Positions 1 to 64,000 of a stretch of DNA of 64,000 bases are shown piece by piece. Under the pieces are notes generated by a model. It did not search any database. It was not told where the DNA came from and saw only the letters and a program-made list of their open reading frames with translations. Within the stretch, counting starts at the first letter, position 1; the number at the start of each line of letters is the position of its first letter. This stretch comes from a bacterium. GTDB lineage: Bacteria > Desulfobacterota > Binatia > DP-6. Made by a program: the position numbers and the translations under genes. Location of the stretch: positions 59,257-123,256 of the forward strand of contig JAHCID010000003.1 in NCBI GenBank assembly GCA_026129405.1, written 5' to 3'.

Positions 1-899
1 TTGCACCGCTGGCGCCGAGCGTGCGCCCGTTCGGTGTCGTGCTCGACGGCGGCAGGCTCGGCGCGGACGTCACGATCGAGTACGCGACGGCGAAGACGGT
101 GGTCGACGTGCGGGACGTCACCGTCGACGGCGCGAAGGTCGACTACGTGCAGGCGACCGCCAAGGACGAGGAGCGGCTCGACGCCGCGAAGCGCGCCGCG
201 ACCGTCGCCGAGGCGGCGCCGCCGGTACAGATCGACGTGCAGCAGGCCCGCCTGCGCGGCGCGACGCTCGGCTTCGCCGATCACACCGTGGAGCCGCCGT
301 TCCGCCTCTTCGTCGCGGGCACCGACGTCACGGTGAAGGGCTTCAGCAACCGGAAGTCCGACCGTAAGGGAACGGCGAGCCTGCGCGGGCGCTTCATGGA
401 CAGCGGGCCGCTGTCGATCGACGCCACCTTCGCGTCGGGTGCGAAGCGCCCCGAGTTCACGCTCGCGCTGCGCCTCGAGCGCGTCGATCTGGTGCGGCTG
501 AACGACCTCCTGCGGGCGCGCGCCGACCTCGACGTGAACCGCGGCGAGATGTCCTTCTACACCGAGCTCGCGGTCCGCGACGGCCGCGTGGAAGGGTACG
601 CGAAGCCGCTGTTCGCCGACCTCGACATCTACGACTCCGAGCAGGACGCGGACGACAGCATCTTCCAGAAGGCGTGGGAGGCGATGGCGGGAGCCGCCGC
701 GACCGTGCTCCAGAACCGGCCGCGCGACGAGGTGGCGACGCGCGCCGACCTCTCCGGCCCGGTCGAGGATCCGAACGCGAGCACCTTCCAGATCGTCGTC
801 GGCCTGCTCCGCAACGCCTTCTTCAACGCCATCCTGCCGGGTCTCGATCCCGAGCGACGGCAGGGCGATCGCGGCACGGGAGGCGCGTCGCACGGCTGA
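1..899 (+). CDS. AsmA/DUF748-like outer-membrane biogenesis protein, C-terminal fragment (5' end lies outside the window)
   Basis: ORF 21..899 is open to the window start. The periodic hydrophilic beta-like sequence (VDVRDVTVDGAKVDYVQATA..., DLDVNRGEMSFYTELAVRDGRVEGYAKPLFADLDIYD) resembles the C-terminal regions of the AsmA/DUF748 family. High GC3. Confidence 0.45.
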   Translation, partial: APLAPSVRPFGVVLDGGRLGADVTIEYATAKTVVDVRDVTVDGAKVDYVQATAKDEERLDAAKRAATVAEAAPPVQIDVQQARLRGATLGFADHTVEPPFRLFVAGTDVTVKGFSNRKSDRKGTASLRGRFMDSGPLSIDATFASGAKRPEFTLALRLERVDLVRLNDLLRARADLDVNRGEMSFYTELAVRDGRVEGYAKPLFADLDIYDSEQDADDSIFQKAWEAMAGAAATVLQNRPRDEVATRADLSGPVEDPNASTFQIVVGLLRNAFFNAILPGLDPERRQGDRGTGGASHG

Positions 900-1252
900 G
901 AGAATTCGTTGCCGCAGCGGATCCGCGGTGCGACACCCCGCGGCCCGCAGATGGTCGCTCCCGCCCTCGCCCGCAGCAGGGCGCAGCCGTGCCCGCCGGG
1001 CAGCTTCGCGCTCGAGGTGACGACGACCACGACGACGCCGGCGACCACGAGCACCACCCTGGTCGCGGCGACGTCTCGACCAGCCGTACGCGGCGCTGCT
1101 CGCCATCGGCGAGGGCGAGATGAAGGCGCCGGATCCGAGCCACCCCGCCCACTTCTACGGCAGCCGCGTGCTGATCCGGCACGGGGTGCCGGACCCCGAC
1201 GACTACGAGTACCTGGACCTCACCGTCACCTGGGACATCCGGCGGCGGTGGG

Positions 1253-2734
1253 TCAGGCCGTGCGGGGCGCCCCCCGGCGGCTCGGGTCGTCGGGCTGGTC
1301 GATGGCGTCGGTCCACAGCGCCGTCGCCGAGCGCCCCTCGGCCTGCGCCTGCTCCTCGAGGCTCGTGCGGACGTGGAGCAGGAGGTCGCCGAGGTGGTCG
1401 CGGGTGGCGTTGAGCGGAACGAGAAGGTCGCCGAGGGCCGCGCGGTCGCCGAGCGCGCCGGCGGCGTAGCGCTCGAGGACGTCGCTCTTCAGCGTCAGCA
1501 CCTCCTGCTGGAGGTCGACGAGCGGCTCCAGCGCGAGCGTCGCGGACAGCTCGAGCTCGGTGAGCCGCCGCTCGACGTCGGCCATGCGCCGCAGGTGAGT
1601 GGCGAACTCCTCGTCGCGCGCCGCCTGGCGGCGCTGGCGCCACCACTGCCACAGGAAGATGCTGCCGCCCGCGATCGCCCCGAGGACGCTGAACGTGTTG
1701 CCGAGCGTGTCGACGGTGTTCTCGGTGATGAACGGCTTGTCGCGGCGCAGGTACTCGATGGTGCCGTCGTGGCGTGGAAGCCGCGAGGGGAGGGCGAGCA
1801 GGCTCGGATCGAGCGGCGGCTGTGCGAGCCGGGCGACGTCGGCGCTGAACAGCGTCTCGAGCACGAGCTCGACCGTCTCGGGCGGCACCGACTCGTGCGC
1901 GACGAGGTTCAGGCGCGCGCCGATCGTCGGCAGCGGCTCGGCCGGGACGGGCGGCTGGCGCCGGTAGGTGAACGCCGGGATGACCGTGCCGGTCACGTGC
2001 TGGCGCTCGACGCTGGGCGTGGCCGGTCCGGGCTCGCTCGCGGCGAGCACCGCGTTCAGGCGGAACGCCTCGGCGAACGGGAGCGGGATCAGGCGGTAGT
2101 CGAAGCCGCGCACCAGCTCGAGCGCGAGCTCCGAGGGCAGGGTCGCGAGCAGCACCGTCGCGTCGGGCAGGGCGGCACGGTCGCCCGCGGCGATGAGGCG
2201 CTCGAGGTCGCCGAGGTCGATGTTGCGCGGCACGTAGCCGCTCTCGCCCGGCGTCGCGCCGGCGAACGCCAGCACGGCGGTGGCGAGGCCGGCGGTCGTC
2301 GAGCCGGGCGCGCCGAGGTCGACGACGTGCCCGCGCAGCCCTGCGAACCCGCCGGCGACGTCGTCGGCGAGCTCGGCCTTCACGAGGAAATGCACCGCCT
2401 CCATGTAGAGCGGCGTGACCTCGCGTACGTGCGGCACCTTGCCGGCACGGTAGGCTTCGGAGACGAGCGCGAAGTCGACGCGGCCCGCGTCGACGGCGTC
2501 GAGCTGGGTGTGTGCCTCGGGCATCGCCACGAGGCGCGCGGCGACGCCGCGCGCCTCGAGCGCATGCAGGATGGTGCGCGCGACGAGGGCGCGCGTGGTC
2601 CCGAGCGGGCCGGCCGTCAACGTGATGCGATGCACCGGCGGGCGGCGGTTCGCGATCAGCGTCACGGCCGCGAGCGCCATCGCGCCCAGGCCGAGCAGGA
2701 GCAGCACCCAGCTGCGCCGACGTCGCTCCATCAT
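1253..2734 (-). CDS. TAXI-family (TRAP-associated) periplasmic solute-binding protein-like, with N-terminal signal/anchor and C-terminal TM plus coiled-coil
   Basis: 493-aa ORF. N-terminal hydrophobic segment (WVLLLLGLGAMALAAVTLIA), then a binding-protein-like fold region (RVDFALVSEAYRAG..., TPLYMEAVHFLVK). A C-terminal TM (GAIAGGSIFLWQWW) is followed by a charged coiled-coil tail. Confidence 0.5.
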   Translation of the reverse strand: MMERRRRSWVLLLLGLGAMALAAVTLIANRRPPVHRITLTAGPLGTTRALVARTILHALEARGVAARLVAMPEAHTQLDAVDAGRVDFALVSEAYRAGKVPHVREVTPLYMEAVHFLVKAELADDVAGGFAGLRGHVVDLGAPGSTTAGLATAVLAFAGATPGESGYVPRNIDLGDLERLIAAGDRAALPDATVLLATLPSELALELVRGFDYRLIPLPFAEAFRLNAVLAASEPGPATPSVERQHVTGTVIPAFTYRRQPPVPAEPLPTIGARLNLVAHESVPPETVELVLETLFSADVARLAQPPLDPSLLALPSRLPRHDGTIEYLRRDKPFITENTVDTLGNTFSVLGAIAGGSIFLWQWWRQRRQAARDEEFATHLRRMADVERRLTELELSATLALEPLVDLQQEVLTLKSDVLERYAAGALGDRAALGDLLVPLNATRDHLGDLLLHVRTSLEEQAQAEGRSATALWTDAIDQPDDPSRRGAPRTA

Positions 2735-2947
2735 CCACCTCCCGCGCCGCGGTCGCCTACCATAACCCGGCCAGCGACCATGGTCGGGGCGCTGGCGCTT
2801 AATGGCAAGAGGCCCGCGGGGGCCGGTGCTATCCGAGCGCCGTCACGGGCGTGGTCGCGACCGTGACCAACGGTCGACGCGCGCGACGCCCGGAGGGCAC
2901 GCCGGTCTCGACCAGCAACGTATGGATCAGGCGAAAAGGAGAGTACG

Positions 2948-3383
2948 GATGCGACGAATCCTGGGAATGATGGCGGTGGTGGCGCTGGGTCTCGCGCTGG
3001 GCGTGGCGCAGGCCGAGGACAAGACGCCGGACGGCACCCTGAAGCTCGAAGGCGGCTCCATCGCGGCCGGCATCGGTCTCAGCTGGGGCAAGGGAACCCT
3101 TACCTACAAGGGCAAGGAGTACCCGGTCGAGGTGAAAGGGCTCTCCGTGGGCGACGTGGGCATCACCTCCATCGAGGCCTCCGGCAAGGTCTACAACCTC
3201 CAGAGCATCGGCGACTTCGACGGCAACTACACGGCCGTGGCCGCGGGCGCGACGGTGGCCGGCGGCGGCGCCATCAGCGCCATGCGCAACCAGGCGGGCG
3301 TGACGGTCGAGCTGGTGTCGACCACGCAGGGCATCAAGTTCGCCCTCGGGGGCGCCGGCGTCGACATGAAGATCAAGGAGTGA
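2948..3383 (+). CDS. small secreted Gly/Ala-rich protein (signal peptide), unknown function
   Basis: ATG at 2948 is preceded by aggag. Signal peptide MRRILGMMAVVALGLALGVAQA. The mature sequence is beta-strand-like (GTLTYKGKEYPVEVKGLSVGDVGITSIEASGKVYNLQSIGDF). The longer track ORF starting at 2802 has a poor N-terminus. Confidence 0.5.
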
Positions 3384-3396
3384 GGCGGTCGGCGAT

Positions 3397-3414
3397 CCGG
3401 GCCTGCCGGCCCGG
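3397..3414. terminator. GC-rich hairpin (7-bp stem ccgggcc/ggcccgg, 4-nt loop) 14 nt after the stop of the small secreted protein gene; no U-tract
   Basis: Read directly: ccgggcc tgcc ggcccgg. It could be a terminator-like or regulatory stem. Confidence 0.2.
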
Positions 3415-3634
3415 GTCGCCGACGGCGATCTCCCGCCTGCGTGCGCCGCGCCAACGCCCTTGGAGGGCCGCGACGCATGGTGTAGCAGAGCTCGGCGGTC
3501 CCCCGGTCGGATGTCCAGGGCGGGCCGCGAGCGGGGATCGAGCCTGTGCATGACGTGAGACCACGAGTCCCGGGCCAAACGCGGCGGCCGTCCTCTCGAC
3601 GGCGCGACGGCGTCCCCGGCCGAGCGTCGTCGCG

Positions 3635-4702
3635 GTGAGCGGCGAAGCCCGGGCGTCCGCGCCCGATGCGTCCGCGTCGCTCGCCGCGACGCCCGATGCG
3701 CCCGCGGTGGTCGCCGGCATCCGCCGGCTCGCGGTCCCGGGCTTCGCCCTCGGGGTGGCGTTGTTCACGGCGCTCCTCGTGCACGAGGGCGTCGGCGAGG
3801 TGCTCGCCGCGCTCGCCGTCGGCGGCTGGGGGCTCGTCGGCGTGGCGCTGTTCCACGTGGCGCCGATGGCGGCCGACGCCGCCGGCTGGCGCGCCCTGCT
3901 CGCCGCACCCGATCGGCCCGGGTTGGGCACGATGTTCTTCGCCCGCTGGGTCGGCGAGTCCGTGAACGGGCTCCTGCCCGCGATGCAGATCGGCGGCAAC
4001 GTCGCCAAGGCGCGCGTGCTCGTGCGCCGCGGCATGCCCGGGGCGACCGCGGGGGCGAGCGTGGTCGTCGACGTGACGCTGGTCATGGTGACGCAGATCG
4101 TCTTCACCGTCACCGGCCTCGTCCTTCTGCTGCTGCACGTCGGCGGGCGGACGATCGCGCCCACCGCAGCCGTCGGCCTCGGGCTCTCCGTGCTCGCGCT
4201 CGCGGGGTTCGTGCTGGCGCAGCGGCTCGGCGTCTTTGCGCGCGGCGCGCGCCTCTTGACCCGGGTCCGCGGCCCGAGCCCGCTCGCGGGCCTGGTCGAC
4301 GACGCCGTGGCGCTCGACGGGCGCGTCGCCGGGCTCTATCGCGAGCGCGGGCGGGTGGTCGCGGCGGCGGCATGGCACCTCGCGAGCTGGGCCGTCGGCG
4401 TCGGCGAGGTGTGGCTGGCGCTGTGGCTCCTCGGCCACCCGGTCGACCTGCTCTCGGCGATCATCCTCGAGAGCCTGGCGCAGGCCATCCGCGGCGCCGC
4501 GTTCGCGGTGCCTGCGGCGCTCGGCGTGCAGGAGGGCGGCCTCCTGCTCCTCGGCGCCGCGCTCGGCATCGCGCCGGACACCGCGCTCGCGCTGTCGCTG
4601 ACCAAGCGCGTGCGCGAGCTGACCCTCGGGCTGCCGGGGCTCGTCGCCTGGCAGCTGGACTGGACAGTGGATCGCCGCCGCGTCGGTGCGCGCTCGGCGT
4701 GA
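3635..4702 (+). CDS. UPF0104 / lysylphosphatidylglycerol-synthase-TM (flippase-like, HpnL-like) integral membrane protein
   Basis: 355 aa, about 8 predicted TM helices. Conserved features of the LPG_synthase_TM family (FFARWVGESVNGLLPAMQIGGNVAKARVL; AFAVPAALGVQEGGLLL). Confidence 0.6.
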   Translation: MSGEARASAPDASASLAATPDAPAVVAGIRRLAVPGFALGVALFTALLVHEGVGEVLAALAVGGWGLVGVALFHVAPMAADAAGWRALLAAPDRPGLGTMFFARWVGESVNGLLPAMQIGGNVAKARVLVRRGMPGATAGASVVVDVTLVMVTQIVFTVTGLVLLLLHVGGRTIAPTAAVGLGLSVLALAGFVLAQRLGVFARGARLLTRVRGPSPLAGLVDDAVALDGRVAGLYRERGRVVAAAAWHLASWAVGVGEVWLALWLLGHPVDLLSAIILESLAQAIRGAAFAVPAALGVQEGGLLLLGAALGIAPDTALALSLTKRVRELTLGLPGLVAWQLDWTVDRRRVGARSA

Positions 4703-4712
4703 TGGAGGATCG

Positions 4713-5942
4713 ATGAGCTCGCCCATCTCCCCGCTCGGCTCGCTCACGCGGGCGTTCAACAGGGGCGGTCGCGTGATCCAGCGCACGGGCGTCTCGCTGA
4801 TACGGCTCGAGCCCGAGGCGCTGCTCGACGAGGCGCGGCGTCGGGCCCGGCTCGAGGACTTCGACGAGGACGGCTTCCGCGAGGCGTTCCGGCGCGTCGT
4901 CCACTCGTTCGACCGCGAGGCGGGGCTGACGCTGCTCGGGCGCATCGCGGCGCGCCAGGATCTGCTGCGCCTGCTGAAGAGCCGCCTGCAGCTGGTCGAC
5001 GATCGCCGCCGCCATCCGGACATCGCGGCGGAGAGCGTGCGCCGGCCGATCTTCGTCACCGGCCTCCCGCGCACCGGCACGACGCTGCTGCACGGGCTCC
5101 TCGCCCAGGACCCCGCCAGCCGCGCACCGCTGCACTGGGAGAGCGTCTTCCCGTCGCCGCCGGACCGCTCCCGCGCGCGCGTGCGCCGGCGCATCGACGC
5201 CGCCGCGCGCCAGCTGCGCTGGTTCCACCGGCTGAACCCCGACATCCGGCGCATGCATCCCCTCGGCGCGACCCTGCCCGAGGAGTGCCTCATCATCACG
5301 AGCCACGCGTTCCTGAGCTACCAGTTCCAGACCTCGCACCACGTGCCGTCGTACCAGGCGTGGCTCGAGACCCAGGACCTGGTGCTCTGCTACGCCTGGC
5401 ACCGCCGCTTCCTCCAGCACCTCCAGTGGCGCGGCCGCGGCGAGCGCTGGGTGCTGAAGGCCCCGGCGCACCTCTTCGGCATCCCGGCGCTGTTCGCGAC
5501 CTATCCCGACGCCGCCGTGGTGTTCACGCATCGCGATCCCACCGAGGTGGCGGCGTCGCTCGCGAGCCTCACGACCTTCCTGCGCCGCACCTTCAGCGAC
5601 CAGGTCGATCCGCGCGCGGTGGGCACGGAGATGACGGCGCGCTGGGCGCGCGGCATCTACAAGGCGCTCGCGGACCGCGACGCCGGCTGTGCGCCCGCGG
5701 GGCAGTTCCTCGACGTGCGCTACACCGACCTCGTGCGCGATCCGATCGGCACCGTGCGCCACCTGTACGCGCACTTCGACATGCCGTTCACCGCCGTCGC
5801 CGAGGAGCGCATGCGCCGCTTCTTGGCCGCGAATCCCAAGGACAAGAACGGCCGCCACGTCTACACGCTCGGCGACTTCGGCCTCGACGCCGACGCCGAG
5901 CGGGCGCGCTACCGCGCCTATCTGGAGCGCTTCGGGCTCTAG
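4713..5942 (+). CDS. P-loop sulfotransferase family protein (PAPS-dependent)
   Basis: ATG 4713 follows ggagg. The 5'-PSB P-loop is PIFVTGLPRTGTTLLHGLL. A later segment reads RWVLKAPAHLFGIPALFATYPDAAVVFTHRDP. Typical Sulfotransfer_3-like architecture. Confidence 0.7.
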   Translation: MSSPISPLGSLTRAFNRGGRVIQRTGVSLIRLEPEALLDEARRRARLEDFDEDGFREAFRRVVHSFDREAGLTLLGRIAARQDLLRLLKSRLQLVDDRRRHPDIAAESVRRPIFVTGLPRTGTTLLHGLLAQDPASRAPLHWESVFPSPPDRSRARVRRRIDAAARQLRWFHRLNPDIRRMHPLGATLPEECLIITSHAFLSYQFQTSHHVPSYQAWLETQDLVLCYAWHRRFLQHLQWRGRGERWVLKAPAHLFGIPALFATYPDAAVVFTHRDPTEVAASLASLTTFLRRTFSDQVDPRAVGTEMTARWARGIYKALADRDAGCAPAGQFLDVRYTDLVRDPIGTVRHLYAHFDMPFTAVAEERMRRFLAANPKDKNGRHVYTLGDFGLDADAERARYRAYLERFGL

Positions 5943-7462
5943 CCGGCCTGGCACACGAGCGGCAGCTCGCGTGCCAGGTCGTGCCGCATCACCGCGTCCA
6001 GCAGCGCGAGCAGCTCGTCGCGCACGCGCACGCAGCCCGGGTCCGCCCAGCGGTTCACGAGCTCGCCCGGGTCCTCGCGCAGGTCGTAGAGCTCGCCGCC
6101 GTGCGGGTCGTGGACGCTCCTCGTGAGGCGGTGGGTGCGCGTCGTCAGGGTGCGGAACGCCATCGCGCCGCGCAGGATGTCGTCCTCGGTGAGGGCCCAC
6201 TCGCGCGGGCCGTCGAGCAGGCGGCGTCCCTCGACGGCCGCCGGGATGGGCAGCCCGCAGGCGTGCAGGATGGTCGGCGCGAGGTCGATGGTGCCGACCG
6301 GATCGGTCACCACGGCGCCGGGCGCGAAGCCCCGCCCGCGCACGAGGAGCGGCACGCGCAGCAGCGCCTCGTAGTGGATCGGGCCCTTCAGCATGAGCTG
6401 GTGCTCGCCGAGGAAGTCGCCGTGGTCGGCGGTGAAGAGGACGAGGGTGTCGTCGGCGAGCCCGCGGGCGGCGAGGGCGTCCAGGACGCGGCCGACGTTG
6501 TGGTCGAGGTGCGCCACCATGCCGTAGTAGGCGGCGAGGAGGCCGAGGCGCTCCGTCTCGGTGAGCCGCGCCCATCCGGGGTTCACCCACGCGAGCGGCG
6601 TGCCGCCGAAGCCCTCGGACCAGGTGCGGTGGAACATCGGCTTGCCGTCGAGCTCGGTCGGGTGCGCGCGCGGCAGCACCGGGAGCATGTCGGCCGGCTC
6701 GTAGCGGTCGCACCACGGGTGCGGCGGGTCGAAGGGATGGTGCGGGTCGGCGAAGCTGACCCAGCCGAAGAACGGCGGCTCGACGCCGCCGAGCCAGTCG
6801 ATCGCGCGGTCGGCGATCCAGGTGGTGTGATGGTCCTCGTCGGCGAGCGCGCTCTTCCACGTCTGGGTGTGGTCCCAGGTCGCGCCCGCCGCCTCGGGCT
6901 GCATGGCGCGGAGGCGCGCGACGCCGCGCGCGTGGCCGTCGCGGAAGAGATGGCGCCCGTAGTGGTGGCCGAGCGGCGGCGGGCCGAAGCCCCAGTTCCA
7001 GCGTCCCATCTCCGGCGCGAGCCGAATGTTGTGTACGTCGCTCACCAGCTCGACGTGGCGAAAGCCGAAGTACGGCCCCTGCCAGTCCGCGGGCAGGCGC
7101 GCGGAGTCGACCACCGACTCGACGCGGCCGCTCGGCAGATCGGGCCAGTACGACGCGAAATGCGCCTTGCCGAACAGCGCCGTGGCGAAGCCGGCCGCGC
7201 CGAGGCGGGTGGCGATCGAGTCGGCCTCGGCGTCGAGCGGCAGGTCCATGCCGTTGCGGATGACGCCGTGGGTGCTGGGATAGGTGCCGGTCAGGATCGT
7301 CGCGCGCGCCGGCTGGCAGAACGGGTTCTGCGTGCGGCACTGCGCGAAGCGCGTGCCGGCGGCGGCGAGCCGATCGAGGGCGGGCGTGGCGCCGAGGGGA
7401 TCGCCGTAGGAGCCGAGGGTGGTCGCCTTGTGCTGGTCGGTGGTGACGAGGAGGACGTTCAT
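5939..7462 (-). CDS. Cys-type sulfatase (arylsulfatase family)
   Basis: MNVLLVTTDQHKATTLGSYGDP is followed by the formylglycine motif C-Q-P-A-R (FCQPARATILTG) and metal-binding and catalytic segments (LFTADHGDFLGEH...GPIHYEALLRVPLLV). Its stop overlaps the convergent sulfotransferase stop. The real start is an internal Met of track ORF 5939..8440. Confidence 0.8.
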   Translation of the reverse strand: MNVLLVTTDQHKATTLGSYGDPLGATPALDRLAAAGTRFAQCRTQNPFCQPARATILTGTYPSTHGVIRNGMDLPLDAEADSIATRLGAAGFATALFGKAHFASYWPDLPSGRVESVVDSARLPADWQGPYFGFRHVELVSDVHNIRLAPEMGRWNWGFGPPPLGHHYGRHLFRDGHARGVARLRAMQPEAAGATWDHTQTWKSALADEDHHTTWIADRAIDWLGGVEPPFFGWVSFADPHHPFDPPHPWCDRYEPADMLPVLPRAHPTELDGKPMFHRTWSEGFGGTPLAWVNPGWARLTETERLGLLAAYYGMVAHLDHNVGRVLDALAARGLADDTLVLFTADHGDFLGEHQLMLKGPIHYEALLRVPLLVRGRGFAPGAVVTDPVGTIDLAPTILHACGLPIPAAVEGRRLLDGPREWALTEDDILRGAMAFRTLTTRTHRLTRSVHDPHGGELYDLREDPGELVNRWADPGCVRVRDELLALLDAVMRHDLARELPLVCQAG

Positions 7463-8172
7463 GGCCACGCGGACGGCGTCTCGCGGCCGAGGACCGGGCG
7501 CGCCGCCGCGAGGCGCGTGGCCGTCCAGATCGCGAACAGCGGCGCCCCGATCGCGGCCGCGGCGACGAACGGCTCGAGGTTCCCCGACCAGGTCACCGGC
7601 GCGACGAGGTAGAGGATGTCCTCGATCTCGAACGGACCGGCCGCGGGCTGGTCGAGCGCCGAGCGGCCCAGGCGCCGCGCCAGCTCCGAGCGGAGCAGGA
7701 AGATGGTCACGAACGAGATGCCGGCGACGAGGCCGAGGACGCCCGCCCAGCCGCCGAACAAGCCGTGGCGCATCCCGAATCCCATGCCCGCGAACACGGA
7801 CACCTTGACCACGAGGTCGGCGACGCGGTCGTAGACGTGGCCCAGCGGCGACGTCTTGCCGGTCATGCGGGCGAGCTCGCCGTCGGCATGGTCGAGCAGC
7901 GCGGAGAGGACGAACAGCGCGGCGCCCACGTGGGCCCAGCCGCCGCCCACGGCGAACGCCGCCGCGGCGGCGAGCCCGGTGCAGAGGCCGACGCTGGTCA
8001 GCTGGTTCGGCGTCACCGCCGTGTCGCGCAGCGGGCGGACGAGGGCGTTGGCGATGCGGCTGTCCCAGGGCTTCGTCGACGAGCTCACCTCGGAGCGCGT
8101 AGCGCATCCCGGGGGGCGCGTCCACGCGCGCGGACGTTGCATCCCGCGTGGCGTCGGCATACGCGTCGCCAC
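7459..8172 (-). CDS. CDP-alcohol phosphatidyltransferase family protein
   Basis: Signature D-x2-DG-x2-AR...G-x3-D-x3-D (DHADGELARMTGKTSPLGHVYDRVADLV), about 5 TM helices. Its stop overlaps the sulfatase ATG (ATGA), implying co-transcription. The true start within the ORF is uncertain. Confidence 0.6.
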   Translation of the reverse strand: MATRMPTPRGMQRPRAWTRPPGCATRSEVSSSTKPWDSRIANALVRPLRDTAVTPNQLTSVGLCTGLAAAAAFAVGGGWAHVGAALFVLSALLDHADGELARMTGKTSPLGHVYDRVADLVVKVSVFAGMGFGMRHGLFGGWAGVLGLVAGISFVTIFLLRSELARRLGRSALDQPAAGPFEIEDILYLVAPVTWSGNLEPFVAAAAIGAPLFAIWTATRLAAARPVLGRETPSAWP

Positions 8173-8174
8173 CG

Positions 8175-8534
8175 ATGCGACCCCTGTCGTGGCTCCTCGC
8201 CCTCTGCATGCTGGCGACGCCGGGCCTCGTCGCTGCGCACGCGGTGCTGACCGGCACCTCGATCGAGGGCGACCGCATTCCCGCCGGCGCCGAGACCACC
8301 GTCGTGCTCCGCTTCAACTCCGCCATCGAGCCGGCGCTGTCGTGCGTGGCCCTGGTCGACGCGCAGAAGGCGGAGCGCGTGCTGGCGTTGCACCCGGGCG
8401 CGGAGCCGGGACGGGTCGAGGTGACCGTGCCGGCGCTCACGCCGGGGGCGTACGGCCTGCACTACAAGATCTTCGCGGTCGACGGTCACGTGACCGAGAA
8501 CGTCGTGCGCTTCACGGCGGCGCCCGCCGACTGA
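8175..8534 (+). CDS. copC: CopC-family periplasmic copper-binding protein
   Basis: Signal peptide MRPLSWLLALCMLATPGLVAA, then a mature N-terminal His (HAVLTGTSIEGD...) and a cupredoxin-like beta sequence ending HYKIFAVDGHVTENVVRF. Confidence 0.65.
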   Translation: MRPLSWLLALCMLATPGLVAAHAVLTGTSIEGDRIPAGAETTVVLRFNSAIEPALSCVALVDAQKAERVLALHPGAEPGRVEVTVPALTPGAYGLHYKIFAVDGHVTENVVRFTAAPAD

Positions 8535-8537
8535 GCC

Positions 8538-10160
8538 GTGCTGGCGCTCGCCGACTTCGCCGACGGCCTGCTGCGCGGCACCGTGCTGGTGGCGCTCGCC
8601 GTGCTCGTGGGGGCGGTGCCGTGGGGGCTCGTCGTCCTGCGCGCCACGCGCCGGGCACCCGACGATCCGGGCGCGCGTCGCGCCGCCGGGCTCGTCGTCG
8701 GCTTCGCCGTGGTGCTGGCCGCCTGCCAGGCGACGCTCCTCGGCCTCAAGACGGTGGTGCTCACGAGCAACGTCGGGCCGGAGGCGTTCGGCGCGTTCGC
8801 GCACACGCTCCAGTTCCGCGGCGGCGCGGCACGGCTCGTCCTGGCGCTCGCCGTGATCGGGATCGGGCTCTTGCTGCGCGCCGCACCGAACGACGGGCGG
8901 CGTTGGGCGGCGCTCGGGCTCGCCGACCTCGCGCTGCTCGGGGCCGGCGCCGCGCTCGTGCACGCGGCCGGGCGGCTCGAGCATCGCGGCGCGCTCATGG
9001 CGCTCACCGTGCTGCACCAGGCGGCGGGCATCGTCTGGGTCGGTGGACTCGTGCAGCTCGTCGCGCTGGGCCGGCTCGCGCAGCGCGACACCCGCGCGGC
9101 GGCGCTCTGGCCGGACGCGGTGGGCCGCTTCGCCCGGGTGGCGATCGCGGCCGTCGTGCTGGCGACGCTCGCGTCGCTGCCGCTGGTGTGGATCTACGTC
9201 GGCGCGCTCGGCGGCCTCGTCGGCAGCGGCTACGGCTCGCTGGTCGTGGCCAAGCTGGCGCTCATGGGGGCGGCGCTCGCGTTCGGCGCCCGCAACTTCT
9301 TCGCCGGGCGCCGGCGCGACGGCGCCGACGGCCGGCGCACGCCGGCGCTGGTCGAGGCCGAGGCGCTCCTCCTCGTGACGCTCGTCTTCACGGCGGCGGC
9401 GCTCGCCTCGCAGCCGCCGTCGGTCGACACCCCCGAGACCCAGGCGACGCCGGCGGAGCTCGCCGAGGTGTTCCGCCCCAAGTGGCCGACGCTGACCACG
9501 CCGTCGATCGCGACCAAGCGCGCCCAGACCGCGGACCCGCTCGCCGTGGTCGGCAACGAGCGCACGCCCACGGCGTACTCGTGGTCGAATTTCAGCCACA
9601 ACGTCGCCGGCGTGTTCCTGCTCGTGATGAGCCTGCTCGCACTTCTGGGAACGAGCCGATACGCGCGCTGGGCGCGGCACTGGCCGCTCGGCCTCGTCGC
9701 CCTCGCCGTGTTCGTGTTCCTGCGCGCGAGCGCGAGCGACGGCACCTGGCCCTACGGCGACGTCGCCCCCTGGTCCGGCGACGCCGAAGGCCTCCAGCAC
9801 CGCATCGCCGCGCTGCTCGCGCTGCTGCTCGGCCTGCTCGAATGGCGGGCCCGCGCGGCGCGCGATCCCGGCCCGCTGGCGCGGCTCTTCCCGGCGCTGG
9901 CGGCGTTCGGGGGCATCCTCCTCCTCACGCACGCGCACGTCGCCTTCGAGGGGAAGAGCAGCTACCTCGTGCAGGTGACGCACGTCGTGATGGGCGTCCT
10001 CGCCGTGCTGCTCGCCGCCGGACGGTGGCTCGAGCTGCGGCTGCCGGGCCGCGCCGGCCGTATCGCCGGGGCGGCGTCGGGGGTGGCGATGCTGCTCGTC
10101 GCGCTGGTCCTTCTCTTCTACCGGGAAGCAAACGTCGTGGTGGGCCCGCTCCCAAGCTAG
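8538..10160 (+). CDS. CopD-family copper resistance membrane protein with about 230-aa C-terminal polytopic extension
   Basis: GTG start 4 nt after the copC stop. About 8 TM helices typical of CopD, plus 4 further TM helices with THAHVAFEG. Confidence 0.6.
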   Translation: MLALADFADGLLRGTVLVALAVLVGAVPWGLVVLRATRRAPDDPGARRAAGLVVGFAVVLAACQATLLGLKTVVLTSNVGPEAFGAFAHTLQFRGGAARLVLALAVIGIGLLLRAAPNDGRRWAALGLADLALLGAGAALVHAAGRLEHRGALMALTVLHQAAGIVWVGGLVQLVALGRLAQRDTRAAALWPDAVGRFARVAIAAVVLATLASLPLVWIYVGALGGLVGSGYGSLVVAKLALMGAALAFGARNFFAGRRRDGADGRRTPALVEAEALLLVTLVFTAAALASQPPSVDTPETQATPAELAEVFRPKWPTLTTPSIATKRAQTADPLAVVGNERTPTAYSWSNFSHNVAGVFLLVMSLLALLGTSRYARWARHWPLGLVALAVFVFLRASASDGTWPYGDVAPWSGDAEGLQHRIAALLALLLGLLEWRARAARDPGPLARLFPALAAFGGILLLTHAHVAFEGKSSYLVQVTHVVMGVLAVLLAAGRWLELRLPGRAGRIAGAASGVAMLLVALVLLFYREANVVVGPLPS

Positions 10161-10262
10161 GGAACGACACCGAAAGTGTGGCGGCGTGTCCCGTCGCGGT
10201 GCTAAGGGACCGGCGTCCGAGCCGCGGAGGGGACGCCCGCGGGGCGGTCGAGGAGGGACGCA

Positions 10263-11426
10263 ATGATCGGGCTCTGGGTGCGATCGTGCGCGATCGTCGT
10301 CGCAGGCGGGTGGCTCGCGCTGGTGGCCGCCGGGTGCGGGAAGAAGGCGGAGACGGAGCTTCCGCCGCCCGAGGTCCTCGTCACCGAGGTCGGCCAGCGC
10401 CCCGTCTCCGTGTACGGGGAGTGGGTCGGCACGCTCGACGGCTTCATCAACGCGCAGATCCGCGCCAAGGTGCAGGGCTATCTCCTGAAGCGCGAGTACG
10501 ACGAGGGCACGGTCGTGCAGGCCGGGCAGGTGCTCTTCCAGCTCGATCCGCGCCAGTACCAGGCGGCGCTGGCGCAGGCGAAGGGCGACGTCGAGGTGGC
10601 GCAGGCGGTCCTCCTGCGCAGCCAGCAGAACGTCGCTCGCTATCGGCCGCTGGTCGAGAAGGGCGCCGTCAGCCGCAAGGAGCTCGACGACGCCGTGCAG
10701 ACCATGCGCGCCAACATGGCGTCGGTCGACGTCGCCAAGGCGGCCGTCGACGACGCCCGGCTGAACCTCGATTGGGCGACGGTACGCTCGCCGATCACCG
10801 GCATCGCCGGCATCGCGCAGGCCCAGGTGGGCGACCTCATCGCCGCGACCACGCTCATGACCACGGTGTCGCAGGTCGATCCGATCAAGGTCTACTTCCC
10901 GATCAGCGAGCGGGAGTATCTGAGCTTCGCCGAGCGCCCGCAGTACCAGCGTCCCGTCCTCGAGCTCTTCCTCGCCGACGGCAGCACGTACCCGCAGGCC
11001 GGCAAGGTGTCGGCGGTGAATCGCGAGGTGGAGCTGGCGACGGGGAGCATCCAGATCCAGGCGGAGTTCCCGAACCCGCACCACGTCCTCCGCCCCGGCG
11101 GCTACGCCAAGATCCGCGGCGTGGTGAACACGGTGTCCGACGCGGTGCTCGTGCCGCAGCGGGCGGTGCAGGAGGTGCAGGGAAACTTCCAGCTGGTGGT
11201 CGTCGGGGCGGACGACACGGTGCAGATCCGTCCGGTCCAGGTCGGCGAGAAGAGCGGCGACGAGTGGGTGATCACGAGCGGCGTGAAGCCCGGCGAGCGC
11301 GTGGTCGTCGAGGGCCTCCAGCGCATGCGCGACGGGATCGCGGTGGTGCCGAAACCGTGGACGCCCCCGCCGCCGACGGCGGCGAAGCCGGCCGCCACCG
11401 CGGGCACGGCGGCGAGCGGCGAGTAG
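10263..11426 (+). CDS. RND efflux periplasmic adaptor (membrane fusion protein, AcrA/MexA-like lipoprotein)
   Basis: Lipobox LVAAGC, then a coiled-coil hairpin and lipoyl and beta-barrel segments (VRSPITGIAGIAQAQVGDLI). Start of the operon. Confidence 0.85.
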   Translation: MIGLWVRSCAIVVAGGWLALVAAGCGKKAETELPPPEVLVTEVGQRPVSVYGEWVGTLDGFINAQIRAKVQGYLLKREYDEGTVVQAGQVLFQLDPRQYQAALAQAKGDVEVAQAVLLRSQQNVARYRPLVEKGAVSRKELDDAVQTMRANMASVDVAKAAVDDARLNLDWATVRSPITGIAGIAQAQVGDLIAATTLMTTVSQVDPIKVYFPISEREYLSFAERPQYQRPVLELFLADGSTYPQAGKVSAVNREVELATGSIQIQAEFPNPHHVLRPGGYAKIRGVVNTVSDAVLVPQRAVQEVQGNFQLVVVGADDTVQIRPVQVGEKSGDEWVITSGVKPGERVVVEGLQRMRDGIAVVPKPWTPPPPTAAKPAATAGTAASGE

Positions 11427-11441
11427 GCACGCCCGACCCCC

Positions 11442-14400
11442 ATGGCACGCTTCTTCGTCAATCGGCCGATCGTCGCGATCGTCATCGCGATCATCACCGT
11501 CATCATCGGCGTGGTCGCGATGCTGCAGCTGCCGGTGGCGCTGTACCCGAACATCGCGCCGCCCGAGATCCAGGTCACCGCGAACTACGTCGGCGCCGAC
11601 GCCCTGACCGTCGAAGAGTCGGTTGCCACGCCGATCGAGCAGCAGATGAGCGGCGTGGACAACATGATCTACATGTACTCGGTCAACGCCAGCAACGGCC
11701 AGATGCAGCTGCGCGTCGACTTCGACATCACCACCGACGCCAACATCGACCAGGTGCTGACCAACATGCGCTTCCAGCAGGCGCAGTCGTACCTGCCGGC
11801 GGACGTGCGCAACTACGGCGTCACCATCTTGAAGTCGACGTCGAGCCCCCTGGCGCTGTTCTCGGTGTATTCGCCGAACGGCACCTACGACGCGCTCTTC
11901 CTGTCGAACTACGCCTACGTGAACCTGAACGACCCGATGACGCGCGTCTCGGGCGTCGGGCAGGTGCAGATCTTCGGCTCGGGTCAGTACGCGATGCGCT
12001 ACTGGGTGCGCCCCGACCAGCTCGCGAAGCTCAACATCACCACCACCGAGATCATCGGCGCGCTGCAGCAGCAGAACGTCGTGAACCCCGCCGGCCAGAT
12101 CGGCGGCGAGCCGGTGCCGAGCGGGCAGGAGTTCACCTACAACGTCCGCGCCCAGGGGCGGCTCGTCACCGAGGAGCAGTTCGGGGAGATCATCGTCCGC
12201 GCCAATCCGGACGGCTCGGTCGTGCGCATGAAGGACGTCGCGCGCGTCGATCTCGGCGCCCAGATGTACAACATGATCGGGCGCCTCAACGGCAAGCCCG
12301 CCGCGCTGATCGCGATCTACCAGCTGCCCGGCTCGAACGCGATCGACACCATGAACAAGGCGACGGCGCTGATGGAGGGGGCGAAGACCCGCTTCCCGAG
12401 CGACCTCGACTACGTCGTCTCGCTCGACACCACGCTCGCCGTGCGCGAGGGCATCAACGAGATCGTCCACACCCTGGTCGAGGCGGTCGTCCTCGTCATC
12501 GTCGTCGTCTTCGTGTTCCTCCAGGGCTGGCGCGCGACGCTGATCCCGCTGCTCGCGGTGCCGGTGGCGCTGGTCGGGACCTTCGCGCTCTTCCCGCTCT
12601 TCGGCTTCTCGATCAACACCCTGTCGCTCCTGGGGCTCGTGCTCGCCATCGGCCTCGTCGTCGACGACGCGATCGTCGTGGTGGAGGCGGTCGAGCACCA
12701 CATCGAGCACGGTCTCTCGCCCAAGGAAGCGACCCTGAAGGCGATGGACGAGGTGTCGGCGCCGGTCATCGCGATCGCGCTGATCCTGGCGGCGGTGTTC
12801 ATCCCGACGGCGGCCGTGCCGGGGATCACCGGCCGACTCTATCAGCAATTCGCGGTGACGATCGCGGTGTCGGTGGCGCTGTCGGCGTTCAACGCGCTCA
12901 CCCTGAGCCCGGCGCTCTGCGCGATGCTGCTACGCCCGAAGCGGAAGAACAGCGGGCCGCTCGGGCCCTTCTACGCCTGGTTCAACCGCGTCTTCGGCCG
13001 CGCCACCGACGGCTACGTGCGCTGGTCGCACCACCTGATCCAGAAGTCGGGCCGGGCGATGCTCTTCCTCGTGCTGGTGACGGTCCTCACCGTCCTCGTC
13101 GGCTCGCGCCTGCCGGGCGGCTTCGTGCCGGACGAGGACCAGGGCTTCTTCTACATGAACGTGCAGCTGCCGCCGGCGTCATCGCTCCAGCGCACGAACG
13201 CGGTGGCCCAGCAGATCGAGGGCATCCTCGCCAAGACGCCGGGCGTGCAGACGTACAACACCGTCGTCGGGTACAGCCTGCTGTCCCAGGCGTCGACGAC
13301 CTACAACGCCTTCTACTTCGTCACGCTGGCGCCGTGGCACGCGCGCGACGCGGAGGGTCTCACGGCGGCGGTCATCATGCAGCGTCTGAACCGCGAGCTC
13401 GCGGCGCTGCCCGAGGCGATCGCCTTCGCGTTCCCGCCGCCGTCGATCCCCGGCGTCGGCACGGCGGGCGGCGTCACCTTCATGCTCGAGGACCGCGCCG
13501 GCATGAGCGTCGAGTTCCTCGCCGAGCAGACGCAGAAGTTCATGGCCGCGGCGCAGAAGCGGCCCGAGTTCGCGCGCATCACGACCACCTTCATTCCGAG
13601 CACGCCGCAGCTCTACGCCAACGTCGACCGCGACAAGGTGATGAAGCAGGGCGTCGACCTCGGCGCCGTCTACAAGACGCTGCAGACCTTCATGGGCGGC
13701 ACCTTCGTGAACTACTTCAACCGCTTCGGCCGCGTCTGGCAGGTGTACGTGCAGGCCGAGGGGGAATACCGGACGCGGGCGGAGAACGTCGGGCAGTTCT
13801 ACGTCCGCACGATGGACGGCAAGGACGCCGTGCCGATGTCGGCCCTGGTCACGATCGAGCGCACGTTCGGGCCGGAGTTCACGATCCGCTTCAACGGCTT
13901 CCGCGCGGCGATGCTGAACGTGACCGCGGCGCCCGGGGTCAGCTCCGCCGTGGCCATGGCGGCGCTGGAGGAGGTGTTCCGCGACACGATGCCCAACGAG
14001 ATGGGCTTCGACTACTCGGGCATGTCGTTCCAGGAGAAGGCGGCGGCGGAGGGCGTGCCGGCGAGCGTCATCTTCGGCCTCTCGCTGGTGTTCGTGTTCC
14101 TGATCCTCGCGGCCCAGTACGAGAGCTGGACGCTGCCGTTCAGCGTCCTCCTCGGCGTGCCGCTGGCGGTGTTCGGCGCCTTCCTGGCGCTGTGGCTGCG
14201 CGGCCTCGACAACAACGTCTTCGCGCAGATCGGCCTCATCACCCTGATCGGCCTGGCGGCGAAGAACGCCATCCTGATCGTCGAGTTCGCGAAGGACGAG
14301 TACGAGAAGGGCAAGACGCTGATCGACGCGGCGCTGGCGGGCGCGAAGCTGCGCCTGCGGCCGATCCTGATGACCGCCTTCGCGTTCATCTTCGGCGTGC

Positions 14401-14612
14401 TGCCGCTGGCGCGCGCCGCGGGCGCGGGCGCGATCGGGCGGCAGATCCTCGGCACCGCCGTGATCGGCGGCATGCTGATGGCGTCGCTGGTGGCGATCTT
14501 CATCATCCCGGTGTCGTTCTACATCGTCGAGAAGCTCGCGGCCGGGCGGCAGCCCCACGGCGGCCCGGGCGCCGACGGCGGTGCGCCGGCGGCGGGGGAG
14601 GGGCACGCGTGA
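11442..14612 (+). CDS. RND multidrug efflux permease, HAE1 (AcrB/MexB) family
   Basis: 1056 aa. MARFFVNRPIVAIVIAII N-terminus, 12 TM helices with two large periplasmic loops. Canonical AcrB layout. Confidence 0.9.
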   Translation: MARFFVNRPIVAIVIAIITVIIGVVAMLQLPVALYPNIAPPEIQVTANYVGADALTVEESVATPIEQQMSGVDNMIYMYSVNASNGQMQLRVDFDITTDANIDQVLTNMRFQQAQSYLPADVRNYGVTILKSTSSPLALFSVYSPNGTYDALFLSNYAYVNLNDPMTRVSGVGQVQIFGSGQYAMRYWVRPDQLAKLNITTTEIIGALQQQNVVNPAGQIGGEPVPSGQEFTYNVRAQGRLVTEEQFGEIIVRANPDGSVVRMKDVARVDLGAQMYNMIGRLNGKPAALIAIYQLPGSNAIDTMNKATALMEGAKTRFPSDLDYVVSLDTTLAVREGINEIVHTLVEAVVLVIVVVFVFLQGWRATLIPLLAVPVALVGTFALFPLFGFSINTLSLLGLVLAIGLVVDDAIVVVEAVEHHIEHGLSPKEATLKAMDEVSAPVIAIALILAAVFIPTAAVPGITGRLYQQFAVTIAVSVALSAFNALTLSPALCAMLLRPKRKNSGPLGPFYAWFNRVFGRATDGYVRWSHHLIQKSGRAMLFLVLVTVLTVLVGSRLPGGFVPDEDQGFFYMNVQLPPASSLQRTNAVAQQIEGILAKTPGVQTYNTVVGYSLLSQASTTYNAFYFVTLAPWHARDAEGLTAAVIMQRLNRELAALPEAIAFAFPPPSIPGVGTAGGVTFMLEDRAGMSVEFLAEQTQKFMAAAQKRPEFARITTTFIPSTPQLYANVDRDKVMKQGVDLGAVYKTLQTFMGGTFVNYFNRFGRVWQVYVQAEGEYRTRAENVGQFYVRTMDGKDAVPMSALVTIERTFGPEFTIRFNGFRAAMLNVTAAPGVSSAVAMAALEEVFRDTMPNEMGFDYSGMSFQEKAAAEGVPASVIFGLSLVFVFLILAAQYESWTLPFSVLLGVPLAVFGAFLALWLRGLDNNVFAQIGLITLIGLAAKNAILIVEFAKDEYEKGKTLIDAALAGAKLRLRPILMTAFAFIFGVLPLARAAGAGAIGRQILGTAVIGGMLMASLVAIFIIPVSFYIVEKLAAGRQPHGGPGADGGAPAAGEGHA

Positions 14613-16090
14613 GGCGGCGGGCGCTCGTCGTCGCGGCGCTTGCGGCCGCAGTCGCCGGCTGTGCGGTGGGCCCGAGCTATCGGCGTCCGCCGGTGGACGT
14701 CCCTGCCGAGACGCGCGGCGAGCCGGGGCCGCCCGACGCCGCGTCGCTCGCCGACCTGCCCTGGTGGGAGGTCTTCGGCGACCCGGTGCTGCAGGAGCTC
14801 GTGCGCGAGGCGCTGGCGAACAACCACGACCTCAAGGCCGCCGTCGCGCGCGTCGAGCAGGCGCGCCAGCTGGTCGGCGTGGCGCGCGCCGACCTGCTGC
14901 CGCAGATCGGCTATCAGGGCGAGGCCGCGCGCGGCCGCTTCTTCGTGCCCGGCGCCCCCTCGAACGAGACCCTCAACGCCTTCCTCGGCAGCTTCAACCT
15001 GGCCTGGGAGATCGACATCTGGGGCCGCATCCGCCGCGCGACCGAGGCGGCGCGGGCGGAGTACCTCGGCACCGAGGACTTCCGGCGCGGCGTCCTCCTG
15101 ACGCTGGTGAGCGACGTCGCGCAGGCCTACTTCGAGCTGCTGTCGCTCGACCGCGAGCTCGAGATCGCGCGCCTCACCACCGAGGCCTTCGACGCGACCG
15201 TGCAGCTGTTCGAGGATCGCTACGAGGGCGACGTCGGCACGCTGCTCGAGGTGTCGCGCGGCGTGGCCGCCCAGGCGCAGGCCGCGGCGACGATTCCGGC
15301 GATCGAGGCGGAGATCGTCGCCAAGGAGAACCAGATCTGCGTGCTGCTGGGGCGCGTCCCGGGCGACGTCGTGCGCGGCGCGGCGCTCGACGACCAGAGC
15401 CTGGCCCCGTCCGTGCCCGTCGGCCTTCCGGCCCAGCTGCTCGAGCGCCGGCCGGACGTACGCCAGTCGGAGCAGGCGATGGTGGCGGCGAACGCCAACG
15501 TCGGCGTGGCCGTCGGCAACTTCTTTCCGCGCCTCGGCCTCAGCACCCTGTACGGCGGGCAGAGCTCCGAGATCGAGAACCTCGTGAAGGGCGCGGGCAA
15601 CGTCTGGGCCGTCGCCGGCACGCTCGCAGGCCCGATCTTCCAGGGTGGCCGGCTCCTCGCCAGCTACCGCGCGCAGAAGGCCACGTGGGAGGAGAGCGTG
15701 CAGCGCTTCCACCAGACGACGCTGAACGCGTTCGCCGAGGTCTCGAACGCGATGGTCGTCGAGGAGAAGCTGAAGGGCGTCCGCAGCGAGAAGGAGATCC
15801 AGGTGCGGGCGCTCGAGAAGTCGGTGGAGCTGTCGCTCGAGCGCTACAACGAGGGCATCTCGACCTACTACGAGGTGCTGGAGGCGCAGCAGCAGCTCTT
15901 CCCGGCGCAGCTGACCCTGGCGCAGACGATCCGCAACCAGCTGGTCGCGGTGGTGACGCTGTACCGCACGCTCGGCGGCGGCTGGAGCCTGCCGGTCGAG
16001 CAGTGGGATCCGGCGACGCTCCCCGATCCGGCGGCCGCGCCGCTGGACGCCCCCGCGCCGTCGCCGGCGGAGACGCCCGCCGCGCCGTGA
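14609..16090 (+). CDS. RND efflux outer membrane factor lipoprotein (NodT/OprM family)
   Basis: GTG overlaps the permease stop (GTGA). Lipobox AAVAGCAVGPSYRRP. The alpha-barrel repeats are typical of the OMF family. Confidence 0.85.
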   Translation: MRRRALVVAALAAAVAGCAVGPSYRRPPVDVPAETRGEPGPPDAASLADLPWWEVFGDPVLQELVREALANNHDLKAAVARVEQARQLVGVARADLLPQIGYQGEAARGRFFVPGAPSNETLNAFLGSFNLAWEIDIWGRIRRATEAARAEYLGTEDFRRGVLLTLVSDVAQAYFELLSLDRELEIARLTTEAFDATVQLFEDRYEGDVGTLLEVSRGVAAQAQAAATIPAIEAEIVAKENQICVLLGRVPGDVVRGAALDDQSLAPSVPVGLPAQLLERRPDVRQSEQAMVAANANVGVAVGNFFPRLGLSTLYGGQSSEIENLVKGAGNVWAVAGTLAGPIFQGGRLLASYRAQKATWEESVQRFHQTTLNAFAEVSNAMVVEEKLKGVRSEKEIQVRALEKSVELSLERYNEGISTYYEVLEAQQQLFPAQLTLAQTIRNQLVAVVTLYRTLGGGWSLPVEQWDPATLPDPAAAPLDAPAPSPAETPAAP

Positions 16091-16101
16091 GCCGCGGGGC
16101 G

Positions 16102-17991
<1,890 letters not shown>

Positions 17992-18110
17992 GGGACGCCG
18001 AGCTGATGGAGGCGCCTCCTGTTATGCCGCGAGGCGCTCCGGAGTCTATCGCCGGGCGTACCGAGCGCGCGGTCGCGGCGTCGGCCGGCGCGCGATCGGA
18101 GCGGTCCGTC

Positions 18111-19478
18111 TCAGGCGGGGAACGTGCCGAGCACCAGCGCGAGCGCGACGAGCTGCACGGCGCCTCCGCGCCGCCGACGCCACACGGCGCGCGCGCCGAG
18201 TCCGGCAGCCGCCCCCGCGGCGACGAGGAGCAGGGCCCGCAACGCCAGGGCGGCGACCGGCGTGGGCCGGGTCGCGAGCGCCAGGCCCGCGGCCGGGTAC
18301 TCGAGCTGCACGGCGACGAGGCGCGCGGTGCGCCCGCCGAGCTGGTGCGCGATCGCCGTGAGCACGTGATCGAAGGGGGAGCCGACTCCGGCGTCGGCCA
18401 GGTGCGGCGGGTCGTCGTCCGATGGCGCGCTCGACGGCAGCAGCGTGAGATCGTGGCGCGAGCGCACCGGCCGGCGGTCCCGCGTCGTCGTGTCGGTCCA
18501 CGCGGCGAAGGTGCGCGGCCACGCGTCCAGCGTGGCTGCGAGCCGCATCTCGTCGACGCCGTCGGCGAGCGGCACGGCGATGCGCCGCTTCGGCCAGGCG
18601 AAGGCACCCTGGAGGAGTGCGATCGCGACGTCACCGGCAGAGAGCGCCGGGCCTGCGGCCACAGGGTCGCGGGGCGGGGAGAGCGCGAGGGCGGCGGCGG
18701 TGCGCTCGGCCACCTCGGCTCCGGCGCGGCGCTCGACGATGCGCAGGCTGGCGTCGATCGCGGCGGTCACCCCGGCCGACGTCAACAACGGCCCGTCTTC
18801 GACCCAGCGCCGATCGTCGCGCCAGCGCACGGCCGGATGCGCGGCCCGCAGCGCGCCCAGGGCGGCGAAGTGCGACGTCGCCTCGCGGCCGTCGAGGAGC
18901 CCGGTTTCGGCGAGCAGCCGCGCGCCCTCGCAGATCGACACGACGAGCGCGCCGCGCGCCGCCTGGCCCAGCACCCAGTCCCGCAGCACGGGCGACTCGG
19001 GATCGAGCACGTTCGGAATCACCACGACGTCCACGCCCCGCGGGTAGCGCGCGTCGAGCGCGGCGAAGGTGAGCGCGGGGACGATGCCGAGCCCGCCGTT
19101 GGTCGGTGCCGGGTCGGTCGCCGGCGCGACGGCATGGACGGTGAACGCACCCGACGCGGCGAGCACGGCGTACGGAGCGAGGAAGTCGGTGACCTCGGTG
19201 CCGGCCTGGCTGAGGAGGACGGCGGCCACGGGACGGCCGTCGAGCGGTACGGTCTCGGGCGTCGGCGTCGCGACGCTCGCCGGGCTCGGCGCGATCGGCC
19301 GCGGGTGGAGGAGACCCAGGGCGAGAGGCGCCGTCACCGCCAGCCAGGCGGCACCGGTCAGCAGGCTGCCGAGGAGCGCCGCGAGCACGGCTCCGATGCG
19401 CGACGGCGTCCCCACGGCGCGAGGATGGTGGATCGCCGGGCTCGGGAGCAATGCCGTTCGCCGGACGATTGCTGCCAC
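18111..19478 (-). CDS. DJ-1/PfpI (class I glutamine amidotransferase-like) family protein with N-terminal TM and C-terminal extension
   Basis: Nucleophile-elbow region VVSICEGARLLAETGLLDGREATSH and VVVIPNV. N-terminal hydrophobic helix. The roughly 180-aa C-terminal part ends in a hydrophobic segment. Confidence 0.6.
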   Translation of the reverse strand: MAAIVRRTALLPSPAIHHPRAVGTPSRIGAVLAALLGSLLTGAAWLAVTAPLALGLLHPRPIAPSPASVATPTPETVPLDGRPVAAVLLSQAGTEVTDFLAPYAVLAASGAFTVHAVAPATDPAPTNGGLGIVPALTFAALDARYPRGVDVVVIPNVLDPESPVLRDWVLGQAARGALVVSICEGARLLAETGLLDGREATSHFAALGALRAAHPAVRWRDDRRWVEDGPLLTSAGVTAAIDASLRIVERRAGAEVAERTAAALALSPPRDPVAAGPALSAGDVAIALLQGAFAWPKRRIAVPLADGVDEMRLAATLDAWPRTFAAWTDTTTRDRRPVRSRHDLTLLPSSAPSDDDPPHLADAGVGSPFDHVLTAIAHQLGGRTARLVAVQLEYPAAGLALATRPTPVAALALRALLLVAAGAAAGLGARAVWRRRRGGAVQLVALALVLGTFPA

Positions 19479-19637
19479 GGTCGCCCGCGGGCCTGCGTCA
19501 TGGGAGCGCGTGCCTTCCCGCGCCTCGTGCGCACGAACGCTTCACGCGGATCGCGGCGCTTCGGCGCGATGCGGCCCAGCTGATCCGATCCGCAGACCGC
19601 CAGCGCAGCGACGAGCCGGGCGCGGCGCGGGCGGGAA

Positions 19638-19697
19638 GTGCGAAAGGGGGGACTTGAACCCCCACGGGTGTTTAGCCCACAGGATCCTGAATCGGTG
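19638..19697 (-). repeat. 60-bp direct repeat = 3' half of tRNA-Leu(CAG) (island attachment-site copy; lacks the tRNA 5' half)
   Basis: Identical to 23614..23673 (tgcgaaaggggggacttgaacccccacgggtgtttagcccacaggatcctgaatc). The sequence diverges immediately after the anticodon-loop position. Confidence 0.75.
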
Positions 19698-19786
19698 AGA
19701 TGCACCCCCCGCAGCGGTCAAAGCCGCGTCCAGCAACGATTCTGGATTCGGGCGAACCGCTGCGGGGGGCTCAAAACGCTGCTCCC

Positions 19787-19806
19787 AGGGCACGACAGGG
19801 CACGAC
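19787..19806 (+). repeat. tandem GGGCACGACA x2, putative integrase arm-type site (att-distal side)
   Basis: gggcacgaca gggcacgacg lies about 90 bp inside the island from the partial tRNA repeat. The same motif recurs three times at 23492-23540. Confidence 0.4.
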
Positions 19807-19848
19807 GCCGAAGCGCACAGGACGGGGATCCTGTAGCGCGCCCCGGCC

Positions 19849-20088
19849 TCAGGGAAAGGGCTCGGTCTGCATCCTGGCGGCCAGTCGCCAGTGCGCGAGG
19901 AGTCGGGACGTGCTGCCCCGCGCAGAGACCTGAACGTGCTGGCCGCGGCACATCCCATACGCTCTCCACGTGACCTTGCCCGTCTGGACGAGGCGGACCG
20001 CGCACTCCTCGCCGTCTACGTCCACCAACCACTCCGTGCTCGGGTAGCTTCCCATCAGCATCTCCCCTCTCCACGTCCCGTTGACCAC
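19849..20088 (-). CDS. hypothetical small protein (79 aa) inside the island
   Basis: ORF with protein-like composition (MGSYPSTEWLVDVDGEECAVRLVQTGKVTWRAYG). No recognisable family. Confidence 0.25.
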   Translation of the reverse strand: MVNGTWRGEMLMGSYPSTEWLVDVDGEECAVRLVQTGKVTWRAYGMCRGQHVQVSARGSTSRLLAHWRLAARMQTEPFP

Positions 20089-20443
20089 GCGCTACCGGCG
20101 TTCGCGCTGGTCGTCCACCTCCGAGCGATCAACCGGCGCCAGGCGGACCCGCCAACGAAACCGACCTCACAGGAGGCCGACGCTGGACCAGTTCGGCGCT
20201 GGCCGGGGCGCACGCGATGCCCTGACCGGGCGGGTTGCGCTTCGACGCGATCCGCCGCCCCTTCTCCGGCCTGAGCTGTCCTGTCTTCGGCGTGTGCTGG
20301 AACCCGCAGGAGCCCCGGCGCGATGCCGCCCGCCGTGTCCGTCGCCTTCCTCGAAGATCGGCGGGTGCTCTACGCCCCGGAGCAAATGGAGGTCGCCCCT
20401 TGACGATCTGTCGATCGTGGCTAGTTTTAACTGCCGCCGCCGG

Positions 20444-20780
20444 ATGGGCGGATGCGCGGTAGGAGGATTGGCGGATGAGGGCCGTCAAGGGGGTCGTTCG
20501 GGCGCGCTGCTGGGGGGAAAGCTGAGCGTGGGGGTCGCGCTGCAGCTTATTCCTGATGTCGATCAGGCGCTTGAGCTTCTCTTCGCGCATAAGCTTGAGT
20601 TCATCCGCGAGTTCCTCCGCGATAGGGAACTGCCGGTCAGCGGTTCGAAAGAGGAACTGCGCGAGCGTCTTCGGCAGGCCGTGGTGGGCGACTACGTGTC
20701 TGTGGGAGAGGTGCTGCTGTACCTCGACCAGATCGAGGGCTGGGGCGATCAGCACCTCTACCTCTACACGGTGCCGGAGG
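20444..20780 (+). pseudogene. SAP-motif ORF interrupted by the IS3 insertion (N-terminal part; reading frame resumes after the IS at 22090)
   Basis: Low-GC coding-like segment with a SAP-like motif (LEFIREFLRDRELPVSGSKEELRERLRQAV). It is truncated exactly at the IS left end. Joining 20780 to 22090 gives ...YTVPEVPAIGDLPVLTRDEQVHLLADLDAHG... in frame. Confidence 0.35.
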
Positions 20781-20830
20781 TGAACCGTCCCGGCTTTCCC
20801 GGAGGCTCCAGATGTTGAGAGGATGGAGCC

Positions 20831-22059
<1,229 letters not shown>

Positions 22060-22303
22060 CCCAGCCTCCGGCGAACCCGGGACGGTTCACTGCCCGCGAT
22101 CGGGGACTTGCCGGTGCTGACCCGCGACGAGCAGGTGCATCTTCTTGCCGACCTCGATGCGCATGGGGCGTCACGCGCTACTGCCCGGACGCCGTCGAGG
22201 CCGTCCGCCAGGTCCGGCGCCGTCCATCATCGTTGACGAGGGACGGCATGATCCCGGAGCATCGCGTCGCGGGAATGGCCCCACCACAGACACGGAGAGG
22301 CGA

Positions 22304-23575
22304 ATGAAGAAGAAGCCGCCCAGCAAAAGCTGGGGCTACGCGTACCGCCCGAAGGGGCGCGGCGACGTGCCGACGAGCATCTACTGGCTGAAGTTCAAGC
22401 GCACCGGCGACAGCGAGCCCACGCGCGAACGGACGAACCCGCCGACCAGCGACGAGAGAGAAGCCCAGCGGCAGCTGCATGCGCGGCTCGGCGAGACCCA
22501 GCAGGCGCGCATGGAGCGTCGGCAGAAGGATCACTGCGAGGGCGTCACCATCAACGACATCCTCGACCTGTACGTCATCGACTGCCGGCGCCTCGGGCGT
22601 CCCATCCAGCAGGGCCGCATCGAGCCGTGGCGGCACGAACTGGGCAACGCGCTGACGACCGAGGTGCAGGCCATCGACCTCGATGACCTCGCCGATCTGT
22701 GGCAGCGCCGCGGGCTCGTCTGGGACGGCGGCAGCCGCACGCTCCGGGACGGCAGCATCATCACCTGGGACGCGCGGGACCCGGCGCGTATCCGGCCCAT
22801 CTCAGGGGCCTCCGTGAATCGTCTGATGGCGAGCCTCCGCCGCAGCTACACCCTCGGGCGGAGTAAGCTCGGACTCTCCTACGTGCCGGTCTTCCCGCGG
22901 CAGCCGGAGTTCGCTCGCGACACCGATCTCGCCGAGGACGAGTGCTTGGCCATCGTACAGCACTTCAAAGCGAAGCGCGGCGCCGACGTGAAGGCGGACG
23001 TGTTCCGCCTCGGCTACCTGCTCGGCATTCGCAAGGGGCAGCTGCGCCGCACCCTCAAACGCTACGTGATGACGAACGCGACGCCGTGGCGCATCGACTG
23101 GCCGGGGGAGACCACCAAGAACAGGAAGGACCATCGCGTGGCGCTCCACGGGGAAGCGCTCGAGATCGTGCAGCGCGCCTGGGCGCGGCGCCGGCCGGAT
23201 GTCGACGAGCTGTTCCACGTAGACGGGGCGCCACTCGGCCCCATGACCTCTGAGCTGAAGCGGACCTGCGAGGCCGTCGCCGTCGCCTACGGGCGCACCA
23301 ACGGCATCACGTTCCACTCGACCCGGCACGCGGCGGTGACGAACCTCCTCGCCGCGGGCATCGACGCTGCCGCCGCCATGAGCATCACGGGGCACGTCGA
23401 CCCTTCGACGTTCCGGCGCTACCACGAGCGCCGCGACAGCGTGCAGACGGCGGCGCAGGAGAAGATGGCGGCGTACCTCGCGCAGCAACGCGGCACGACA
23501 GTCGCCGTGACGCAGCGTGAGGGCACGACAGGGCACGACAACGAGCCCGATTCCGGTCACGCGCTCCGCGCGTAG
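22304..23575 (+). CDS. tyrosine-type site-specific integrase (phage integrase family)
   Basis: ATG at 22304 after ggagagg. C-terminal catalytic box (HSTRHAAVTNLLAAGID...ITGHVDPSTFRRYHE: R-H-R-Y). The gene ends 38 nt before the tRNA 3' end. Confidence 0.8.
   Translation: MKKKPPSKSWGYAYRPKGRGDVPTSIYWLKFKRTGDSEPTRERTNPPTSDEREAQRQLHARLGETQQARMERRQKDHCEGVTINDILDLYVIDCRRLGRPIQQGRIEPWRHELGNALTTEVQAIDLDDLADLWQRRGLVWDGGSRTLRDGSIITWDARDPARIRPISGASVNRLMASLRRSYTLGRSKLGLSYVPVFPRQPEFARDTDLAEDECLAIVQHFKAKRGADVKADVFRLGYLLGIRKGQLRRTLKRYVMTNATPWRIDWPGETTKNRKDHRVALHGEALEIVQRAWARRRPDVDELFHVDGAPLGPMTSELKRTCEAVAVAYGRTNGITFHSTRHAAVTNLLAAGIDAAAAMSITGHVDPSTFRRYHERRDSVQTAAQEKMAAYLAQQRGTTVAVTQREGTTGHDNEPDSGHALRA
23492..23540 (+). 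repeat. three copies of GGCACGACA within 49 bp (putative integrase arm-type sites), inside the integrase 3' end
   Basis: cggcacgaca ... gggcacgaca gggcacgaca. The same 9-mer pair occurs at 19787-19806. Confidence 0.4.
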
Positions 23576-23613
23576 GATTGAGCGTCCTGTGGAAGAACAC
23601 TCGGTTAGGGAAT

Positions 23614-23699
<86 letters not shown>

Positions 23700-23960
23700 G
23701 GGACGACCCAAATAGCCGCAAGGTCCCGAGCGCACAAGTCGGACGGAGCCTGCGGAGGCGATGCCGAGGCGCAGCGCGTGCGCCGCGGCGAGCCGAAAAG
23801 GCTTCGCTCGCGTCGCGGTCGGCGCCGACGCCGAAGACGATCGGCGCGATCGCGTCGCGCCGGCCGCCCGCGAGGCGCGTGTGGTCCGCGTGAAGGGCAT
23901 CGGCCGGCGGGTGCGCGGCGCGGCGGCAGCGTCGCGCGCCGCCGTTCGGCACTCCGGGCT

Positions 23961-25175
23961 TCAGGCCGCGCCGGCGGCGGCGCTTGGCGACAGCAGCGTG
24001 ACGACCGTGATCTCGCGCGGCGCGCCGACGCGGATGCGCTGGCCGCTGATGCCGAGGCCGCGGTTCACGTGCAGCAGCGTACCGTGGCGGGCGAACGTGC
24101 CGGCGTCGAAGCGGGTCATGAGGATGCGCGCCGGATTGAGGCGCGGCAGGCCCGGGACGGCGAGCTGGCCGCCGTGGGTGTGGCCGGCGAGCGTCAGCGG
24201 GACGCCGAGCCGCGCCGCCGTCTCGTAGATGGCGGGGTGGTGGCAGAGCAGCACCGCCGCGTCGCCCGCCGGCACCTGCGCCAGCAGCTCCGGAAGCACC
24301 GCGCACGCCGCCGCCGTGTCGCGATACTCGAGGCCGACGAGCCACAGCGTCGCGCCGTGGAGGGTCACCGGCGCGACGGTGTCGCGCAGCAGGGTCCACG
24401 TCGTGTGGCGCGCGATCGCCGCCGCGACGCGGTCGAGGCCCGCGCCCTCGTCGTGGTTGCCGAGGATGGCGTAGACGCCGTGGCGGGCACCGATCGACGC
24501 CAGCGCCGGCACCCACGCCTCGAGGTCGGTGCGCTTCGAGTCGACGACGTCGCCGGTCACCACGATCACGTCGGGGTCGATCTCGGCGAGACGCGCGACG
24601 ACGTCGCCGAGCGCGGCGCGATCGGCCAGCGGGCCGAGGTGCAGGTCGCTCAGGTGCACGATGCGCAGACCGTCGAGCGCGGGCGGCAGCCCGGGCAGCG
24701 ACACGAGGAGGGGCGTCACGCGCAGGCGGCGATGGCCGGCGACGTAGCCCCAGGTGGCGACCAGCATCACGAGCGCGACCGACGGCCACGCCACCGCCGC
24801 GAAGCCCGGGCCGAGGAACGGCGCGGCGGCGGCGGCGAGCTGGCCCGCGTCGGCGGGCAGGGCGCCGAGGCGGTCGACGACCATCCAGCCCATCGCGGCG
24901 GCGCCGAGCGTCAGCGCACCGGCCGCCGACACGAAGCCGGTCGCGAGCACCGCCTGCGCCGCGCGCTTCGGCAGGTGGCCGTCGGGCGCCTCGCGCTCGT
25001 AGCCCTCGGCCGCGGCGCGGTTCAGCAGCGTCAGCAGGACGACGGCGACGACGTGCCAGAGCGGTGCGAGCGGCGGATCGACGAGGGCGCAGACGAGCGT
25101 CCACTCGCCGAGCGCGCCCGCGAGCGCGATCGTCCACCAGAAGCGACGCAGGAGGAGTCGGCCGAGCCAGGTCAT
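23961..25175 (-). CDS. membrane-anchored metallophosphoesterase (calcineurin-like)
   Basis: Start MTWLGRLLLRRFWWTIALAG with 4-5 TM helices. Then GDVVDS / GNHDE / GHTHGGQ phosphoesterase motifs. The ATG overlaps the AKR stop. Confidence 0.7.
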   Translation of the reverse strand: MTWLGRLLLRRFWWTIALAGALGEWTLVCALVDPPLAPLWHVVAVVLLTLLNRAAAEGYEREAPDGHLPKRAAQAVLATGFVSAAGALTLGAAAMGWMVVDRLGALPADAGQLAAAAAPFLGPGFAAVAWPSVALVMLVATWGYVAGHRRLRVTPLLVSLPGLPPALDGLRIVHLSDLHLGPLADRAALGDVVARLAEIDPDVIVVTGDVVDSKRTDLEAWVPALASIGARHGVYAILGNHDEGAGLDRVAAAIARHTTWTLLRDTVAPVTLHGATLWLVGLEYRDTAAACAVLPELLAQVPAGDAAVLLCHHPAIYETAARLGVPLTLAGHTHGGQLAVPGLPRLNPARILMTRFDAGTFARHGTLLHVNRGLGISGQRIRVGAPREITVVTLLSPSAAAGAA

Positions 25176-26176
25176 GCGGCGCCGAGCCAGCGTTGGATCA
25201 TGTCGAGGAAGGGGCTCGGGTACTCGGGGACGAGCGCGCCGATGGCGTCGAGCCGCGCCTGGAGCGCATCCGGCACGGCCACGTCCGCGGCGCCGAGCGT
25301 GTCGGCGAGCTGCGCCTCGGTGCGGGCGCCGAGGATCACCGAGGTGATCTCCGGCTTCGCGAGCTGCCAGGCGATGGCGAGCTGCGCCGGCGTGCAGCCG
25401 AGCTCGGCGGCGCACGCGCGCAGCACGTCGACGACGTCGTGCGCGCGCTCGCTCAGGTAGTCGGCGTAGAACTCCATGTCGCGGTCGCCGAGGCGCGTGC
25501 CCGCGGGCCGCTCGCCGCGCGCGACCTTGCCGGTGAGCATGCCGGCGGCGAGCGGGCTCCAGGTGATGATCCCCACGCCCTCCTCGCGGCAGAGCGCGAA
25601 GTGCTCGCGCTCGATCGCACGTACCAGCAGGTTGTAGTGCGGCTGGAGCGACACGTAGCGGCTCCAGCCGTGGCGATCGGCGATCGCGAGCGCCTTCATG
25701 AGGCGATAGGCGCGGTAGTTCGACGCCCCGACGTAGAGCACCTTGCCCGCGCGCACGAGGTCATGGAGCGCGGCGACGGTCTCCTCGAGCGGCGTCCACG
25801 GATCCTCGGCGTGGATCTGGTAGAGGTCGACGTAGTCGGTGCGGAGGCGGCGGAGACTCGCGTCGCAGGCCTCGCGGATGTGCTTGCGCGAGGCGCCGCG
25901 GTCGTTGGGCCCCGGGCCGGTCGGCAGCGTGCACTTGGTGGCGAGCACCACCTGCGTGCGCTTGCCGGCGACGGCGCGGCCGGTGATCTCCTCGGAGACC
26001 GTGCCGGCGTAGAGGTCGGCGGTGTCGATGAAGTTGCCGCCGGCGTCGAGGAAGCGGCCCACCATGCGCAGGGCCGTCGCCTCGTCGCAGCCCCAGCCCG
26101 CCACCCCGAACGTCATCGTGCCGAGGCAGAGCTCCGAGACGCGCAGCCCGGTGCGGCCGAGGGGGCGGATGCGCAT
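25172..26176 (-). CDS. aldo/keto reductase family oxidoreductase
   Basis: MRIRPLGRTGLRVSELCLGTMTFG...NFIDTADLYAG...LYQIHAEDP. Canonical AKR. Confidence 0.8.
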   Translation of the reverse strand: MRIRPLGRTGLRVSELCLGTMTFGVAGWGCDEATALRMVGRFLDAGGNFIDTADLYAGTVSEEITGRAVAGKRTQVVLATKCTLPTGPGPNDRGASRKHIREACDASLRRLRTDYVDLYQIHAEDPWTPLEETVAALHDLVRAGKVLYVGASNYRAYRLMKALAIADRHGWSRYVSLQPHYNLLVRAIEREHFALCREEGVGIITWSPLAAGMLTGKVARGERPAGTRLGDRDMEFYADYLSERAHDVVDVLRACAAELGCTPAQLAIAWQLAKPEITSVILGARTEAQLADTLGAADVAVPDALQARLDAIGALVPEYPSPFLDMIQRWLGAA

Positions 26177-26365
26177 TCCTTCGAGGTATAGCCGGGGTCC
26201 TCGCGGGGGGCGAGCAGGAAACGCCGCGTGCGGCCGGCTGTTGCCGCCGCCGGGGCGGCGTCGCACGACGGTGCGGCGTCGCCCCGGCCGCCGCGCACGT
26301 GCTAGAGATCGGGCCCGCATGAGCCGAGCGCGCCGCCGGCGGTGGCTGGAGGAGGGGACGACCTG

Positions 26366-26734
26366 ATGGAACGCACCTTCGTCGCGCTCGGCGCGATCCT
26401 GGCGGGGCTCGCCGTCGCCGCGGGCGCGTTCGGCGCGCATGCGCTGCGCGCGCGGCTCACGCCCGAGGACCTCGCGATCTTCGAGACCGGCGTACGCTAC
26501 CAGATGTACCACGCCCTCGGGCTGTTCGCGGTGGCGTGGGCGATGACGCGCTGGTGGGGGACCGGTGTCACGCTCGCGGGCTGGCTGTTCGTCGCCGGCA
26601 CCGTGCTCTTCTCGGGCAGCCTCTACGTGCTCGTGCTGAGCGGACAGCGCTGGCTCGGCGCGGTGACGCCGCTCGGCGGCCTCTCGTTCCTCGCCGCGTG
26701 GCTGGTGCTCGCCTGGGTCGCGCTGCGCGGCTGA
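26366..26734 (+). CDS. DUF423-family small membrane protein
   Basis: MERTFVALGAILAGLAVAAGAFGAHAL...YQMYHALGLF. Four TM helices. Confidence 0.55.
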   Translation: MERTFVALGAILAGLAVAAGAFGAHALRARLTPEDLAIFETGVRYQMYHALGLFAVAWAMTRWWGTGVTLAGWLFVAGTVLFSGSLYVLVLSGQRWLGAVTPLGGLSFLAAWLVLAWVALRG

Positions 26735-26744
26735 AACCGGGCCG

Positions 26745-27167
26745 TCAGGCGAAGGCGTCGAGCAGGTGGCGGCTGAGCGCGCGGTCGGCGCGCAGGAGCA
26801 TGGTTCCGGCGCGGCCGTAGAGGCGGGCGTGGACAAGATCGAGGCGGCCGAGGTCCGGGGCCAGGTCCTGGATCGGCGGCGGCGCCTGGCCGGTGAGCGA
26901 GGGCGTCGGGTCCGGGCGCGACGGCGGCGCATCGGCGGCGACGCGGGCGTCGACCGGCGCCGTGCGCGCGACCGCGTCGACGGCGCGCACGCGCAGCGCG
27001 GTCGCCTGTCGCACGAGCTCGGCGGCGGCGACGGGGTCCATGTCGGCAATATCGGCAGGGTGCGCGCCGCGACAGGCCAGGGCACTGGCGGATGCGCGAT
27101 ACGGCAACATACACGGGGTGCGGCGCGTTGCGCCCGCGACACCACGCGGGCGCGGCAGCGACCGCAT
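26745..27167 (-). CDS. hypothetical protein downstream of menE (weak)
   Basis: Only the ORF and high GC3 support it. No family recognised. Confidence 0.2.
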   Translation of the reverse strand: MRSLPRPRGVAGATRRTPCMLPYRASASALACRGAHPADIADMDPVAAAELVRQATALRVRAVDAVARTAPVDARVAADAPPSRPDPTPSLTGQAPPPIQDLAPDLGRLDLVHARLYGRAGTMLLRADRALSRHLLDAFA

Positions 27168-27194
27168 CGACAGGCGCCGGCTGCCAGCGCGCGA

Positions 27195-28589
27195 TCATAT
27201 GCGCCGCACCCGCGCCGCCGGCTGCGTGCCGTCAACGAGGAAGAGCCGACGCGGCAGCTTGTGCGCCGCCAGCCCGCCGCGCGCGGCGGCGCGCAGCGTC
27301 TCGAGCGTCGGCGTCGCGCCCGCCACGGGAACCACCCAGGCCGCGACGGCCTGCCCCCATTCGGCGTCGGGCACCGCCGCGACGGTGACCTCCGCGACGC
27401 CGGCCACGCCCGCGAGCGCGGCTTCGACCTCCGCCGGTGCGACGTTCTCGCCGCCGGTGACGATGACGTCGTCGCGCCGGCCGAGGACGTGCAGGCGACC
27501 GTCGACGCCGAGGCGACCGAGATCCTGCGTGCGCAGCCAGCCGTCGGCCGCGGTCACGGGAAGGATCGCGCCGTCGGCGCCGAGACGCCCGGCGCTCACG
27601 GTCGGCCCTTGGACGTGGATCTCGCCGTCTTCGTCGGGCGCCGCCGGCGTGCCGTCGGCGCGGACGATGCGCACCCGTGTCGGCAGCAGCGGCAGACCTG
27701 CCGAGCCGTCGAGCGCGCGCGGATCGCCGGGCGCCGCGGTCGCGATCTGCGACGCCGCCTCGGTGCAGCCGTACGTCGGCGCCAGCGGCCAGCCGCGCCG
27801 CTCGCGCAGCAGCGCAGGCGGGGCACGGCGCCGCCAGATCAGCGCATCACCCAGCGACGGCGGCGGCGCCACCTCGCGCAGGCGGGCGAGCGCGGTCGGC
27901 ACCAGCGAGATGCGCGTCGGCGCATGCTCGCGGAAGCTGCGCGCGACGGTCTCGACGTCGAAGCCGTCGTGGAGGAGCACGGTGCTGCCGGCGAGGACGC
28001 TGCGCAGGACGACCGCGAGGCCGCCGACGTGCCAGAGAGGCAGGCAGGCGAGCCAGCGCTCGTCCGGCGTCATGCCGAGGCGGGCGGCGTTGCCGACCGC
28101 GCTCCACAGGTGGTTCGCGGCCGTGAGGACGATCGGCTTCGGGTTGCCACTCGTGCCCGACGTGAAGACGACGGTGTGCGGCCGGTCGAGGACCAGCGCC
28201 GGCGGCGTGGGCGCCGGCGGCGCGCCCGCAACGTCGGGTCAGGCGCGCCAGGCGGCGGGCGTGGCGCTCAGCCCGAGGGCGACGAGGACGCGTGCGCCGA
28301 CATCGCGCAGGCGCTGCGCCATCTCGGCGTCCGTCCAGCGCGGATCGCAGAGGACGAGCAGCGCACGTGCGCGCAGCCGCGGACCGCGGTGACCGACGCC
28401 ACCGCCGTTGCGCAGCGACCGCACCACCAGCACGCCGGGCGCAGCGCCGAGCGCGCGCAGGTGATGGGCGAGCCCCGCCGCCCGGCGCTCGAGCGCCGCG
28501 TAGTCGACCCGCGTGCCGTCGGCGAGGACGAGCGCGGCATGGTCGCCGCGGACGCGCGCCTGGGCGTGGAGCCAGTCGGGAACGGTCAC
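27195..28589 (-). pseudogene. menE: o-succinylbenzoate-CoA ligase (MenE)-like AMP-dependent ligase with in-frame TGA at 28239-28241
   Basis: N-terminal half (…LVLADGTRVDYAALERRAAGLAHHLRALGAAPGVLV...) and C-terminal half (VVFTSGTSGNPK...GMTPDERWLACLPLWHVGG...YGCTEAASQ...) are in the same frame. They are separated by a single TGA between ...TPAAWRA and PDVAGAPP. Confidence 0.6.
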
Positions 28590-29650
28590 GCGGCCTCGAC
28601 GACGCGCCAGCGTGCCAGCGCGCCGGCGTCGAGCTCGCCCAGGCCGGGCCCCGGCGGCAGCGCCATGGTGGGATGGGGACGGAGCGGCGTGCGCACGAGG
28701 TCGCCGGCGAGGAGCGCCGTGGTCGCGAGCCCGCAGGGCGGCGGCGCGTCGGCCAGGGCGGCGGCGAGATGGAGTGCTGCGGCGGTGGCGATCGAGCCGT
28801 CGAGCGCGGTCGTCACCGTGGTCGCGAGGCCGAGGCGGCGGGCCGCCGCCGCCGTCGGCAAGCGCGGGCCGGGCCGCCGACCTGCACGAAACTTCAGCAC
28901 GACGACGTCCGCGGCTTCTACGCCGCGGCTGGCGCCCTGCTGCCGGCCCGACCACCATCTCGTCGGCGCCGATGCGCACGCCGGCGCGTCGGCAGGCCGC
29001 GAGCGCGGCGTCGTCGCCCGGGGGCGCGGGCTGCTCGAGCTTGCGAGGCGGGCCGCCGCCAGGCGGGCGGCGGCTGCCGCCGCGCGCGCGCCCGGCCAGC
29101 GGCCGTTGGCGTCGCGCCTGCGCCGCGCCGAACGCGGCGGCGCGCACCGCGGCAGGGCGCGCCGCCGCGTCGGCAGTCCGGACCGACCTTCACCTTGGCG
29201 GCAGCGGGCGTGCGGCGGCGGCGGCGAGCGCGCCGAGCGTGGCGCCGTCGAGCAGCGCGCTCTGCCGCGACCATCGTCCGCCGCGCGCCATGCGACGCCA
29301 GCTCAACGACGCAACCGGCGACGGCGACCGGCAGATCGTGCTTTTATCATCAGGAGCCGACCGCAGCACCAGATCGTCTGCTCTGGGCGCGACACGGCCA
29401 GCTCGGCGAGGCGATCAGGCTGGCGCCGACGGGCGGGTCGCGGCGCCGCGCAGCCTGGCCTGCGGCCGAGCGCCGCCAGCGAGGTTCGCGCCTGGCGGTG
29501 CGGCCAGGCCTCGCCGGGGCCGACGCTGCCGTCGGCCGCGTGGAGGAAGACGACGACCCTCGCGCCGTGATCGGTCCGCCGCGGGTCGCCAGTGGCGTGC
29601 GCAGCGGCACGGCGTGCCGCCGCCAGCTCGAGCCGCCGGATCGTCAACGC
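28586..29650 (-). pseudogene. menC: o-succinylbenzoate synthase (MenC)-like, enolase superfamily, split across at least two frames
   Basis: C-terminal part ...LDGSIATAAALHLAAALAD... in one frame. The MenC hallmarks AAKVKVG and RRDANGRW lie upstream in two other frames. The stop overlaps the menE GTG. The upper boundary is approximate. Confidence 0.4.
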
Positions 29651-30540
29651 AGAGGCCACGGCGGAGGAGACCGAACGCGAGGTGCAGGCAGGCGGTCGCA
29701 GCGGCGCGGCGTTCAGGGTCGAGCAAATCGACGGCGCGCAGCACCGCGCGCAGCGGCGCCGGCGCCAGCGGGCCGCGAGCTTGGGCGAGCAGCAGCGCCA
29801 GCGTGCCGAGACCGGCGGCGAGCCCGGCCGGCGCTGCGAAGGCGAGGGCGAGGGCGGCGCCATAGAGCGCCCGCGCCGCCGGGCGGCCGAGGCGCACCGC
29901 CAGCGTACGCTTGCGCGCGCGCCGGTCGCCGTCGAGATCGCGCACGTTGTTGACGAGAAGGATCGCGGTGGCGAGGAGGCCGACGGGCAGCGAGGCGGCG
30001 AGCGCGAGCCTCGACTGCTGCACCCAGGCCGTGCCGATCACCGCCACCGGTCCGAAGAACGCGAAGACGAACGCCTCGCCGAGCCCATGATAGGCGAGCG
30101 GGAACGGTCCCGCCGTGTACGCCACCGCGGCGACGAGGGCGGCGGCGCCGGCCACCAGCGCCGGCGTGCCGAGTTGCAGCGCGAGCGGCAGCCCGATCGC
30201 CGCGGCGAGCGCGAGCACGCCGAGGCCGGCGGCAGGACGACCGCCAAACGCCAGCCGCCTGGGTGACGCGGGAGCGTGAACCAGGGCGGTCGAGGTCAAA
30301 TCGGCGCCGCGGCAGCGTCACTTCGATCGTTCACCAGGTTGATGCCGATCTGGAGCAGCAGCGCCGTCGCCAGGCAGGCGACGGCGAGCAGCGGATCGGC
30401 GCCACCGGCGCGGGCCGCCAGCGCCGTGCCGACGACGACGGGGACCACCGCCGCCGGCAGCGTGCGCGGGCGGATCGCCAGCAGCCAGACCTGGGCGGGC
30501 GGGCGCGCCGCCGGCGCCCCGCCTGCCGCGTCCGCGCCGG
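29650..30540 (-). pseudogene. menA: 1,4-dihydroxy-2-naphthoate polyprenyltransferase (MenA, UbiA family)-like with at least two frameshifts
   Basis: N-terminal motif LLLQIGINLVNDRSD lies in track ORF 30296..30751. The following DLDRPGS...G segment is in a second frame. The C-terminal motif [25 protein letters not shown] is in ORF 29415..30299. Boundaries are approximate. Confidence 0.45.
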
Positions 30541-31371
30541 TCACGGCAGGCGCGGGAAGCGCTCGAAGTCGGGCGCGCGCTTCTCGAGGAAGGCGTTGCG
30601 GCCCTCCTGCGCCTCCTCGGACATGTAGTAGAGCAGCGTCGCGTTGCCGGCGAGCTCCTGCACGCCGGCGAGCCCGTCGGTGTCGGCGTTGAACGCCGCC
30701 TTGAGGCAGCGCAGCGCGAGCGGGCTCAGCGCCAGCATCTCGCGGCACCATGCGACGGTCTCCGCCTCGAGCCGCGCCAGCGGCACGACGGTGTTGACGA
30801 GCCCCATCTCGAGCGCCTGCTGCGCGTCGTAGCGGCGACAGAGGAGCCAGATCTCGCGCGCCTTCTTGTGGCCGACGATGCGGGCGAGGAAGCCGGCGCC
30901 GAAGCCGCCGTCGAAGCTGCCCACGCGCGGACCCGTCTGCCCGAAGACGGCGTTGTCGGCCGCGATCGTGAGGTCGCAGACGACGTGCAGCACGTGGCCG
31001 CCGCCGACGGCGTAGCCGGCCACCATGGCGACCACCGGCTTCGGCAGCGTGCGGATCTGGCGCTGCAGGTCGAGGACGTTCAGGCGCGGCACGCCGGCGT
31101 CGTCGACGTAGCCGGCGTGGCCGCGGATGCGCTGGTCGCCGCCGGCACAGAACGCCTCCGTGCCCTGGCCGGTCAAGACGACGACACCGACCTTCGCGTC
31201 CTCGCGCGCGATGGTGAAGGCCTCCGCCAGCTCGTGCAGCGTGCGCGGCCGGAACGCGTTGCGGACCTCGGGACGGGCGATCGTGATCTTGGCGATGCCG
31301 CGCGCGTCGCCGTCGCCGCGCTCGTAGCGGATGTCTTCGAAGGGGCGGGCGGACGTCCAGCTGAACGACAT
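30541..31371 (-). CDS. menB: 1,4-dihydroxy-2-naphthoyl-CoA synthase (MenB)
   Basis: Intact 276-aa crotonase-fold protein ([18 protein letters not shown]...[22 protein letters not shown]...[19 protein letters not shown]...). RBS gaaggag. Confidence 0.85.
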
Positions 31372-31390
31372 GGAGGGGCTCCTTCTCGGG

Positions 31391-32185
31391 TCAGGCCGGA
31401 CGCGGCGCGCGCCGGCGCAGGAAATCGATGGTGGCCGCCGCGAAGGCGACGGGGTTCTCGAGATGGGTGGCGTGCCCGGCGTCGGGTACGACGACGGTCT
31501 CGGCGTCCGGCAGGCGCGCAGCCATGCGCGCGGCGAGGACACGGTAGGGCGGGTCGTCCGCGCCCACGACGAGCAGCGTCGGCGGGCGCAGGTGCGCGAG
31601 CTCGTCCCAGAGCGGCGCCTGCACGCCCGGCCCGAAGGCACGCAGCGCGGCGGCGAGGCCGGTGGCGCCGTTGCCGAGACGCACGGCACGCTCGCGCTCG
31701 CGGACGCCGCCCGGCAGGCGCGCCTGGGTCGCGAACAGGGGCTGCGCGGCCCAGGCGTCGACGAACGCGGGCAGGCCGTCGCGCAGCAGCGTCGCGGCGA
31801 GGGCGTCGTCGGCGACGGCGCGCAGGGTGCGGGCCGTCGCGTCGGCGATGCCCGGCGACGCCGACTCGAGGATGAGCCGCTCGACGCGCCCCGGTCGCGC
31901 GAGCGCGACGTGGAGCGCGGCGCGGCCGCCCATCGAGTAGCCGAGCCAGTGTGCGCGGGCGATGCCGAGGCGATCGAGGATGCCGACCAGCGCATCCGCC
32001 AGCTCGGGCAGGCGCATGCCGTCCGGCGGCGGTGAGTAGCGGTGGCCCGGCAGATCGACCGCGAGCACGCGGAAGTGCTCGGCGAGCACGGGCAGCAGCG
32101 GCAGCCAGGTGCCGGCGTTGCCGGTGAAGCCGTGCAGCAGGACCAGCGCCGGCCCGTGCCCGGCCGTCTCGACGTGCAGCCTCAT
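31391..32185 (-). CDS. menH: alpha/beta hydrolase, SHCHC synthase (MenH)-like
   Basis: [27 protein letters not shown]...[10 protein letters not shown]. It sits between menD and menB. Confidence 0.65.
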
Positions 32186-33956
32186 CCGGTCTCGAGGGCG
32201 TCGAGCGCCGCCGTCCAGGCGGCGCGGTGTGCGGCGAGGCTCGCGGCGCGGGCGATGCGCAGCGCCAGCACGGTCGTCTGCGGCGCGCCGAGCGCGGCGT
32301 GCAGCGCAGGCGCGAGCCCGGCCGGATCGTCGATGGGCACGAAGCGCGCGCCGTACATGGCGACGGCGGGTGCCAGGTCGAGACCGTGCGGGGTCACGAA
32401 GAGCTCCTCGTAGCGGCCGGCGGCGGCGGCGACGGGGAGGTGATCGAAGATGCCGCCGCCGTCGTTGTCGAGCACGACGAAGACGGCGCGCACGCCGTGC
32501 CGGCGCACCGCGAGGAGCCCGCCGAGGTCGTGGAGGAAGGTCAGATCGCCGCACAGGCCGACGGTCGGCACGCCGGCGGCCGCGGCGGCGCCGAGCACCG
32601 AGGAGACGAAGCCGTCGATGCCGTTGGCGCCGCGGTTCGCGAGCACGCGTACGGGCGGCGCGTCGGCGGGCCAGAACCAGTCGAGCGCGCGGATCGCCAG
32701 GCTGTTGCCGGCGTAGAGCTGCGCCTCGGCCGGCAGCGCCGCCGCCAGGGCCGCGACGGCATGGGCCTCGAAAGGCGGCGCGCCGGCGACGCTCCGAACG
32801 CTTGCTGCGCCCGGCGGCGGCGCCAGCGCGCCCTCGCGCGTTCCGGCAGGCGGGGATCGACATGGCGCCCGGGCAGCCGCGTCGCGAGCCCACCGACAGC
32901 TCGCCGCCAGAAGGCGCCGCGGAGGACGTGCGACACGACGCCGGCCGGCTCCGGCCACGCCCCGCTGGCGTCGAGCAGCAGGTGCGCGACGTCGTCGCGC
33001 TGCGCGAGCCAGGCGAGCGGCGGCGTCGGCGGCAGCCCGAGACGCACGATGGCGTCGACCTCGCCGGCGAGGCGGCGGTCACGGAGGATGACGTCGTGCG
33101 CGTCGACGACATGCGGTGCGAGCGGCGGACGGCGCAGGTTCGAGGCGGCCTCGGCGAGGACGGGCGCGCCGAGCGCGGCGGCGAGCGCGGCGACCGTGGC
33201 GGGCAGCGCCGGATCGGCGTCGTCGAGCGGTCAGCGACGTGACAGGCGGGCGGCGCGCCGGCGAGCGCCAGCGGCGGCGCCGTCGACGGCGCCAGGATCG
33301 GGCGGATCGGGCAGCGGCGCGATGCGCGTCCACGGGCCGTCACGCCGCGGCCGCGGGCGGCGCAGGGCGCGGCGGCGACAGGCGCGGCGAGCGGGCGCCG
33401 GGCGTCTGCGAGGAGCGGCTCCGTAGGGAGTTCGATCGGACGGTGCAGCCGGACGTCCCACCAGCGGCAACGACGCGGCGACAGTGCGAGCGTAAACCAC
33501 AAGATGGACCGCCGTCGCGTCGAGCGGGCCCAGCTCGAAGAACCAGCGCACGTGCGTGCCGAAGAGGCGTACCTGGTCGATCGTCTGCGGCGCGGCGGCG
33601 TCGCGCAGCTCGGGCGGACGGTCGGCGGTGCACACGACGAGCGGCACCCCGGCGTGGAACGCCTCGACCACCGCAGGCAGGAGATTCGCCGCGGCCGTGC
33701 CCGACGTGCAGCACACGAGCACCGGCCGGCGCGTCGCGCGGGCGAGCCCGAGCGCGAAGAAGCCCGCGGCGCGCTCGTCGACGTGCGACCAGACGCGCAG
33801 CCCGGGATGCGCGCCGCACGCCAGCGCCAGCGGCGCCGAGCGGCTGCCCGGCGCGACCACCGCATCGCGCACGCCGGCGCGGGCGAGCTCGTCGACCAGC
33901 ACGGTCGCGCCGGCGCAGCTCGGGTCGGCGTCGTCGACGTGGGCCGCGCTCGTCAT
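32182..33956 (-). pseudogene. menD: SEPHCHC synthase (MenD, ThDP-dependent)-like with internal stop and frameshifts
   Basis: N-terminal ThDP domain (CTSGTAAANLLPAVVEAFHAGVPLVVCTADRPPELRD) is in the 33231..33956 frame. The C-terminal TPP-binding domain (GDLTFLHDLGGL...VVLDNDGGGIF) is in the 32182..32958 frame. A stop at 33231 and garbage segments lie between them. Confidence 0.55.
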
Positions 33957-34229
33957 GGCTCCACGAGCGCCGCCAGCAGCGGGCGCAGCTTGAGGCGCGT
34001 CTCCTCGAGCTCGGCCTCGGGGTCGGAGCCGGCGACGATGCCCGCGCCGGCATAGAGCGTCGCCCGGCGGCCGCGGAGGAGCGCGCAGCGCAGCGGCACG
34101 ACCGTCTCGCCGTCGCCCGACGCGTCGAGCCAGCCGACGCCGCCGGCGTACCAGCCGCGCGCGAGCCGCTCGCGGACCGCGAAACCTCCGCGCGCGGCTT
34201 CGCGTCAGGCACGCCGCAGACGGCGGGCG

Positions 34230-35220
34230 TCAGGTGCAGCGCGGCCTGCCTCGAAACAGACCGCGGCCCGGCCGCAGCGTCCCGGAAAGCGGCGTGCGCA
34301 GGTGCTGCGCCTCGCCGGCGGCGACGACCATGGGCTCCGCAGGCCCGGCGAGGTCGCGGGTGAGGGGCGCCAGGCGCGCGCGGAGCGCGTCGACCACGAA
34401 GGCGTGCTCGGCCCGCTCCTTCGTGCTGGCGAGGAGCGCGGCCGGCGCGGCGCCGCGGGCGGCGGTGCCGGCGACGGCCGCGGTCTCGATGCGGCCCCGG
34501 TATACGCGCGCGAGGCGCTCGGGCGTCGCGCCGACGAACCACGTCCCGCCGTGGGCGACGCCGAACGTCGTACACTCGGGATGCGCGGCCCGCAGGCGCG
34601 CGAGGACGCGCAGTGGGACGAGGGGCGCGTCGGCGGTGACGCTGACGGCGCGGGCGAGGACGAGCTTCTCGAGCCGGCCGGCGGCGACGTCGACGAGGGT
34701 ACGGGCGACACGCCGTCGCCAGACGGCCGGCGCGGCGGCGGCGGCGATGCGCCACTGTCGCGCCGCCGTCGCCGGCGGCACCGGTGCGGCGAGGGCCGGC
34801 TGCGCCTCGGCGAGCAGGGCCCGGGCCATGTCCGGGCGTCTCGGCGAGGGCCACGAGGCGCGTCGTGCCGGCGCCGCACGGGGCGGCGCAACCGTGAGGG
34901 CGGCGGCGGGAAAGCCGCGCCAGGCGCCGGTGGGCGCCGCGTCGGCAGGCGTGGCCACCGACCACAGGGCGTCGTCGGGCAGCGGCGTCGCGCGGCGCCT
35001 GGGCGGCGAGGTGGCGGCGGCGCGGACCGGCCGCGGCTCCAACGCGACGGCGGCGCCGACGGCTTTGCGGCAGATCGCGGTCGGCGGCGGGCTGGGCGAA
35101 GAACATCCGCGGCGCGCGCGGGTGGGCTGCGAAGAGCCGCAGCGGGTCGACGTCGTCGGGCAGCGCGGCGCTGGCACCGGCGAGCGGCGGGGTGGCGGCG
35201 CTGCGGGCGGCGAGGCTCAC
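34230..35220 (-). pseudogene. menF: isochorismate synthase (MenF)-like, chorismate-binding domain, split across frames
   Basis: The chorismate-binding core (LEKLVLARAVSV...TTFGVAHGGTWFVGATPERL...) is in ORF 34230..35177. The N-terminal segment (DPLRLFAAHPRAPRMFFAQPAADR) and the HLTPAVCGVP motif are in a different frame (33340..35658). Confidence 0.45.
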
Positions 35221-35927
35221 GCGTCGGCCCGTACGGCGCGCAGCAGCTGCACCGCGCCGAAGCCGAGCGACTCCACGGTGACGCCGACGAAGCCCGCGTC
35301 GCGCACGAGATGGCGCAGCGTCGGGGGCGGCGGCAGGTACGCGGCGGAGCGCGGCAGGTAGGCGTAGGCCGCACGCTCGGCGAGCAGCGCGCCGATCCAC
35401 GGTACGAGACGGTCGAAGTAGAGACGGTGGACGAGGCGCGGCAGCGCGTGCGGCGGCGTCGCGACCTCGAGCACGACGAGCCGGCCGCCGGGGCGCAGGA
35501 CGCGGGCGGCCTCGGCGAGCACCGGCGGGATGGCGGCGAAGTTGCGCAGCGCGAAGCCGCAGGTGACCGCGGCGGCGACGCCCGTGGCGAGCGGGAGCCG
35601 CGCGGCGTCGCCGCGGACCAGCGCGGCGCACGCCGCGGGTGCGGGCGCGGGCCAGCATGCCAGCTGAAAAGTCGCGCCGACGCTGCGTGCGCCACTGACA
35701 GCAGCCCGAGCGCGGCGAAGGTCGCCGGTGCGCAGGCGACGTCGACCTGACGTCGCGCCGCGCCGCACCGCGGCCGCGGCCAGCGCGCGGCGCCGCCAGC
35801 CGCGGTCGAGGCCCCAGGTGAGGACGGCGTTCAGGCGATCGTAGCGCGGCGCGATGCGGTCGAACATCGCGCGCACGTGCGCGGCCTTGTGCTCCGGCGG
35901 CGGGAGCGGGTCGGCGCCTAGCGCCAC
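35217..35927 (-). CDS. UbiE/MenG-like class I SAM-dependent methyltransferase (demethylmenaquinone methyltransferase family), central region atypical
   Basis: N-terminal signature HVRAMFDRIAPRYDRLN and C-terminal DAARLPLATGVAAAVTCGFALRNF...VLRPGGRLVVLE. The glycine-rich motif-I region is poorly conserved. Confidence 0.5.
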   Translation of the reverse strand: MALGADPLPPPEHKAAHVRAMFDRIAPRYDRLNAVLTWGLDRGWRRRALAAAAVRRGATSGRRRLRTGDLRRARAAVSGARSVGATFQLACWPAPAPAACAALVRGDAARLPLATGVAAAVTCGFALRNFAAIPPVLAEAARVLRPGGRLVVLEVATPPHALPRLVHRLYFDRLVPWIGALLAERAAYAYLPRSAAYLPPPPTLRHLVRDAGFVGVTVESLGFGAVQLLRAVRADA

Positions 35928-36667
35928 GCCACCTCCAGGCGGCCTTCCATCGTCGCCCGCAGGGCGTGGCGCAGGCCGTGCGCGTCGCCGCGCGCTTCGA
36001 GGCGGGCGAACGCGCGGGCCACCAGGGTGCGGTGGAAGTGGTGGGCGACCAGCGCCGTCACCGCCGGCAGGAGGCGGCGGAAGGCGTCGACCACCTCGTC
36101 GGGGTCGCGCTCGGCGCCGTCGCGGCCGCGGCGGACGTGCTCGTCGAAGAGCTCGATGGCACGGTCGACCACCTCGCGCGCGTTCTCGGATTGGCGGATG
36201 GCGAGCCCGAGGAGCTCGGCGAGCGGCAAGCCTTCGTCGAGGAGGCGTAGCGCGTTGCGGGCCAGCTCGACGTCGACCTCCGAGTAGGGGGCGCGGCCGC
36301 CGGCGGATACGGGCTCGACGATGCCCGCGTTCTCGACCGCGGTGACGAGGGCCTCGGGCACGCCCGCTTCGGCGGCGAGCTCGCCGCGGGTCATGGTGCG
36401 CGTGCCGCGCTGCTCGCCGAGCGCCCGCCGCAGGGCGGCGGCGGTACGGGCGGCGCCGGGCTCGAGCATGCGGCGGATCACGGCGAGCGGGACGCCGTCG
36501 GCCTGGAGCTGCTTGATGCGCCGCAGGCGCTTCAGATGGCTCTCGCCGTAGACCGCGTGACGCCCGACGCGCCGGGGCGGCGGGAGGAGGCGCTGCGCCT
36601 GGTAGAAGCGGATGGTGTCGACGCTGATGCCCGCGGCCCGGGCCAGCGCCTCGACTCGGTAGTCCAC
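35918..36667 (-). CDS. MerR-family transcriptional regulator
   Basis: N-terminal HTH (MDYRVEALARAAGISVDTIRFYQAQRLLPPPRRVGRHAVY) and C-terminal effector domain. Confidence 0.75.
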   Translation of the reverse strand: MDYRVEALARAAGISVDTIRFYQAQRLLPPPRRVGRHAVYGESHLKRLRRIKQLQADGVPLAVIRRMLEPGAARTAAALRRALGEQRGTRTMTRGELAAEAGVPEALVTAVENAGIVEPVSAGGRAPYSEVDVELARNALRLLDEGLPLAELLGLAIRQSENAREVVDRAIELFDEHVRRGRDGAERDPDEVVDAFRRLLPAVTALVAHHFHRTLVARAFARLEARGDAHGLRHALRATMEGRLEVAWR

Positions 36668-36755
36668 GTGACGACTCTATGAGTGTTCACTCATGACGAG
36701 TCAAACGCGCTGCCGGGGCGACGCCCGGCGGGGGCCGTGCTATGGTCGGCGACGC

Positions 36756-38252
36756 ATGTCGCGCCTCCTCGTCCTCGGCGCGCTCGGGCTCGCGGTAGGC
36801 GTCGGCTGCGCGCTGCTGCCTGAGCGCTACGCGATGAACGTTCCGGTCGCGAACCTCCTGTGGGGCGGCGGCATCGAGGCGCCCAGCGAGGCGGTGGTGC
36901 GCCGCCGCCTGCAGGTCCCGCCCGGGTTCTCGGTCGCGCTGTGGGCCGACGAGGTGCCGAACGCGCGCCTGCTCCGCGTCACCGAGACGGGCGATCTCCT
37001 CGTCAGCCAGCCGCGCCGCGGCCAGGTGACGCTGCTCGAGCGCGACGCCGACGGCGACGGCCGCGCCGACGGGCGCCGCGTCGTGCTCGAGGGTCTCGAT
37101 CGCCCGCACGGCCTCGCGCTCCACGACGGCTGGCTCTGGGTCGCCGAGACGGGCGCCGTCGGCCGCATTCGCTTCGACGCCGCGACCCGCGCCACGAGCG
37201 GCGCGTTCGAGCGCGTCGTCACCGGCCTGCCGGCGGGCGGCAACCACTGGACGCGCACCATCGGCGTCGGCCCGGACGGCTGGCTCTACGTCTCGATCGG
37301 ATCGTCCTGCAACGTGTGCGTCGAGCAGGATCCGCGGCGCGCGGCGATCGTGCGCTACCGGCTCGACGGCAGCGGCGAGGAGATCTTCGCATCCGGCCTG
37401 CGCAACGCGGTCGGCTTCGACTGGCACCCGCAGACGCGGCAGCTGTGGGCGACCGACAATGGCCGCGACCTCCTCGGCGACGACTTCCCGCCCTGCGAGC
37501 TGAACCAGGTGCGCGCCGGCGGCTTCTACGGCTGGCCCTACGCCAACGGCGCCCGCGTGCCGGATCCGGACTACGGCCGGGGCGAGGAGGCGCGCATCGC
37601 GGCGTCGATTCCGCCCGCGCACGACTTCCGCGCCCACAACGCGCCGCTCGGCATGACCTTCGTGCGCGGCGACGGGCTGCCCGCGGCGTATCGTCACGCC
37701 GCGCTCGCCGCGCTGCACGGCTCGTGGAACCGCACGCGCAAGGACGGCTACAAGGTCGTCTCGCTGCACTGGCAGGACGACGGCAGCATCGCCGAGCGCG
37801 ACTTCCTGTGGGGCTTCCTCGCCGACGAGGACGTCATCGGCCGCCCGGTCGACGTCGCCGAGGGAGCGGACGGCGCGCTCTACGTGTCGGACGACTATGC
37901 CGGCGCGATCTGGCGGGTCGCGTACGGGGACGCGGCCGCGGCGCCGGCGCCGGCTGCGCCGGCCGCGGCGCCGCCGCCCGACGCGGGTCTCGAGGCGCTG
38001 CCCGCGGCGGAGCGGACGGCGCTGGCGGAGCGCGGGACGACCCTCTTCCGTGACCTCGGCTGCGCCACTTGTCACCCGGCGGCGGGCGCGAGGGGGACGG
38101 CGCTGATCCCGCTCGCGCACCTGCGCGCGCGCTGGACGGTCGACCGGCTGGTCGAGTTCTTCGCCGCGCCGACGCCGCCGATGCCCGCCGTCGATCGCCC
38201 GGCCGCCGAGCGGCGCGCGCTCGCGGTGCACGTGCTGACGCAGTACCCGTGA
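36756..38252 (+). CDS. PQQ-dependent soluble sugar (glucose/sorbosone) dehydrogenase fused to C-terminal mono-heme cytochrome c domain
   Basis: Signal peptide MSRLLVLGALGLAVGVGCA. Beta-propeller GSDH segments (LLVSQPRRGQVTLL..., GPDGWLYVSIGSSCNVC..., WATDNGRD). C-terminal CATCH heme-binding motif. Confidence 0.75.
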   Translation: MSRLLVLGALGLAVGVGCALLPERYAMNVPVANLLWGGGIEAPSEAVVRRRLQVPPGFSVALWADEVPNARLLRVTETGDLLVSQPRRGQVTLLERDADGDGRADGRRVVLEGLDRPHGLALHDGWLWVAETGAVGRIRFDAATRATSGAFERVVTGLPAGGNHWTRTIGVGPDGWLYVSIGSSCNVCVEQDPRRAAIVRYRLDGSGEEIFASGLRNAVGFDWHPQTRQLWATDNGRDLLGDDFPPCELNQVRAGGFYGWPYANGARVPDPDYGRGEEARIAASIPPAHDFRAHNAPLGMTFVRGDGLPAAYRHAALAALHGSWNRTRKDGYKVVSLHWQDDGSIAERDFLWGFLADEDVIGRPVDVAEGADGALYVSDDYAGAIWRVAYGDAAAAPAPAAPAAAPPPDAGLEALPAAERTALAERGTTLFRDLGCATCHPAAGARGTALIPLAHLRARWTVDRLVEFFAAPTPPMPAVDRPAAERRALAVHVLTQYP

Positions 38253-40321
38253 GAGCGCTCGCGCGCGCCGCGCTGGCGGCCGTGCTGCTCCTCGGCGCGG
38301 CGACGGCCGTCGCGCAGCCCGGCGAGGGGGCGGCGCTCCCCGAGCTCGTGGTCGAGGCCGATCGCCTGCCGCCCGGCACCGCGCCCGGCGCGAGCGTCCG
38401 GGTCCTCGACCGCGCGACGCTCGACGCCGCGCCGGTGCTCACGGTCGACGATGCGCTCCTCCCGGTGCCCGGCTTCCAGCTCTTCCGGCGCCAGTCGAGC
38501 CTGGTGGCGAATCCGACCTCGCAGGGCGTGTCGCTGCGCGGGCTCGGGGCGAGCGGCACCAGCCGCACGCTGGTCCTCCTCGACGGCGTCCCGCTGAACG
38601 ACCCGTTCGGGGGCTGGGTGCCGTGGAACCGCGTGTCGCTCGAGGGCCTCGAGCGCATCGACGTGATCCGCGGCCCGGCGGCGGCGCCGTGGGGCAACCT
38701 CGCCATGGGCGGCGTCGTCTCGCTCGTCACCGCCAGGCCCGAGTCGCGTGCGGGCGGCGCGGTGGTCGAGGGCGGCACGCACGACACGGTGCGCGCCGAC
38801 GGCTGGGCGACGGATCGGCAGGGGAGCGTCGGGCTCGGCGTCGGCGGCGGCTGGCTCGCGACCGGCGGATGGCCGATCGTGCGGGCGGATCAGCGCGGCG
38901 CCATCGACGTACCGGCCGGCTCCGCCCGCGGCGTGCTCGACACGCGCGCCGAGTGGACGCCGCCCGAGGGCGCGCGGTTCCACGCCCGCGCCAACCTGTT
39001 CGACGAGACGCGCGACAACGGCACCCCGCTCACCGGCAACGACAGCCGCGCCGCCGACGTCGCGGCGGGCGTGCGCTGGCGCGCCTTCGGCGGCGACGGG
39101 GCGGTGCAGGCGTTCGGCAAGCTCGGCCGTTTCGCGAGCACGTTCTCGAGCCAGGGCGCGGATCGCCGCAGCGAGCAGCCGGCGTCGGACCAGTTCGACG
39201 TGCCGAGCAGCGCCGCCGGCGCCGCCGCCACGTGGTGGGGCGCCGCCGGGCCGCACGCGATCGGCGCCGGCACCGACGTCTACTGGATCGACGGCGCCAG
39301 CAACGAGGACGGCCGCTTCGTCGACGGCCGCTTCACCCGCCGGCGCGCGGCCGGCAGCGAGGAGCTGTTCGCCGGCGCCTGGGCGCAGGGCACGGCGGCC
39401 CTGCACCCGCGTCTCGCGGCGACGCTCGGCCTGCGACTCGACGGCTGGCGGACGGCGAACGGCTTTCGCCGCGAGCGCGACCTCACCGCCGGCGCGGCGC
39501 TGCGCGACGATGCGCTGCCGTCGCGCCACGCCGTGCTCGCGAGCCCGAGCCTCCTCGTGCGCTGGACGCTCGACGACGGCTGGGCGCTGCGCGGCGGCGC
39601 GTCGCGCGGCTGGCGCGCGCCGACGGTGAACGAGCTGGTGCGCGGCTTCCGCGTGCGCAACGACGTCACCGAGCCGAACCCGGACCTCGACCCCGAGGTG
39701 CTGACCGGCGGCGAGGTCGGCGTCGAGCGGCTCGGCGCGCGCTGGAGCGGCGTGGTGACGGCGTACTGGAGCGTCGTCGACGACCCGATCGCGAACGTCA
39801 CCGTCGGCCGTGGCCCCGGCGACGTCGTCCCGTGCGGCTTCGTGCCGGCGGGCGGCGTCTGCCGCCAGCGCATGAACCTCGGCCGCAGCCGCGTACGCGG
39901 CGTCGAGGCCGAGGGCGAGGTCGCGCTGTGGCGCGAGCTGCACCTCACCCTGGGCGGCCTCTACGCCGACGCCGTGATCGTCGACGGCGGTCCGGCGCCG
40001 GGGCTCGACGGCAGGCGGCCGGCCCAGGTGCCGCAGCTCGAGGGCAGCACGGGGCTGCGCTGGGCGCCGGCGCGCGGCCTGCAGGCGGCGGTGCAGGTGC
40101 GCTACGGCGGCCTCCAGTACGAGGACGACGGCAACACGTTGCCGCTCGGCGGCTACGCCACCATGGACGTGCGGCTCGGCTGGCGCTTCGGGCGCTTCGA
40201 GGCCTTCGTCGCGGTCGACAACGCGCTCGACCGCACGTATCTCGTCGGCCGCTCGGCCGACGGCCTCGAGACCATCGGCATGCCGCTGCTCGCACATGGC
40301 GGGCTGCGGGCGCGGTTCTGA
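38249..40321 (+). CDS. TonB-dependent outer-membrane receptor (about 690 aa, BtuB-like size)
   Basis: GTG overlaps the dehydrogenase stop. Signal peptide, TonB box PELVVEADR, plug domain (VDVIRGPAAAPWGNLAMGGVVSLVT), C-terminal barrel ending ...GGLRARF. Confidence 0.75.
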   Translation: MRALARAALAAVLLLGAATAVAQPGEGAALPELVVEADRLPPGTAPGASVRVLDRATLDAAPVLTVDDALLPVPGFQLFRRQSSLVANPTSQGVSLRGLGASGTSRTLVLLDGVPLNDPFGGWVPWNRVSLEGLERIDVIRGPAAAPWGNLAMGGVVSLVTARPESRAGGAVVEGGTHDTVRADGWATDRQGSVGLGVGGGWLATGGWPIVRADQRGAIDVPAGSARGVLDTRAEWTPPEGARFHARANLFDETRDNGTPLTGNDSRAADVAAGVRWRAFGGDGAVQAFGKLGRFASTFSSQGADRRSEQPASDQFDVPSSAAGAAATWWGAAGPHAIGAGTDVYWIDGASNEDGRFVDGRFTRRRAAGSEELFAGAWAQGTAALHPRLAATLGLRLDGWRTANGFRRERDLTAGAALRDDALPSRHAVLASPSLLVRWTLDDGWALRGGASRGWRAPTVNELVRGFRVRNDVTEPNPDLDPEVLTGGEVGVERLGARWSGVVTAYWSVVDDPIANVTVGRGPGDVVPCGFVPAGGVCRQRMNLGRSRVRGVEAEGEVALWRELHLTLGGLYADAVIVDGGPAPGLDGRRPAQVPQLEGSTGLRWAPARGLQAAVQVRYGGLQYEDDGNTLPLGGYATMDVRLGWRFGRFEAFVAVDNALDRTYLVGRSADGLETIGMPLLAHGGLRARF

Positions 40322-40385
40322 GGTCGTCTGGCGCGGCGGGCGTGGTTTCGCCGCCCGTGGCGGCTCTGCTACATCCGGGCGGATC

Positions 40386-43025
40386 ATGTCCACGGTCCGC
40401 GCCATCGATCCCGCGACGCTTCCGAAGCACTTCGACGCCGCCGAGGCGGAGCGACGCTGGCACGCGGCGTGGGATCGCCTGCGCACCTACGCCTGGGATC
40501 CGGCCCGGGGCCGCGACGAAACCTTCGTCGTCGACACGCCGCCGCCCACCGTCTCGGGCTCGCTGCACGTCGGTCACGTCTTCAGCTACACGCACGCCGA
40601 CTGCCTGGCGCGCTACCAGCGCATGCGCGGCCGCAACGTCTTCTATCCGATGGGGTGGGACGACAACGGCCTGCCCACGGAGCGGCGGGTGCAGAACTTC
40701 TACAACATCCGCTGCGACCCGAGCGTGCCGTCGCGCGGCGTGCCCGACGTGCCGCCGCCGGGGAACGCGAAGGAGGCGCCGGCGCTGGTCTCGCGGCCCG
40801 ACTTCATCGGCCATTGCCTCGTCCTCACGCGCGAGGACGAGGAGGCGTTCAAGGCGCTGTGGACGCGGCTCGGGCTGTCGGTCGACTGGTCGCTCGAATA
40901 CTCGACCATCGATGCGCACTGCCGGCGCACGGCCCAGCTCTCCTTCCGCGACCTCTGGGACAAGGGCCACGTCTACAGCCTCGAAGCGCCAACCATGTGG
41001 GACGTCGACTTCCAGACCGCGGTGGCGCAGGCCGAGGTGGAAGACCGGCCGACACGCGGCGCCTTCCACCACGTGGCCTTCGGCGTCGACGGCAGCTCCG
41101 AGCACTTCGTCATCGCCACCACGCGCCCCGAGCTGCTGCCCGCCTGCGTCGGCGTGACCGCGCACCCGGACGACGCGCGCTACGAGCACCTCTTCGGCAA
41201 GCACGCGCTCACCCCGATCTTCCGCGTGCCGGTGCCGATCTTCCCGAGCGAGCTCGCGGATCCCGAGAAGGGCACCGGCATCCTCATGGTGTGCACCTTC
41301 GGCGACGCCACCGACGTGCAGTGGTGGCGCGAGCAGCGGCTCCAGCTGCGCCAGATCATCGGCCGCAACGGCCGTCTCGTGCCGGTCGAGTTCGGCAGCG
41401 AGGGCTGGGAGAGCCGCGACCCGGAGCGCGCCAACGCCGCCTACGCCGAGATCACCGGTAAGGCGATGAACGGGGCGCGCCAGAAGATCGTAGAGCAGCT
41501 GCGCGACGCCGCCAACGCCGCGACGCCGGGCGGTGGGCCGCCGCTGCGCGAGGAGCCGAAGCCGCTCGAGCACAGCGTCAAGTACTACGAGAAGGGCGAC
41601 CGCCCGCTCGAGTTCGTGACCACGCGCCAGTGGTTCGTGCGTCTCCTGCGCCAGAAGGACGCGCTGATCGCCAAGGGCGACGTCGTGCGCTGGCATCCCG
41701 ACTTCATGCGGCTGCGCTTCCGCAACTGGACGGAGAACCTGAACGCCGACTGGTGCGTCAGCCGCCAGCGCTTCTTCGGCGTGCCGATCCCGGTCTGGTA
41801 TCCGCTCGACGCGGACGGGCGCCCGCAGCACGACGCGGCCATCTGCGCCGACGCCGCGCAGATGCCCTGCGACCCGACCACCGACGTCCCGGCGGGCTAC
41901 AGCGAAGCGCAGCGGGGCGCACCCGGCGGCTTCGTCGCCGACCCGGACGTCTTCGACACCTGGTTCACCAGCTCGCTGACGCCGCAGATCAGCTCGCACT
42001 GGCCGGCGGATGCGGCGCGCCACGCGCAGCTCTTTCCCGCCGACATCCGCCCGCAGAGCCACGAGATCATCCGCACGTGGGCGTTCTACACCATCGCCAA
42101 GGCGCTCCTGCACGAGGACACCATCCCGTGGCACCACGTGGTCGTGTCGGGATGGATCCTCGATCCGGACCGCAAGAAGATGTCGAAGTCGAAGGGCAAC
42201 GTGGTGACGCCGATGCACCTCCTCGACGACTACGGCGCCGACGGCGTGCGCTACTGGGCGGCGTCGGCGCGCCTCGGCACCGACACCGCGTTCGACGACA
42301 AGGTGTTCAAGGTCGGCAAGCGCCTGGTGACGAAGCTCTTCAACGCCGGCAAGTTCGTGCTCGGGCAGGCCGGCCCGGTGGCGCCGATCACGGCGCCGCT
42401 CGACCGCGCCTTCGTCCACCGGCTCGCACGCCTGGTGGAGCAGGTGACCGCGCACTACGAGCGCTTCGACTACGCCCACGCGCTGCAGGACACCGAGGCG
42501 TTCTTCTGGCGCGACTTCACCGACACCTACCTCGAGCTGGTGAAGGGCCGCGCGCGCGACGCCGGCGCCGAGCAGGGGTCGGCGCTGGCGGCGCTGCGGC
42601 TCGGGCTGTCGGTGCTGCTCCGCCTGTTCGCGCCGGCGCTGCCGTACATCACCGAGGAAGTGTGGTCGTGGGCCTTCGCCGAGGACCACGGCGCGCCGAC
42701 GATCCACCGTGCGGGCTGGCCGTCCGCGGCGGAGCTGGCGGGCGTCGCGTCGTCGGAGGACCCGGCCTGCTTCGACGCCGCCGTCGCCTGCTACGCGGCG
42801 ATCAACAAGGCGAAGTCGGAGGGCGGCGTGTCGACCGGCCGTGCGGTCACGCAGATGACGCTCGCCGTCGACGCGGCGACGCGCACGCGCCTCGAGCCCG
42901 TGCTGGGCGACGTGCTCGCGGCGGCCCGCGTCGCCGGCCACCTCCTGGAGACCGCGCCCGACCTCGCGGACGGCGAGTTCCGCGTTGCGGACGCGGCGTT
43001 CGCACCCGCTCCGGCCGACGCATGA
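40386..43025 (+). CDS. valS: valine--tRNA ligase
   Basis: 880 aa. Class I motifs PPTVSGSLHVGHV (HIGH) and KMSKSKGN, with a ValRS-type editing domain and anticodon-binding regions. Confidence 0.9.
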   Translation: MSTVRAIDPATLPKHFDAAEAERRWHAAWDRLRTYAWDPARGRDETFVVDTPPPTVSGSLHVGHVFSYTHADCLARYQRMRGRNVFYPMGWDDNGLPTERRVQNFYNIRCDPSVPSRGVPDVPPPGNAKEAPALVSRPDFIGHCLVLTREDEEAFKALWTRLGLSVDWSLEYSTIDAHCRRTAQLSFRDLWDKGHVYSLEAPTMWDVDFQTAVAQAEVEDRPTRGAFHHVAFGVDGSSEHFVIATTRPELLPACVGVTAHPDDARYEHLFGKHALTPIFRVPVPIFPSELADPEKGTGILMVCTFGDATDVQWWREQRLQLRQIIGRNGRLVPVEFGSEGWESRDPERANAAYAEITGKAMNGARQKIVEQLRDAANAATPGGGPPLREEPKPLEHSVKYYEKGDRPLEFVTTRQWFVRLLRQKDALIAKGDVVRWHPDFMRLRFRNWTENLNADWCVSRQRFFGVPIPVWYPLDADGRPQHDAAICADAAQMPCDPTTDVPAGYSEAQRGAPGGFVADPDVFDTWFTSSLTPQISSHWPADAARHAQLFPADIRPQSHEIIRTWAFYTIAKALLHEDTIPWHHVVVSGWILDPDRKKMSKSKGNVVTPMHLLDDYGADGVRYWAASARLGTDTAFDDKVFKVGKRLVTKLFNAGKFVLGQAGPVAPITAPLDRAFVHRLARLVEQVTAHYERFDYAHALQDTEAFFWRDFTDTYLELVKGRARDAGAEQGSALAALRLGLSVLLRLFAPALPYITEEVWSWAFAEDHGAPTIHRAGWPSAAELAGVASSEDPACFDAAVACYAAINKAKSEGGVSTGRAVTQMTLAVDAATRTRLEPVLGDVLAAARVAGHLLETAPDLADGEFRVADAAFAPAPADA

Positions 43026-43876
43026 GCGCGGACCCCGTCTTCGACCATCCGCTCGTCGCACGGCTCCTCGAGCTCGCGATCGCGGAGGACGTGGGCGGCG
43101 GCGATCACACCTCGGAGGCGACCGTGCCCGCGTCGGCCCGGGCGCACGGCCGGCTGCTCGCGAAGCAGGAGCTCGTGGTCTGCGGCCTGCCGCTGCTGGA
43201 GCGCGTGTTCGCCCGGCTCGGCGGCGCCAGCGTGACGGTGATCGCGGCCGAGGGGCAGGCGGTAGCGGCGGGATCGGTCGTCGCCGGCGTCGGCGGTGCG
43301 GCGCGCACGCTCCTCGCCGGCGAGCGGCTGGCGCTGAACCTCGTGCAGCACCTCTGCGGCATCGCCACGCTGACGCGCGCCTGCGTCCAGCGCGTCGTCG
43401 GCACCGGCCTCGTGATCCGCGACACGCGCAAGACCGTCCCGGGCATGCGCGTGCTGGCGAAGTACGCCGTGCGCGCCGGCGGCGGCACCAACCATCGCCT
43501 GGCGCTCGACGACGCGATCCTGGTGAAGGACAACCACCTGTCGCTCGGCGGCGGCGACTTCGCCGCGGCGGTGACGGCGGCGCGGCGCGACTTCCCGGGG
43601 CTGCCGCTCGAGGTCGAGTGCCGCACGCTGGCCGAGGTCGAGCGTGCGGCGGCGGCGAACCCCGACCTCATCCTGCTCGACAACATGTCGCCGGCGCAGA
43701 TGCGCGACGCGGTCGCCCGCGTCGCGGGCCGCGTGCCGCTGGAGGCGTCGGGCGGCATCGGGCTCGACGATCTCCCGGCGGTCGCCGCCGCCGGCGTGCA
43801 GTACGTCGCGATGGGCGCGCTCACGCACTCCGCGGGGGCGTGCGACCTCAGCCTCAAGCTCACGCCGGCGCGCTGA
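43022..43876 (+). CDS. nadC: nicotinate-nucleotide pyrophosphorylase [carboxylating] (quinolinate phosphoribosyltransferase)
   Basis: ATG overlaps the valS stop (ATGA). Conserved NadC segments (IRDTRKTVPGMRVLAKYAVRAGGGTNHRLALDDAILVKDNH...LLDNM). Confidence 0.85.
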   Translation: MSADPVFDHPLVARLLELAIAEDVGGGDHTSEATVPASARAHGRLLAKQELVVCGLPLLERVFARLGGASVTVIAAEGQAVAAGSVVAGVGGAARTLLAGERLALNLVQHLCGIATLTRACVQRVVGTGLVIRDTRKTVPGMRVLAKYAVRAGGGTNHRLALDDAILVKDNHLSLGGGDFAAAVTAARRDFPGLPLEVECRTLAEVERAAAANPDLILLDNMSPAQMRDAVARVAGRVPLEASGGIGLDDLPAVAAAGVQYVAMGALTHSAGACDLSLKLTPAR

Positions 43877-43953
43877 GCGCCGGCCGTCGCTGCGGCGCGC
43901 GCGCGCCGGCTGACGGCTCGCCGCACCGCGCAGCCCTCTGCTATCTCGGTCGC

Positions 43954-44946
43954 ATGCCCCGCACGCAGCGGCCGGTTCCCGATCCCCGTCTCGTCGGCTG
44001 GTTGCGCGAGGCGGGACGCCCCGTCTCCGGCGAGGAGCTGGCCCGCCGCCTCGGCTGCTCGCGCGCCGCGGTGTGGAAGCACATCGCCGCGCTGCGCGCG
44101 CAGGGCTTCACCATCGGCGCGCACCACGCCCGCGGCTACTCGCTCGATGCCACGCCCGACCGGCTCGACCCGGTGACGCTCGCGCCGCTCCTGCGCGGGC
44201 GCTGGCGCACGATCGACTGGCACGCCGAGATCGACTCGACGCAGCGCCGCGCGCGCGAGCTCGGGCGGGCCGGGGCCGAGGAGGGCACGGTCGTGGTCGC
44301 CGAGGCGCAGAGCGCGGGGCGCGGACGGCTCGGCCGCAGCTGGCACTCGCCGCCGGGGCTGAACCTCTACTGCTCGATCCTGCTGCGGCCGCCGGTCGCG
44401 CTCGCCGAGGTGCCGCAGATCGCGCTCGTCGCCGGCCTCGCCGTCGCCGAGGCGGTCGAGGTCACGACCGGGCTCGGGCCGCGCCTCAAGTGGCCGAACG
44501 ACGTGCTCCTCGGCGGTCGCAAGACGGCCGGCATCCTCACCGAGCTCGAGGCCGAGGAGGAGCGCGTGCAGCTCGTCATCGCCGGCATCGGGGTCAACCT
44601 CAACCTCGAGACCTTTCCCGACGAGCTGGCGGACAAGGCGACCTCGCTGCGCCGCGCGGTCGGGCGTCCGATCGACCGCGGCGCCTTCCTCGCCGGGTTG
44701 CTCGCCGCGTTCGAGGCGCGTTATGAGCGATTCCTCGCGTCCGGATTCGCGCCGATGCGTGCCGAGTGGGAGTCCTACGCTGCCTTGACGGGCAGGACGG
44801 TCCGGGTGGCCGCGCCGCAGGGCGAGGTCGCGGGTCGGGTGCTCGGCCTCGACGACGACGGCGCGCTGCGTCTCGACCCCGGCGACGGCGGCGTGGTGCG
44901 GGTGGTGGCCGGCGAGGTGTCGGTGGTGGACGGGTACGGAGAGTGA
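43954..44946 (+). CDS. birA: bifunctional biotin--[acetyl-CoA-carboxylase] ligase / biotin operon repressor
   Basis: N-terminal HTH (VSGEELARRLGCSRAAVWKHIAALRAQG), BPL catalytic domain (AEAQSAGRGRLGRSWHSPPG...KWPNDVL), C-terminal SH3-like domain. Confidence 0.8.
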   Translation: MPRTQRPVPDPRLVGWLREAGRPVSGEELARRLGCSRAAVWKHIAALRAQGFTIGAHHARGYSLDATPDRLDPVTLAPLLRGRWRTIDWHAEIDSTQRRARELGRAGAEEGTVVVAEAQSAGRGRLGRSWHSPPGLNLYCSILLRPPVALAEVPQIALVAGLAVAEAVEVTTGLGPRLKWPNDVLLGGRKTAGILTELEAEEERVQLVIAGIGVNLNLETFPDELADKATSLRRAVGRPIDRGAFLAGLLAAFEARYERFLASGFAPMRAEWESYAALTGRTVRVAAPQGEVAGRVLGLDDDGALRLDPGDGGVVRVVAGEVSVVDGYGE

Positions 44947-44953
44947 GGGTCGG

Positions 44954-45733
44954 ATGCTGCTCGCGCTGAACGTCAACAACACGCACACGCTGGTCGGGCT
45001 CTACGAGGGCGAGAAGCTCCTCGTACACTGGCGACTCAGCACCGATCAGGCGCGCACGGTCGACGAGTACGGCGTGCTGCTGCGCGGGCTCTTCGCCGAG
45101 TGGGGGCAGCCGCGGCCGCCGATCACCGGCGTCGCCGTGTCGAGCGTCGTGCCGCCCATGAACGACCGCATCGAGGAGGTGTGCCGCCGCTTCTTCGGGC
45201 ACGAGCCGCTGGTCGTCGGCCCCGGCGTGCGCACCGGCGTGCCGATCCTCTACGACAACCCGAAAGAGGTCGGGGCGGACCGCATCTGCAACGCCGTCGC
45301 CGCCTACGATCGGGTGCGCGGCGCCGCCATCGTCGTCGACTTCGGCACGGCGACGACCTTCGACGTGGTGACCGCGAAGGGCGAGTACGCCGGCGGGGTG
45401 ATCGCTCCCGGCATCGGCATCTCGCTCGACGCGCTGGTCGCGCGCACCGCGAAGCTGCCGCGCGTCGAGCTGCAATGGCCGCCGCGCGTCGTCGGCAAGA
45501 CCACCGTGCACGCGATCCAGGCCGGCGTCACCTTCGGCTACACCGCGCTGGTCGACGGCCTGGTCGACCGCATCCGCGCCGAGCAGGACCGCGACGCGCG
45601 CGTCATCGCCACCGGAGGACTCGGGGCGCTCATCGCCCCGCATTCGAGAACCATCGAGACCGTCGACGAGTTCTTGACGGTCGACGGTCTGCGCATGATC
45701 TGGGCCAGGAACGGAGGTCGGGATGCCACCTGA
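44954..45733 (+). CDS. coaX: type III pantothenate kinase
   Basis: MLLALNVNNTHTLVGLY...GADRICNAVAA...VVDFGTATTFD. Canonical CoaX. Confidence 0.85.
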   Translation: MLLALNVNNTHTLVGLYEGEKLLVHWRLSTDQARTVDEYGVLLRGLFAEWGQPRPPITGVAVSSVVPPMNDRIEEVCRRFFGHEPLVVGPGVRTGVPILYDNPKEVGADRICNAVAAYDRVRGAAIVVDFGTATTFDVVTAKGEYAGGVIAPGIGISLDALVARTAKLPRVELQWPPRVVGKTTVHAIQAGVTFGYTALVDGLVDRIRAEQDRDARVIATGGLGALIAPHSRTIETVDEFLTVDGLRMIWARNGGRDAT

Positions 45734-47810
45734 CGAAGTGCAGAGGCTCCGCAGCGTCGCCATCGTCGGGCAGGGCGGCGGCGGCAAAACCACGGTCGCC
45801 GACGCCCTCCTGTTCGTCGCCGGCGCCGCCACCCGCATCGGCCGCGTCGACGACGGCTCGTCGGCGTTCGACACCGAGCCCGAGGAGCAGCGCCGCAAGA
45901 GCTCCCTCACCGCCAGCCTGCACCACGTCGGCTGGAAGAAGCACGAGATCGTGCTCATGGACACGCCGGGCTACGCGGCGTTCCTCCACGACGCCCACAA
46001 CTGCCTCGTCGCCGCGACCGGCGCGGTGTTCGTCCTGGGAGCGACCGGCGGGGAGGTGAAGGTCGAGGCCGAGAAGCTCTGGGGCTGGCTGCGCGAGCGC
46101 GGCATCCCCGCCATCGGCTTCGTCACGCGGCTCGACCGCGAGCGCGCGAGCCTGGGGCAGGCCCTCGACGACCTGAAGCTGCTCGGCGTGCGTCCCGCCG
46201 TGCTCCAGGTGCCGATCGGGAGCGAGGCCGGATTCCGCGGCGTCGTCGACGTCCTCGCCGACAAAGCGTTCGTGTACGAGGACGAGGCGGTGCGCGAGGA
46301 GCCGGTGCCCGCCGAGATGGCCGACGCCGTCCGCGCCGCCCGCGAGCTGCTGACCGAGACCGTCGCCGAGGCAACCGACGAGCTGCTCGAGAAGTACCTC
46401 GAGCACGGCGAGCTCTCGCCCGAGGACCTCCTCGCCGGCCTGCACGAGGGCACGCGCGGCGGCAAGTTCCTGCCCATCCTGTGCGGGGCGGGCGTCCGCG
46501 GCATCGGCCTCCAGCCGCTGCTCGACGCCATCGTGACCATGCTGCCGCCGGCGTCGGAGCTGCCGCCGTGGGCCGGCGACGATCCGAAGACGGGCGCGAG
46601 CGTCGAGCGCCCCGCCGATCCGGCGGCGCCGTTCTCGGCCTACGTGCTGAAGACCATCGTCGACCCGCACGCGGGCAAGCTCTCGGTCCTGCGCGTCGTG
46701 TCCGGGCGTGCGCACGGCGACCTCACCGTCCTCAACTCGTACCGCGAGGGCCGTGAGCGGCTCGGGCATCTCGTGCGGCTCGAGGGCAGGAAGCAGGTGG
46801 GCGTCCAGCAGGCGTTCCCGGGCGACGTCGTCGCGGTCGCGAAGCTGAAGGACACGCACTCGGGCGACACGCTGTGCGACGAGAAGGCGCCGGTCGTGTT
46901 CCCGCCGCTCCCCGACGTGCCGGCGGTCATCTCGTTCGCGCTCCAGGCGAAGAGCCGCGCCGACGACGACAAGGTGATGCAGGGGCTCCACCGCCTGATG
47001 GAGGAGGACACGGGGCTGCGCGTCCACCGCGACGAGCAGACCAACGAGTTCGTGATCTCCGGCTCGGGACAGCTCCACGTCGAGCTGGCGGTCGAGCGCG
47101 TGCGGCGCAAGTTCGGCGTCGAGGTCGAGCTGAAGGCGCCGAAGGTGCCGTACAAGGAGACCATCCGCGGCAGCGCCAGGGCGCAGGGGCGCCATAAGAA
47201 GCAGACCGGCGGCCACGGCCAGTTCGCCGACTGCTGGCTCGAGCTGACGCCGCTGCCGCGCGGCGCCGGCTTCGAGTTCGAGGACGCCGTCGTCGGCGGC
47301 GCGATCCCGCGCCAGTTCATCCCCGCGGTCGAGAAGGGCTCGCGCGAGATGCTGGGGCAGGGAATCCTCGCCGGCTACCCCATCGTCGACGTGAAGGTGA
47401 AGGTCTACGACGGCTCCGCGCACGACGTCGACTCCTCGGAGATGGCGTTCAAGATCGCCGCGCACCTCGGCTTCCGCAAGGCCTTCGAGCAGGCGAAGCC
47501 GGTGCTGCTGGAGCCGATGATGGTGCTGACGGTCACCGTGCCCGACGAGCACATGGGCGACGTCATCGGCGATCTCAACAGCCGGCGCGGCAAGGTGCTC
47601 GGCGCCGAGCCGAAGGGCACCGGCCAGCAGGTGATCCGCGCCCAGGTGCCGATGGCCGAGGTGCTGCGCTACGCGCCGGACCTGCGCTCGATGACGCAGG
47701 GCCGCGGGGACTTCGCGCTCGAGCTGGCGCATTACGAGGAGGTGCCGGCGCACGTCGCCGAGCGCATCGTGAAGGACGCGGCGGGGGCGCGGGCGGAGAA
47801 GCATGCGTGA
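45723..47810 (+). CDS. elongation factor G-like GTPase (EF-G paralog)
   Basis: Five-domain EF-G architecture with atypical P-loop IVGQGGGGKTT. DTPGYAAF switch and domain IV/V segments are present. It overlaps the coaX stop. Confidence 0.8.
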   Translation: MPPDEVQRLRSVAIVGQGGGGKTTVADALLFVAGAATRIGRVDDGSSAFDTEPEEQRRKSSLTASLHHVGWKKHEIVLMDTPGYAAFLHDAHNCLVAATGAVFVLGATGGEVKVEAEKLWGWLRERGIPAIGFVTRLDRERASLGQALDDLKLLGVRPAVLQVPIGSEAGFRGVVDVLADKAFVYEDEAVREEPVPAEMADAVRAARELLTETVAEATDELLEKYLEHGELSPEDLLAGLHEGTRGGKFLPILCGAGVRGIGLQPLLDAIVTMLPPASELPPWAGDDPKTGASVERPADPAAPFSAYVLKTIVDPHAGKLSVLRVVSGRAHGDLTVLNSYREGRERLGHLVRLEGRKQVGVQQAFPGDVVAVAKLKDTHSGDTLCDEKAPVVFPPLPDVPAVISFALQAKSRADDDKVMQGLHRLMEEDTGLRVHRDEQTNEFVISGSGQLHVELAVERVRRKFGVEVELKAPKVPYKETIRGSARAQGRHKKQTGGHGQFADCWLELTPLPRGAGFEFEDAVVGGAIPRQFIPAVEKGSREMLGQGILAGYPIVDVKVKVYDGSAHDVDSSEMAFKIAAHLGFRKAFEQAKPVLLEPMMVLTVTVPDEHMGDVIGDLNSRRGKVLGAEPKGTGQQVIRAQVPMAEVLRYAPDLRSMTQGRGDFALELAHYEEVPAHVAERIVKDAAGARAEKHA

Positions 47811-48381
47811 CCCGGGCGGAGCCGACGAGGAGCTCGACGCCGACGCCGTCGCCCGCATCGTGCGCGAGATCGAGGCGGGAGAGGACTCCATCCTCGTCCC
47901 CTTCGAGCTGATCGGCGACTTCGAGCGCCCGCCGGGGACGGCGCCGCCGCCGAGCCTGTTCCAGGAGGTGCTCGGCATGAGCGTCTCGCAGAAGATCAAG
48001 CTCGCGCTGCGCGGCAACAAGGACGCGCGCACCATCCTCATCCGCGACAACAACAAGCTGGTGCGCCGCTTCGTGGTGATGAACCCGCGCATCACCGACG
48101 GCGAGGTCGTCCAGCTCTGCCGCAACCGCTCGGCCGACGACGAGCTGATCCGCATCGTCGCGGAGGACCGCGAGTGGGTGCGGAACTACCAGGTGAAGCT
48201 GGCCCTGGTGACCAACCCGAAGACGCCGCTCGTGATCGCGATGCGCCTCGTGGCGCAGCTCGGCGAGCGCGACGTGCGCGCGCTGGCGAAGTCGCGCAAC
48301 GTCCCGCAGGCGGTCGCGGTGCAGGCGCGTCGCATCGTCGTCGAGAAGGACAAGAAGAGCAGCGGGGGCGGGAAGCACTGA
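47803..48381 (+). CDS. hypothetical protein (acidic N-terminus, basic C-terminus)
   Basis: ORF overlaps the EF-G-like stop. Protein-like composition (MSVSQKIKLALRGNKDARTILIRDNNKLVRRFVVMNPRITDGEV). No family recognised. Confidence 0.4.
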   Translation: MRDPGGADEELDADAVARIVREIEAGEDSILVPFELIGDFERPPGTAPPPSLFQEVLGMSVSQKIKLALRGNKDARTILIRDNNKLVRRFVVMNPRITDGEVVQLCRNRSADDELIRIVAEDREWVRNYQVKLALVTNPKTPLVIAMRLVAQLGERDVRALAKSRNVPQAVAVQARRIVVEKDKKSSGGGKH

Positions 48382-49352
48382 TGGGGCTGCCGTACGCCGT
48401 GGTGCGGCGGCTCGCGGCGGTGCGTGCGGCCGTCGAGCCGCCGGTGCGCCGCGTGCTCTTCGGCGCCGGGCCGAGCTGGCGCCGCCAGGCGAACGTGCTC
48501 CCCTGGCTCGACGCGCCCGACGCCGACGCGAAGGCGGCGGCGTCGGGCGCCGACGCGCCGTGGCTGCGGCAATGGGTGCGCGACGGCTACGTCGTCGCCG
48601 ACGGGCTCGTCGACGCGGCCGACGTCGACGCCATGCTCGCGACCCTCGACGGCCTCTGGGACGCGCCCGCGCCCATCCCGCATCTCGACCTGCTGGGGCT
48701 GCGCGACGTTCGGGGCGGGGAGCAGTACACGCTCTCGCACGAGGCCCTGCTGGCGCGCCCGCCGGGCGAGCGTGCGCGCATCCGCGCCGCCTCCGACTGG
48801 CGCATCCACGGCTTCCACTACGTCAACGCGTCGGCGCGGCGGCTCTTCGGCAACCGGCGCCTGCGGGCCACGGCGTCGCGGCTGCTCGGCCGCCGCGCGC
48901 GCCCGTTCGCCGCCATCAACTTCATGTGCGGCAGCCAGCAGGACCTCCACCAGGACATGGGCGTGTTCCACGTCTGGCCGCAGAACTGGCTCCTGGGCGC
49001 GTGGATCGCGTGCGAGGACGTCGCCGCCGACAGCGGCCCGCTCGTCCTGTACCCCGGCTCGCACCGCGCGCCGTTCTTCCCGGGCTTCGCCGACTATCCC
49101 CAGACGAACCTGCGCACCGCCGACGCCGCGGGGACGGCGGCCTACCACCGCTACGTCGAGAAGGTCGCGGCGCGCTTTCCGCGCAAGGAGTTCCTCGCGA
49201 CCAAGGGCCAGGTGCTCTTCTGGCACGGGATGCTGGTCCACGGCGGTGCGCCGGTCGCGCGCCCGGGCAGCACGCGCAAGTCGATGGTCCTGCACTATAC
49301 CGTGCGCGGCGCCGACCGCGCCCGCGAGGTGCAGGGTCCGTTCCGCTGGTGA
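48381..49352 (+). CDS. phytanoyl-CoA dioxygenase (PhyH) family Fe(II)/2-oxoglutarate oxygenase
   Basis: HQDMGVFHVWPQNW...GPLVLYPGSHR...FWHGMLVHGG. Facial triad His-x-Asp...His. Confidence 0.65.
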   Translation: MGLPYAVVRRLAAVRAAVEPPVRRVLFGAGPSWRRQANVLPWLDAPDADAKAAASGADAPWLRQWVRDGYVVADGLVDAADVDAMLATLDGLWDAPAPIPHLDLLGLRDVRGGEQYTLSHEALLARPPGERARIRAASDWRIHGFHYVNASARRLFGNRRLRATASRLLGRRARPFAAINFMCGSQQDLHQDMGVFHVWPQNWLLGAWIACEDVAADSGPLVLYPGSHRAPFFPGFADYPQTNLRTADAAGTAAYHRYVEKVAARFPRKEFLATKGQVLFWHGMLVHGGAPVARPGSTRKSMVLHYTVRGADRAREVQGPFRW

Positions 49353-49353
49353 G

Positions 49354-51216
49354 CTACTCGACGTACCCGAGCGTCTTCAGCTTCTGGCGCAGGGCCGGGT
49401 CGGCGGCGCGGTCGGCGCGCGGCGGCGGCGGGGCGGTGGCGGCGTAGGTGGCGAGGGCCTCGCCGAGGGCGGCGCCCTGCGGCGCCTGCGGCTGGTCGTG
49501 TCGCTCCCCCGGGTCGGCGGCGAGATCGTAGAGCTCGCGGCGCGGGAGCGAGGGCGCGTCGATCAGCTTCCAGCGGTTCGTGCGCAGCGCCACGAGCGGC
49601 ATCGGCTTGCGGTCGGGGCCGACCGCGGTCGAGGTCTCGCTGACGGCGCTGCGCATCGGCACCGCGGCGAGGAGGTTCGCGCCGGGGAGGTCCTCGGGCG
49701 TCTCGAGCCCGAGGCGCTCGGCGACGGTGGGCAGGAGATCGATGCCCTGCGCGGCGGAGGTGACGCGCCCGGGTGCCACGCCCGGCCCGGCGATGACCAG
49801 CGGCACGCGGATCGACTCCTCGTAGAGCTGGGTGCCGTGCTTCAGGCGCCCGTGCTCCTGGAACTCCTCGCCGTGATCGGCCGTGACGATGACGACGGTG
49901 CGGTCGGCGAGGCCGAGCGCGTCGAGGCCGGCGAGCAGCCGCCCGAAGGCGGCGTCCCACTCGGCGACCTCGGCGGCGTAGAGCTTCCGTACCCACGCCA
50001 GCTCGGGCGGCGTCAGGCCCGGGGCGCCCTTGTAGGTGATCCTGGTGGCGAGGTCGGTCACCCAGCCGCGCGCGACCTCGGGGCGCACGTCGGCCGGCGC
50101 CGGGGGCGGATTCGCCGGCGTGTAGGGATCGTGCGGCTCCATGAAGTGGACGTAGCCGAAGAAGCGCAGGTCGCGGTGCGCGCCGAGCCAGTCGAGGGCG
50201 GCGGCGTTGACGGTGGCGGCCGCCGGCCAGTTCCGCGCCTTCGGGTCCCAGCCGTACTCGACGAAGGTCTCGAACCCCTGCGCCAGGTTCGTGCCGCGGG
50301 TGACGAGCGGGTTGCTGGAGACGCCGAAGGTGGTGATGCCGGCCTGCGCGGCCAGCTCGGCGAGCGTCGTCACGCGGTCGGAGAGGAAGCCCCAGCGGCC
50401 GTCGTCCTGGCCGCCGCCGATGGCGCCGGTGGCGCCGTGGCTGCGCGGGTGGAGTCCGGTGAACAGCGTCGCGATCGACGGCAGCGTCCAGCACGATTGT
50501 GCGACCGCCTGCTCGAAGACGAGCCCGCGGGCGGCGAAGACGTCGAGGTTCGGCGTCGGGCTCGGGCTCGCGCCGAGGACGCCGACGTGGTCGGCGCGCA
50601 GCGTGTCGACCAGGACGACGAGGACGTTGGGACGCTCCGCCGACGCCGGCTGGCGCGGCACCGCGTCGCGCCGCACGACCCGTACCATGCCGAAGCCCGG
50701 GGTGCCGGCGAGCGGCGCCGAGGGATCCGTCGCCTCGGTGGCGAGCTCGATCTCGGCGGTGCGCGCGGCGGGGCCGAGCGCGACCTCGACGTCGAACCAG
50801 CGCCGATCGTGCCGCGTCGCGGCGGGATCGACGACCTGCGACCAGGCCTCGCGCCCGTCGACCCGGGCGCGGAAGCGCACGCCGCTCTTCTCCGCGTCCT
50901 TCTGGCCGTCGCCCGCGACCGCCACCGCGAAGCGCAGCGTGGCGTGCGCCGGCACGGCGAGCCGCCAGCGCAGGCGCGTTCCCGGCCAGGCGACCAGGCT
51001 CGGGCGCTGCCCGCCGCCCTCGCGCAGGCGGCTCCCCGGCTCGAGCTGCGCCGGCACGACGGGGTGCGTGGGGTCCTGCGCGACGACGACCTCGGGGCCG
51101 ATCTGGTCGGAGAGCTCCGCGACGGTGTGCTCGACGGCGATGGTCTCTGGCAGCGCCTGCGGATCGCGCCCGCAGGCCGCGAGCAGGACGAGAAGGGCGA
51201 CGAGGACGTGCGTCAT
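49354..51216 (-). CDS. sulfatase-like (alkaline-phosphatase superfamily) lipoprotein, paralog 1; Thr at the formylglycine position; N-terminal roughly 190-aa extra domain
   Basis: Lipobox LLAACG. Catalytic-domain segments (NVLVVLVDTLRADH; QSCWTLPSIATLFTGLHPRSHG; VIVTADHGEEFQEHGRLKHG). The canonical C-x-P-x-R is replaced by T-L-P-S-I. Ends ...LKTLGYVE. The ATG overlaps the paralog-2 stop (ATGA). Confidence 0.75.
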   Translation of the reverse strand: MTHVLVALLVLLAACGRDPQALPETIAVEHTVAELSDQIGPEVVVAQDPTHPVVPAQLEPGSRLREGGGQRPSLVAWPGTRLRWRLAVPAHATLRFAVAVAGDGQKDAEKSGVRFRARVDGREAWSQVVDPAATRHDRRWFDVEVALGPAARTAEIELATEATDPSAPLAGTPGFGMVRVVRRDAVPRQPASAERPNVLVVLVDTLRADHVGVLGASPSPTPNLDVFAARGLVFEQAVAQSCWTLPSIATLFTGLHPRSHGATGAIGGGQDDGRWGFLSDRVTTLAELAAQAGITTFGVSSNPLVTRGTNLAQGFETFVEYGWDPKARNWPAAATVNAAALDWLGAHRDLRFFGYVHFMEPHDPYTPANPPPAPADVRPEVARGWVTDLATRITYKGAPGLTPPELAWVRKLYAAEVAEWDAAFGRLLAGLDALGLADRTVVIVTADHGEEFQEHGRLKHGTQLYEESIRVPLVIAGPGVAPGRVTSAAQGIDLLPTVAERLGLETPEDLPGANLLAAVPMRSAVSETSTAVGPDRKPMPLVALRTNRWKLIDAPSLPRRELYDLAADPGERHDQPQAPQGAALGEALATYAATAPPPPRADRAADPALRQKLKTLGYVE

Positions 51217-53040
51217 TCGACGTATCCGAGCGCCCGCAGGCGATCGCCGAGGCCGTCGGCGCGGGCCGCGGTCGGGGGTGGGGGCGCCGTGCGGCGCCAG
51301 GCGTCGAGCGCCTCGCCGAGCCGGCGGGCCTCCTCGGGCGCGCTCGCGAAGCGGTCGATCTGCTCGCCCGGATCGGCGCGGAGATCGAAGAGCTCGAAGC
51401 GGTCGAGCTGGGGCGCGTGGATCAGCTTCCAGCCGTCGTGGCGGACGGCGACCAGATCGACGAGGGTGCCGCCGGGTCCGTGGGCGAGGCTGGTTTCGGA
51501 GACGATGGGCACCTCGGCGAGCGGAGCCAGCAGATCGCGTCCCGGGAGCGCCGCCGGCGGCTCGAGCCCGAGGAGGCGGGCGAGCGTCGGGTAGAGATCG
51601 ATGCCCTGCACCGGCACGAGGACGCGGCCGGGAGCGATGCCGGGGCCGGCGAGGACGAGCGGGACGCGCACGAGCTCGTCGTAGAGGCTGACGGCGTGCT
51701 TCAGGTGCCCGTGCTCCTGGAACGCCTCGCCGTGATCGGCGGTGACGACGATCACCGTCGACTCGCGCAGGCCGAGCGCGTCCAGCCCGGCCAGCAGCGT
51801 GGCGAGCCCGCGATCGAAGGCGGCGACCTCGCGGTCGTAGAGGGTCTGCAGGTGCGCGAGCTCGCCCGCCGCGAGCGGCGGCGCCTCGCCGCGGTTCACC
51901 TTGCGGCCGAGGACGTCGATGCGTCCGTCGGCGACGGCGGGCCGCACGCCGGCGGGCGGTACGGCGGGATCGGGCGGCGTGTAGGGATCGTGCGGCTCCA
52001 TGTACTGCACCCAGGCGAAGAAGCGGTGGCCGCCCTGGCGGGCGAGCCAGCCGAGGAGCGCGGCGTCGAGCGCCGGCGCCGACTCCCAGCCGGTGCGGCC
52101 GCCCACCCAGCCGAGCTCGACGAACTCCTCGAAGCCCTGTGCGAGATTCGTTCCGCGCGTGACGACCGGGTTGGCCGACACCGCGAAGGTGCCGATGCCC
52201 GCCTGCGCCGCCAGCTCGGGCAGGGTCACGAACGCGTCGGGCAGGGCCCGCCCGGTGCCGTCGTCGCCGCCGCCGACGCCGTGGCTGCGCGGGTGCACGC
52301 CGGTGAGCATCGACGCCACCGAGGGCAGCGTCCACGACGCCTGCGCGATCGCCTCGGTGAAGCGCAGCCCGCGGGCGGCGAGCGCGTCGAGCACCGGCGT
52401 CAGGCCGCTGCCCGGCCGGAGGCGGTCGGCGCGCAGGGTGTCGACGAGCAGCACGAGGACGCTCGGCTGCTGCGGCGACGCGGTCTGGCGCGGCGCCGTG
52501 CGGGTGCGGACCAGGCGGGCGTCGGCGATGCCGGCACGGCCGGCGAGCGGCGCGCCGGCGTCCTCCGCCGTGGTCTCGACGACCAGCTCGATCGGCTCCG
52601 CGCTGGCGGGCAGGGGCACGCGCAGCTCGAGCCAGCCGCGGTCGTCGCGCCGGGCCTGCGGGATTCACCGTGCGCGCGGCGAGCGTGCGGCCCGCGGCGG
52701 AGACGGCGAAGGCACGCCGCCACGGGCGGCGTCGCGGCGCGTGGCGCCGGCGACGGTGAGGCCGAGCACCAGCGCGGCGTCGGCGGACGGCGACGCGGGC
52801 CGCGAGCCGGAGTGCCGGGCGGGGTGGGGATGGCGCGGCGGGTGCCGCCGCCGTGGCGCATCGGCGGCAGCGGCCGTGGGCCTCGCGCGGCCGCTCGCCG
52901 CCGAGCGCCGGCTCGAGGTCGGCCACGATCTCGTCGATGCGTACCGTGTCGGGCAGCGGCGCCGGGCCCGCGCGTGCGCCAGGCGAGGGCCGCGCCGGCG
53001 ACGGCGAGGACGGCGAGCGCGACCAGCGTGCGCGCCCTCA
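51213..53040 (-). pseudogene. sulfatase-like paralog 2; catalytic domain intact in ORF 51213..52619 but signal peptide and N-terminal domain lie in two other frames
   Basis: Catalytic part PSVLVLLVDTLRADR...QASWTLPSVASMLTGVHPRSHG...VTADHGEAFQEHGHLKHA...RALGYVE. The signal peptide VRARTLVALAVLAVAGAALA (GTG at 53040, overlapping the paralog-3 stop) is in another frame. The N-domain (...VADLEPALGGERP...RAFAVSAAG...) is in a third. Confidence 0.45.
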
Positions 53041-54681
53041 CTCGACGTACCCCAGGGCGCGGAGCTGGCGCATCACGTCGGGCGGTGGCGCCACGCCCGC
53101 GCCCTCCGGGCCGAGCCTCGCCGCCAGCCGCGCGCACTCCGCCTGCCAGCGATCGAGCTCGGCGCGCAGGCGCGCCACCAGCGCCGGGTCGGCCGCGGCG
53201 CGATCGACGCGCTCGCCCGGATCGGCGGCGAGGTCGAAGAGCTGCATGTGGTCGCCGAGCAGGAGCAGCGTGTGGCCGTCGAGGCGCAGGCTCTGGAAGC
53301 GCGGCGTGCGGTGGGGCGGGCCGTGCTCGCTCACCACCGGCTGCGGCGGCAGCGGCGCGCCGCGCAGCAGCGGGACCAGGCTGCGCCCCTGGACGTAGGC
53401 GGGCGCCGGCACGCCGACGAGGTCGAGGATCGTGGGCGTGAGGTCGAGGAGGCGCACCGGGGCATCGATGCGCAGGCCCGCCGGCAGGCGGCCCGGCCAG
53501 CGCAGCACGAGCGGCACGTGGAGCGTGTGGCGCCAGAGGTCGTCGTGCAGGAAGGCGCCGTGCTCGGCGAACGCCTCGCCGTGGTCGGAGGTGAAGACGA
53601 CGAGCGTCTCGCGCCGGGGATCGCGCGCCGCGAGGTCGGCGAGCAGACGCGCGAGCGTCAGGTCGTCCATGTGGCGGATGCCGGCCTCGTAGAGGCGGTG
53701 CACGAACGCGACCGCGCGCGGGTCGGTGGGGTCGACGTCCTTCCAGAAGAGCGCGTGCGCCTGCTCCCAGTTCTCGGCGCCGCGGCGGATGGCGCGCACG
53801 GCGTCGAGGATGGGGCCGCGATAGTCGGGGTCGAACTGGTCGATCCAGCCGGGGGGCGGCGTGTAGGGATCGTGGATCTCGAAGCTGTGGAAGAAGAGGA
53901 AGACCGGCCGGCGCCCGCCGGCATTGCCGGCGATCCAGCGCTGGGCGCGGGCTAGAGGCTTCGTGTGCCGGTAGACCTCGAAGCCGTGCTCGAAGCCGCG
54001 CGAGGCGTGCATCGGGCCGCCGTCGGTGAAGGCGACGGTGCGCCAGCCGGCGTTGCGCAGCAGCTCGGCGAGCGTGTGCAGGCGCGGGTTCAGCACCGGC
54101 TCGGCGGTGGCGCCTTCCCACATGGTGACGCCGTGCACGGCCGGGTAGACGCCGGTCAGCATCGTCATGTGCGACGGCGTCGTCTTCGGCGCCTGGCTGA
54201 GGACGTCGCTGAAGAGCACGCCCTCGGCGGCGAGGCGGGCGTCGAAGGTCGGGCTGGTCGGCCGCGGATTGCCGTACGCCCCGAGGCCGTCGGCGCGCAG
54301 CGTGTCGATCGAGACGAGGACGACGTTCGGTCCGTCCGGCACCGGCGGCACGATCGCGGCGGCGGCGCGCAGCAGCGCCGCGACCGCAGCACCGCGACCG
54401 CGCGCCGCCGCTCGCGGCGGGCGCCGGGCGCGGCCGCGCCACCAGCGCCAGGCCAGCGCGAGCACGACGAGCACGCCGGCGCAGGCCGGCGCGAGGCGGT
54501 CGAACCACCACACGCCGGCGTCGAGCGTGAGCCAGCGCAGCCCGTCGCTCCACCAGGCGCCGCGCTCGGCGGCGCGCGCCGCCGCGGCGCCGGCGAGCGG
54601 CAGCGCGAGCACGACGCCGGCCGCGGCGGGACGGAGGAGGCCGCGCAGCAGGCCGCGGGACGACGCGCGCGGCCGGCTCAC
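53038..54681 (-). CDS. sulfatase-like paralog 3 with two N-terminal TM helices; Thr at formylglycine position
   Basis: GTG at 54681 after ggaggg. TM helices (GVVLALPLAGAAAA; CAGVLVVLALAW). Catalytic segments NVVLVSIDTLRADG, SQAPKTTPSHMTMLTGVYPAVHG, VVFTSDHGEAFAEHGAFLHD. Ends ...LRALGYVE. Confidence 0.7.
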   Translation of the reverse strand: MSRPRASSRGLLRGLLRPAAAGVVLALPLAGAAAARAAERGAWWSDGLRWLTLDAGVWWFDRLAPACAGVLVVLALAWRWWRGRARRPPRAAARGRGAAVAALLRAAAAIVPPVPDGPNVVLVSIDTLRADGLGAYGNPRPTSPTFDARLAAEGVLFSDVLSQAPKTTPSHMTMLTGVYPAVHGVTMWEGATAEPVLNPRLHTLAELLRNAGWRTVAFTDGGPMHASRGFEHGFEVYRHTKPLARAQRWIAGNAGGRRPVFLFFHSFEIHDPYTPPPGWIDQFDPDYRGPILDAVRAIRRGAENWEQAHALFWKDVDPTDPRAVAFVHRLYEAGIRHMDDLTLARLLADLAARDPRRETLVVFTSDHGEAFAEHGAFLHDDLWRHTLHVPLVLRWPGRLPAGLRIDAPVRLLDLTPTILDLVGVPAPAYVQGRSLVPLLRGAPLPPQPVVSEHGPPHRTPRFQSLRLDGHTLLLLGDHMQLFDLAADPGERVDRAAADPALVARLRAELDRWQAECARLAARLGPEGAGVAPPPDVMRQLRALGYVE

Positions 54682-55598
54682 CCCGCCGCCCTCCTCCGCA
54701 GCGCGCGCACGAGCGGCGCGGGCAGGACGAGCGCCGCCCACGCGGCCAGCGCAGCCGTTGCCGAGGGCGCTGCCCGGATGCTCGCGCAGCGCCCGCGCCG
54801 CCAGCCGCGGCCGGCGCCGCGCGCGGGCTCGGCGGCCGCGGCCCACCAGAGATGCCGTGCGCGCACGGCGGCGCGGCCGATGCCGGCGGCGCGGGCCGTG
54901 GTCGGATCCGCCCAGTGCTTGTCGATCACGGCGAGGGCGCTGGCGAGGACGCGCGCGCGCGGCGTGTTCGCGTCGTGGATGCGGTAGCACACCAGATCCT
55001 CGTCGACGCCGACGACGGCGCGCCCGCGTGCGAGGCGCAGCCAGAGGTCCCAGTCCTCGCAGCCGAGGACGGGGAGCGTGGCGTCGAAGCCGGCGAGCGC
55101 CTCCACGAGGGCGCGCGGGGCGACGACGGAGGCGAGGATCAGCACGTTGCCGCGCGCCAGCTCGGCGAAGGCGTCGCCGGCGAGCGGACGCGGCGGCTTG
55201 TGCTCCGGCAGCGGCCGGCCGGCGGCATCGACGAAGCGCGCCCGCGTCCAGCAGAGCGCGGCGCCGGGGACGCGCTCCAGCGCCGCCAGCTGCCGCTCCA
55301 GCTTCGCCGGCAACCAGGTGTCGTCGGCGTCGAGGAACGCGAGCCACGGCGCGCGCGCGGCGGCGACGCCGCGATTGCGGGCGCCGGCGCGCTCCAGACG
55401 CGGCCCCGGCAGGTGGCGCACGCGCGCGTCGGCGGCGGCGTGGCGTGCGACGATGGTGGGCGTGTCGTCGGTGGAGCCGTCGTCGATCACCAGCAGCTCC
55501 CAGTCGGGACGCGTCTGCGCGCGCACGCTGGCGATGGTCTCGTCGAGCCAGCGGCCGCCGTCGTGCGTCGCGAGGACGACGCTCACCGCCGGCGTCAC
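54678..55598 (-). CDS. glycosyltransferase family 2 (GT-A fold)
   Basis: VSVVLATHDGGRWLDETIASVRAQT...LLVIDDGSTDDT...LDADDTW...CEDWDLWLR. GTGA overlaps both neighbours. Confidence 0.75.
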   Translation of the reverse strand: MTPAVSVVLATHDGGRWLDETIASVRAQTRPDWELLVIDDGSTDDTPTIVARHAAADARVRHLPGPRLERAGARNRGVAAARAPWLAFLDADDTWLPAKLERQLAALERVPGAALCWTRARFVDAAGRPLPEHKPPRPLAGDAFAELARGNVLILASVVAPRALVEALAGFDATLPVLGCEDWDLWLRLARGRAVVGVDEDLVCYRIHDANTPRARVLASALAVIDKHWADPTTARAAGIGRAAVRARHLWWAAAAEPARGAGRGWRRGRCASIRAAPSATAALAAWAALVLPAPLVRALRRRAAG

Positions 55599-56428
55599 GG
55601 CCGCGGCCGTCCCGTGAGGCGGTCGCGCACGTCGAGGGCGAGGCGGACGAACGGGTTGCCGTAGACGCGGTCGAGGAGCGTCGAGACGGTGGCGAGCTCG
55701 GCGTGCACGCCGGCGACCGCGGCGGCGACGTGCTCGCGGTAGAGCGCCTCGTGCTTGTGGACGAGCCGGGTCACCAGGCCCGCGGTGCGCCCGCTCGCGC
55801 GCACGCCCGCCTCGCGGCTGTCGGGCCGGCGGTTGTACCAGCACAGCACCTCCGGGACGGCCTGGCCGCGCCAGCCGCGCGCCGCGGCGCGGATCCAGAA
55901 GTCCCAGTCCTCGCCGGTCTCGTGGAACGCGGGGTCGAAGCCGCCGACCTCCTCCCAGAGCTCGCGGCGGAAGAGGGTCGCGACGTGCACGGTGCAGCGC
56001 ACGAGGAGGTCCGGGATGGCGAAGGCGCCGGTGCGCCAGACGCCGCGATGCGCGCCCGTGAGGCCGACCCAGGGATGGACGACGCCGAGGCTCGGGTCGG
56101 CGGCGAGGACGGGGACGGTGCGCTCGAGGTAGCGGGGCTCGAGCCAGTCGTCGGCGTCGAGCGGCAGGATGAAGCGGCCGCGGGCCTCGGCGATGGCGCG
56201 GTTGCGGGCGGCGGACGGCCCCGCGTTCTCCTGGCGCACGAGACGCACGCCGGGCCCGGCCGCGGCGGCGTCGAGCCGGCGGCGGGTCTCGTCGCGACGC
56301 GAGCCGTCGTCGACGATGACGAGCTCGCGGTCGGCGAAGGTCTGGGCGGCGACGCTGCCGAGCGCGCGCGCGAGCGCGGGGCCGGGATCGAGCACCGGCA
56401 TGACGATCGACACGGTGGGCGCGCTCAC
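55595..56428 (-). CDS. glycosyltransferase family 2
   Basis: VSIVMPVLDPGPALARALGSVAAQTFADRELVIVDDGS...LDADDWL...GEDWDFWIR. The start is assigned to GTG 56428 (GTGA overlap with the upstream stop). An alternative upstream start at 56509 overlaps the neighbouring gene. Confidence 0.7.
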   Translation of the reverse strand: MSAPTVSIVMPVLDPGPALARALGSVAAQTFADRELVIVDDGSRRDETRRRLDAAAAGPGVRLVRQENAGPSAARNRAIAEARGRFILPLDADDWLEPRYLERTVPVLAADPSLGVVHPWVGLTGAHRGVWRTGAFAIPDLLVRCTVHVATLFRRELWEEVGGFDPAFHETGEDWDFWIRAAARGWRGQAVPEVLCWYNRRPDSREAGVRASGRTAGLVTRLVHKHEALYREHVAAAVAGVHAELATVSTLLDRVYGNPFVRLALDVRDRLTGRPRP

Positions 56429-57369
56429 GCCGCGCTCCGCAGCGCGCGCAGGCGCGGCATCGCGCGCAGCAGCCCGCGCAGGTAGCCCCATGCCTCGCGG
56501 CGGCGGCACTCGCGCGCGAAGCGGCCCGCGTCGATCGGCTCGCGCGGCGCGTACGGCAGGGTGAGGAAGCTCGCGCCGTAGAGCCAGCGCAGGCGCCAGA
56601 GCGCCCGCAGGACGCCGCGGTTGCGCAGGATGAAGACGGCGGCCGACTGTCCGCCGGTGCTGGCGCGGCGGAGCATCCAGGCCGGCGAGATGCGCTCGGG
56701 CAGCACGACGTGGTCGACGACCGCGTCGGGCAGGTAGAGGATCGTGCCGCCCGCGTGCTCGAGGCGGTAGCAGAGGTCGGTCTCGTCGTGCACGAGCTGA
56801 TGGCGGCCGCGTGGGCCGACGAGACGCGAGAAGCCCCCGCGCGCGCGGGCGGCGTCGGCACGGAAGGCGATGTTCGCGCCGTAGGGGTAGTCGGCCTGGC
56901 CGTAGCGGATCGGGTGGGCGGCGGGCCCCTGGTCGTAGGCGCTCAGCTGGCCGTGCAGCGTCGGATCGAGCCAGGCGGGCGCTGCGCCGGGAAAGCGGAG
57001 GACGATGCGGCCGCCGGCGGCGACGACGTCCGGGTCGTCGAACCCGGCGAGCAGGGCGGCGAGCCAGCCGGGCCGCGGGACGGCGTCGTCGTCGAGGTAG
57101 ACGACGACGGCGCCGCGTGCCTCGGCGAGGCCGCGGTTGCGCGCCGCGGAGAGGCCGAGCTCGGGCTCGTGGACGCTGCGTAGGCCGGCGCCGAGGCGGC
57201 GGCCGAGGTCGGCGAGGAGGGCCGGCGTGCCGTCGGTCGAGGCGTTGTCGACGACGAGCACCTCGGCGCCGAGCGCGCGCGCCTGTGCGTGGGCATGGGT
57301 GACGGCCGTCGCCAGCACGTCGGCGCGGTCGTGGGTGCAGACGACGACGGTGGCCCGGGGAACGCTCAT
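56425..57369 (-). CDS. glycosyltransferase family 2
   Basis: MSVPRATVVVCTHDRADVLATAVTHAHAQ...VLVVDNASTDGT...LDDDAVP...DETDLCYRL. ATGA overlap with the GT4 stop. Confidence 0.75.
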   Translation of the reverse strand: MSVPRATVVVCTHDRADVLATAVTHAHAQARALGAEVLVVDNASTDGTPALLADLGRRLGAGLRSVHEPELGLSAARNRGLAEARGAVVVYLDDDAVPRPGWLAALLAGFDDPDVVAAGGRIVLRFPGAAPAWLDPTLHGQLSAYDQGPAAHPIRYGQADYPYGANIAFRADAARARGGFSRLVGPRGRHQLVHDETDLCYRLEHAGGTILYLPDAVVDHVVLPERISPAWMLRRASTGGQSAAVFILRNRGVLRALWRLRWLYGASFLTLPYAPREPIDAGRFARECRRREAWGYLRGLLRAMPRLRALRSAA

Positions 57370-58685
57370 GCGGCGCGCAGACGGCGAAGGTGCCAGGCGA
57401 CGCCGCGCGCCGCCAGCAGCCCGAACCCGGCGCCGATGGCTGCCCAGCCGCGAAGCGACCCGATCGGGGCGGCGGTGCCGGCGTCGGGGCGGGCGCCGCG
57501 GGGCGGCTGCGCCAGCACGCGCTCGTAGATGGCGTCGTGCCCGGCGGCGACCGCGTCCCAGTCGAAACGCTCCTGGACCAGCTGGCGGCCGGCGTTGCCG
57601 AGCCGCAGCGCGAGGGCGGGATCGTCGAGGAGGCGCTGCGCGGCGCCGGCGACGTCGGCGCCGCCGTCGGCGATGGCGAGGTGCTTCCAGGACTCGGCGC
57701 CGAGGCCCTCGGCGCCGATCGTGGTCGTCACCAGCGGGCGGGCCATGGCGAGGGCCTCGAGCACCTTGCCGCGCATGCCGGTCCCGAAGCGCACGGGGGC
57801 GACGACGACGCGCGCGGTGGCGAGATGCGGGCGCAGATCGGCGACGCTGCCCAGCACCTCGACGCGGCCCTGCTGCGCGAGCCCGCCGACGGCGCGCTCG
57901 GCGTCGCGGCCGAGCACGCGCAGCGTGACCGAGCGGGCCATGCGCGGAAGCACGTCGCGCACCAGGAAGCGGACGGCGTCGGCGTTGGGCGGATGGCCGA
58001 AGTTGCCGACGAAGAGGAGGTCGGTGGTCGGTGTGCCGCGCACGGGCGACGGCCGGAACTCGGCGCAGTCGACCCCGACCGGGCTGACCGACAGCGCGAG
58101 CCCGGGGCGGAAGCGTCGCAGGCGGGCGGCGTCCTCGGGCGACATGGCGATCACGTGGTCGGCGGCGGCGACCGCGCGCAGCTCGAAGTCGAGCTCGCGC
58201 AGATAGCGGTGCAGGAGCACCGCGCCGAAGCGGGGAGGGCGTCCGAGCGCCCGCCACAGCGGCCCCTCCTGCGCGAACGCGATCTGGTGCACGGTGAGGA
58301 TCGTCGGCACCGGCGAGGGCGGCATCAGGTTGCCCATCTCGCTGTACTCGTACTGCACCAGATCGAAGGCGTCGGCCGCGAGGCGCGCCGCGATCGCGTC
58401 GCGCAGCGCCGGGTCCGCGAAGCCGCCGGCGACCGTCTGCGGCAGCAGCGCCCAGGGGTCGTCGGGCGCATAGGGCGTCTTCGCGATCCGGTGGACCGCC
58501 GCGAGCCCGGGCGGCAGCACGGCGTCGGCGGCGCCCGCGTCCTCGGGGTCGACGAACGCGAGCAGGGTCACGCGATGCCGGGTCGCGAGCCGCGCGAGCA
58601 GCGCCCAGAAACGCTCGCGCGCGGCCGAGACGCCACGCCGCGGGAGGTTGGGCGTCACCCAGAGGAGACGGAGTTCCCGGGGCAT
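57366..58685 (-). CDS. glycosyltransferase family 4 (GT-B, group 1), first gene of the operon
   Basis: C-terminal GT-B domain with the E-x7-E region (GTGMRGKVLEALAMARPLVTTTIGAEGL). Confidence 0.8.
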   Translation of the reverse strand: MPRELRLLWVTPNLPRRGVSAARERFWALLARLATRHRVTLLAFVDPEDAGAADAVLPPGLAAVHRIAKTPYAPDDPWALLPQTVAGGFADPALRDAIAARLAADAFDLVQYEYSEMGNLMPPSPVPTILTVHQIAFAQEGPLWRALGRPPRFGAVLLHRYLRELDFELRAVAAADHVIAMSPEDAARLRRFRPGLALSVSPVGVDCAEFRPSPVRGTPTTDLLFVGNFGHPPNADAVRFLVRDVLPRMARSVTLRVLGRDAERAVGGLAQQGRVEVLGSVADLRPHLATARVVVAPVRFGTGMRGKVLEALAMARPLVTTTIGAEGLGAESWKHLAIADGGADVAGAAQRLLDDPALALRLGNAGRQLVQERFDWDAVAAGHDAIYERVLAQPPRGARPDAGTAAPIGSLRGWAAIGAGFGLLAARGVAWHLRRLRAA

Positions 58686-58760
58686 CGGGCGCAGCGAAGG
58701 TAGCGGAGGGGCCCGAGGGCGGCAAACCGCGGGGCGCCGGCGCGGCCACGCTCGGGGCGG

Positions 58761-58776
58761 TGGGATGCCGGTTGCG
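58761..58776 (+). promoter_or_regulatory. sigma-54-like -24/-12 element (TGG-N10-GC: tgggatgccggttgcg) about 60 nt upstream of the GT-C gene
   Basis: Spacing between the GG and GC dinucleotides matches the TGGCAC-N5-TTGC consensus. Flanking bases fit only partially. Confidence 0.2.
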
Positions 58777-58838
58777 TGCGCGCGGCGCGGATACTAGATG
58801 CGCCTCGGCCGCGCGCCGCACGCGCGGCCGAGGGGTGC

Positions 58839-60164
58839 ATGGGCGGGCGTCTTCTGCGGGCGACGGTCGGACTCTTCGTGGTGTTCGCGACCGCGCTGGC
58901 CCTGGTCGTCCCGCCGTTCGAGATGCCCGACGAGCCGGCCCACGTCGCCTACGTGAGCTTCGTCGGCACGCGGCTCGCGTTGCCGAACCAGGGGGATCCG
59001 GCGGCACGTGTCGAAGGGCAGGGGCACCAGGCGCCGCTCTACTACGTCCTCGCGAGCACGCTCGTCTGGCTGGCGACCGGCGACGGACGGCTGGAGGTCG
59101 TGCGCGCCGAGAACGTCGCGCACGCGTGGCACGGCGGCGCGCGCTACGACGTGCCCCTCTACCGCAGCGACGACACGAATCGCTTCCCCTCGCCGCGGGA
59201 CCGGCTGGCGTTCTACGGGCTGCGCCTCGTGTCGGTCGCGCTCGGGGCGGCGACGGTGGCCTGCGTGGGCCTCGCGGCGGGGCTGATGCTCGGCGCGGAG
59301 GCCGGCGCCGTCGCCGCGCTCCTCGTCGCCACGCTGCCGCAGTTCGCCGCCGTCGCCGCGGCCGTCACCGCCGACGACCTCGCCCAGCTGCTCGCGGCGC
59401 TGTTCGCCTGGCAGCTGCTCGTGGGGCTCTCCCGGGGCGGCGACCCGCGCGCGGGTACGCGGGCAGGCGTGTTCCTCGGGCTCGCGCTGCTCACCAAGAA
59501 GACGGCGCTCTGTCTCGTGCCTGGCGTTCCGCTCGCGCTGGCCGGCGGCGTCGTGCTCGGCCGGCTCGACGGCAGGGCGGCGCTGCGTCTCGGCCTCCGC
59601 GTGCTCGCGATAGGCCTCGTCGTGGTGGCGCCATGGTTGGCCCGCAACCAGCTCCTCTACGGCGATCCGCTCGGCAGCGCGATGGAGCGGGCGACGCTGC
59701 ATGCGCTCGTCGACGAGAAGGCGTTCGGCGATCCGTGGTGGTGGACGACGTTCGCCCCGTGGACGGCGGCGTCGTTCGTCGGCGTCCTCGGCTGGCTGAA
59801 CCTGTGGCTGCCGCGGCCGGTCTACTGGGGCTACGCGGGCCTCGCGCTCGTCGCCGTCGTCGGGCTCGCCCTGCGTGCGGCGCGCCCGCGGCGGGAGGAC
59901 GTCGCCCTCGCCGTCGCGGCGGGGTTCGTGCTCCTCAGCGTCGCCGGCGTGGTGCACTTGAATCGCACCTTCCCGCAGCCGCAGGGACGCTACCTCTTCG
60001 TCGTCATGCCGTTCCTCGCGACGCTGGCCGCCGCCGGTCTCGTCGAGGTGGGGCGGCGGGTGCGGCTCGACGCGACGGCGCTGTGGTGCCTCCTGCTCGG
60101 GCCGCTCCTCGTCGTCGACGCGGTGACGGTCTGGCGGGTGGTGCGCTTCTTCGCGCCGGCTTGA
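58839..60164 (+). CDS. GT-C-fold membrane glycosyltransferase (ArnT/PMT/GT83-like)
   Basis: About 11 TM helices. First-loop acidic motif FEMPDEPAHVAYV, characteristic of ArnT/PMT-type lipid-linked sugar transferases. Confidence 0.6.
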   Translation: MGGRLLRATVGLFVVFATALALVVPPFEMPDEPAHVAYVSFVGTRLALPNQGDPAARVEGQGHQAPLYYVLASTLVWLATGDGRLEVVRAENVAHAWHGGARYDVPLYRSDDTNRFPSPRDRLAFYGLRLVSVALGAATVACVGLAAGLMLGAEAGAVAALLVATLPQFAAVAAAVTADDLAQLLAALFAWQLLVGLSRGGDPRAGTRAGVFLGLALLTKKTALCLVPGVPLALAGGVVLGRLDGRAALRLGLRVLAIGLVVVAPWLARNQLLYGDPLGSAMERATLHALVDEKAFGDPWWWTTFAPWTAASFVGVLGWLNLWLPRPVYWGYAGLALVAVVGLALRAARPRREDVALAVAAGFVLLSVAGVVHLNRTFPQPQGRYLFVVMPFLATLAAAGLVEVGRRVRLDATALWCLLLGPLLVVDAVTVWRVVRFFAPA

Positions 60165-60198
60165 CCGCGCGGGAGACCGATCGTAGGACACTCGCCCG

Positions 60199-61005
60199 GT
60201 GTACGACTTCACGGCGGCGTACGCGGTGGCCGAGGGCATCCCCGGGTGGCTGATGCCGAACGAGGCAGAAGCGCTCTATCGCCTCGGCTTCGAGTCGACC
60301 GGCGATCTGGTCGAGGTGGGCAGCTACTTCGGCAAGTCGACGTTCCTGATCGCCCGCGGCATGGCCGACGCCGGGCGCGACGACCATCGCCTCGTCTCCA
60401 TCGACGTCCACTATCGCGGCGTCGATGCGGCCACGCAGCGGCCCCAGGTGTTCGCGGAGGACGCGCCCACCTACCTCCTGCGCACCATGCGCGAGCAGCG
60501 GCTCGACCACATCGTGATGCACCTGGTGGGCTGGTCGCACGTCGCCGTCACCTACGTCGACTTCGCGACCGTCGACGCGGTCTTCATCGACGGCGGGCAC
60601 GAGTACGAGGACGTGCGACGCGACTTCCTCGCGGTGCGTGCCCGCGTGCGCGCCGGGACGCGCATCCTCTTCCACGACTACAATCCCGAGTTCCCCGGCG
60701 TGGTGCGCGCGGTCGATGAGGCGGTGCGCACCGATCCGGGCTTCGAGTACCTCGGGCTCACGCACTCGTTGTTCGACTGCCGCATGCGGACGGGGGCGGA
60801 ACGGGGCGAGCGGGGCGTGCTCGCCGTGCTCGAGCAGCGCGTCTGGGCGGCCGAGGGCGCGGAGCGCCGCCTGCGCGACGCGCTCGAGGTCGAGCAGCAG
60901 TCGCATCGCGACACCCGCGCGGCGTTCGACGCCCTGCGCGATTCGACCAGCTGGCGCGTGACGGCGCCGCTGCGCTGGAGCCTGGACCGCCTGCGCGGCC
61001 GATGA
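60199..61005 (+). CDS. class I SAM-dependent methyltransferase (O-methyltransferase/Methyltransf_24-like) with C-terminal coiled-coil
   Basis: GTG start. VEVGSYFGKSTFLIARG (motif I region)...AVFIDGGHEYEDVRRDF...ILFHDY. Confidence 0.65.
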   Translation: MYDFTAAYAVAEGIPGWLMPNEAEALYRLGFESTGDLVEVGSYFGKSTFLIARGMADAGRDDHRLVSIDVHYRGVDAATQRPQVFAEDAPTYLLRTMREQRLDHIVMHLVGWSHVAVTYVDFATVDAVFIDGGHEYEDVRRDFLAVRARVRAGTRILFHDYNPEFPGVVRAVDEAVRTDPGFEYLGLTHSLFDCRMRTGAERGERGVLAVLEQRVWAAEGAERRLRDALEVEQQSHRDTRAAFDALRDSTSWRVTAPLRWSLDRLRGR

Positions 61006-62663
61006 GCGGGCGGCGCGCGGCGGCGCTCCGGGTGGCCATCGGCGTCGCGGCCCTCGCCTACGTCGCCCACGTCACGACGCTCGCCGGCGGCGGCGATCTC
61101 TGGCGCTATCCGTACGTCCACGCGGACTCGTGGGACTGGCTCGCGAACGGGCTGCGGTGGAGCGGGGTGCCCGTCCACTCGACCTGGCGCGCACCGCTCA
61201 ACCCGCTCGTCTACGCCGCGCTGTGGAGCCACGGGCTCGAGCACGCGATCCCCTGGCTGGCGCCGCTCGGCTTCGCGGCGATCCTGGTCGGCCTGCTGAC
61301 GATCGGCTGGGCGGCGCTGGGACCCGCGGCGGCGGCGGGGGCGCTGCTGGTCGCGAGCAACCACCTGCTCCTCGCGCACGCGCTCACGATCGGCAGCGAC
61401 GTCCTCTCGGCAGGTCTCGGCCTGCTCGGCCTGCTCGCGCTGTGCGTGGCGATGGAGCGTCGCGCGGCGGGGTGGCTCTACGTCGCCTCGGCGGGGCTCG
61501 TGCTCGGGTTCCTCACCCAGCCGTCGACGCCGTTCCTCGCGCCGGCGTGCGCCGCCGTCGTGCTCTACGACGCGCGGGCGCGGCGGTGGGTCGGTCTCGA
61601 CGGCGTGCGCTGGCTGCTGCGGCGCCGGCACGCGTGGGGCGCGCTGGCGCTGGGGGTCGGCCTGCTCGCCGCCGTGGCGTGCCTGCGGCGGCTGCTCATC
61701 GGCACGTGGACGACGCCGAGCTCGATCGGGCGACCGGTGGTCTTCGGGCTCGATCACGCGGCGTTCTACGGCTGGTGCACGCTCGGGGCCCTCGGCATCC
61801 CGGCGGCCGTGCTGGCCGGGTTCGGCGTCGTCTCCGGCCTGCGCCACGCGGAGCGCCGCCGGGCGACGTTGGCGCTGGTGGGCGCGGTGGCGGGCATGGT
61901 CGCGCTCTTCGGCTTCGCGTACGACTGGCGCGACAACCGCTTCGTCGTCTACTGGGCCGCGCCGGGCCTCCTCCTCGCCGGGCTCGGCGTCACGCGGCTG
62001 CCGCTCGCGGCGGCGCTGCCCGCCCTGGCCGCGGCCGTCGTCTGGGGCAACCTGACGGCACGCGCCGCCGGCGGCCCTCCGGGGCATGCGGCGGCGATCG
62101 TGCTCGCGCCGCATCGGGTCTGGGAGATCGCCTATCATGCGACCGGGACGACGACGGCGGTGGTGGCGACCGACCGTCCCGCGTACCCGTTCGCGCGCCG
62201 CGTGCGGCGCTGGGTGCGTCGCCAGCAGCGCCGGTTCGCGAATCCCGCGCGCGACGGGATCGTCTTCGCGGAGCGCCGGTACGCGGTCGCGGCCGGCGCG
62301 GCGCGGCATCTGGGGCCGAACCAGACGCTCTTCCTGCACGTCGGCCCCGACGAGGATCCGACCTACGTCTACGTGCTGCAGAACCAGATGGCGCTGTGGA
62401 GCGGCCACCCGGCGCAGGCCACGCGCCTCGGCGTGCCGGCGGCGGCGGCGGTGCTCGCCGATCCGACCGCGATCGTCGTCCTGCGGCGGGCGGAGCTCGA
62501 CCGCCTGCGCGCCGAGCATATCGTGGCACCGGACGTGACCGTGCTCGACGACGGCGCGGCCTGGATGCTGATCGGCCTCGGTCCCGGCCGCGGGGCTCAG
62601 GGGCGGGCGCGGAACTCGCGCACGATGTCGTCGAGCGAGCGCGTGATCCCCCAGCCCGGATAG
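61002..62663 (+). CDS. polytopic membrane protein (putative GT-C-like / polymer-export-associated), unknown family
   Basis: ATG overlaps the methyltransferase stop (ATGA). About 10-11 TM helices followed by a soluble C-terminal domain. The 3' end overlaps the convergent epimerase gene. Confidence 0.45.
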
Positions 62664-63634
62664 TCGGCCTGGAGGCGGCGCAGGTCGCTGATGTAGCAGA
62701 CGTGGTCGCCGACGCGGTTCTGGTCGACGTACTCGACGGCGAGCTTGCGGCCGTAGAGATCCTCGAAGCGCGCGATCGCCTCGCGCATCGAGACGCTGTT
62801 CCCGCGGCCGCCCCCGAGGTTGTAGACCGCGGCGACCCGCGGCTTCTCGTAGAAGGCGAGGAACGCGGTGCACACGTCGTAGGAGTGGATGTTGTCGCGG
62901 ACCTGCTTCCCCGCGTAGCCGTAGATGCGGTACGGCCGGCCCTCGCGCACGCAACGGGCGAGGTAGGCGAGAAAGCCGTGCAGCTCGGCACCGGAGTGGT
63001 TCGGACCGGTGAGGCAGCCGCCGCGGTAGCAGACGGTCGGGATGCCGAAGTAGCGGCCGTACTCCTGCACCATGACGTCGGCGGCGAGCTTCGAGGCGCC
63101 GAACAGGCTGTGCAGGCAGGCATCGACGCGGCACGACTCGGCGATGCCGTGCCGGTCTTCCGCGCGCGCGTAGTCCCAGCGCGTGTCGAGCTCGACGAGC
63201 GGCAGCTCGTTCGGCGCGTCGCCGTACACCTTGTTCGTCGACATGAAGACGAACGGCGATTCGGGACAGCTGCGGCGCACGGCCTCGAGCAGGTTCAGCG
63301 TGCCCGTGGCGTTGGTCTCGAAGTCGTCGAAGGGGCGGTCCTTGGCGAGGTCGTGCGACGGCTGGGCGGCGGCGTGGATCACCAGCGCGGGACGCAGCGC
63401 CGCCACCAGAGCGGCGATGGCGGCGCGGTCGCGGATGTCGAGGGCGTGGTGCGTGAAGCGGGTGGTGACGGCGCGCAGGCGCTCGAGGTTCCAGGTCGTG
63501 TCGCCGTCGGGGCCGAAGAACTCGCGGCGCATGTTGTTGTCGACGCCGTGGACCTCCCATCCGCGCGCATCGAAGAACGCCACGGCCTCGGAGCCGATGA
63601 GGCCGCTGCTGCCGGTGATGAGTGCCCGCCGCAT
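62597..63634 (-). CDS. NAD-dependent epimerase/dehydratase (SDR family, CDP-sugar 2-epimerase-like)
   Basis: [18 protein letters not shown] (GxxGxxG Rossmann)...catalytic Y-x3-K (YGASKLAAD). The internal Met start is chosen. Confidence 0.8.
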
Positions 63635-63689
63635 GTGCCGCCAGCCTGTACCGGAGCCTCGCCCGGGCGGGCAACCGCGGCGCGCATCG

Positions 63690-64000
63690 TCAGGGCGCGA
63701 GCGGCTCGACCCGGACCCAGTCGGCGAGGCGCTCGCGCCGGCGCGTGCCGGTCGCATCGCGTGCGGTCAGCCACACGCCGCCGGCCGCGCCGTCGGGGAG
63801 CCGGGGCGAGACGTCGCCGCGCGTGCGCACGAGGAGGTAGGTGCCTGCCGGACGCAAGATCACCGCGTCGTCCTCCACGCCGGCCTCGAGGGCGGCGGCG
63901 CCGCCGAGCGCGACGACGGCACGCGCGCGCCAGCGCGCGCGTCGCGGCGTCGCCAGCCCGCAGGGGCGCGTCGGGCGCGACGCTCAGCACCGCACGCAGG
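63690..64000 (-). CDS. possible 3' portion of a gene running off the window end (hypothetical)
   Basis: ORF 63690..63878 has protein-like composition. The frame stays open upstream to the window edge. Confidence 0.15.

Follow-up and report, generated by a model that had tools for sequence, protein, structure and literature searches.

The PF03706 domain carries a phosphatidylglycerol derivative in MprF, and synthases of the PGP and PIP types leave a terminal phosphate requiring a hydrolase. To our knowledge the HpnL family (TIGR03476) is uncharacterised, no sulfotransferase figures among the described hpn genes, and there is no phospho-hopanoid; nor do we know of assigned biosynthetic genes for the phosphatidylglycerosulfate of haloarchaea. 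In mycobacteria Stf3, a paralog of STF1 and STF9, sulfates the hydroxylated isoprenoid lipid menaquinone-9 (PMC7404182). In alphaproteobacteria, genomes without hpnH are reported to be without hpnL also (PMC12583986). A recent shc-microsynteny preprint makes no mention of a sulfotransferase, and we found no report of sulfated hopanoids in the literature.

Here we describe four genes of an uncultured Binatia-like bacterium whose products probably serve the synthesis and export of a sulfated membrane lipid. They lie in a window of 64 kb, the whole stretch of DNA that was analysed, which is part of a 665,690-bp contig; functional assignments throughout are based on homology and gene context. All four ORFs are genuine genes, as the original prediction had them, each with a Pfam match, a third-position GC of 0.95–0.97 and a second-position GC of about 0.5–0.58. 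On the plus strand, a 355-aa integral membrane protein of the HpnL family (3635..4702, stop TGA at 4700–4702) is followed by a soluble, 409-aa Stf-type PAPS-dependent sulfotransferase (4713..5942). The 10-nt spacer up to the sulfotransferase ATG at 4713 is as first noted, and contains a GGAGGA ribosome-binding site (4704..4709). On the minus strand, a 227-aa CDP-alcohol phosphotransferase (7459..8142) precedes a 507-aa cytoplasmic sulfatase-family hydrolase of the Cys (formylglycine) type (5939..7462), a lineage-specific accessory gene. The sulfatase ATG (7462–7460) overlaps the phosphotransferase TGA (7461–7459) in an ATGA at 7459..7462, in agreement with the proposed translational coupling. 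The two units converge, likewise as predicted, with a CTAG at 5939..5942 shared by the sulfotransferase stop TAG (5940–5942, plus strand) and the sulfatase stop (5939–5941, minus strand); no terminator-like hairpin was found in 2700–8700. A phosphotransferase start at 8172 was not upheld. The ORF is open to that position, but the start is probably ATG 8142, giving a 227-aa protein identical to NCBI MCW5891414.1, or else GTG 8088 as in relatives, which would give 209 aa. Divergent from the phosphotransferase, on the plus strand, are a CopC-like gene (8148 or 8175 to 8534; Pfam CopC 1.1e-13) and a 540-aa CopD-like gene (8538–10160; Pfam CopD 6.4e-14). A CopD homolog was also seen beside HpnN and the sulfotransferase at three other loci.

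The sulfotransferase, identical to NCBI MCW5891412.1, is a PAPS-type P-loop enzyme as originally identified. It matched PF13469 at 1.1e-49 and aligned with M. tuberculosis STF1 (2zq5) over 360 residues at 35% identity (E 3.4e-61), its P-loop GLPRTGTT falling on GLVRTGTT of STF1. Its AF2 model (pLDDT 74) gave TM values of 0.77/0.86 against 2zq5 and 0.77/0.80 against 2z6v. Alignment and model together show both the sulfotransferase fold and the 5'-phosphosulfate-binding P-loop. Residues P119, R120, G122, T123, T124, R274 and S282 were invariant across 23 homologs, with R274 and S282 the predicted 3'-phosphate-binding residues. Neither a TM segment nor a signal peptide was found. The enzyme class is thus that of sulfate transfer from PAPS, to an acceptor that we infer below; adenylylsulfate kinase or CysD genes beside homologs in 12 loci give this transfer indirect support.

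The neighboring membrane protein had been called a flippase-like UPF0104 protein. Its match to PF03706 (3.6e-25) and at least six hydrophobic segments bear out a membrane protein, but the generic label gives way to HpnL, a subfamily of PF03706: on the TIGR03476 model, whose cutoff is 195.65 bits, the protein reached 333.8, with model positions 2–316 of 318 covered. HpnL orthologs adjoining the sulfotransferase at other loci scored 273–341 bits on this model, and HpnL proteins from bona fide hopanoid clusters scored 312–322 bits, comparable to the 334 bits of the window HpnL. In relatives the HpnL and sulfotransferase genes overlap by 4 bp, versus the 10-nt spacer of the window. Comparison with PDB at the sequence level gave no match to MprF.

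Co-conservation of all four genes, on which the original prediction depended, held for three of them. We examined 18 Binatia-type loci in which the sulfotransferase has 4 kb or more of sequence on either side (the full-flank set). Of these, 17 have HpnL and 17 have the phosphotransferase, arranged in several (at least four) gene orders, whereas a sulfatase ortholog was present in 3. The conserved core is the CDP-alcohol phosphotransferase, HpnL and the Stf-type PAPS sulfotransferase, and the sulfatase is outside it. At least four loci (L022, L024, L026 and L091) encode the phosphotransferase and HpnL as a single ORF of 548–592 aa with an intact catalytic motif. The fusion is seen in P0361 too, and the best match to HpnL among 1.84 billion representative proteins is such a fusion. 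In 10/18 full-flank loci the sulfotransferase is followed by a gene for an ABC-2 permease, and the closest relative has an ABC ATPase, an MlaC/HpnM-like protein and an outer-membrane channel immediately upstream. CopC-like and CopD-like genes are possibly associated with the module, a CopD homolog lying no more than 4 kb from the sulfotransferase at 11 of the 28 Binatia-type loci. The literature searched contained no report of this gene set, in keeping with the earlier view that this is not a described operon.

We propose that the module assembles a polar membrane lipid, sulfates it and translocates it, with an acceptor most likely of the bacteriohopanepolyol type or a phospho-derivative of it; our rough probability for this reading is 45%. 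On the cytoplasmic face of the inner membrane, the phosphotransferase would equip a lipid or polyol alcohol with a head group in phosphodiester linkage. The soluble sulfotransferase, translationally coupled to HpnL, would move sulfate from PAPS onto a lipid hydroxyl, and HpnL would take the strongly anionic product to the outer leaflet. The TM region of HpnL is a homolog of the MprF flippase half, suggesting the same synthase-plus-flippase logic, and the phosphotransferase–HpnL fusions of several relatives would make that pairing explicit. The sulfated polar-lipid module first predicted thus stands as a functional linkage, on three-gene co-conservation and fusions; the lipid may be something other than a glycerophospholipid, given the relatives in hopanoid clusters.

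A bacteriohopanepolyol-type acceptor is favored because the HpnL–sulfotransferase pair sits in hopanoid clusters of other phyla beside PAPS-synthesis genes. We compared 36 sulfotransferase loci belonging to neither the Binatia nor the Chthoniobacterales clade. Hopanoid core genes occurred within 10 kb of the sulfotransferase homolog in 23 of these (the neighbors being Shc, HpnA, HpnB, HpnG, HpnH, HpnI, HpnJ, HpnK, HpnM and HpnN), core genes or HpnL in 30, and PAPS-synthesis genes (CysC, adenylylsulfate kinase, or CysD) in 12. Hopanoid model scores exceeded their cutoffs for HpnN (890 vs 752) and HpnA (477 vs 368), and also for Shc (775), HpnH (531), HpnJ (724), HpnK (311) and HpnI (334). Sulfotransferase-bearing hpn clusters were found in Wenzhouxiangellaceae, Nitrospira, Methylomirabilota/Rokubacteria and others. 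On a Wenzhouxiangellaceae chromosome the sulfotransferase lies between HpnA and mevalonate genes, in the order squalene synthase, Shc, HpnG, HpnM, HpnN, HpnA, sulfotransferase, then HpnH and HpnB. HpnL orthologs were near hopanoid biosynthesis genes at five loci, and in the tree of sulfotransferases, clades with hopanoid context enclose the Binatia-type clade.

Against a hopanoid acceptor, homologs of Shc, HpnH, HpnN, HpnA, HpnG, HpnM and HpnB were absent from the 64-kb window, and no hopanoid core gene was found within 10 kb at 24 Binatia-type genome loci; the same window and loci were free of PAPS genes. The proximity to hopanoid biosynthesis genes expected of an HpnL protein is seen neither in the window nor at those 24 loci. 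A search for Shc gave no Binatia-labelled match and no matching contig, and the literature searched was silent on Shc in Binatia. A Chthoniobacterales clade of 20 sulfotransferase loci is also devoid of hopanoid or lipid context. The phosphotransferase family, for its part, was found in 0 loci bearing hopanoid core genes, so a change of substrate may have taken place in the Binatia module.

The phosphotransferase matched PF01066 (4.9e-15) and has an exact catalytic motif D(x2)DG(x2)AR(x8)G(x3)D(x3)D at 7816–7893 (DHADGELARMTGKTSPLGHVYDRVAD). D84, D87, G88, A91, R92, G101 and D105 were invariant in 27 homologs and D109 nearly so, and a further invariant block, QP..GFE.EDxLY..P.TW, is specific to the family. 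Among the 120 closest homologs listed, identity was at least 48% in all, and both of the two inspected had HpnL and a sulfotransferase gene alongside. The fold nearest to its AF2 model (pLDDT 87.5) was AF2299 (TM 0.70), followed by PIP synthases and DIPPS. As equivalogs, PIP, archaetidylinositol-phosphate, PGP and PS synthases were rejected, all models being far below cutoff: archaetidylinositol-phosphate synthase scored best (56.1 bits vs 180), then PIPS (42.7 vs 170), PssA (24 vs 107) and PgsA (23 vs 109).

The products of these structural relatives are inositol-phosphate glycerolipids or solutes rather than hopanoid derivatives, which tells further against a hopanoid acceptor and raises a serious rival, albeit one we think less likely: that the triad makes a sulfated glycerophospholipid and hopanoids play no part in this lineage. 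The phosphotransferase would then use CDP-diacylglycerol and a polyol phosphate (glycerol-3-phosphate or inositol-1-phosphate), and sulfation of the head group would yield either a sulfated phosphatidylinositol or a bacterial counterpart of the phosphatidylglycerosulfate that occurs in haloarchaea. HpnL would flip the product as MprF flips lysyl-phosphatidylglycerol. Both folds and models place the phosphotransferase nearest to PIP synthases, archaetidylinositol-phosphate synthase, AF2299 and DIPPS; it is restricted to the Binatia-type clade, where no locus has hopanoid genes nearby; and PF03706 is a known carrier of a phosphatidylglycerol derivative. However, the PIP, PGP and PS synthase scores argue the other way, as does a window HpnL that scores as high as those of true hopanoid clusters, in a family reportedly missing from those alphaproteobacteria that have no hpnH (PMC12583986). 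The sulfotransferase, moreover, is 55–57% identical to copies adjoining HpnN, HpnM and HpnA.

The same folds would admit a soluble sulfated compound, such as a compatible solute of the sulfated inositol-phosphate type, which a DIPPS-like phosphotransferase would make for export. DIPPS and AF2299 act on soluble CDP-alcohols, and the sulfatase resembles choline sulfatase, whose substrate is a soluble osmolyte. We consider this very improbable: Pfam-annotated loci of relatives have no cytidylyltransferase or inositol-phosphate synthase gene, the partners are HpnL, the ABC-2 permease and MlaC/HpnM-like proteins, with the hopanoid transporter HpnN in other phyla, and Stf3, paralog of the closest structures STF1 and STF9, acts on a lipid.

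The sulfatase matched PF00884 (3.3e-42, 145 bits) and carries FCQPARATILTG, with the Cys codon at 7316–7318 on the minus strand. Its CQPAR motif starts at Cys49, and the signatures CQPARATILTG and GFATALFGKAH (which includes GKAH), with PF00884, make it a type I (formylglycine) enzyme, so the predicted Cys-type sulfatase with C-Q-P-A-R is borne out. No signal peptide was found in it, and an FGE-like motif (RGGS[WFY], N[VLIA][WYF]EW), searched by regular expression only, was absent from all frames of the 64-kb window. The nearest NCBIfam models were arylsulfatase, PehA (phosphoric/sulfuric ester hydrolase, second best at 170.6 bits) and choline sulfatase, every one below cutoff; the nearest PDB entries were 6pt4, 4upl, 7oz8 and 4upk, with phosphonate monoester hydrolases among the nearest structures. 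Orthologs are confined to one subclade, comprising the window and five other loci (L007-9, L015 and L021). There the gene is always directly downstream of the phosphotransferase, by the ATGA in the window and in the same order in L009, L015 and L021. The enzyme was presumably acquired in this subclade, coupled to the phosphotransferase, and would most likely strip sulfate from molecules on the cytoplasmic side as part of their turnover or recycling; phosphoester trimming is an alternative role.

Less likely, in our estimate, is that the sulfatase does not reverse the sulfotransferase at all, being instead either an unrelated sulfur-scavenging enzyme lying here by chance or a phosphoester hydrolase on the phosphotransferase product (e.g. 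removing a terminal phosphate like PGP/PIP phosphatases). Its rarity in the full-flank set fits such a separate role, as does its place after the phosphotransferase, never the sulfotransferase, in every arrangement. The PehA and phosphonate monoester hydrolase matches suit a phosphoester hydrolase, and the terminal phosphate on products of PGP- or PIP-type synthases needs removal. Yet the gene stayed beside the module across three separate rearrangements within a monophyletic subclade, which disfavors chance adjacency, and the hydrolase has a complete Cys-type sulfatase signature and is cytoplasmic, as is the sulfotransferase.

The presence of the HpnL and sulfotransferase families inside hopanoid clusters leads us to predict sulfated hopanoids as a lipid class. 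A broader and more tentative reading, which we rate below even odds, is that the pair represents an undescribed hopanoid-tailoring branch, namely PAPS-dependent bacteriohopanepolyol sulfation in which HpnL would flip charged hopanoid head groups. In Binatia the pair would have recruited a CDP-alcohol phosphotransferase, sometimes fused. If true, bacteriohopanepolyol sulfation would yield anionic sulfated hopanoids, which may escape common positive-ion analyses of acetylated extracts, and Binatia would contain a phospho-sulfo hopanoid or polyol lipid without known counterpart.

Among known systems, mycobacterial Stf enzymes share fold and PAPS-binding motifs with the window sulfotransferase, a comparison made with STF1 of M. 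tuberculosis (2zq5) and STF9 of M. avium (2z6v). Their paralog Stf3 with CYP128 produces sulfomenaquinone and so sulfates a hydroxyl of an isoprenoid membrane lipid, a reaction comparable with the one proposed here. Its partner is a P450, whereas the window sulfotransferase family is partnered with HpnL, the CDP-alcohol phosphotransferase and hopanoid genes, in hosts that, unlike those of mycobacterial Stf, are diderm environmental phyla. The cytoplasmic formylglycine hydrolases (choline sulfatase BetC, phosphonate monoester hydrolases and PehA) share the CxPxR motif and lack of a signal peptide with the window sulfatase and are its closest models and structures, but it falls under all equivalog cutoffs and is partnered with lipid-synthesis genes. 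The PIP synthase/AF2299/DIPPS branch shares the exact catalytic motif and six-helix fold and provides the nearest structures (TM 0.57–0.70), but at only 18–24% identity to a phosphotransferase that has its own invariant block. Haloarchaeal phosphatidylglycerosulfate, a phospholipid with a head-group sulfate ester, embodies the chemistry of the original prediction; it is an archaeal ether lipid, compared here by its chemistry.

MprF, an aminoacyl-phosphatidylglycerol synthase with a PF03706 flippase domain, likewise pairs a head-group enzyme with PF03706, in a single polypeptide as in the fusions. Its enzyme is a tRNA-dependent aminoacyl transferase, where here there are a CDP-alcohol phosphotransferase and a sulfotransferase, and its domain order is reversed relative to the fusions. 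In the window the phosphotransferase and HpnL are separate genes on opposite strands, and because Pfam detected no MprF synthase domain, MprF is an analogy and not a case of membership. With hpn clusters, the window HpnL shares agreement with the HpnL model, and its partner sulfotransferase family lies within such clusters elsewhere; in the window and at all Binatia-type loci, by contrast, the pair is detached from any hpn gene and joined to a CDP-alcohol phosphotransferase.

Third-position GC of 0.95–0.97, in a window of ~73% G+C, bore out the four open reading frames of the original prediction as real genes, and all of its junctions were confirmed in the sequence. On the plus strand, an HpnL-family membrane protein gene (3635–4702; Pfam LPG_synthase_TM, PF03706) is separated by a 10-nt spacer, in which we read GGAGGA, from a PAPS sulfotransferase gene (4713–5942; Sulfotransfer_3, PF13469) encoding an intact P-loop, GLPRTGTT. 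The minus strand carries a sulfatase gene (5939–7462; Sulfatase, PF00884), with both signatures intact (CQPARATILTG and GKAH), and a CDP-alcohol phosphotransferase gene (CDP-OH_P_transf, PF01066) whose product matches the motif D(x2)DG(x2)AR(x8)G(x3)D(x3)D exactly. These two minus-strand genes overlap as ATGA, and the convergent stop codons of the sulfotransferase and sulfatase genes have one CTAG in common. The phosphotransferase reading frame had been placed at 7459–8172; its most likely start is not 8172 but either ATG 8142, where NCBI protein MCW5891414.1 begins, or GTG 8088. The HpnL-family protein and the phosphotransferase are polytopic membrane proteins; the sulfotransferase and sulfatase have neither a hydrophobic segment nor a signal peptide and so should be cytoplasmic. 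A search of 2700–8700 gave no sigma-70-like promoter or intrinsic terminator, which is uninformative at 73% GC. The flanking genes are unrelated by annotation, with an EipA-like periplasmic protein and a TAXI-like binding protein upstream, and CopC, CopD and an RND efflux system downstream. The nearest named relatives are Candidatus Binatia, in which the sulfotransferase is 83–84% identical and synteny is complete.

Co-conservation was surveyed in 80 genome loci retrieved with the sulfotransferase profile, plus additional metagenome loci (locus numbers carry the prefix L). The window clade, defined by sulfotransferases at least 58% identical, comprised 18 loci with 4 kb or more of sequence to either side. 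The predicted association held for three of the four genes: HpnL adjoined the sulfotransferase in 17 of 18 loci, and the phosphotransferase lay within ~2.7 kb in 17 of 18, but the sulfatase was limited to one subclade. At least four types of gene order occur: phosphotransferase, HpnL, sulfotransferase; HpnL, sulfotransferase, ABC-2 permease, phosphotransferase; phosphotransferase, sulfatase, HpnL, sulfotransferase; and the convergent order of the window. Four loci (L022, L024, L026 and L091) encode the phosphotransferase and HpnL as a single uninterrupted ORF of 548–592 aa with the catalytic motif intact. The best match of the window HpnL among 1.84 billion representative proteins was likewise a fusion, of 551 aa; over its first 192 residues it shares 58% identity with the window phosphotransferase. 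Both of the phosphotransferase homologs examined, taken from the 120 closest, had HpnL and sulfotransferase genes beside them; among the other sulfotransferase loci, the phosphotransferase-family profile was present in L060 only. The fusions, together with the several conserved arrangements, led us to reject chance adjacency for the triad of phosphotransferase, HpnL and sulfotransferase, which is a genuine functional unit.

Orthologs of the sulfatase (73–88% identical) were found only in the window and in L007, L008, L009, L015 and L021, loci that form one subclade on the sulfotransferase tree. In every carrier, across three different arrangements, the gene lies directly downstream of the phosphotransferase gene. 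The sulfatase is therefore a lineage-specific addition bound to the module, with the phosphotransferase, rather than the sulfotransferase, as its closer partner. In two members of this subclade (L015 and L021) the phosphotransferase is followed by the sulfatase and then the sulfotransferase, and no HpnL gene occurs within 10 kb; the gene may lie elsewhere, or HpnL may not be needed there.

The membrane protein had been labeled UPF0104 in the original prediction. It is better assigned to HpnL, scoring 333.8 bits against NCBIfam TIGR03476, for which the cutoff is 195.65. HpnL is a family defined through its association with hopanoid biosynthesis, and its members in true hopanoid clusters scored 312–322 bits, the same range as Binatia HpnL. 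From Pfam alone an MprF-like fold is predicted; comparison with solved structures gave no meaningful sequence match for the window protein. Two recent papers on hopanoids still describe the function of HpnL as unknown, and one of them (PMC12583986) reports that hpnL is missing from alphaproteobacterial genomes without hpnH.

Neighbors were clustered for all 80 sulfotransferase loci and representatives were annotated. Outside the Binatia-type clade, to which the window belongs, the sulfotransferase family occurs inside hopanoid gene clusters. HpnN (890 bits against a cutoff of 752) was found in 21 loci at a median of 390 bp from the sulfotransferase, HpnA (477 against 368) in 14 loci at a median of 61 bp, and HpnM (158 against 160) in 13 loci at a median of about 3.7 kb. 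Two Rokubacteria/Methylomirabilota loci (L035 and L044) have HpnJ (724 bits against 578), HpnK (311 against 233) and HpnI (334 against 310) adjoining the sulfotransferase. On a complete Wenzhouxiangellaceae chromosome (L066), genes for FPP synthase, squalene synthase, squalene-hopene cyclase (Shc; 775 bits), HpnG, HpnM, HpnN and HpnA precede the sulfotransferase, which is followed by the mevalonate pathway, HpnH (531 bits) and HpnB. With the Binatia-type and Chthoniobacterales clades set aside, 36 loci remain: hopanoid core genes lay within 10 kb in 23, core genes or HpnL were present in 30, and the PAPS-synthesis genes adenylylsulfate kinase or CysD in 12.

The Chthoniobacterales/Verrucomicrobia clade (L047, L056, L061–L086) holds sulfotransferase homologs 44–51% identical to the window protein, in a conserved but unrelated neighborhood that includes 6-phosphogluconolactonase, FabG and a protein that is MsrA-like by eye. 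No hopanoid or lipid genes were found in these neighborhoods, and the acceptor is probably different.

The sulfotransferase aligned with M. tuberculosis STF1 over 360 residues (E 3.4e-61), and its AlphaFold model matched STF1 and M. avium STF9 with TM scores of 0.77–0.86. Stf3, a paralog of STF1/STF9, adds sulfate to an isoprenoid membrane lipid, hydroxylated menaquinone-9 (PMC7404182). The phosphotransferase model (pLDDT 87.5) is nearest to AF2299, mycobacterial and Renibacterium PIP synthases and DIPPS, with PGP and PS synthases much further away; it is an equivalog of none of these.

Gene identities, motifs, co-conservation, the fusions and the hopanoid setting of the homologs are established here; the acceptor, the sequence of steps, the flipping and what the sulfatase does are inferred. 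In the proposed pathway, the phosphotransferase would act at the cytoplasmic face, giving a lipid alcohol a phosphodiester-linked head group, the sulfotransferase would then add sulfate from PAPS, and HpnL would carry the anionic product across the membrane. Export might be continued by the ABC-2 permease in many relatives, and in the closest relative by an ABC ATPase, an MlaC/HpnM-like protein and an outer-membrane channel as well.

Neither the window nor the surroundings of any Binatia-type locus contained hopanoid or PAPS genes, and loci with hopanoid core genes lack the phosphotransferase. A search with the Shc of one homolog locus (L039) matched only Thermodesulfobacteriota-like cyclases, at 69% identity or more and none labeled Binatia, and the literature on Binatota or Binatia was uninformative about hopanoids and squalene. 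The Binatia module may thus have kept the HpnL-sulfotransferase pair and changed the lipid. Here the principal rival enters, in which the product is a sulfated glycerophospholipid; we regard it as a serious alternative. A neighbor-joining tree nests the Binatia-type sulfotransferases among hopanoid-context clades, and sulfation and translocation of a hopanoid-type polar lipid remains our main reading.

Several other neighbors recur. At 8148–10160 of the window, divergent from the phosphotransferase, is a pair encoding CopC and a 540-aa CopD-like protein. Two separate clades have CopD homologs (49–56% identical) next to the sulfotransferase, at 11 of 28 Binatia-type loci and at L034, L049 and L063, and this recurrence suggests a functional link of the CopD-like membrane protein to the lipid module; at some of these loci CopD abuts HpnN, and phosphotransferase and HpnL are absent. 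Six Nitrospira-type loci (L029, L037, L038, L040, L058 and L059) have a tight triad in which a PigE-like class-III aminotransferase is flanked or adjoined by sulfotransferase and HpnL, which resembles the Binatia triad except that the head-group enzyme is another one; should the aminotransferase be HpnO-like, this would hint at sulfated amino-hopanoids. Some Binatia-type loci also have class-III aminotransferases near the triad, but since these are only 26–30% identical to the Nitrospira-type ones, we did not count the two types as a single partner.

An AurF-like di-iron oxygenase gene follows the sulfotransferase in five Binatia-type loci (L003/L077, L011, L014, L089 and L090), usually within ~115 bp but 1.3 kb downstream in L014, and in L092 a fatty-acid-hydroxylase-superfamily gene precedes the phosphotransferase. 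By analogy with CYP128 and Stf3, either enzyme could be the source of the sulfated hydroxyl. The closest relative (L001/L007) carries, at 2070–6104 between its TAXI-like and EipA-like genes, the ABC ATPase, MlaC/HpnM-like protein, ABC-2 permease and outer-membrane channel; the window has a 214-bp gap alone at that site (2735–2948), so that these close relatives differ by the insertion or deletion of a putative lipid-export cassette. As HpnM-type support for the module the MlaC-like protein is weak, since its best match, HpnM, scored 60.6 bits where the cutoff is 160. Elsewhere in the window, GC falls to 0.67–0.70 at 19500–23700, where a tyrosine recombinase ORF (22304–23575, plus strand) abuts tRNA-Leu(CAG) (23613–23697, minus strand); the region probably represents a small integrated element.

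Hopanoids, which rank among the major membrane lipids of bacteria, gave rise to the most abundant molecular fossils. Full-text literature searches for "sulfated hopanoid" and related phrases found no paper, none of fourteen papers mentioning both hopanoids and sulfotransferases was found, in the parts accessible, to link the two, and a recent preprint on gene neighborhoods around shc does not mention sulfotransferases. Each enzyme family is already known; neither their combination nor the predicted product has been described. Should Nitrospira, Methylomirabilota, Wenzhouxiangellaceae and Binatia contain a sulfated class, the biohopanoid inventories now in use are incomplete; if hopanoids are uninvolved, a pathway to sulfated phospholipids in bacteria, served by its own flippase, would be new all the same. 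HpnL gains a concrete candidate role from this result. Among known systems, the sulfatase groups with choline sulfatase and phosphonate monoester hydrolases, which are cytoplasmic formylglycine hydrolases, and a sulfated glycerophospholipid would be comparable to haloarchaeal phosphatidylglycerosulfate. The pairing of phosphotransferase and flippase in the triad parallels MprF, whose flippase half is homologous to HpnL.

Follow-up and report, generated by a model that had tools for sequence, protein, structure and literature searches.

Does a menaquinone operon in which most genes are out of frame record the loss of a pathway by its host, or errors in the assembly of its genome? This question is raised by a cluster, merR-ubiE-menF-menD-menH-menB-menA-menC-menE, located on the minus strand (36667..27195) of the window, i.e. 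the 64-kb stretch of DNA from an uncultured high-GC bacterium that was analysed here. The features considered are listed below.

36674..36704, minus strand: candidate MerR-type promoter (TTGACT, 19-nt spacer, TAGAGT), read from the sequence, function putative
35918..36667, minus strand: merR-family regulator (Rv1828-like), first gene of the cluster, intact (MCW5891441.1)
35217..35927, minus strand: ubiE/menG, demethylmenaquinone methyltransferase, ORF open (236 aa) and damaged
33953..35222, minus strand: menF, isochorismate synthase, broken
32182..33956, minus strand: menD, SEPHCHC synthase, broken
31391..32185, minus strand: menH, SHCHC synthase (alpha/beta hydrolase), intact (MCW5891435.1)
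30541..31371, minus strand: menB, DHNA-CoA synthase, intact (MCW5891434.1)
29655..30487, minus strand: menA, DHNA polyprenyltransferase (UbiA superfamily), broken
28586..29647, minus strand: menC, o-succinylbenzoate synthase (enolase superfamily), the most heavily damaged gene
27195..28589, minus strand: menE, o-succinylbenzoate-CoA ligase (ANL superfamily), broken
26745..27167, minus strand: small conserved ORF downstream of menE, intact, at the edge of the damaged zone

Origin of the cluster

In a synteny comparison, the order of the genes was that of the intact clusters found in relatives. Content and order are also those of the classical o-succinylbenzoate operon, i.e. menFDHBCE with menA and ubiE/menG in Bacillus subtilis and the intact merR-ubiE-menFDHBACE of the relatives L161, L172 and L002. 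Judged by these features, the locus is an ancestral, syntenic, classical menaquinone operon. It differs from the classical operon in that six of its eight enzyme genes are frame-disrupted or truncated, which leaves the encoded pathway incomplete. Close relatives, to which the first-pass annotation had pointed as the place to look for the same lesions, carry intact and syntenic orthologues (L161, L172, L174, L175/L176, the L163 clade and L002), and the lesions are therefore derived in the window lineage.

Among the matches listed, the nearest relatives share only 82-84% DNA identity over the shared region. Our searches did not turn up another assembly of this species, the 90% cluster of MenB contained no other sequence of this species, and a metagenome scan with MenH gave best matches of at most 56% identity. 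One genome, L162, was discarded as the best MenB match; it is a distant relative (66% GC) whose MenB contains an internal duplication.

Damage in six menaquinone genes

Lesions were called by frameshift-aware alignment to three independent intact relatives. In total, 39, 21, 15 and 10 frameshifts were found at penalties of 14, 20, 26 and 32, respectively, plus one to three in-frame stops, and every one of them lies within ubiE, menF, menD, menA, menC or menE. The central pair menH-menB is spared; along with merR and the small ORF downstream of menE, these genes show no lesion at any penalty. The positions agree whether L002, L161 or L176 is the reference. As a control, intact orthologue pairs of similar GC content gave 0-3 false calls per gene at penalty 14 and 0-1 at penalty 22. 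Moreover, five syntenic flanking genes are free of lesions over 7.8 kb (identity to relatives: QRPTase 91%, aaRS 91%, TonB receptor 84%, GSDH 84%, MerR 93%). The segmentation of reading frames by GC3 matches the ORF ends everywhere except at 26.7-35.9 kb, and about 30 other genes of the window look intact, each with its Pfam domains complete within one ORF; equally GC-rich genes at 52-58 kb are among them. Counting gaps of a length not divisible by three in plain DNA alignments with L002 or L161 was abandoned as a measure, because such gaps were also numerous in intact controls (merR against L002, menH, GSDH) and are thus alignment noise.

Family assignments relied on NCBIfam equivalog cut-offs, and scores are given below as score vs. 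cut-off. The ubiE gene carries four frameshifts in two compensated patches (35749-35729 and 35673-35630, the same positions with L002, L161 and L176), which throw SAM motif I (VDVACxTGD) and the segment that follows out of frame. The ORF reads SGRRRLRTGDL at this point, VDVACATGDL appearing only after a -1/+1 shift, and as it stands it remains below the UbiE/MenG cut-off (TIGR01934, 132.5 vs. 158.35). This damage falls inside the range delimited by the first-pass annotation, where it went unmentioned.

The menF and menD genes are broken as the first-pass annotation had read them. In menF, where up to 10 frameshifts are called, eight of them within the N-terminal 260 nt, the robust ones lie at about 35081, 34257 and 34204. 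The reading frame changes between the core (34230..35177) and the C-terminus (33953..34099), and the N-terminal part is scrambled; with at least three frameshifts, no single ORF holds both the core and the C-terminal motif. Once corrected for frame, MenF passes its model (TIGR00543, 248.6 vs. 224.75), while the uncorrected sequence does not. Between one and seven frameshifts are called in menD, at 33436-33230 and 32910-32814. Its ThDP domain (ORF 33231..33956) and TPP domain (ORF 32182..32958) occupy frames -3 and -2, with a stop at 33233..33231, and the frame-corrected protein passes TIGR00173 (343.5 vs. 244.2).

The reading of menA in three frames also held: NDRSDAA lies in a frame that ends in a stop, RGAD... 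in a second and the conserved RVTQAAG stretch in a third. The first of the two Asp-rich motifs, NDxxDxxxGxD, is itself interrupted by a frameshift at 30311, shortly beyond which the N-terminal frame ends, and a weak compensated pair was called at 29725/29705. No frame contains both NDxxDxxxGxD and the second motif, NNxRDxxxD, and the frame-corrected MenA passes its family model. The menC gene has 3-12 frameshifts across 29619-28861; it is net in frame with several segments out, and the pieces with KVKVG and DANGRW are indeed out of frame with neighbouring segments. Even corrected for frame, MenC scores below the cut-off of TIGR01927 (59.2 vs. 130.55).

In menE, the in-frame TGA that had been noticed between the two halves of the gene is present at 28241..28239, 20 codons upstream of HTVVFTSGTSGNPKP and upstream of motif A3 (TSGTSGxPK). 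The gene has further damage that the first-pass annotation missed. There are three weak compensated shifts (28402, 28383, 28358), the LIGGAA segment is scrambled, and the A10 lysine motif (PRTxxGK) is lost at the C-terminus, which reads DGTQPAARVRR and has no lysine there in any frame. The frame-corrected sequence remains below the MenE cut-off (TIGR01923, 262.1 vs. 330.15).

That these genes still work, the short out-of-frame patches being tolerated as compensated frameshifts or read through by recoding, seems very improbable. In its favour, the ubiE, menC and menE genes end net in frame, and compensating pairs are frequent among the shifts. However, menD, menF and menA run into wrong-frame stops, SAM motif I is destroyed by the patch in ubiE, menE is interrupted by a TGA and no longer encodes the catalytic A10 lysine, and frame-corrected MenC and MenE, as well as UbiE as it stands, stay under their NCBIfam cut-offs. 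Recoding is further opposed by the ordinary use of TGA to close genes in the window, e.g. the N-terminal frame of menA. The sequence thus already largely refutes a functional reading.

The intact genes

MenB and MenH, which the first-pass annotation had regarded as intact, align with every reference over their full length and without interruption, and both exceed their equivalog cut-offs. MenB (96% identity to L172, no lesion; nonsynonymous to synonymous changes, N:S, 3:16) is encoded in one open frame and matches NF005637 (491 vs. 380) and TIGR01929 (442.6 vs. 342.7, profile positions 1-259 of 259). It shares the crotonase fold with BadI (2-ketocyclohexanecarboxyl-CoA hydrolase), which was its fourth-best NCBIfam match (287 bits); this score is far under the BadI cut-off (467.6), whereas both MenB cut-offs are exceeded. 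By sequence, the protein is a true MenB. MenH (81% identity to L172, no lesion) is full length, with the GYSMGG nucleophile elbow and the C-terminal His (GHATHLE), and passes TIGR03695 by a small margin (218.5 vs. 208.55). The MerR regulator is 93% identical to that of L161, with no frameshift and an N:S of 4:28 in the window lineage, and the small downstream ORF is 76% identical, without lesions, to the ORF that follows menE in L172.

Just upstream of merR, the spacer of the candidate promoter contains the palindrome CATGAGTG/CACTCAT. A scan for the sigma-70 consensus, with spacers of 16-18 nt allowed, gave no match at 36674..36704, and within the cluster neither a sigma-70 consensus promoter nor a convincing terminator could be identified. 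A ribosome-binding site (GAAGGAG), read from the sequence, lies 7 nt upstream of menB.

Substitution rates

We compared the window lineage with that of a relative in a relative-rate test with L163 as outgroup. The broken genes have 236 residues unique to the window and 143 unique to the relative, against 22 and 22 in the intact genes (12 and 12 for MenH). Similarly, N:S in the broken genes is 91:129 in the window lineage and 58:151 in the relative (Fisher, p=0.003), vs. 7:44 and 7:53 for merR and menB together. Neither menH nor menB shows acceleration. Lineage-specific relaxation was seen in the disrupted genes only, a pattern that random substitution errors could mimic, since these would likewise raise N:S. 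This excess of amino-acid change and the raised N:S, limited to the broken genes, favour a genuine and fairly recent pseudogenization. The window and relative lineages do not differ in GC-to-AT bias, taken as a mark of unselected mutation.

Decay or consensus error

An ordinary, fairly recent pseudogenization of six operon genes in this lineage is the reading that we prefer, with a probability of roughly 0.6. The main competing explanation, which we consider rather unlikely, is a local assembly or consensus artefact: the genes would be intact in the organism, and the indels and some of the substitutions would come from a poorly supported consensus. Possible causes are unpolished long reads, low short-read coverage at very high GC or collapsed strain variants. 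Consensus errors in long reads are typically indels, and the length of the contig (665 kb) suggests to us that long reads were used.

Several properties of the lesions fit such an artefact. They are mostly 1-2 nt indels (insertion:deletion ratio about 16:23), grouped in patches of 20-250 nt, with a median gap of 46.5 nt against 96 nt expected (P=0.0006 at penalty 14, P=0.04 at penalty 20). The patches lie mainly in less conserved protein segments, where strain variants differ most. The frame tends to be restored, as in ubiE, menC and menE, which neutral decay does not predict; nor does the window lineage have the extra GC-to-AT bias of unselected sequence. In addition, the window lineage has about 21-39 frameshifting indels for an excess of about 95 nucleotide substitutions, while indels usually arise at about one tenth of the rate of substitutions (PMC6054270), so that the indel:substitution ratio is 2-4 times the natural expectation. 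Local consensus error thus retains some probability because the lesions are clustered, often frame-restoring and numerous relative to substitutions. The damaged genes are also the most GC-rich of the window (0.765-0.803), with a GC content at lesion sites of 0.80 on average (range 0.69-0.86). An artefact driven by GC as such was set aside, menH (0.777) and even richer stretches at 52-55 kb being clean, although this evidence is not decisive.

Against an artefact, the damage starts exactly at ubiE and stops exactly at menE, and the central 1.6-kb menH-menB block is clean although menH is as GC-rich and as variable as its neighbours. The chance of zero lesions in menH and menB is P = 9e-5, 0.004 and 0.049 for 40, 24 and 13 events, respectively. 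Moreover, no uncompensated frameshift is seen in some 55 kb of this contig, the stretch at 52-55 kb (GC 0.78-0.87) among them, and one frameshift falls inside a conserved menA motif while menE has a clean TGA. The claim of the first-pass annotation that the pattern reflects decay rather than noise is therefore borne out in part: the exact confinement of the lesions to menaquinone genes and the rate acceleration speak for it, while their clustering and the high indel:substitution ratio would be more usual for a consensus problem than for neutral decay, so that its own caution about indel-type assembly errors still applies.

If pseudogenization is the right reading, ubiE/menG, menF, menD, menA, menC and menE would have become pseudogenes fairly recently. 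As these genes carry numerous indels of 1-2 nt and one or more nonsense codons and have lost catalytic motifs, the de novo menaquinone pathway encoded here would be unable to work. The merR gene and the adjacent menH-menB pair would remain intact under purifying selection, all three presumably still transcribed from the candidate MerR-type promoter and menB translated from its own ribosome-binding site. We infer that the lesions exist in the organism and not just in its assembly, that selection on menaquinone synthesis has been relaxed, and that there is a reason for the retention of menH and menB.

This reason may lie in other roles of the two enzymes, as the first-pass annotation had suggested. 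A stronger version, which we regard as improbable, would make menH-menB a selected two-enzyme module that outlived all other classical steps, including prenylation and methylation; it would imply a menaquinone-independent job for bona fide MenB and MenH, or the salvage of an intermediate supplied by neighbours. An equally improbable route to real decay is redundancy, in which a second men set elsewhere took over and only the single-copy menH and menB were kept at the old locus. Redundancy would explain why exactly these two genes stay under selection. Furthermore, cluster content varies among related clades, and the cluster of the L163 clade lacks menH; men genes can therefore be spread over several loci. 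However, the best 120 matches of a MenD search, made from the one window examined, included no further protein from the same 665,690-nt contig. As to the switch to another quinone route, which the first-pass annotation had put forward as plausible, neither mqn nor ubi genes were found within the 64-kb window, a result that bears on this window alone.

Comparison with known cases and consequences

Pseudogenes with multiple indels are known in bacteria under relaxed selection, e.g. the Candidatus Burkholderia symbionts of leaf nodules, with 696 indels counted in 151 pseudogenes and an insertion:deletion ratio of 0.76 (PMC6054270). The present locus is alike in its several small indels per gene, in insertions being somewhat rarer than deletions and in its intact neighbours. 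It differs in that decay is limited to one operon in an otherwise intact 64 kb, and in the clustering of the lesions and their high number compared with substitutions.

Menadione-auxotrophic small-colony variants are another case of incomplete menaquinone synthesis. Both these variants and a flavobacterial endosymbiont keep menA, the quinone-forming step, whereas here menA and ubiE are broken while menH and menB are kept, with no substrate supply from the window locus. The endosymbiont, which keeps only ispB, menA and menB of the pathway (PMC3971599), is similar in its partial retention of men genes, including menB. A literature search found no paper on menaquinone in Binatia.

If the lesions are real, no menaquinone would be made from this locus, and the organism would depend on a different quinone, a further set of the genes or supply by the community, which bears on its respiration and its cultivation needs. 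The retention of menH and menB would then be a small puzzle of moonlighting or of cross-feeding with intermediates. If they are artefactual, the region usefully marks a spot of poor quality within a long contig that is clean elsewhere. In the public annotation of this NCBI metagenome-assembled genome (locus tag KIT14), fragments of the broken genes are entered as ordinary separate proteins, under names such as 'class I SAM-dependent methyltransferase', 'AMP-binding protein' and 'hypothetical protein', and pathway-completeness tools could thus misjudge the organism either way.

Organization of the cluster and its relatives

The GC content of the window is about 75%, and its menaquinone genes are arranged as follows:

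36667..27195, minus strand: merR-like gene, ubiE/menG, menF, menD, menH, menB, menA, menC and menE
26745..27167, minus strand: small conserved ORF after menE (counterpart of orf98)

The same gene order was found in a Binatia MAG (L002), whose cluster is intact, and, via the protein collection, in closer relatives. L161 carries merR-ubiE-menF-menD with flanking GSDH, TonB receptor, aaRS and QRPTase genes, and L172, from the same JGI metagenome, carries menH-menB-menA-menC-menE-orf98; L174 and L175/L176 are further relatives with a matching cluster. Neither reads nor another assembly of this species turned up, and the closest relatives found share 82–84% DNA identity over the shared region. An outgroup clade (L163–L171) has an intact cluster without menH. 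When the orthologous clusters were checked, every gene was a single intact ORF in all relatives.

In the outgroup clade, the order merR-ubiE-menF-menD-menB-menA-menC-menE is directly followed by an RND efflux operon (e.g. L163, 5432–14227), and a similar operon (MFP-AcrB-OEP) lies in the window at 10263–16090. In L002 (9203–10819), menH and menB form a single open frame without an intervening stop codon, reflecting either a MenH-MenB fusion or a mistake in this MAG. The MenB of a distant relative (L162, 785–1939) is 384 aa long and scored above the self-hit because about 108 internal residues are repeated in tandem, which inflated its score.

Lesions in six genes

Proteins of the relatives were run against the window with a custom protein-to-DNA aligner allowing frameshifts, each at a set penalty.

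Lesions and protein identity per gene (references L161/L172, penalty 14)
UbiE: 4 frameshifts; 80%
MenF: 10 frameshifts; 69%
MenD: 7 frameshifts; 75%
MenA: 3 frameshifts; 72%
MenC: 12 frameshifts; 61%
MenE: 3 frameshifts and a TGA at 28241; 73%
MerR: 0 lesions; 93%
MenH: 0 lesions; 81%
MenB: 0 lesions; 96%
orf98: 0 lesions; 76%

At penalties of 20, 26 and 32, respectively 21, 15 and 10 frameshifts remained, with 2–3 in-frame stops, and the intact genes showed none at any penalty. Since truly intact orthologue pairs of 70–74% GC gave 0–3 frameshifts at penalty 14 and 0–1 at penalty 22, the lower lesion counts are safe and the upper ones somewhat inflated. For ubiE and the menF N-terminus, positions agree across three references of differing distance.

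The first-pass annotation had described menD, menF and menC as split between frames, menA motifs as separated by a third-frame segment, menE as interrupted by an in-frame TGA, and MenB and MenH as intact. The alignments bear out each of these points, RVTQAAG being the third-frame segment of menA. Two defects had been overlooked: ubiE has an uninterrupted ORF, yet VDVACxTGD falls in another frame and the uncorrected ORF scores under the NCBIfam cut-offs, and in menE the lysine of the A10 motif PRTxxGK is missing in all frames.

Several lesion patches (35750–28358) contain T-runs where relatives have G/C (CGACTTTTCAG, GATTTGCTC, CCGATTTGACC, GTCTGTTTCG, GAAGTTTCG), and lesions are often paired, frame-restoring and 10–60 nt apart. 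Among the deposited proteins (locus tag KIT14), MenB is MCW5891434.1 and MenH is MCW5891435.1; the men gene fragments are separate records, with the MenD N-terminal fragment named "hypothetical protein KIT14_12930", the MenE C-terminal fragment "AMP-binding protein" and the scrambled UbiE "class I SAM-dependent methyltransferase".

Genuine decay or local artefact

On the side of merR, the five genes syntenic with L161 (35921–43867) are 84–93% identical to their counterparts there and carry no lesion. In a GC3-periodicity HMM, only 26.7–35.9 kb is fragmented, and frames elsewhere in the window end at stop codons. About 30 other genes encode full-length Pfam domains, each in a single ORF, including sulfatase and glycosyltransferase genes at 52–58 kb whose GC is as high as that of the men genes. 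This excludes an error process acting across the window as a whole.

We consider genuine, fairly recent pseudogenization of the broken men/ubiE genes the better reading, with a probability of about 0.6. A consensus artefact restricted to this region is less likely. The damaged zone coincides with a functional unit and yet skips menH-menB, for which the probability of zero lesions at the neighbours' lesion density is 9e-5 to 0.05. In a relative-rate test that took the L163 clade for its outgroup, the six broken genes had 236 unique amino-acid changes in the window lineage vs. 143 in the intact relative (159 vs. 103 when 8 residues on each side of every frameshift were left out), against 22 vs. 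22 for merR, menH and menB. Codon changes in the broken genes gave N:S ratios of 91:129 (window) and 58:151 (relative; P = 0.003), although sequence errors that substitute bases at random would likewise increase this ratio; for merR and menB the ratios were 7:44 and 7:53.

Other figures favour the artefact. Only about 95 excess nucleotide substitutions accompany 21–39 frameshifting indels in the window lineage, a ratio of 0.2–0.4 vs. the usual ~0.1 (PMC6054270). Lesions are clustered (median gap 46.5 nt vs. 96 expected; P = 0.0006), the GC-to-AT bias is not increased in this lineage, and the original frame is regained in 15 out of 21 opportunities (hand count from the penalty-14 shift lists), part of which may be aligner bias.

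Remaining capacity of the locus

If the lesions are real, the locus would be unable to make isochorismate, SEPHCHC, OSB, OSB-CoA, demethylmenaquinone or menaquinone. No mqn or ubi genes were found in the window. Judged by sequence, MenB and MenH are both true equivalogs. A candidate MerR-type promoter lies directly upstream of merR (36674–36704, minus strand: TTGACT, a 19-nt spacer with an inverted repeat, TAGAGT), in a layout typical of MerR-family regulated promoters, with the GTG start only 6 nt past the −10 element. As this candidate and a strong ribosome-binding site at menB are kept, the intact genes could still be expressed. The pair menH-menB may have been retained for an additional function, because redundant copies of the other genes exist elsewhere in the genome, or simply by chance.

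Biosynthetic operons are known to decay, and partial men gene sets are known from reduced genomes (PMC3971599), so there is little new here; the retained menH-menB pair is the sole mildly unusual element.

Other features of the window

19390–23697: GC falls to 0.68–0.70 (19390–20853 without GC3 coding signal)
20831–22059, plus strand: IS3-family insertion sequence (orfA 20831–21151, orfB 21148–22059)
22145–23575, plus strand: tyrosine integrase
23613–23697, minus strand: tRNA-Leu(CAG), adjoining the integrase
49354–58685, minus strand: three tandem sulfatase paralogues, all ending in LGYVE, then three GT2 glycosyltransferase genes and one GT4 gene
5939–7480: fourth sulfatase

The region 19390–23697 is probably a mobile element integrated at the tRNA gene. 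Its IS3 orfA and orfB overlap at an ALIL pseudoknot (Rfam match 21109–21225, 107 bits), where, in contrast to the men lesions, the −1 frameshift is genuine and programmed.
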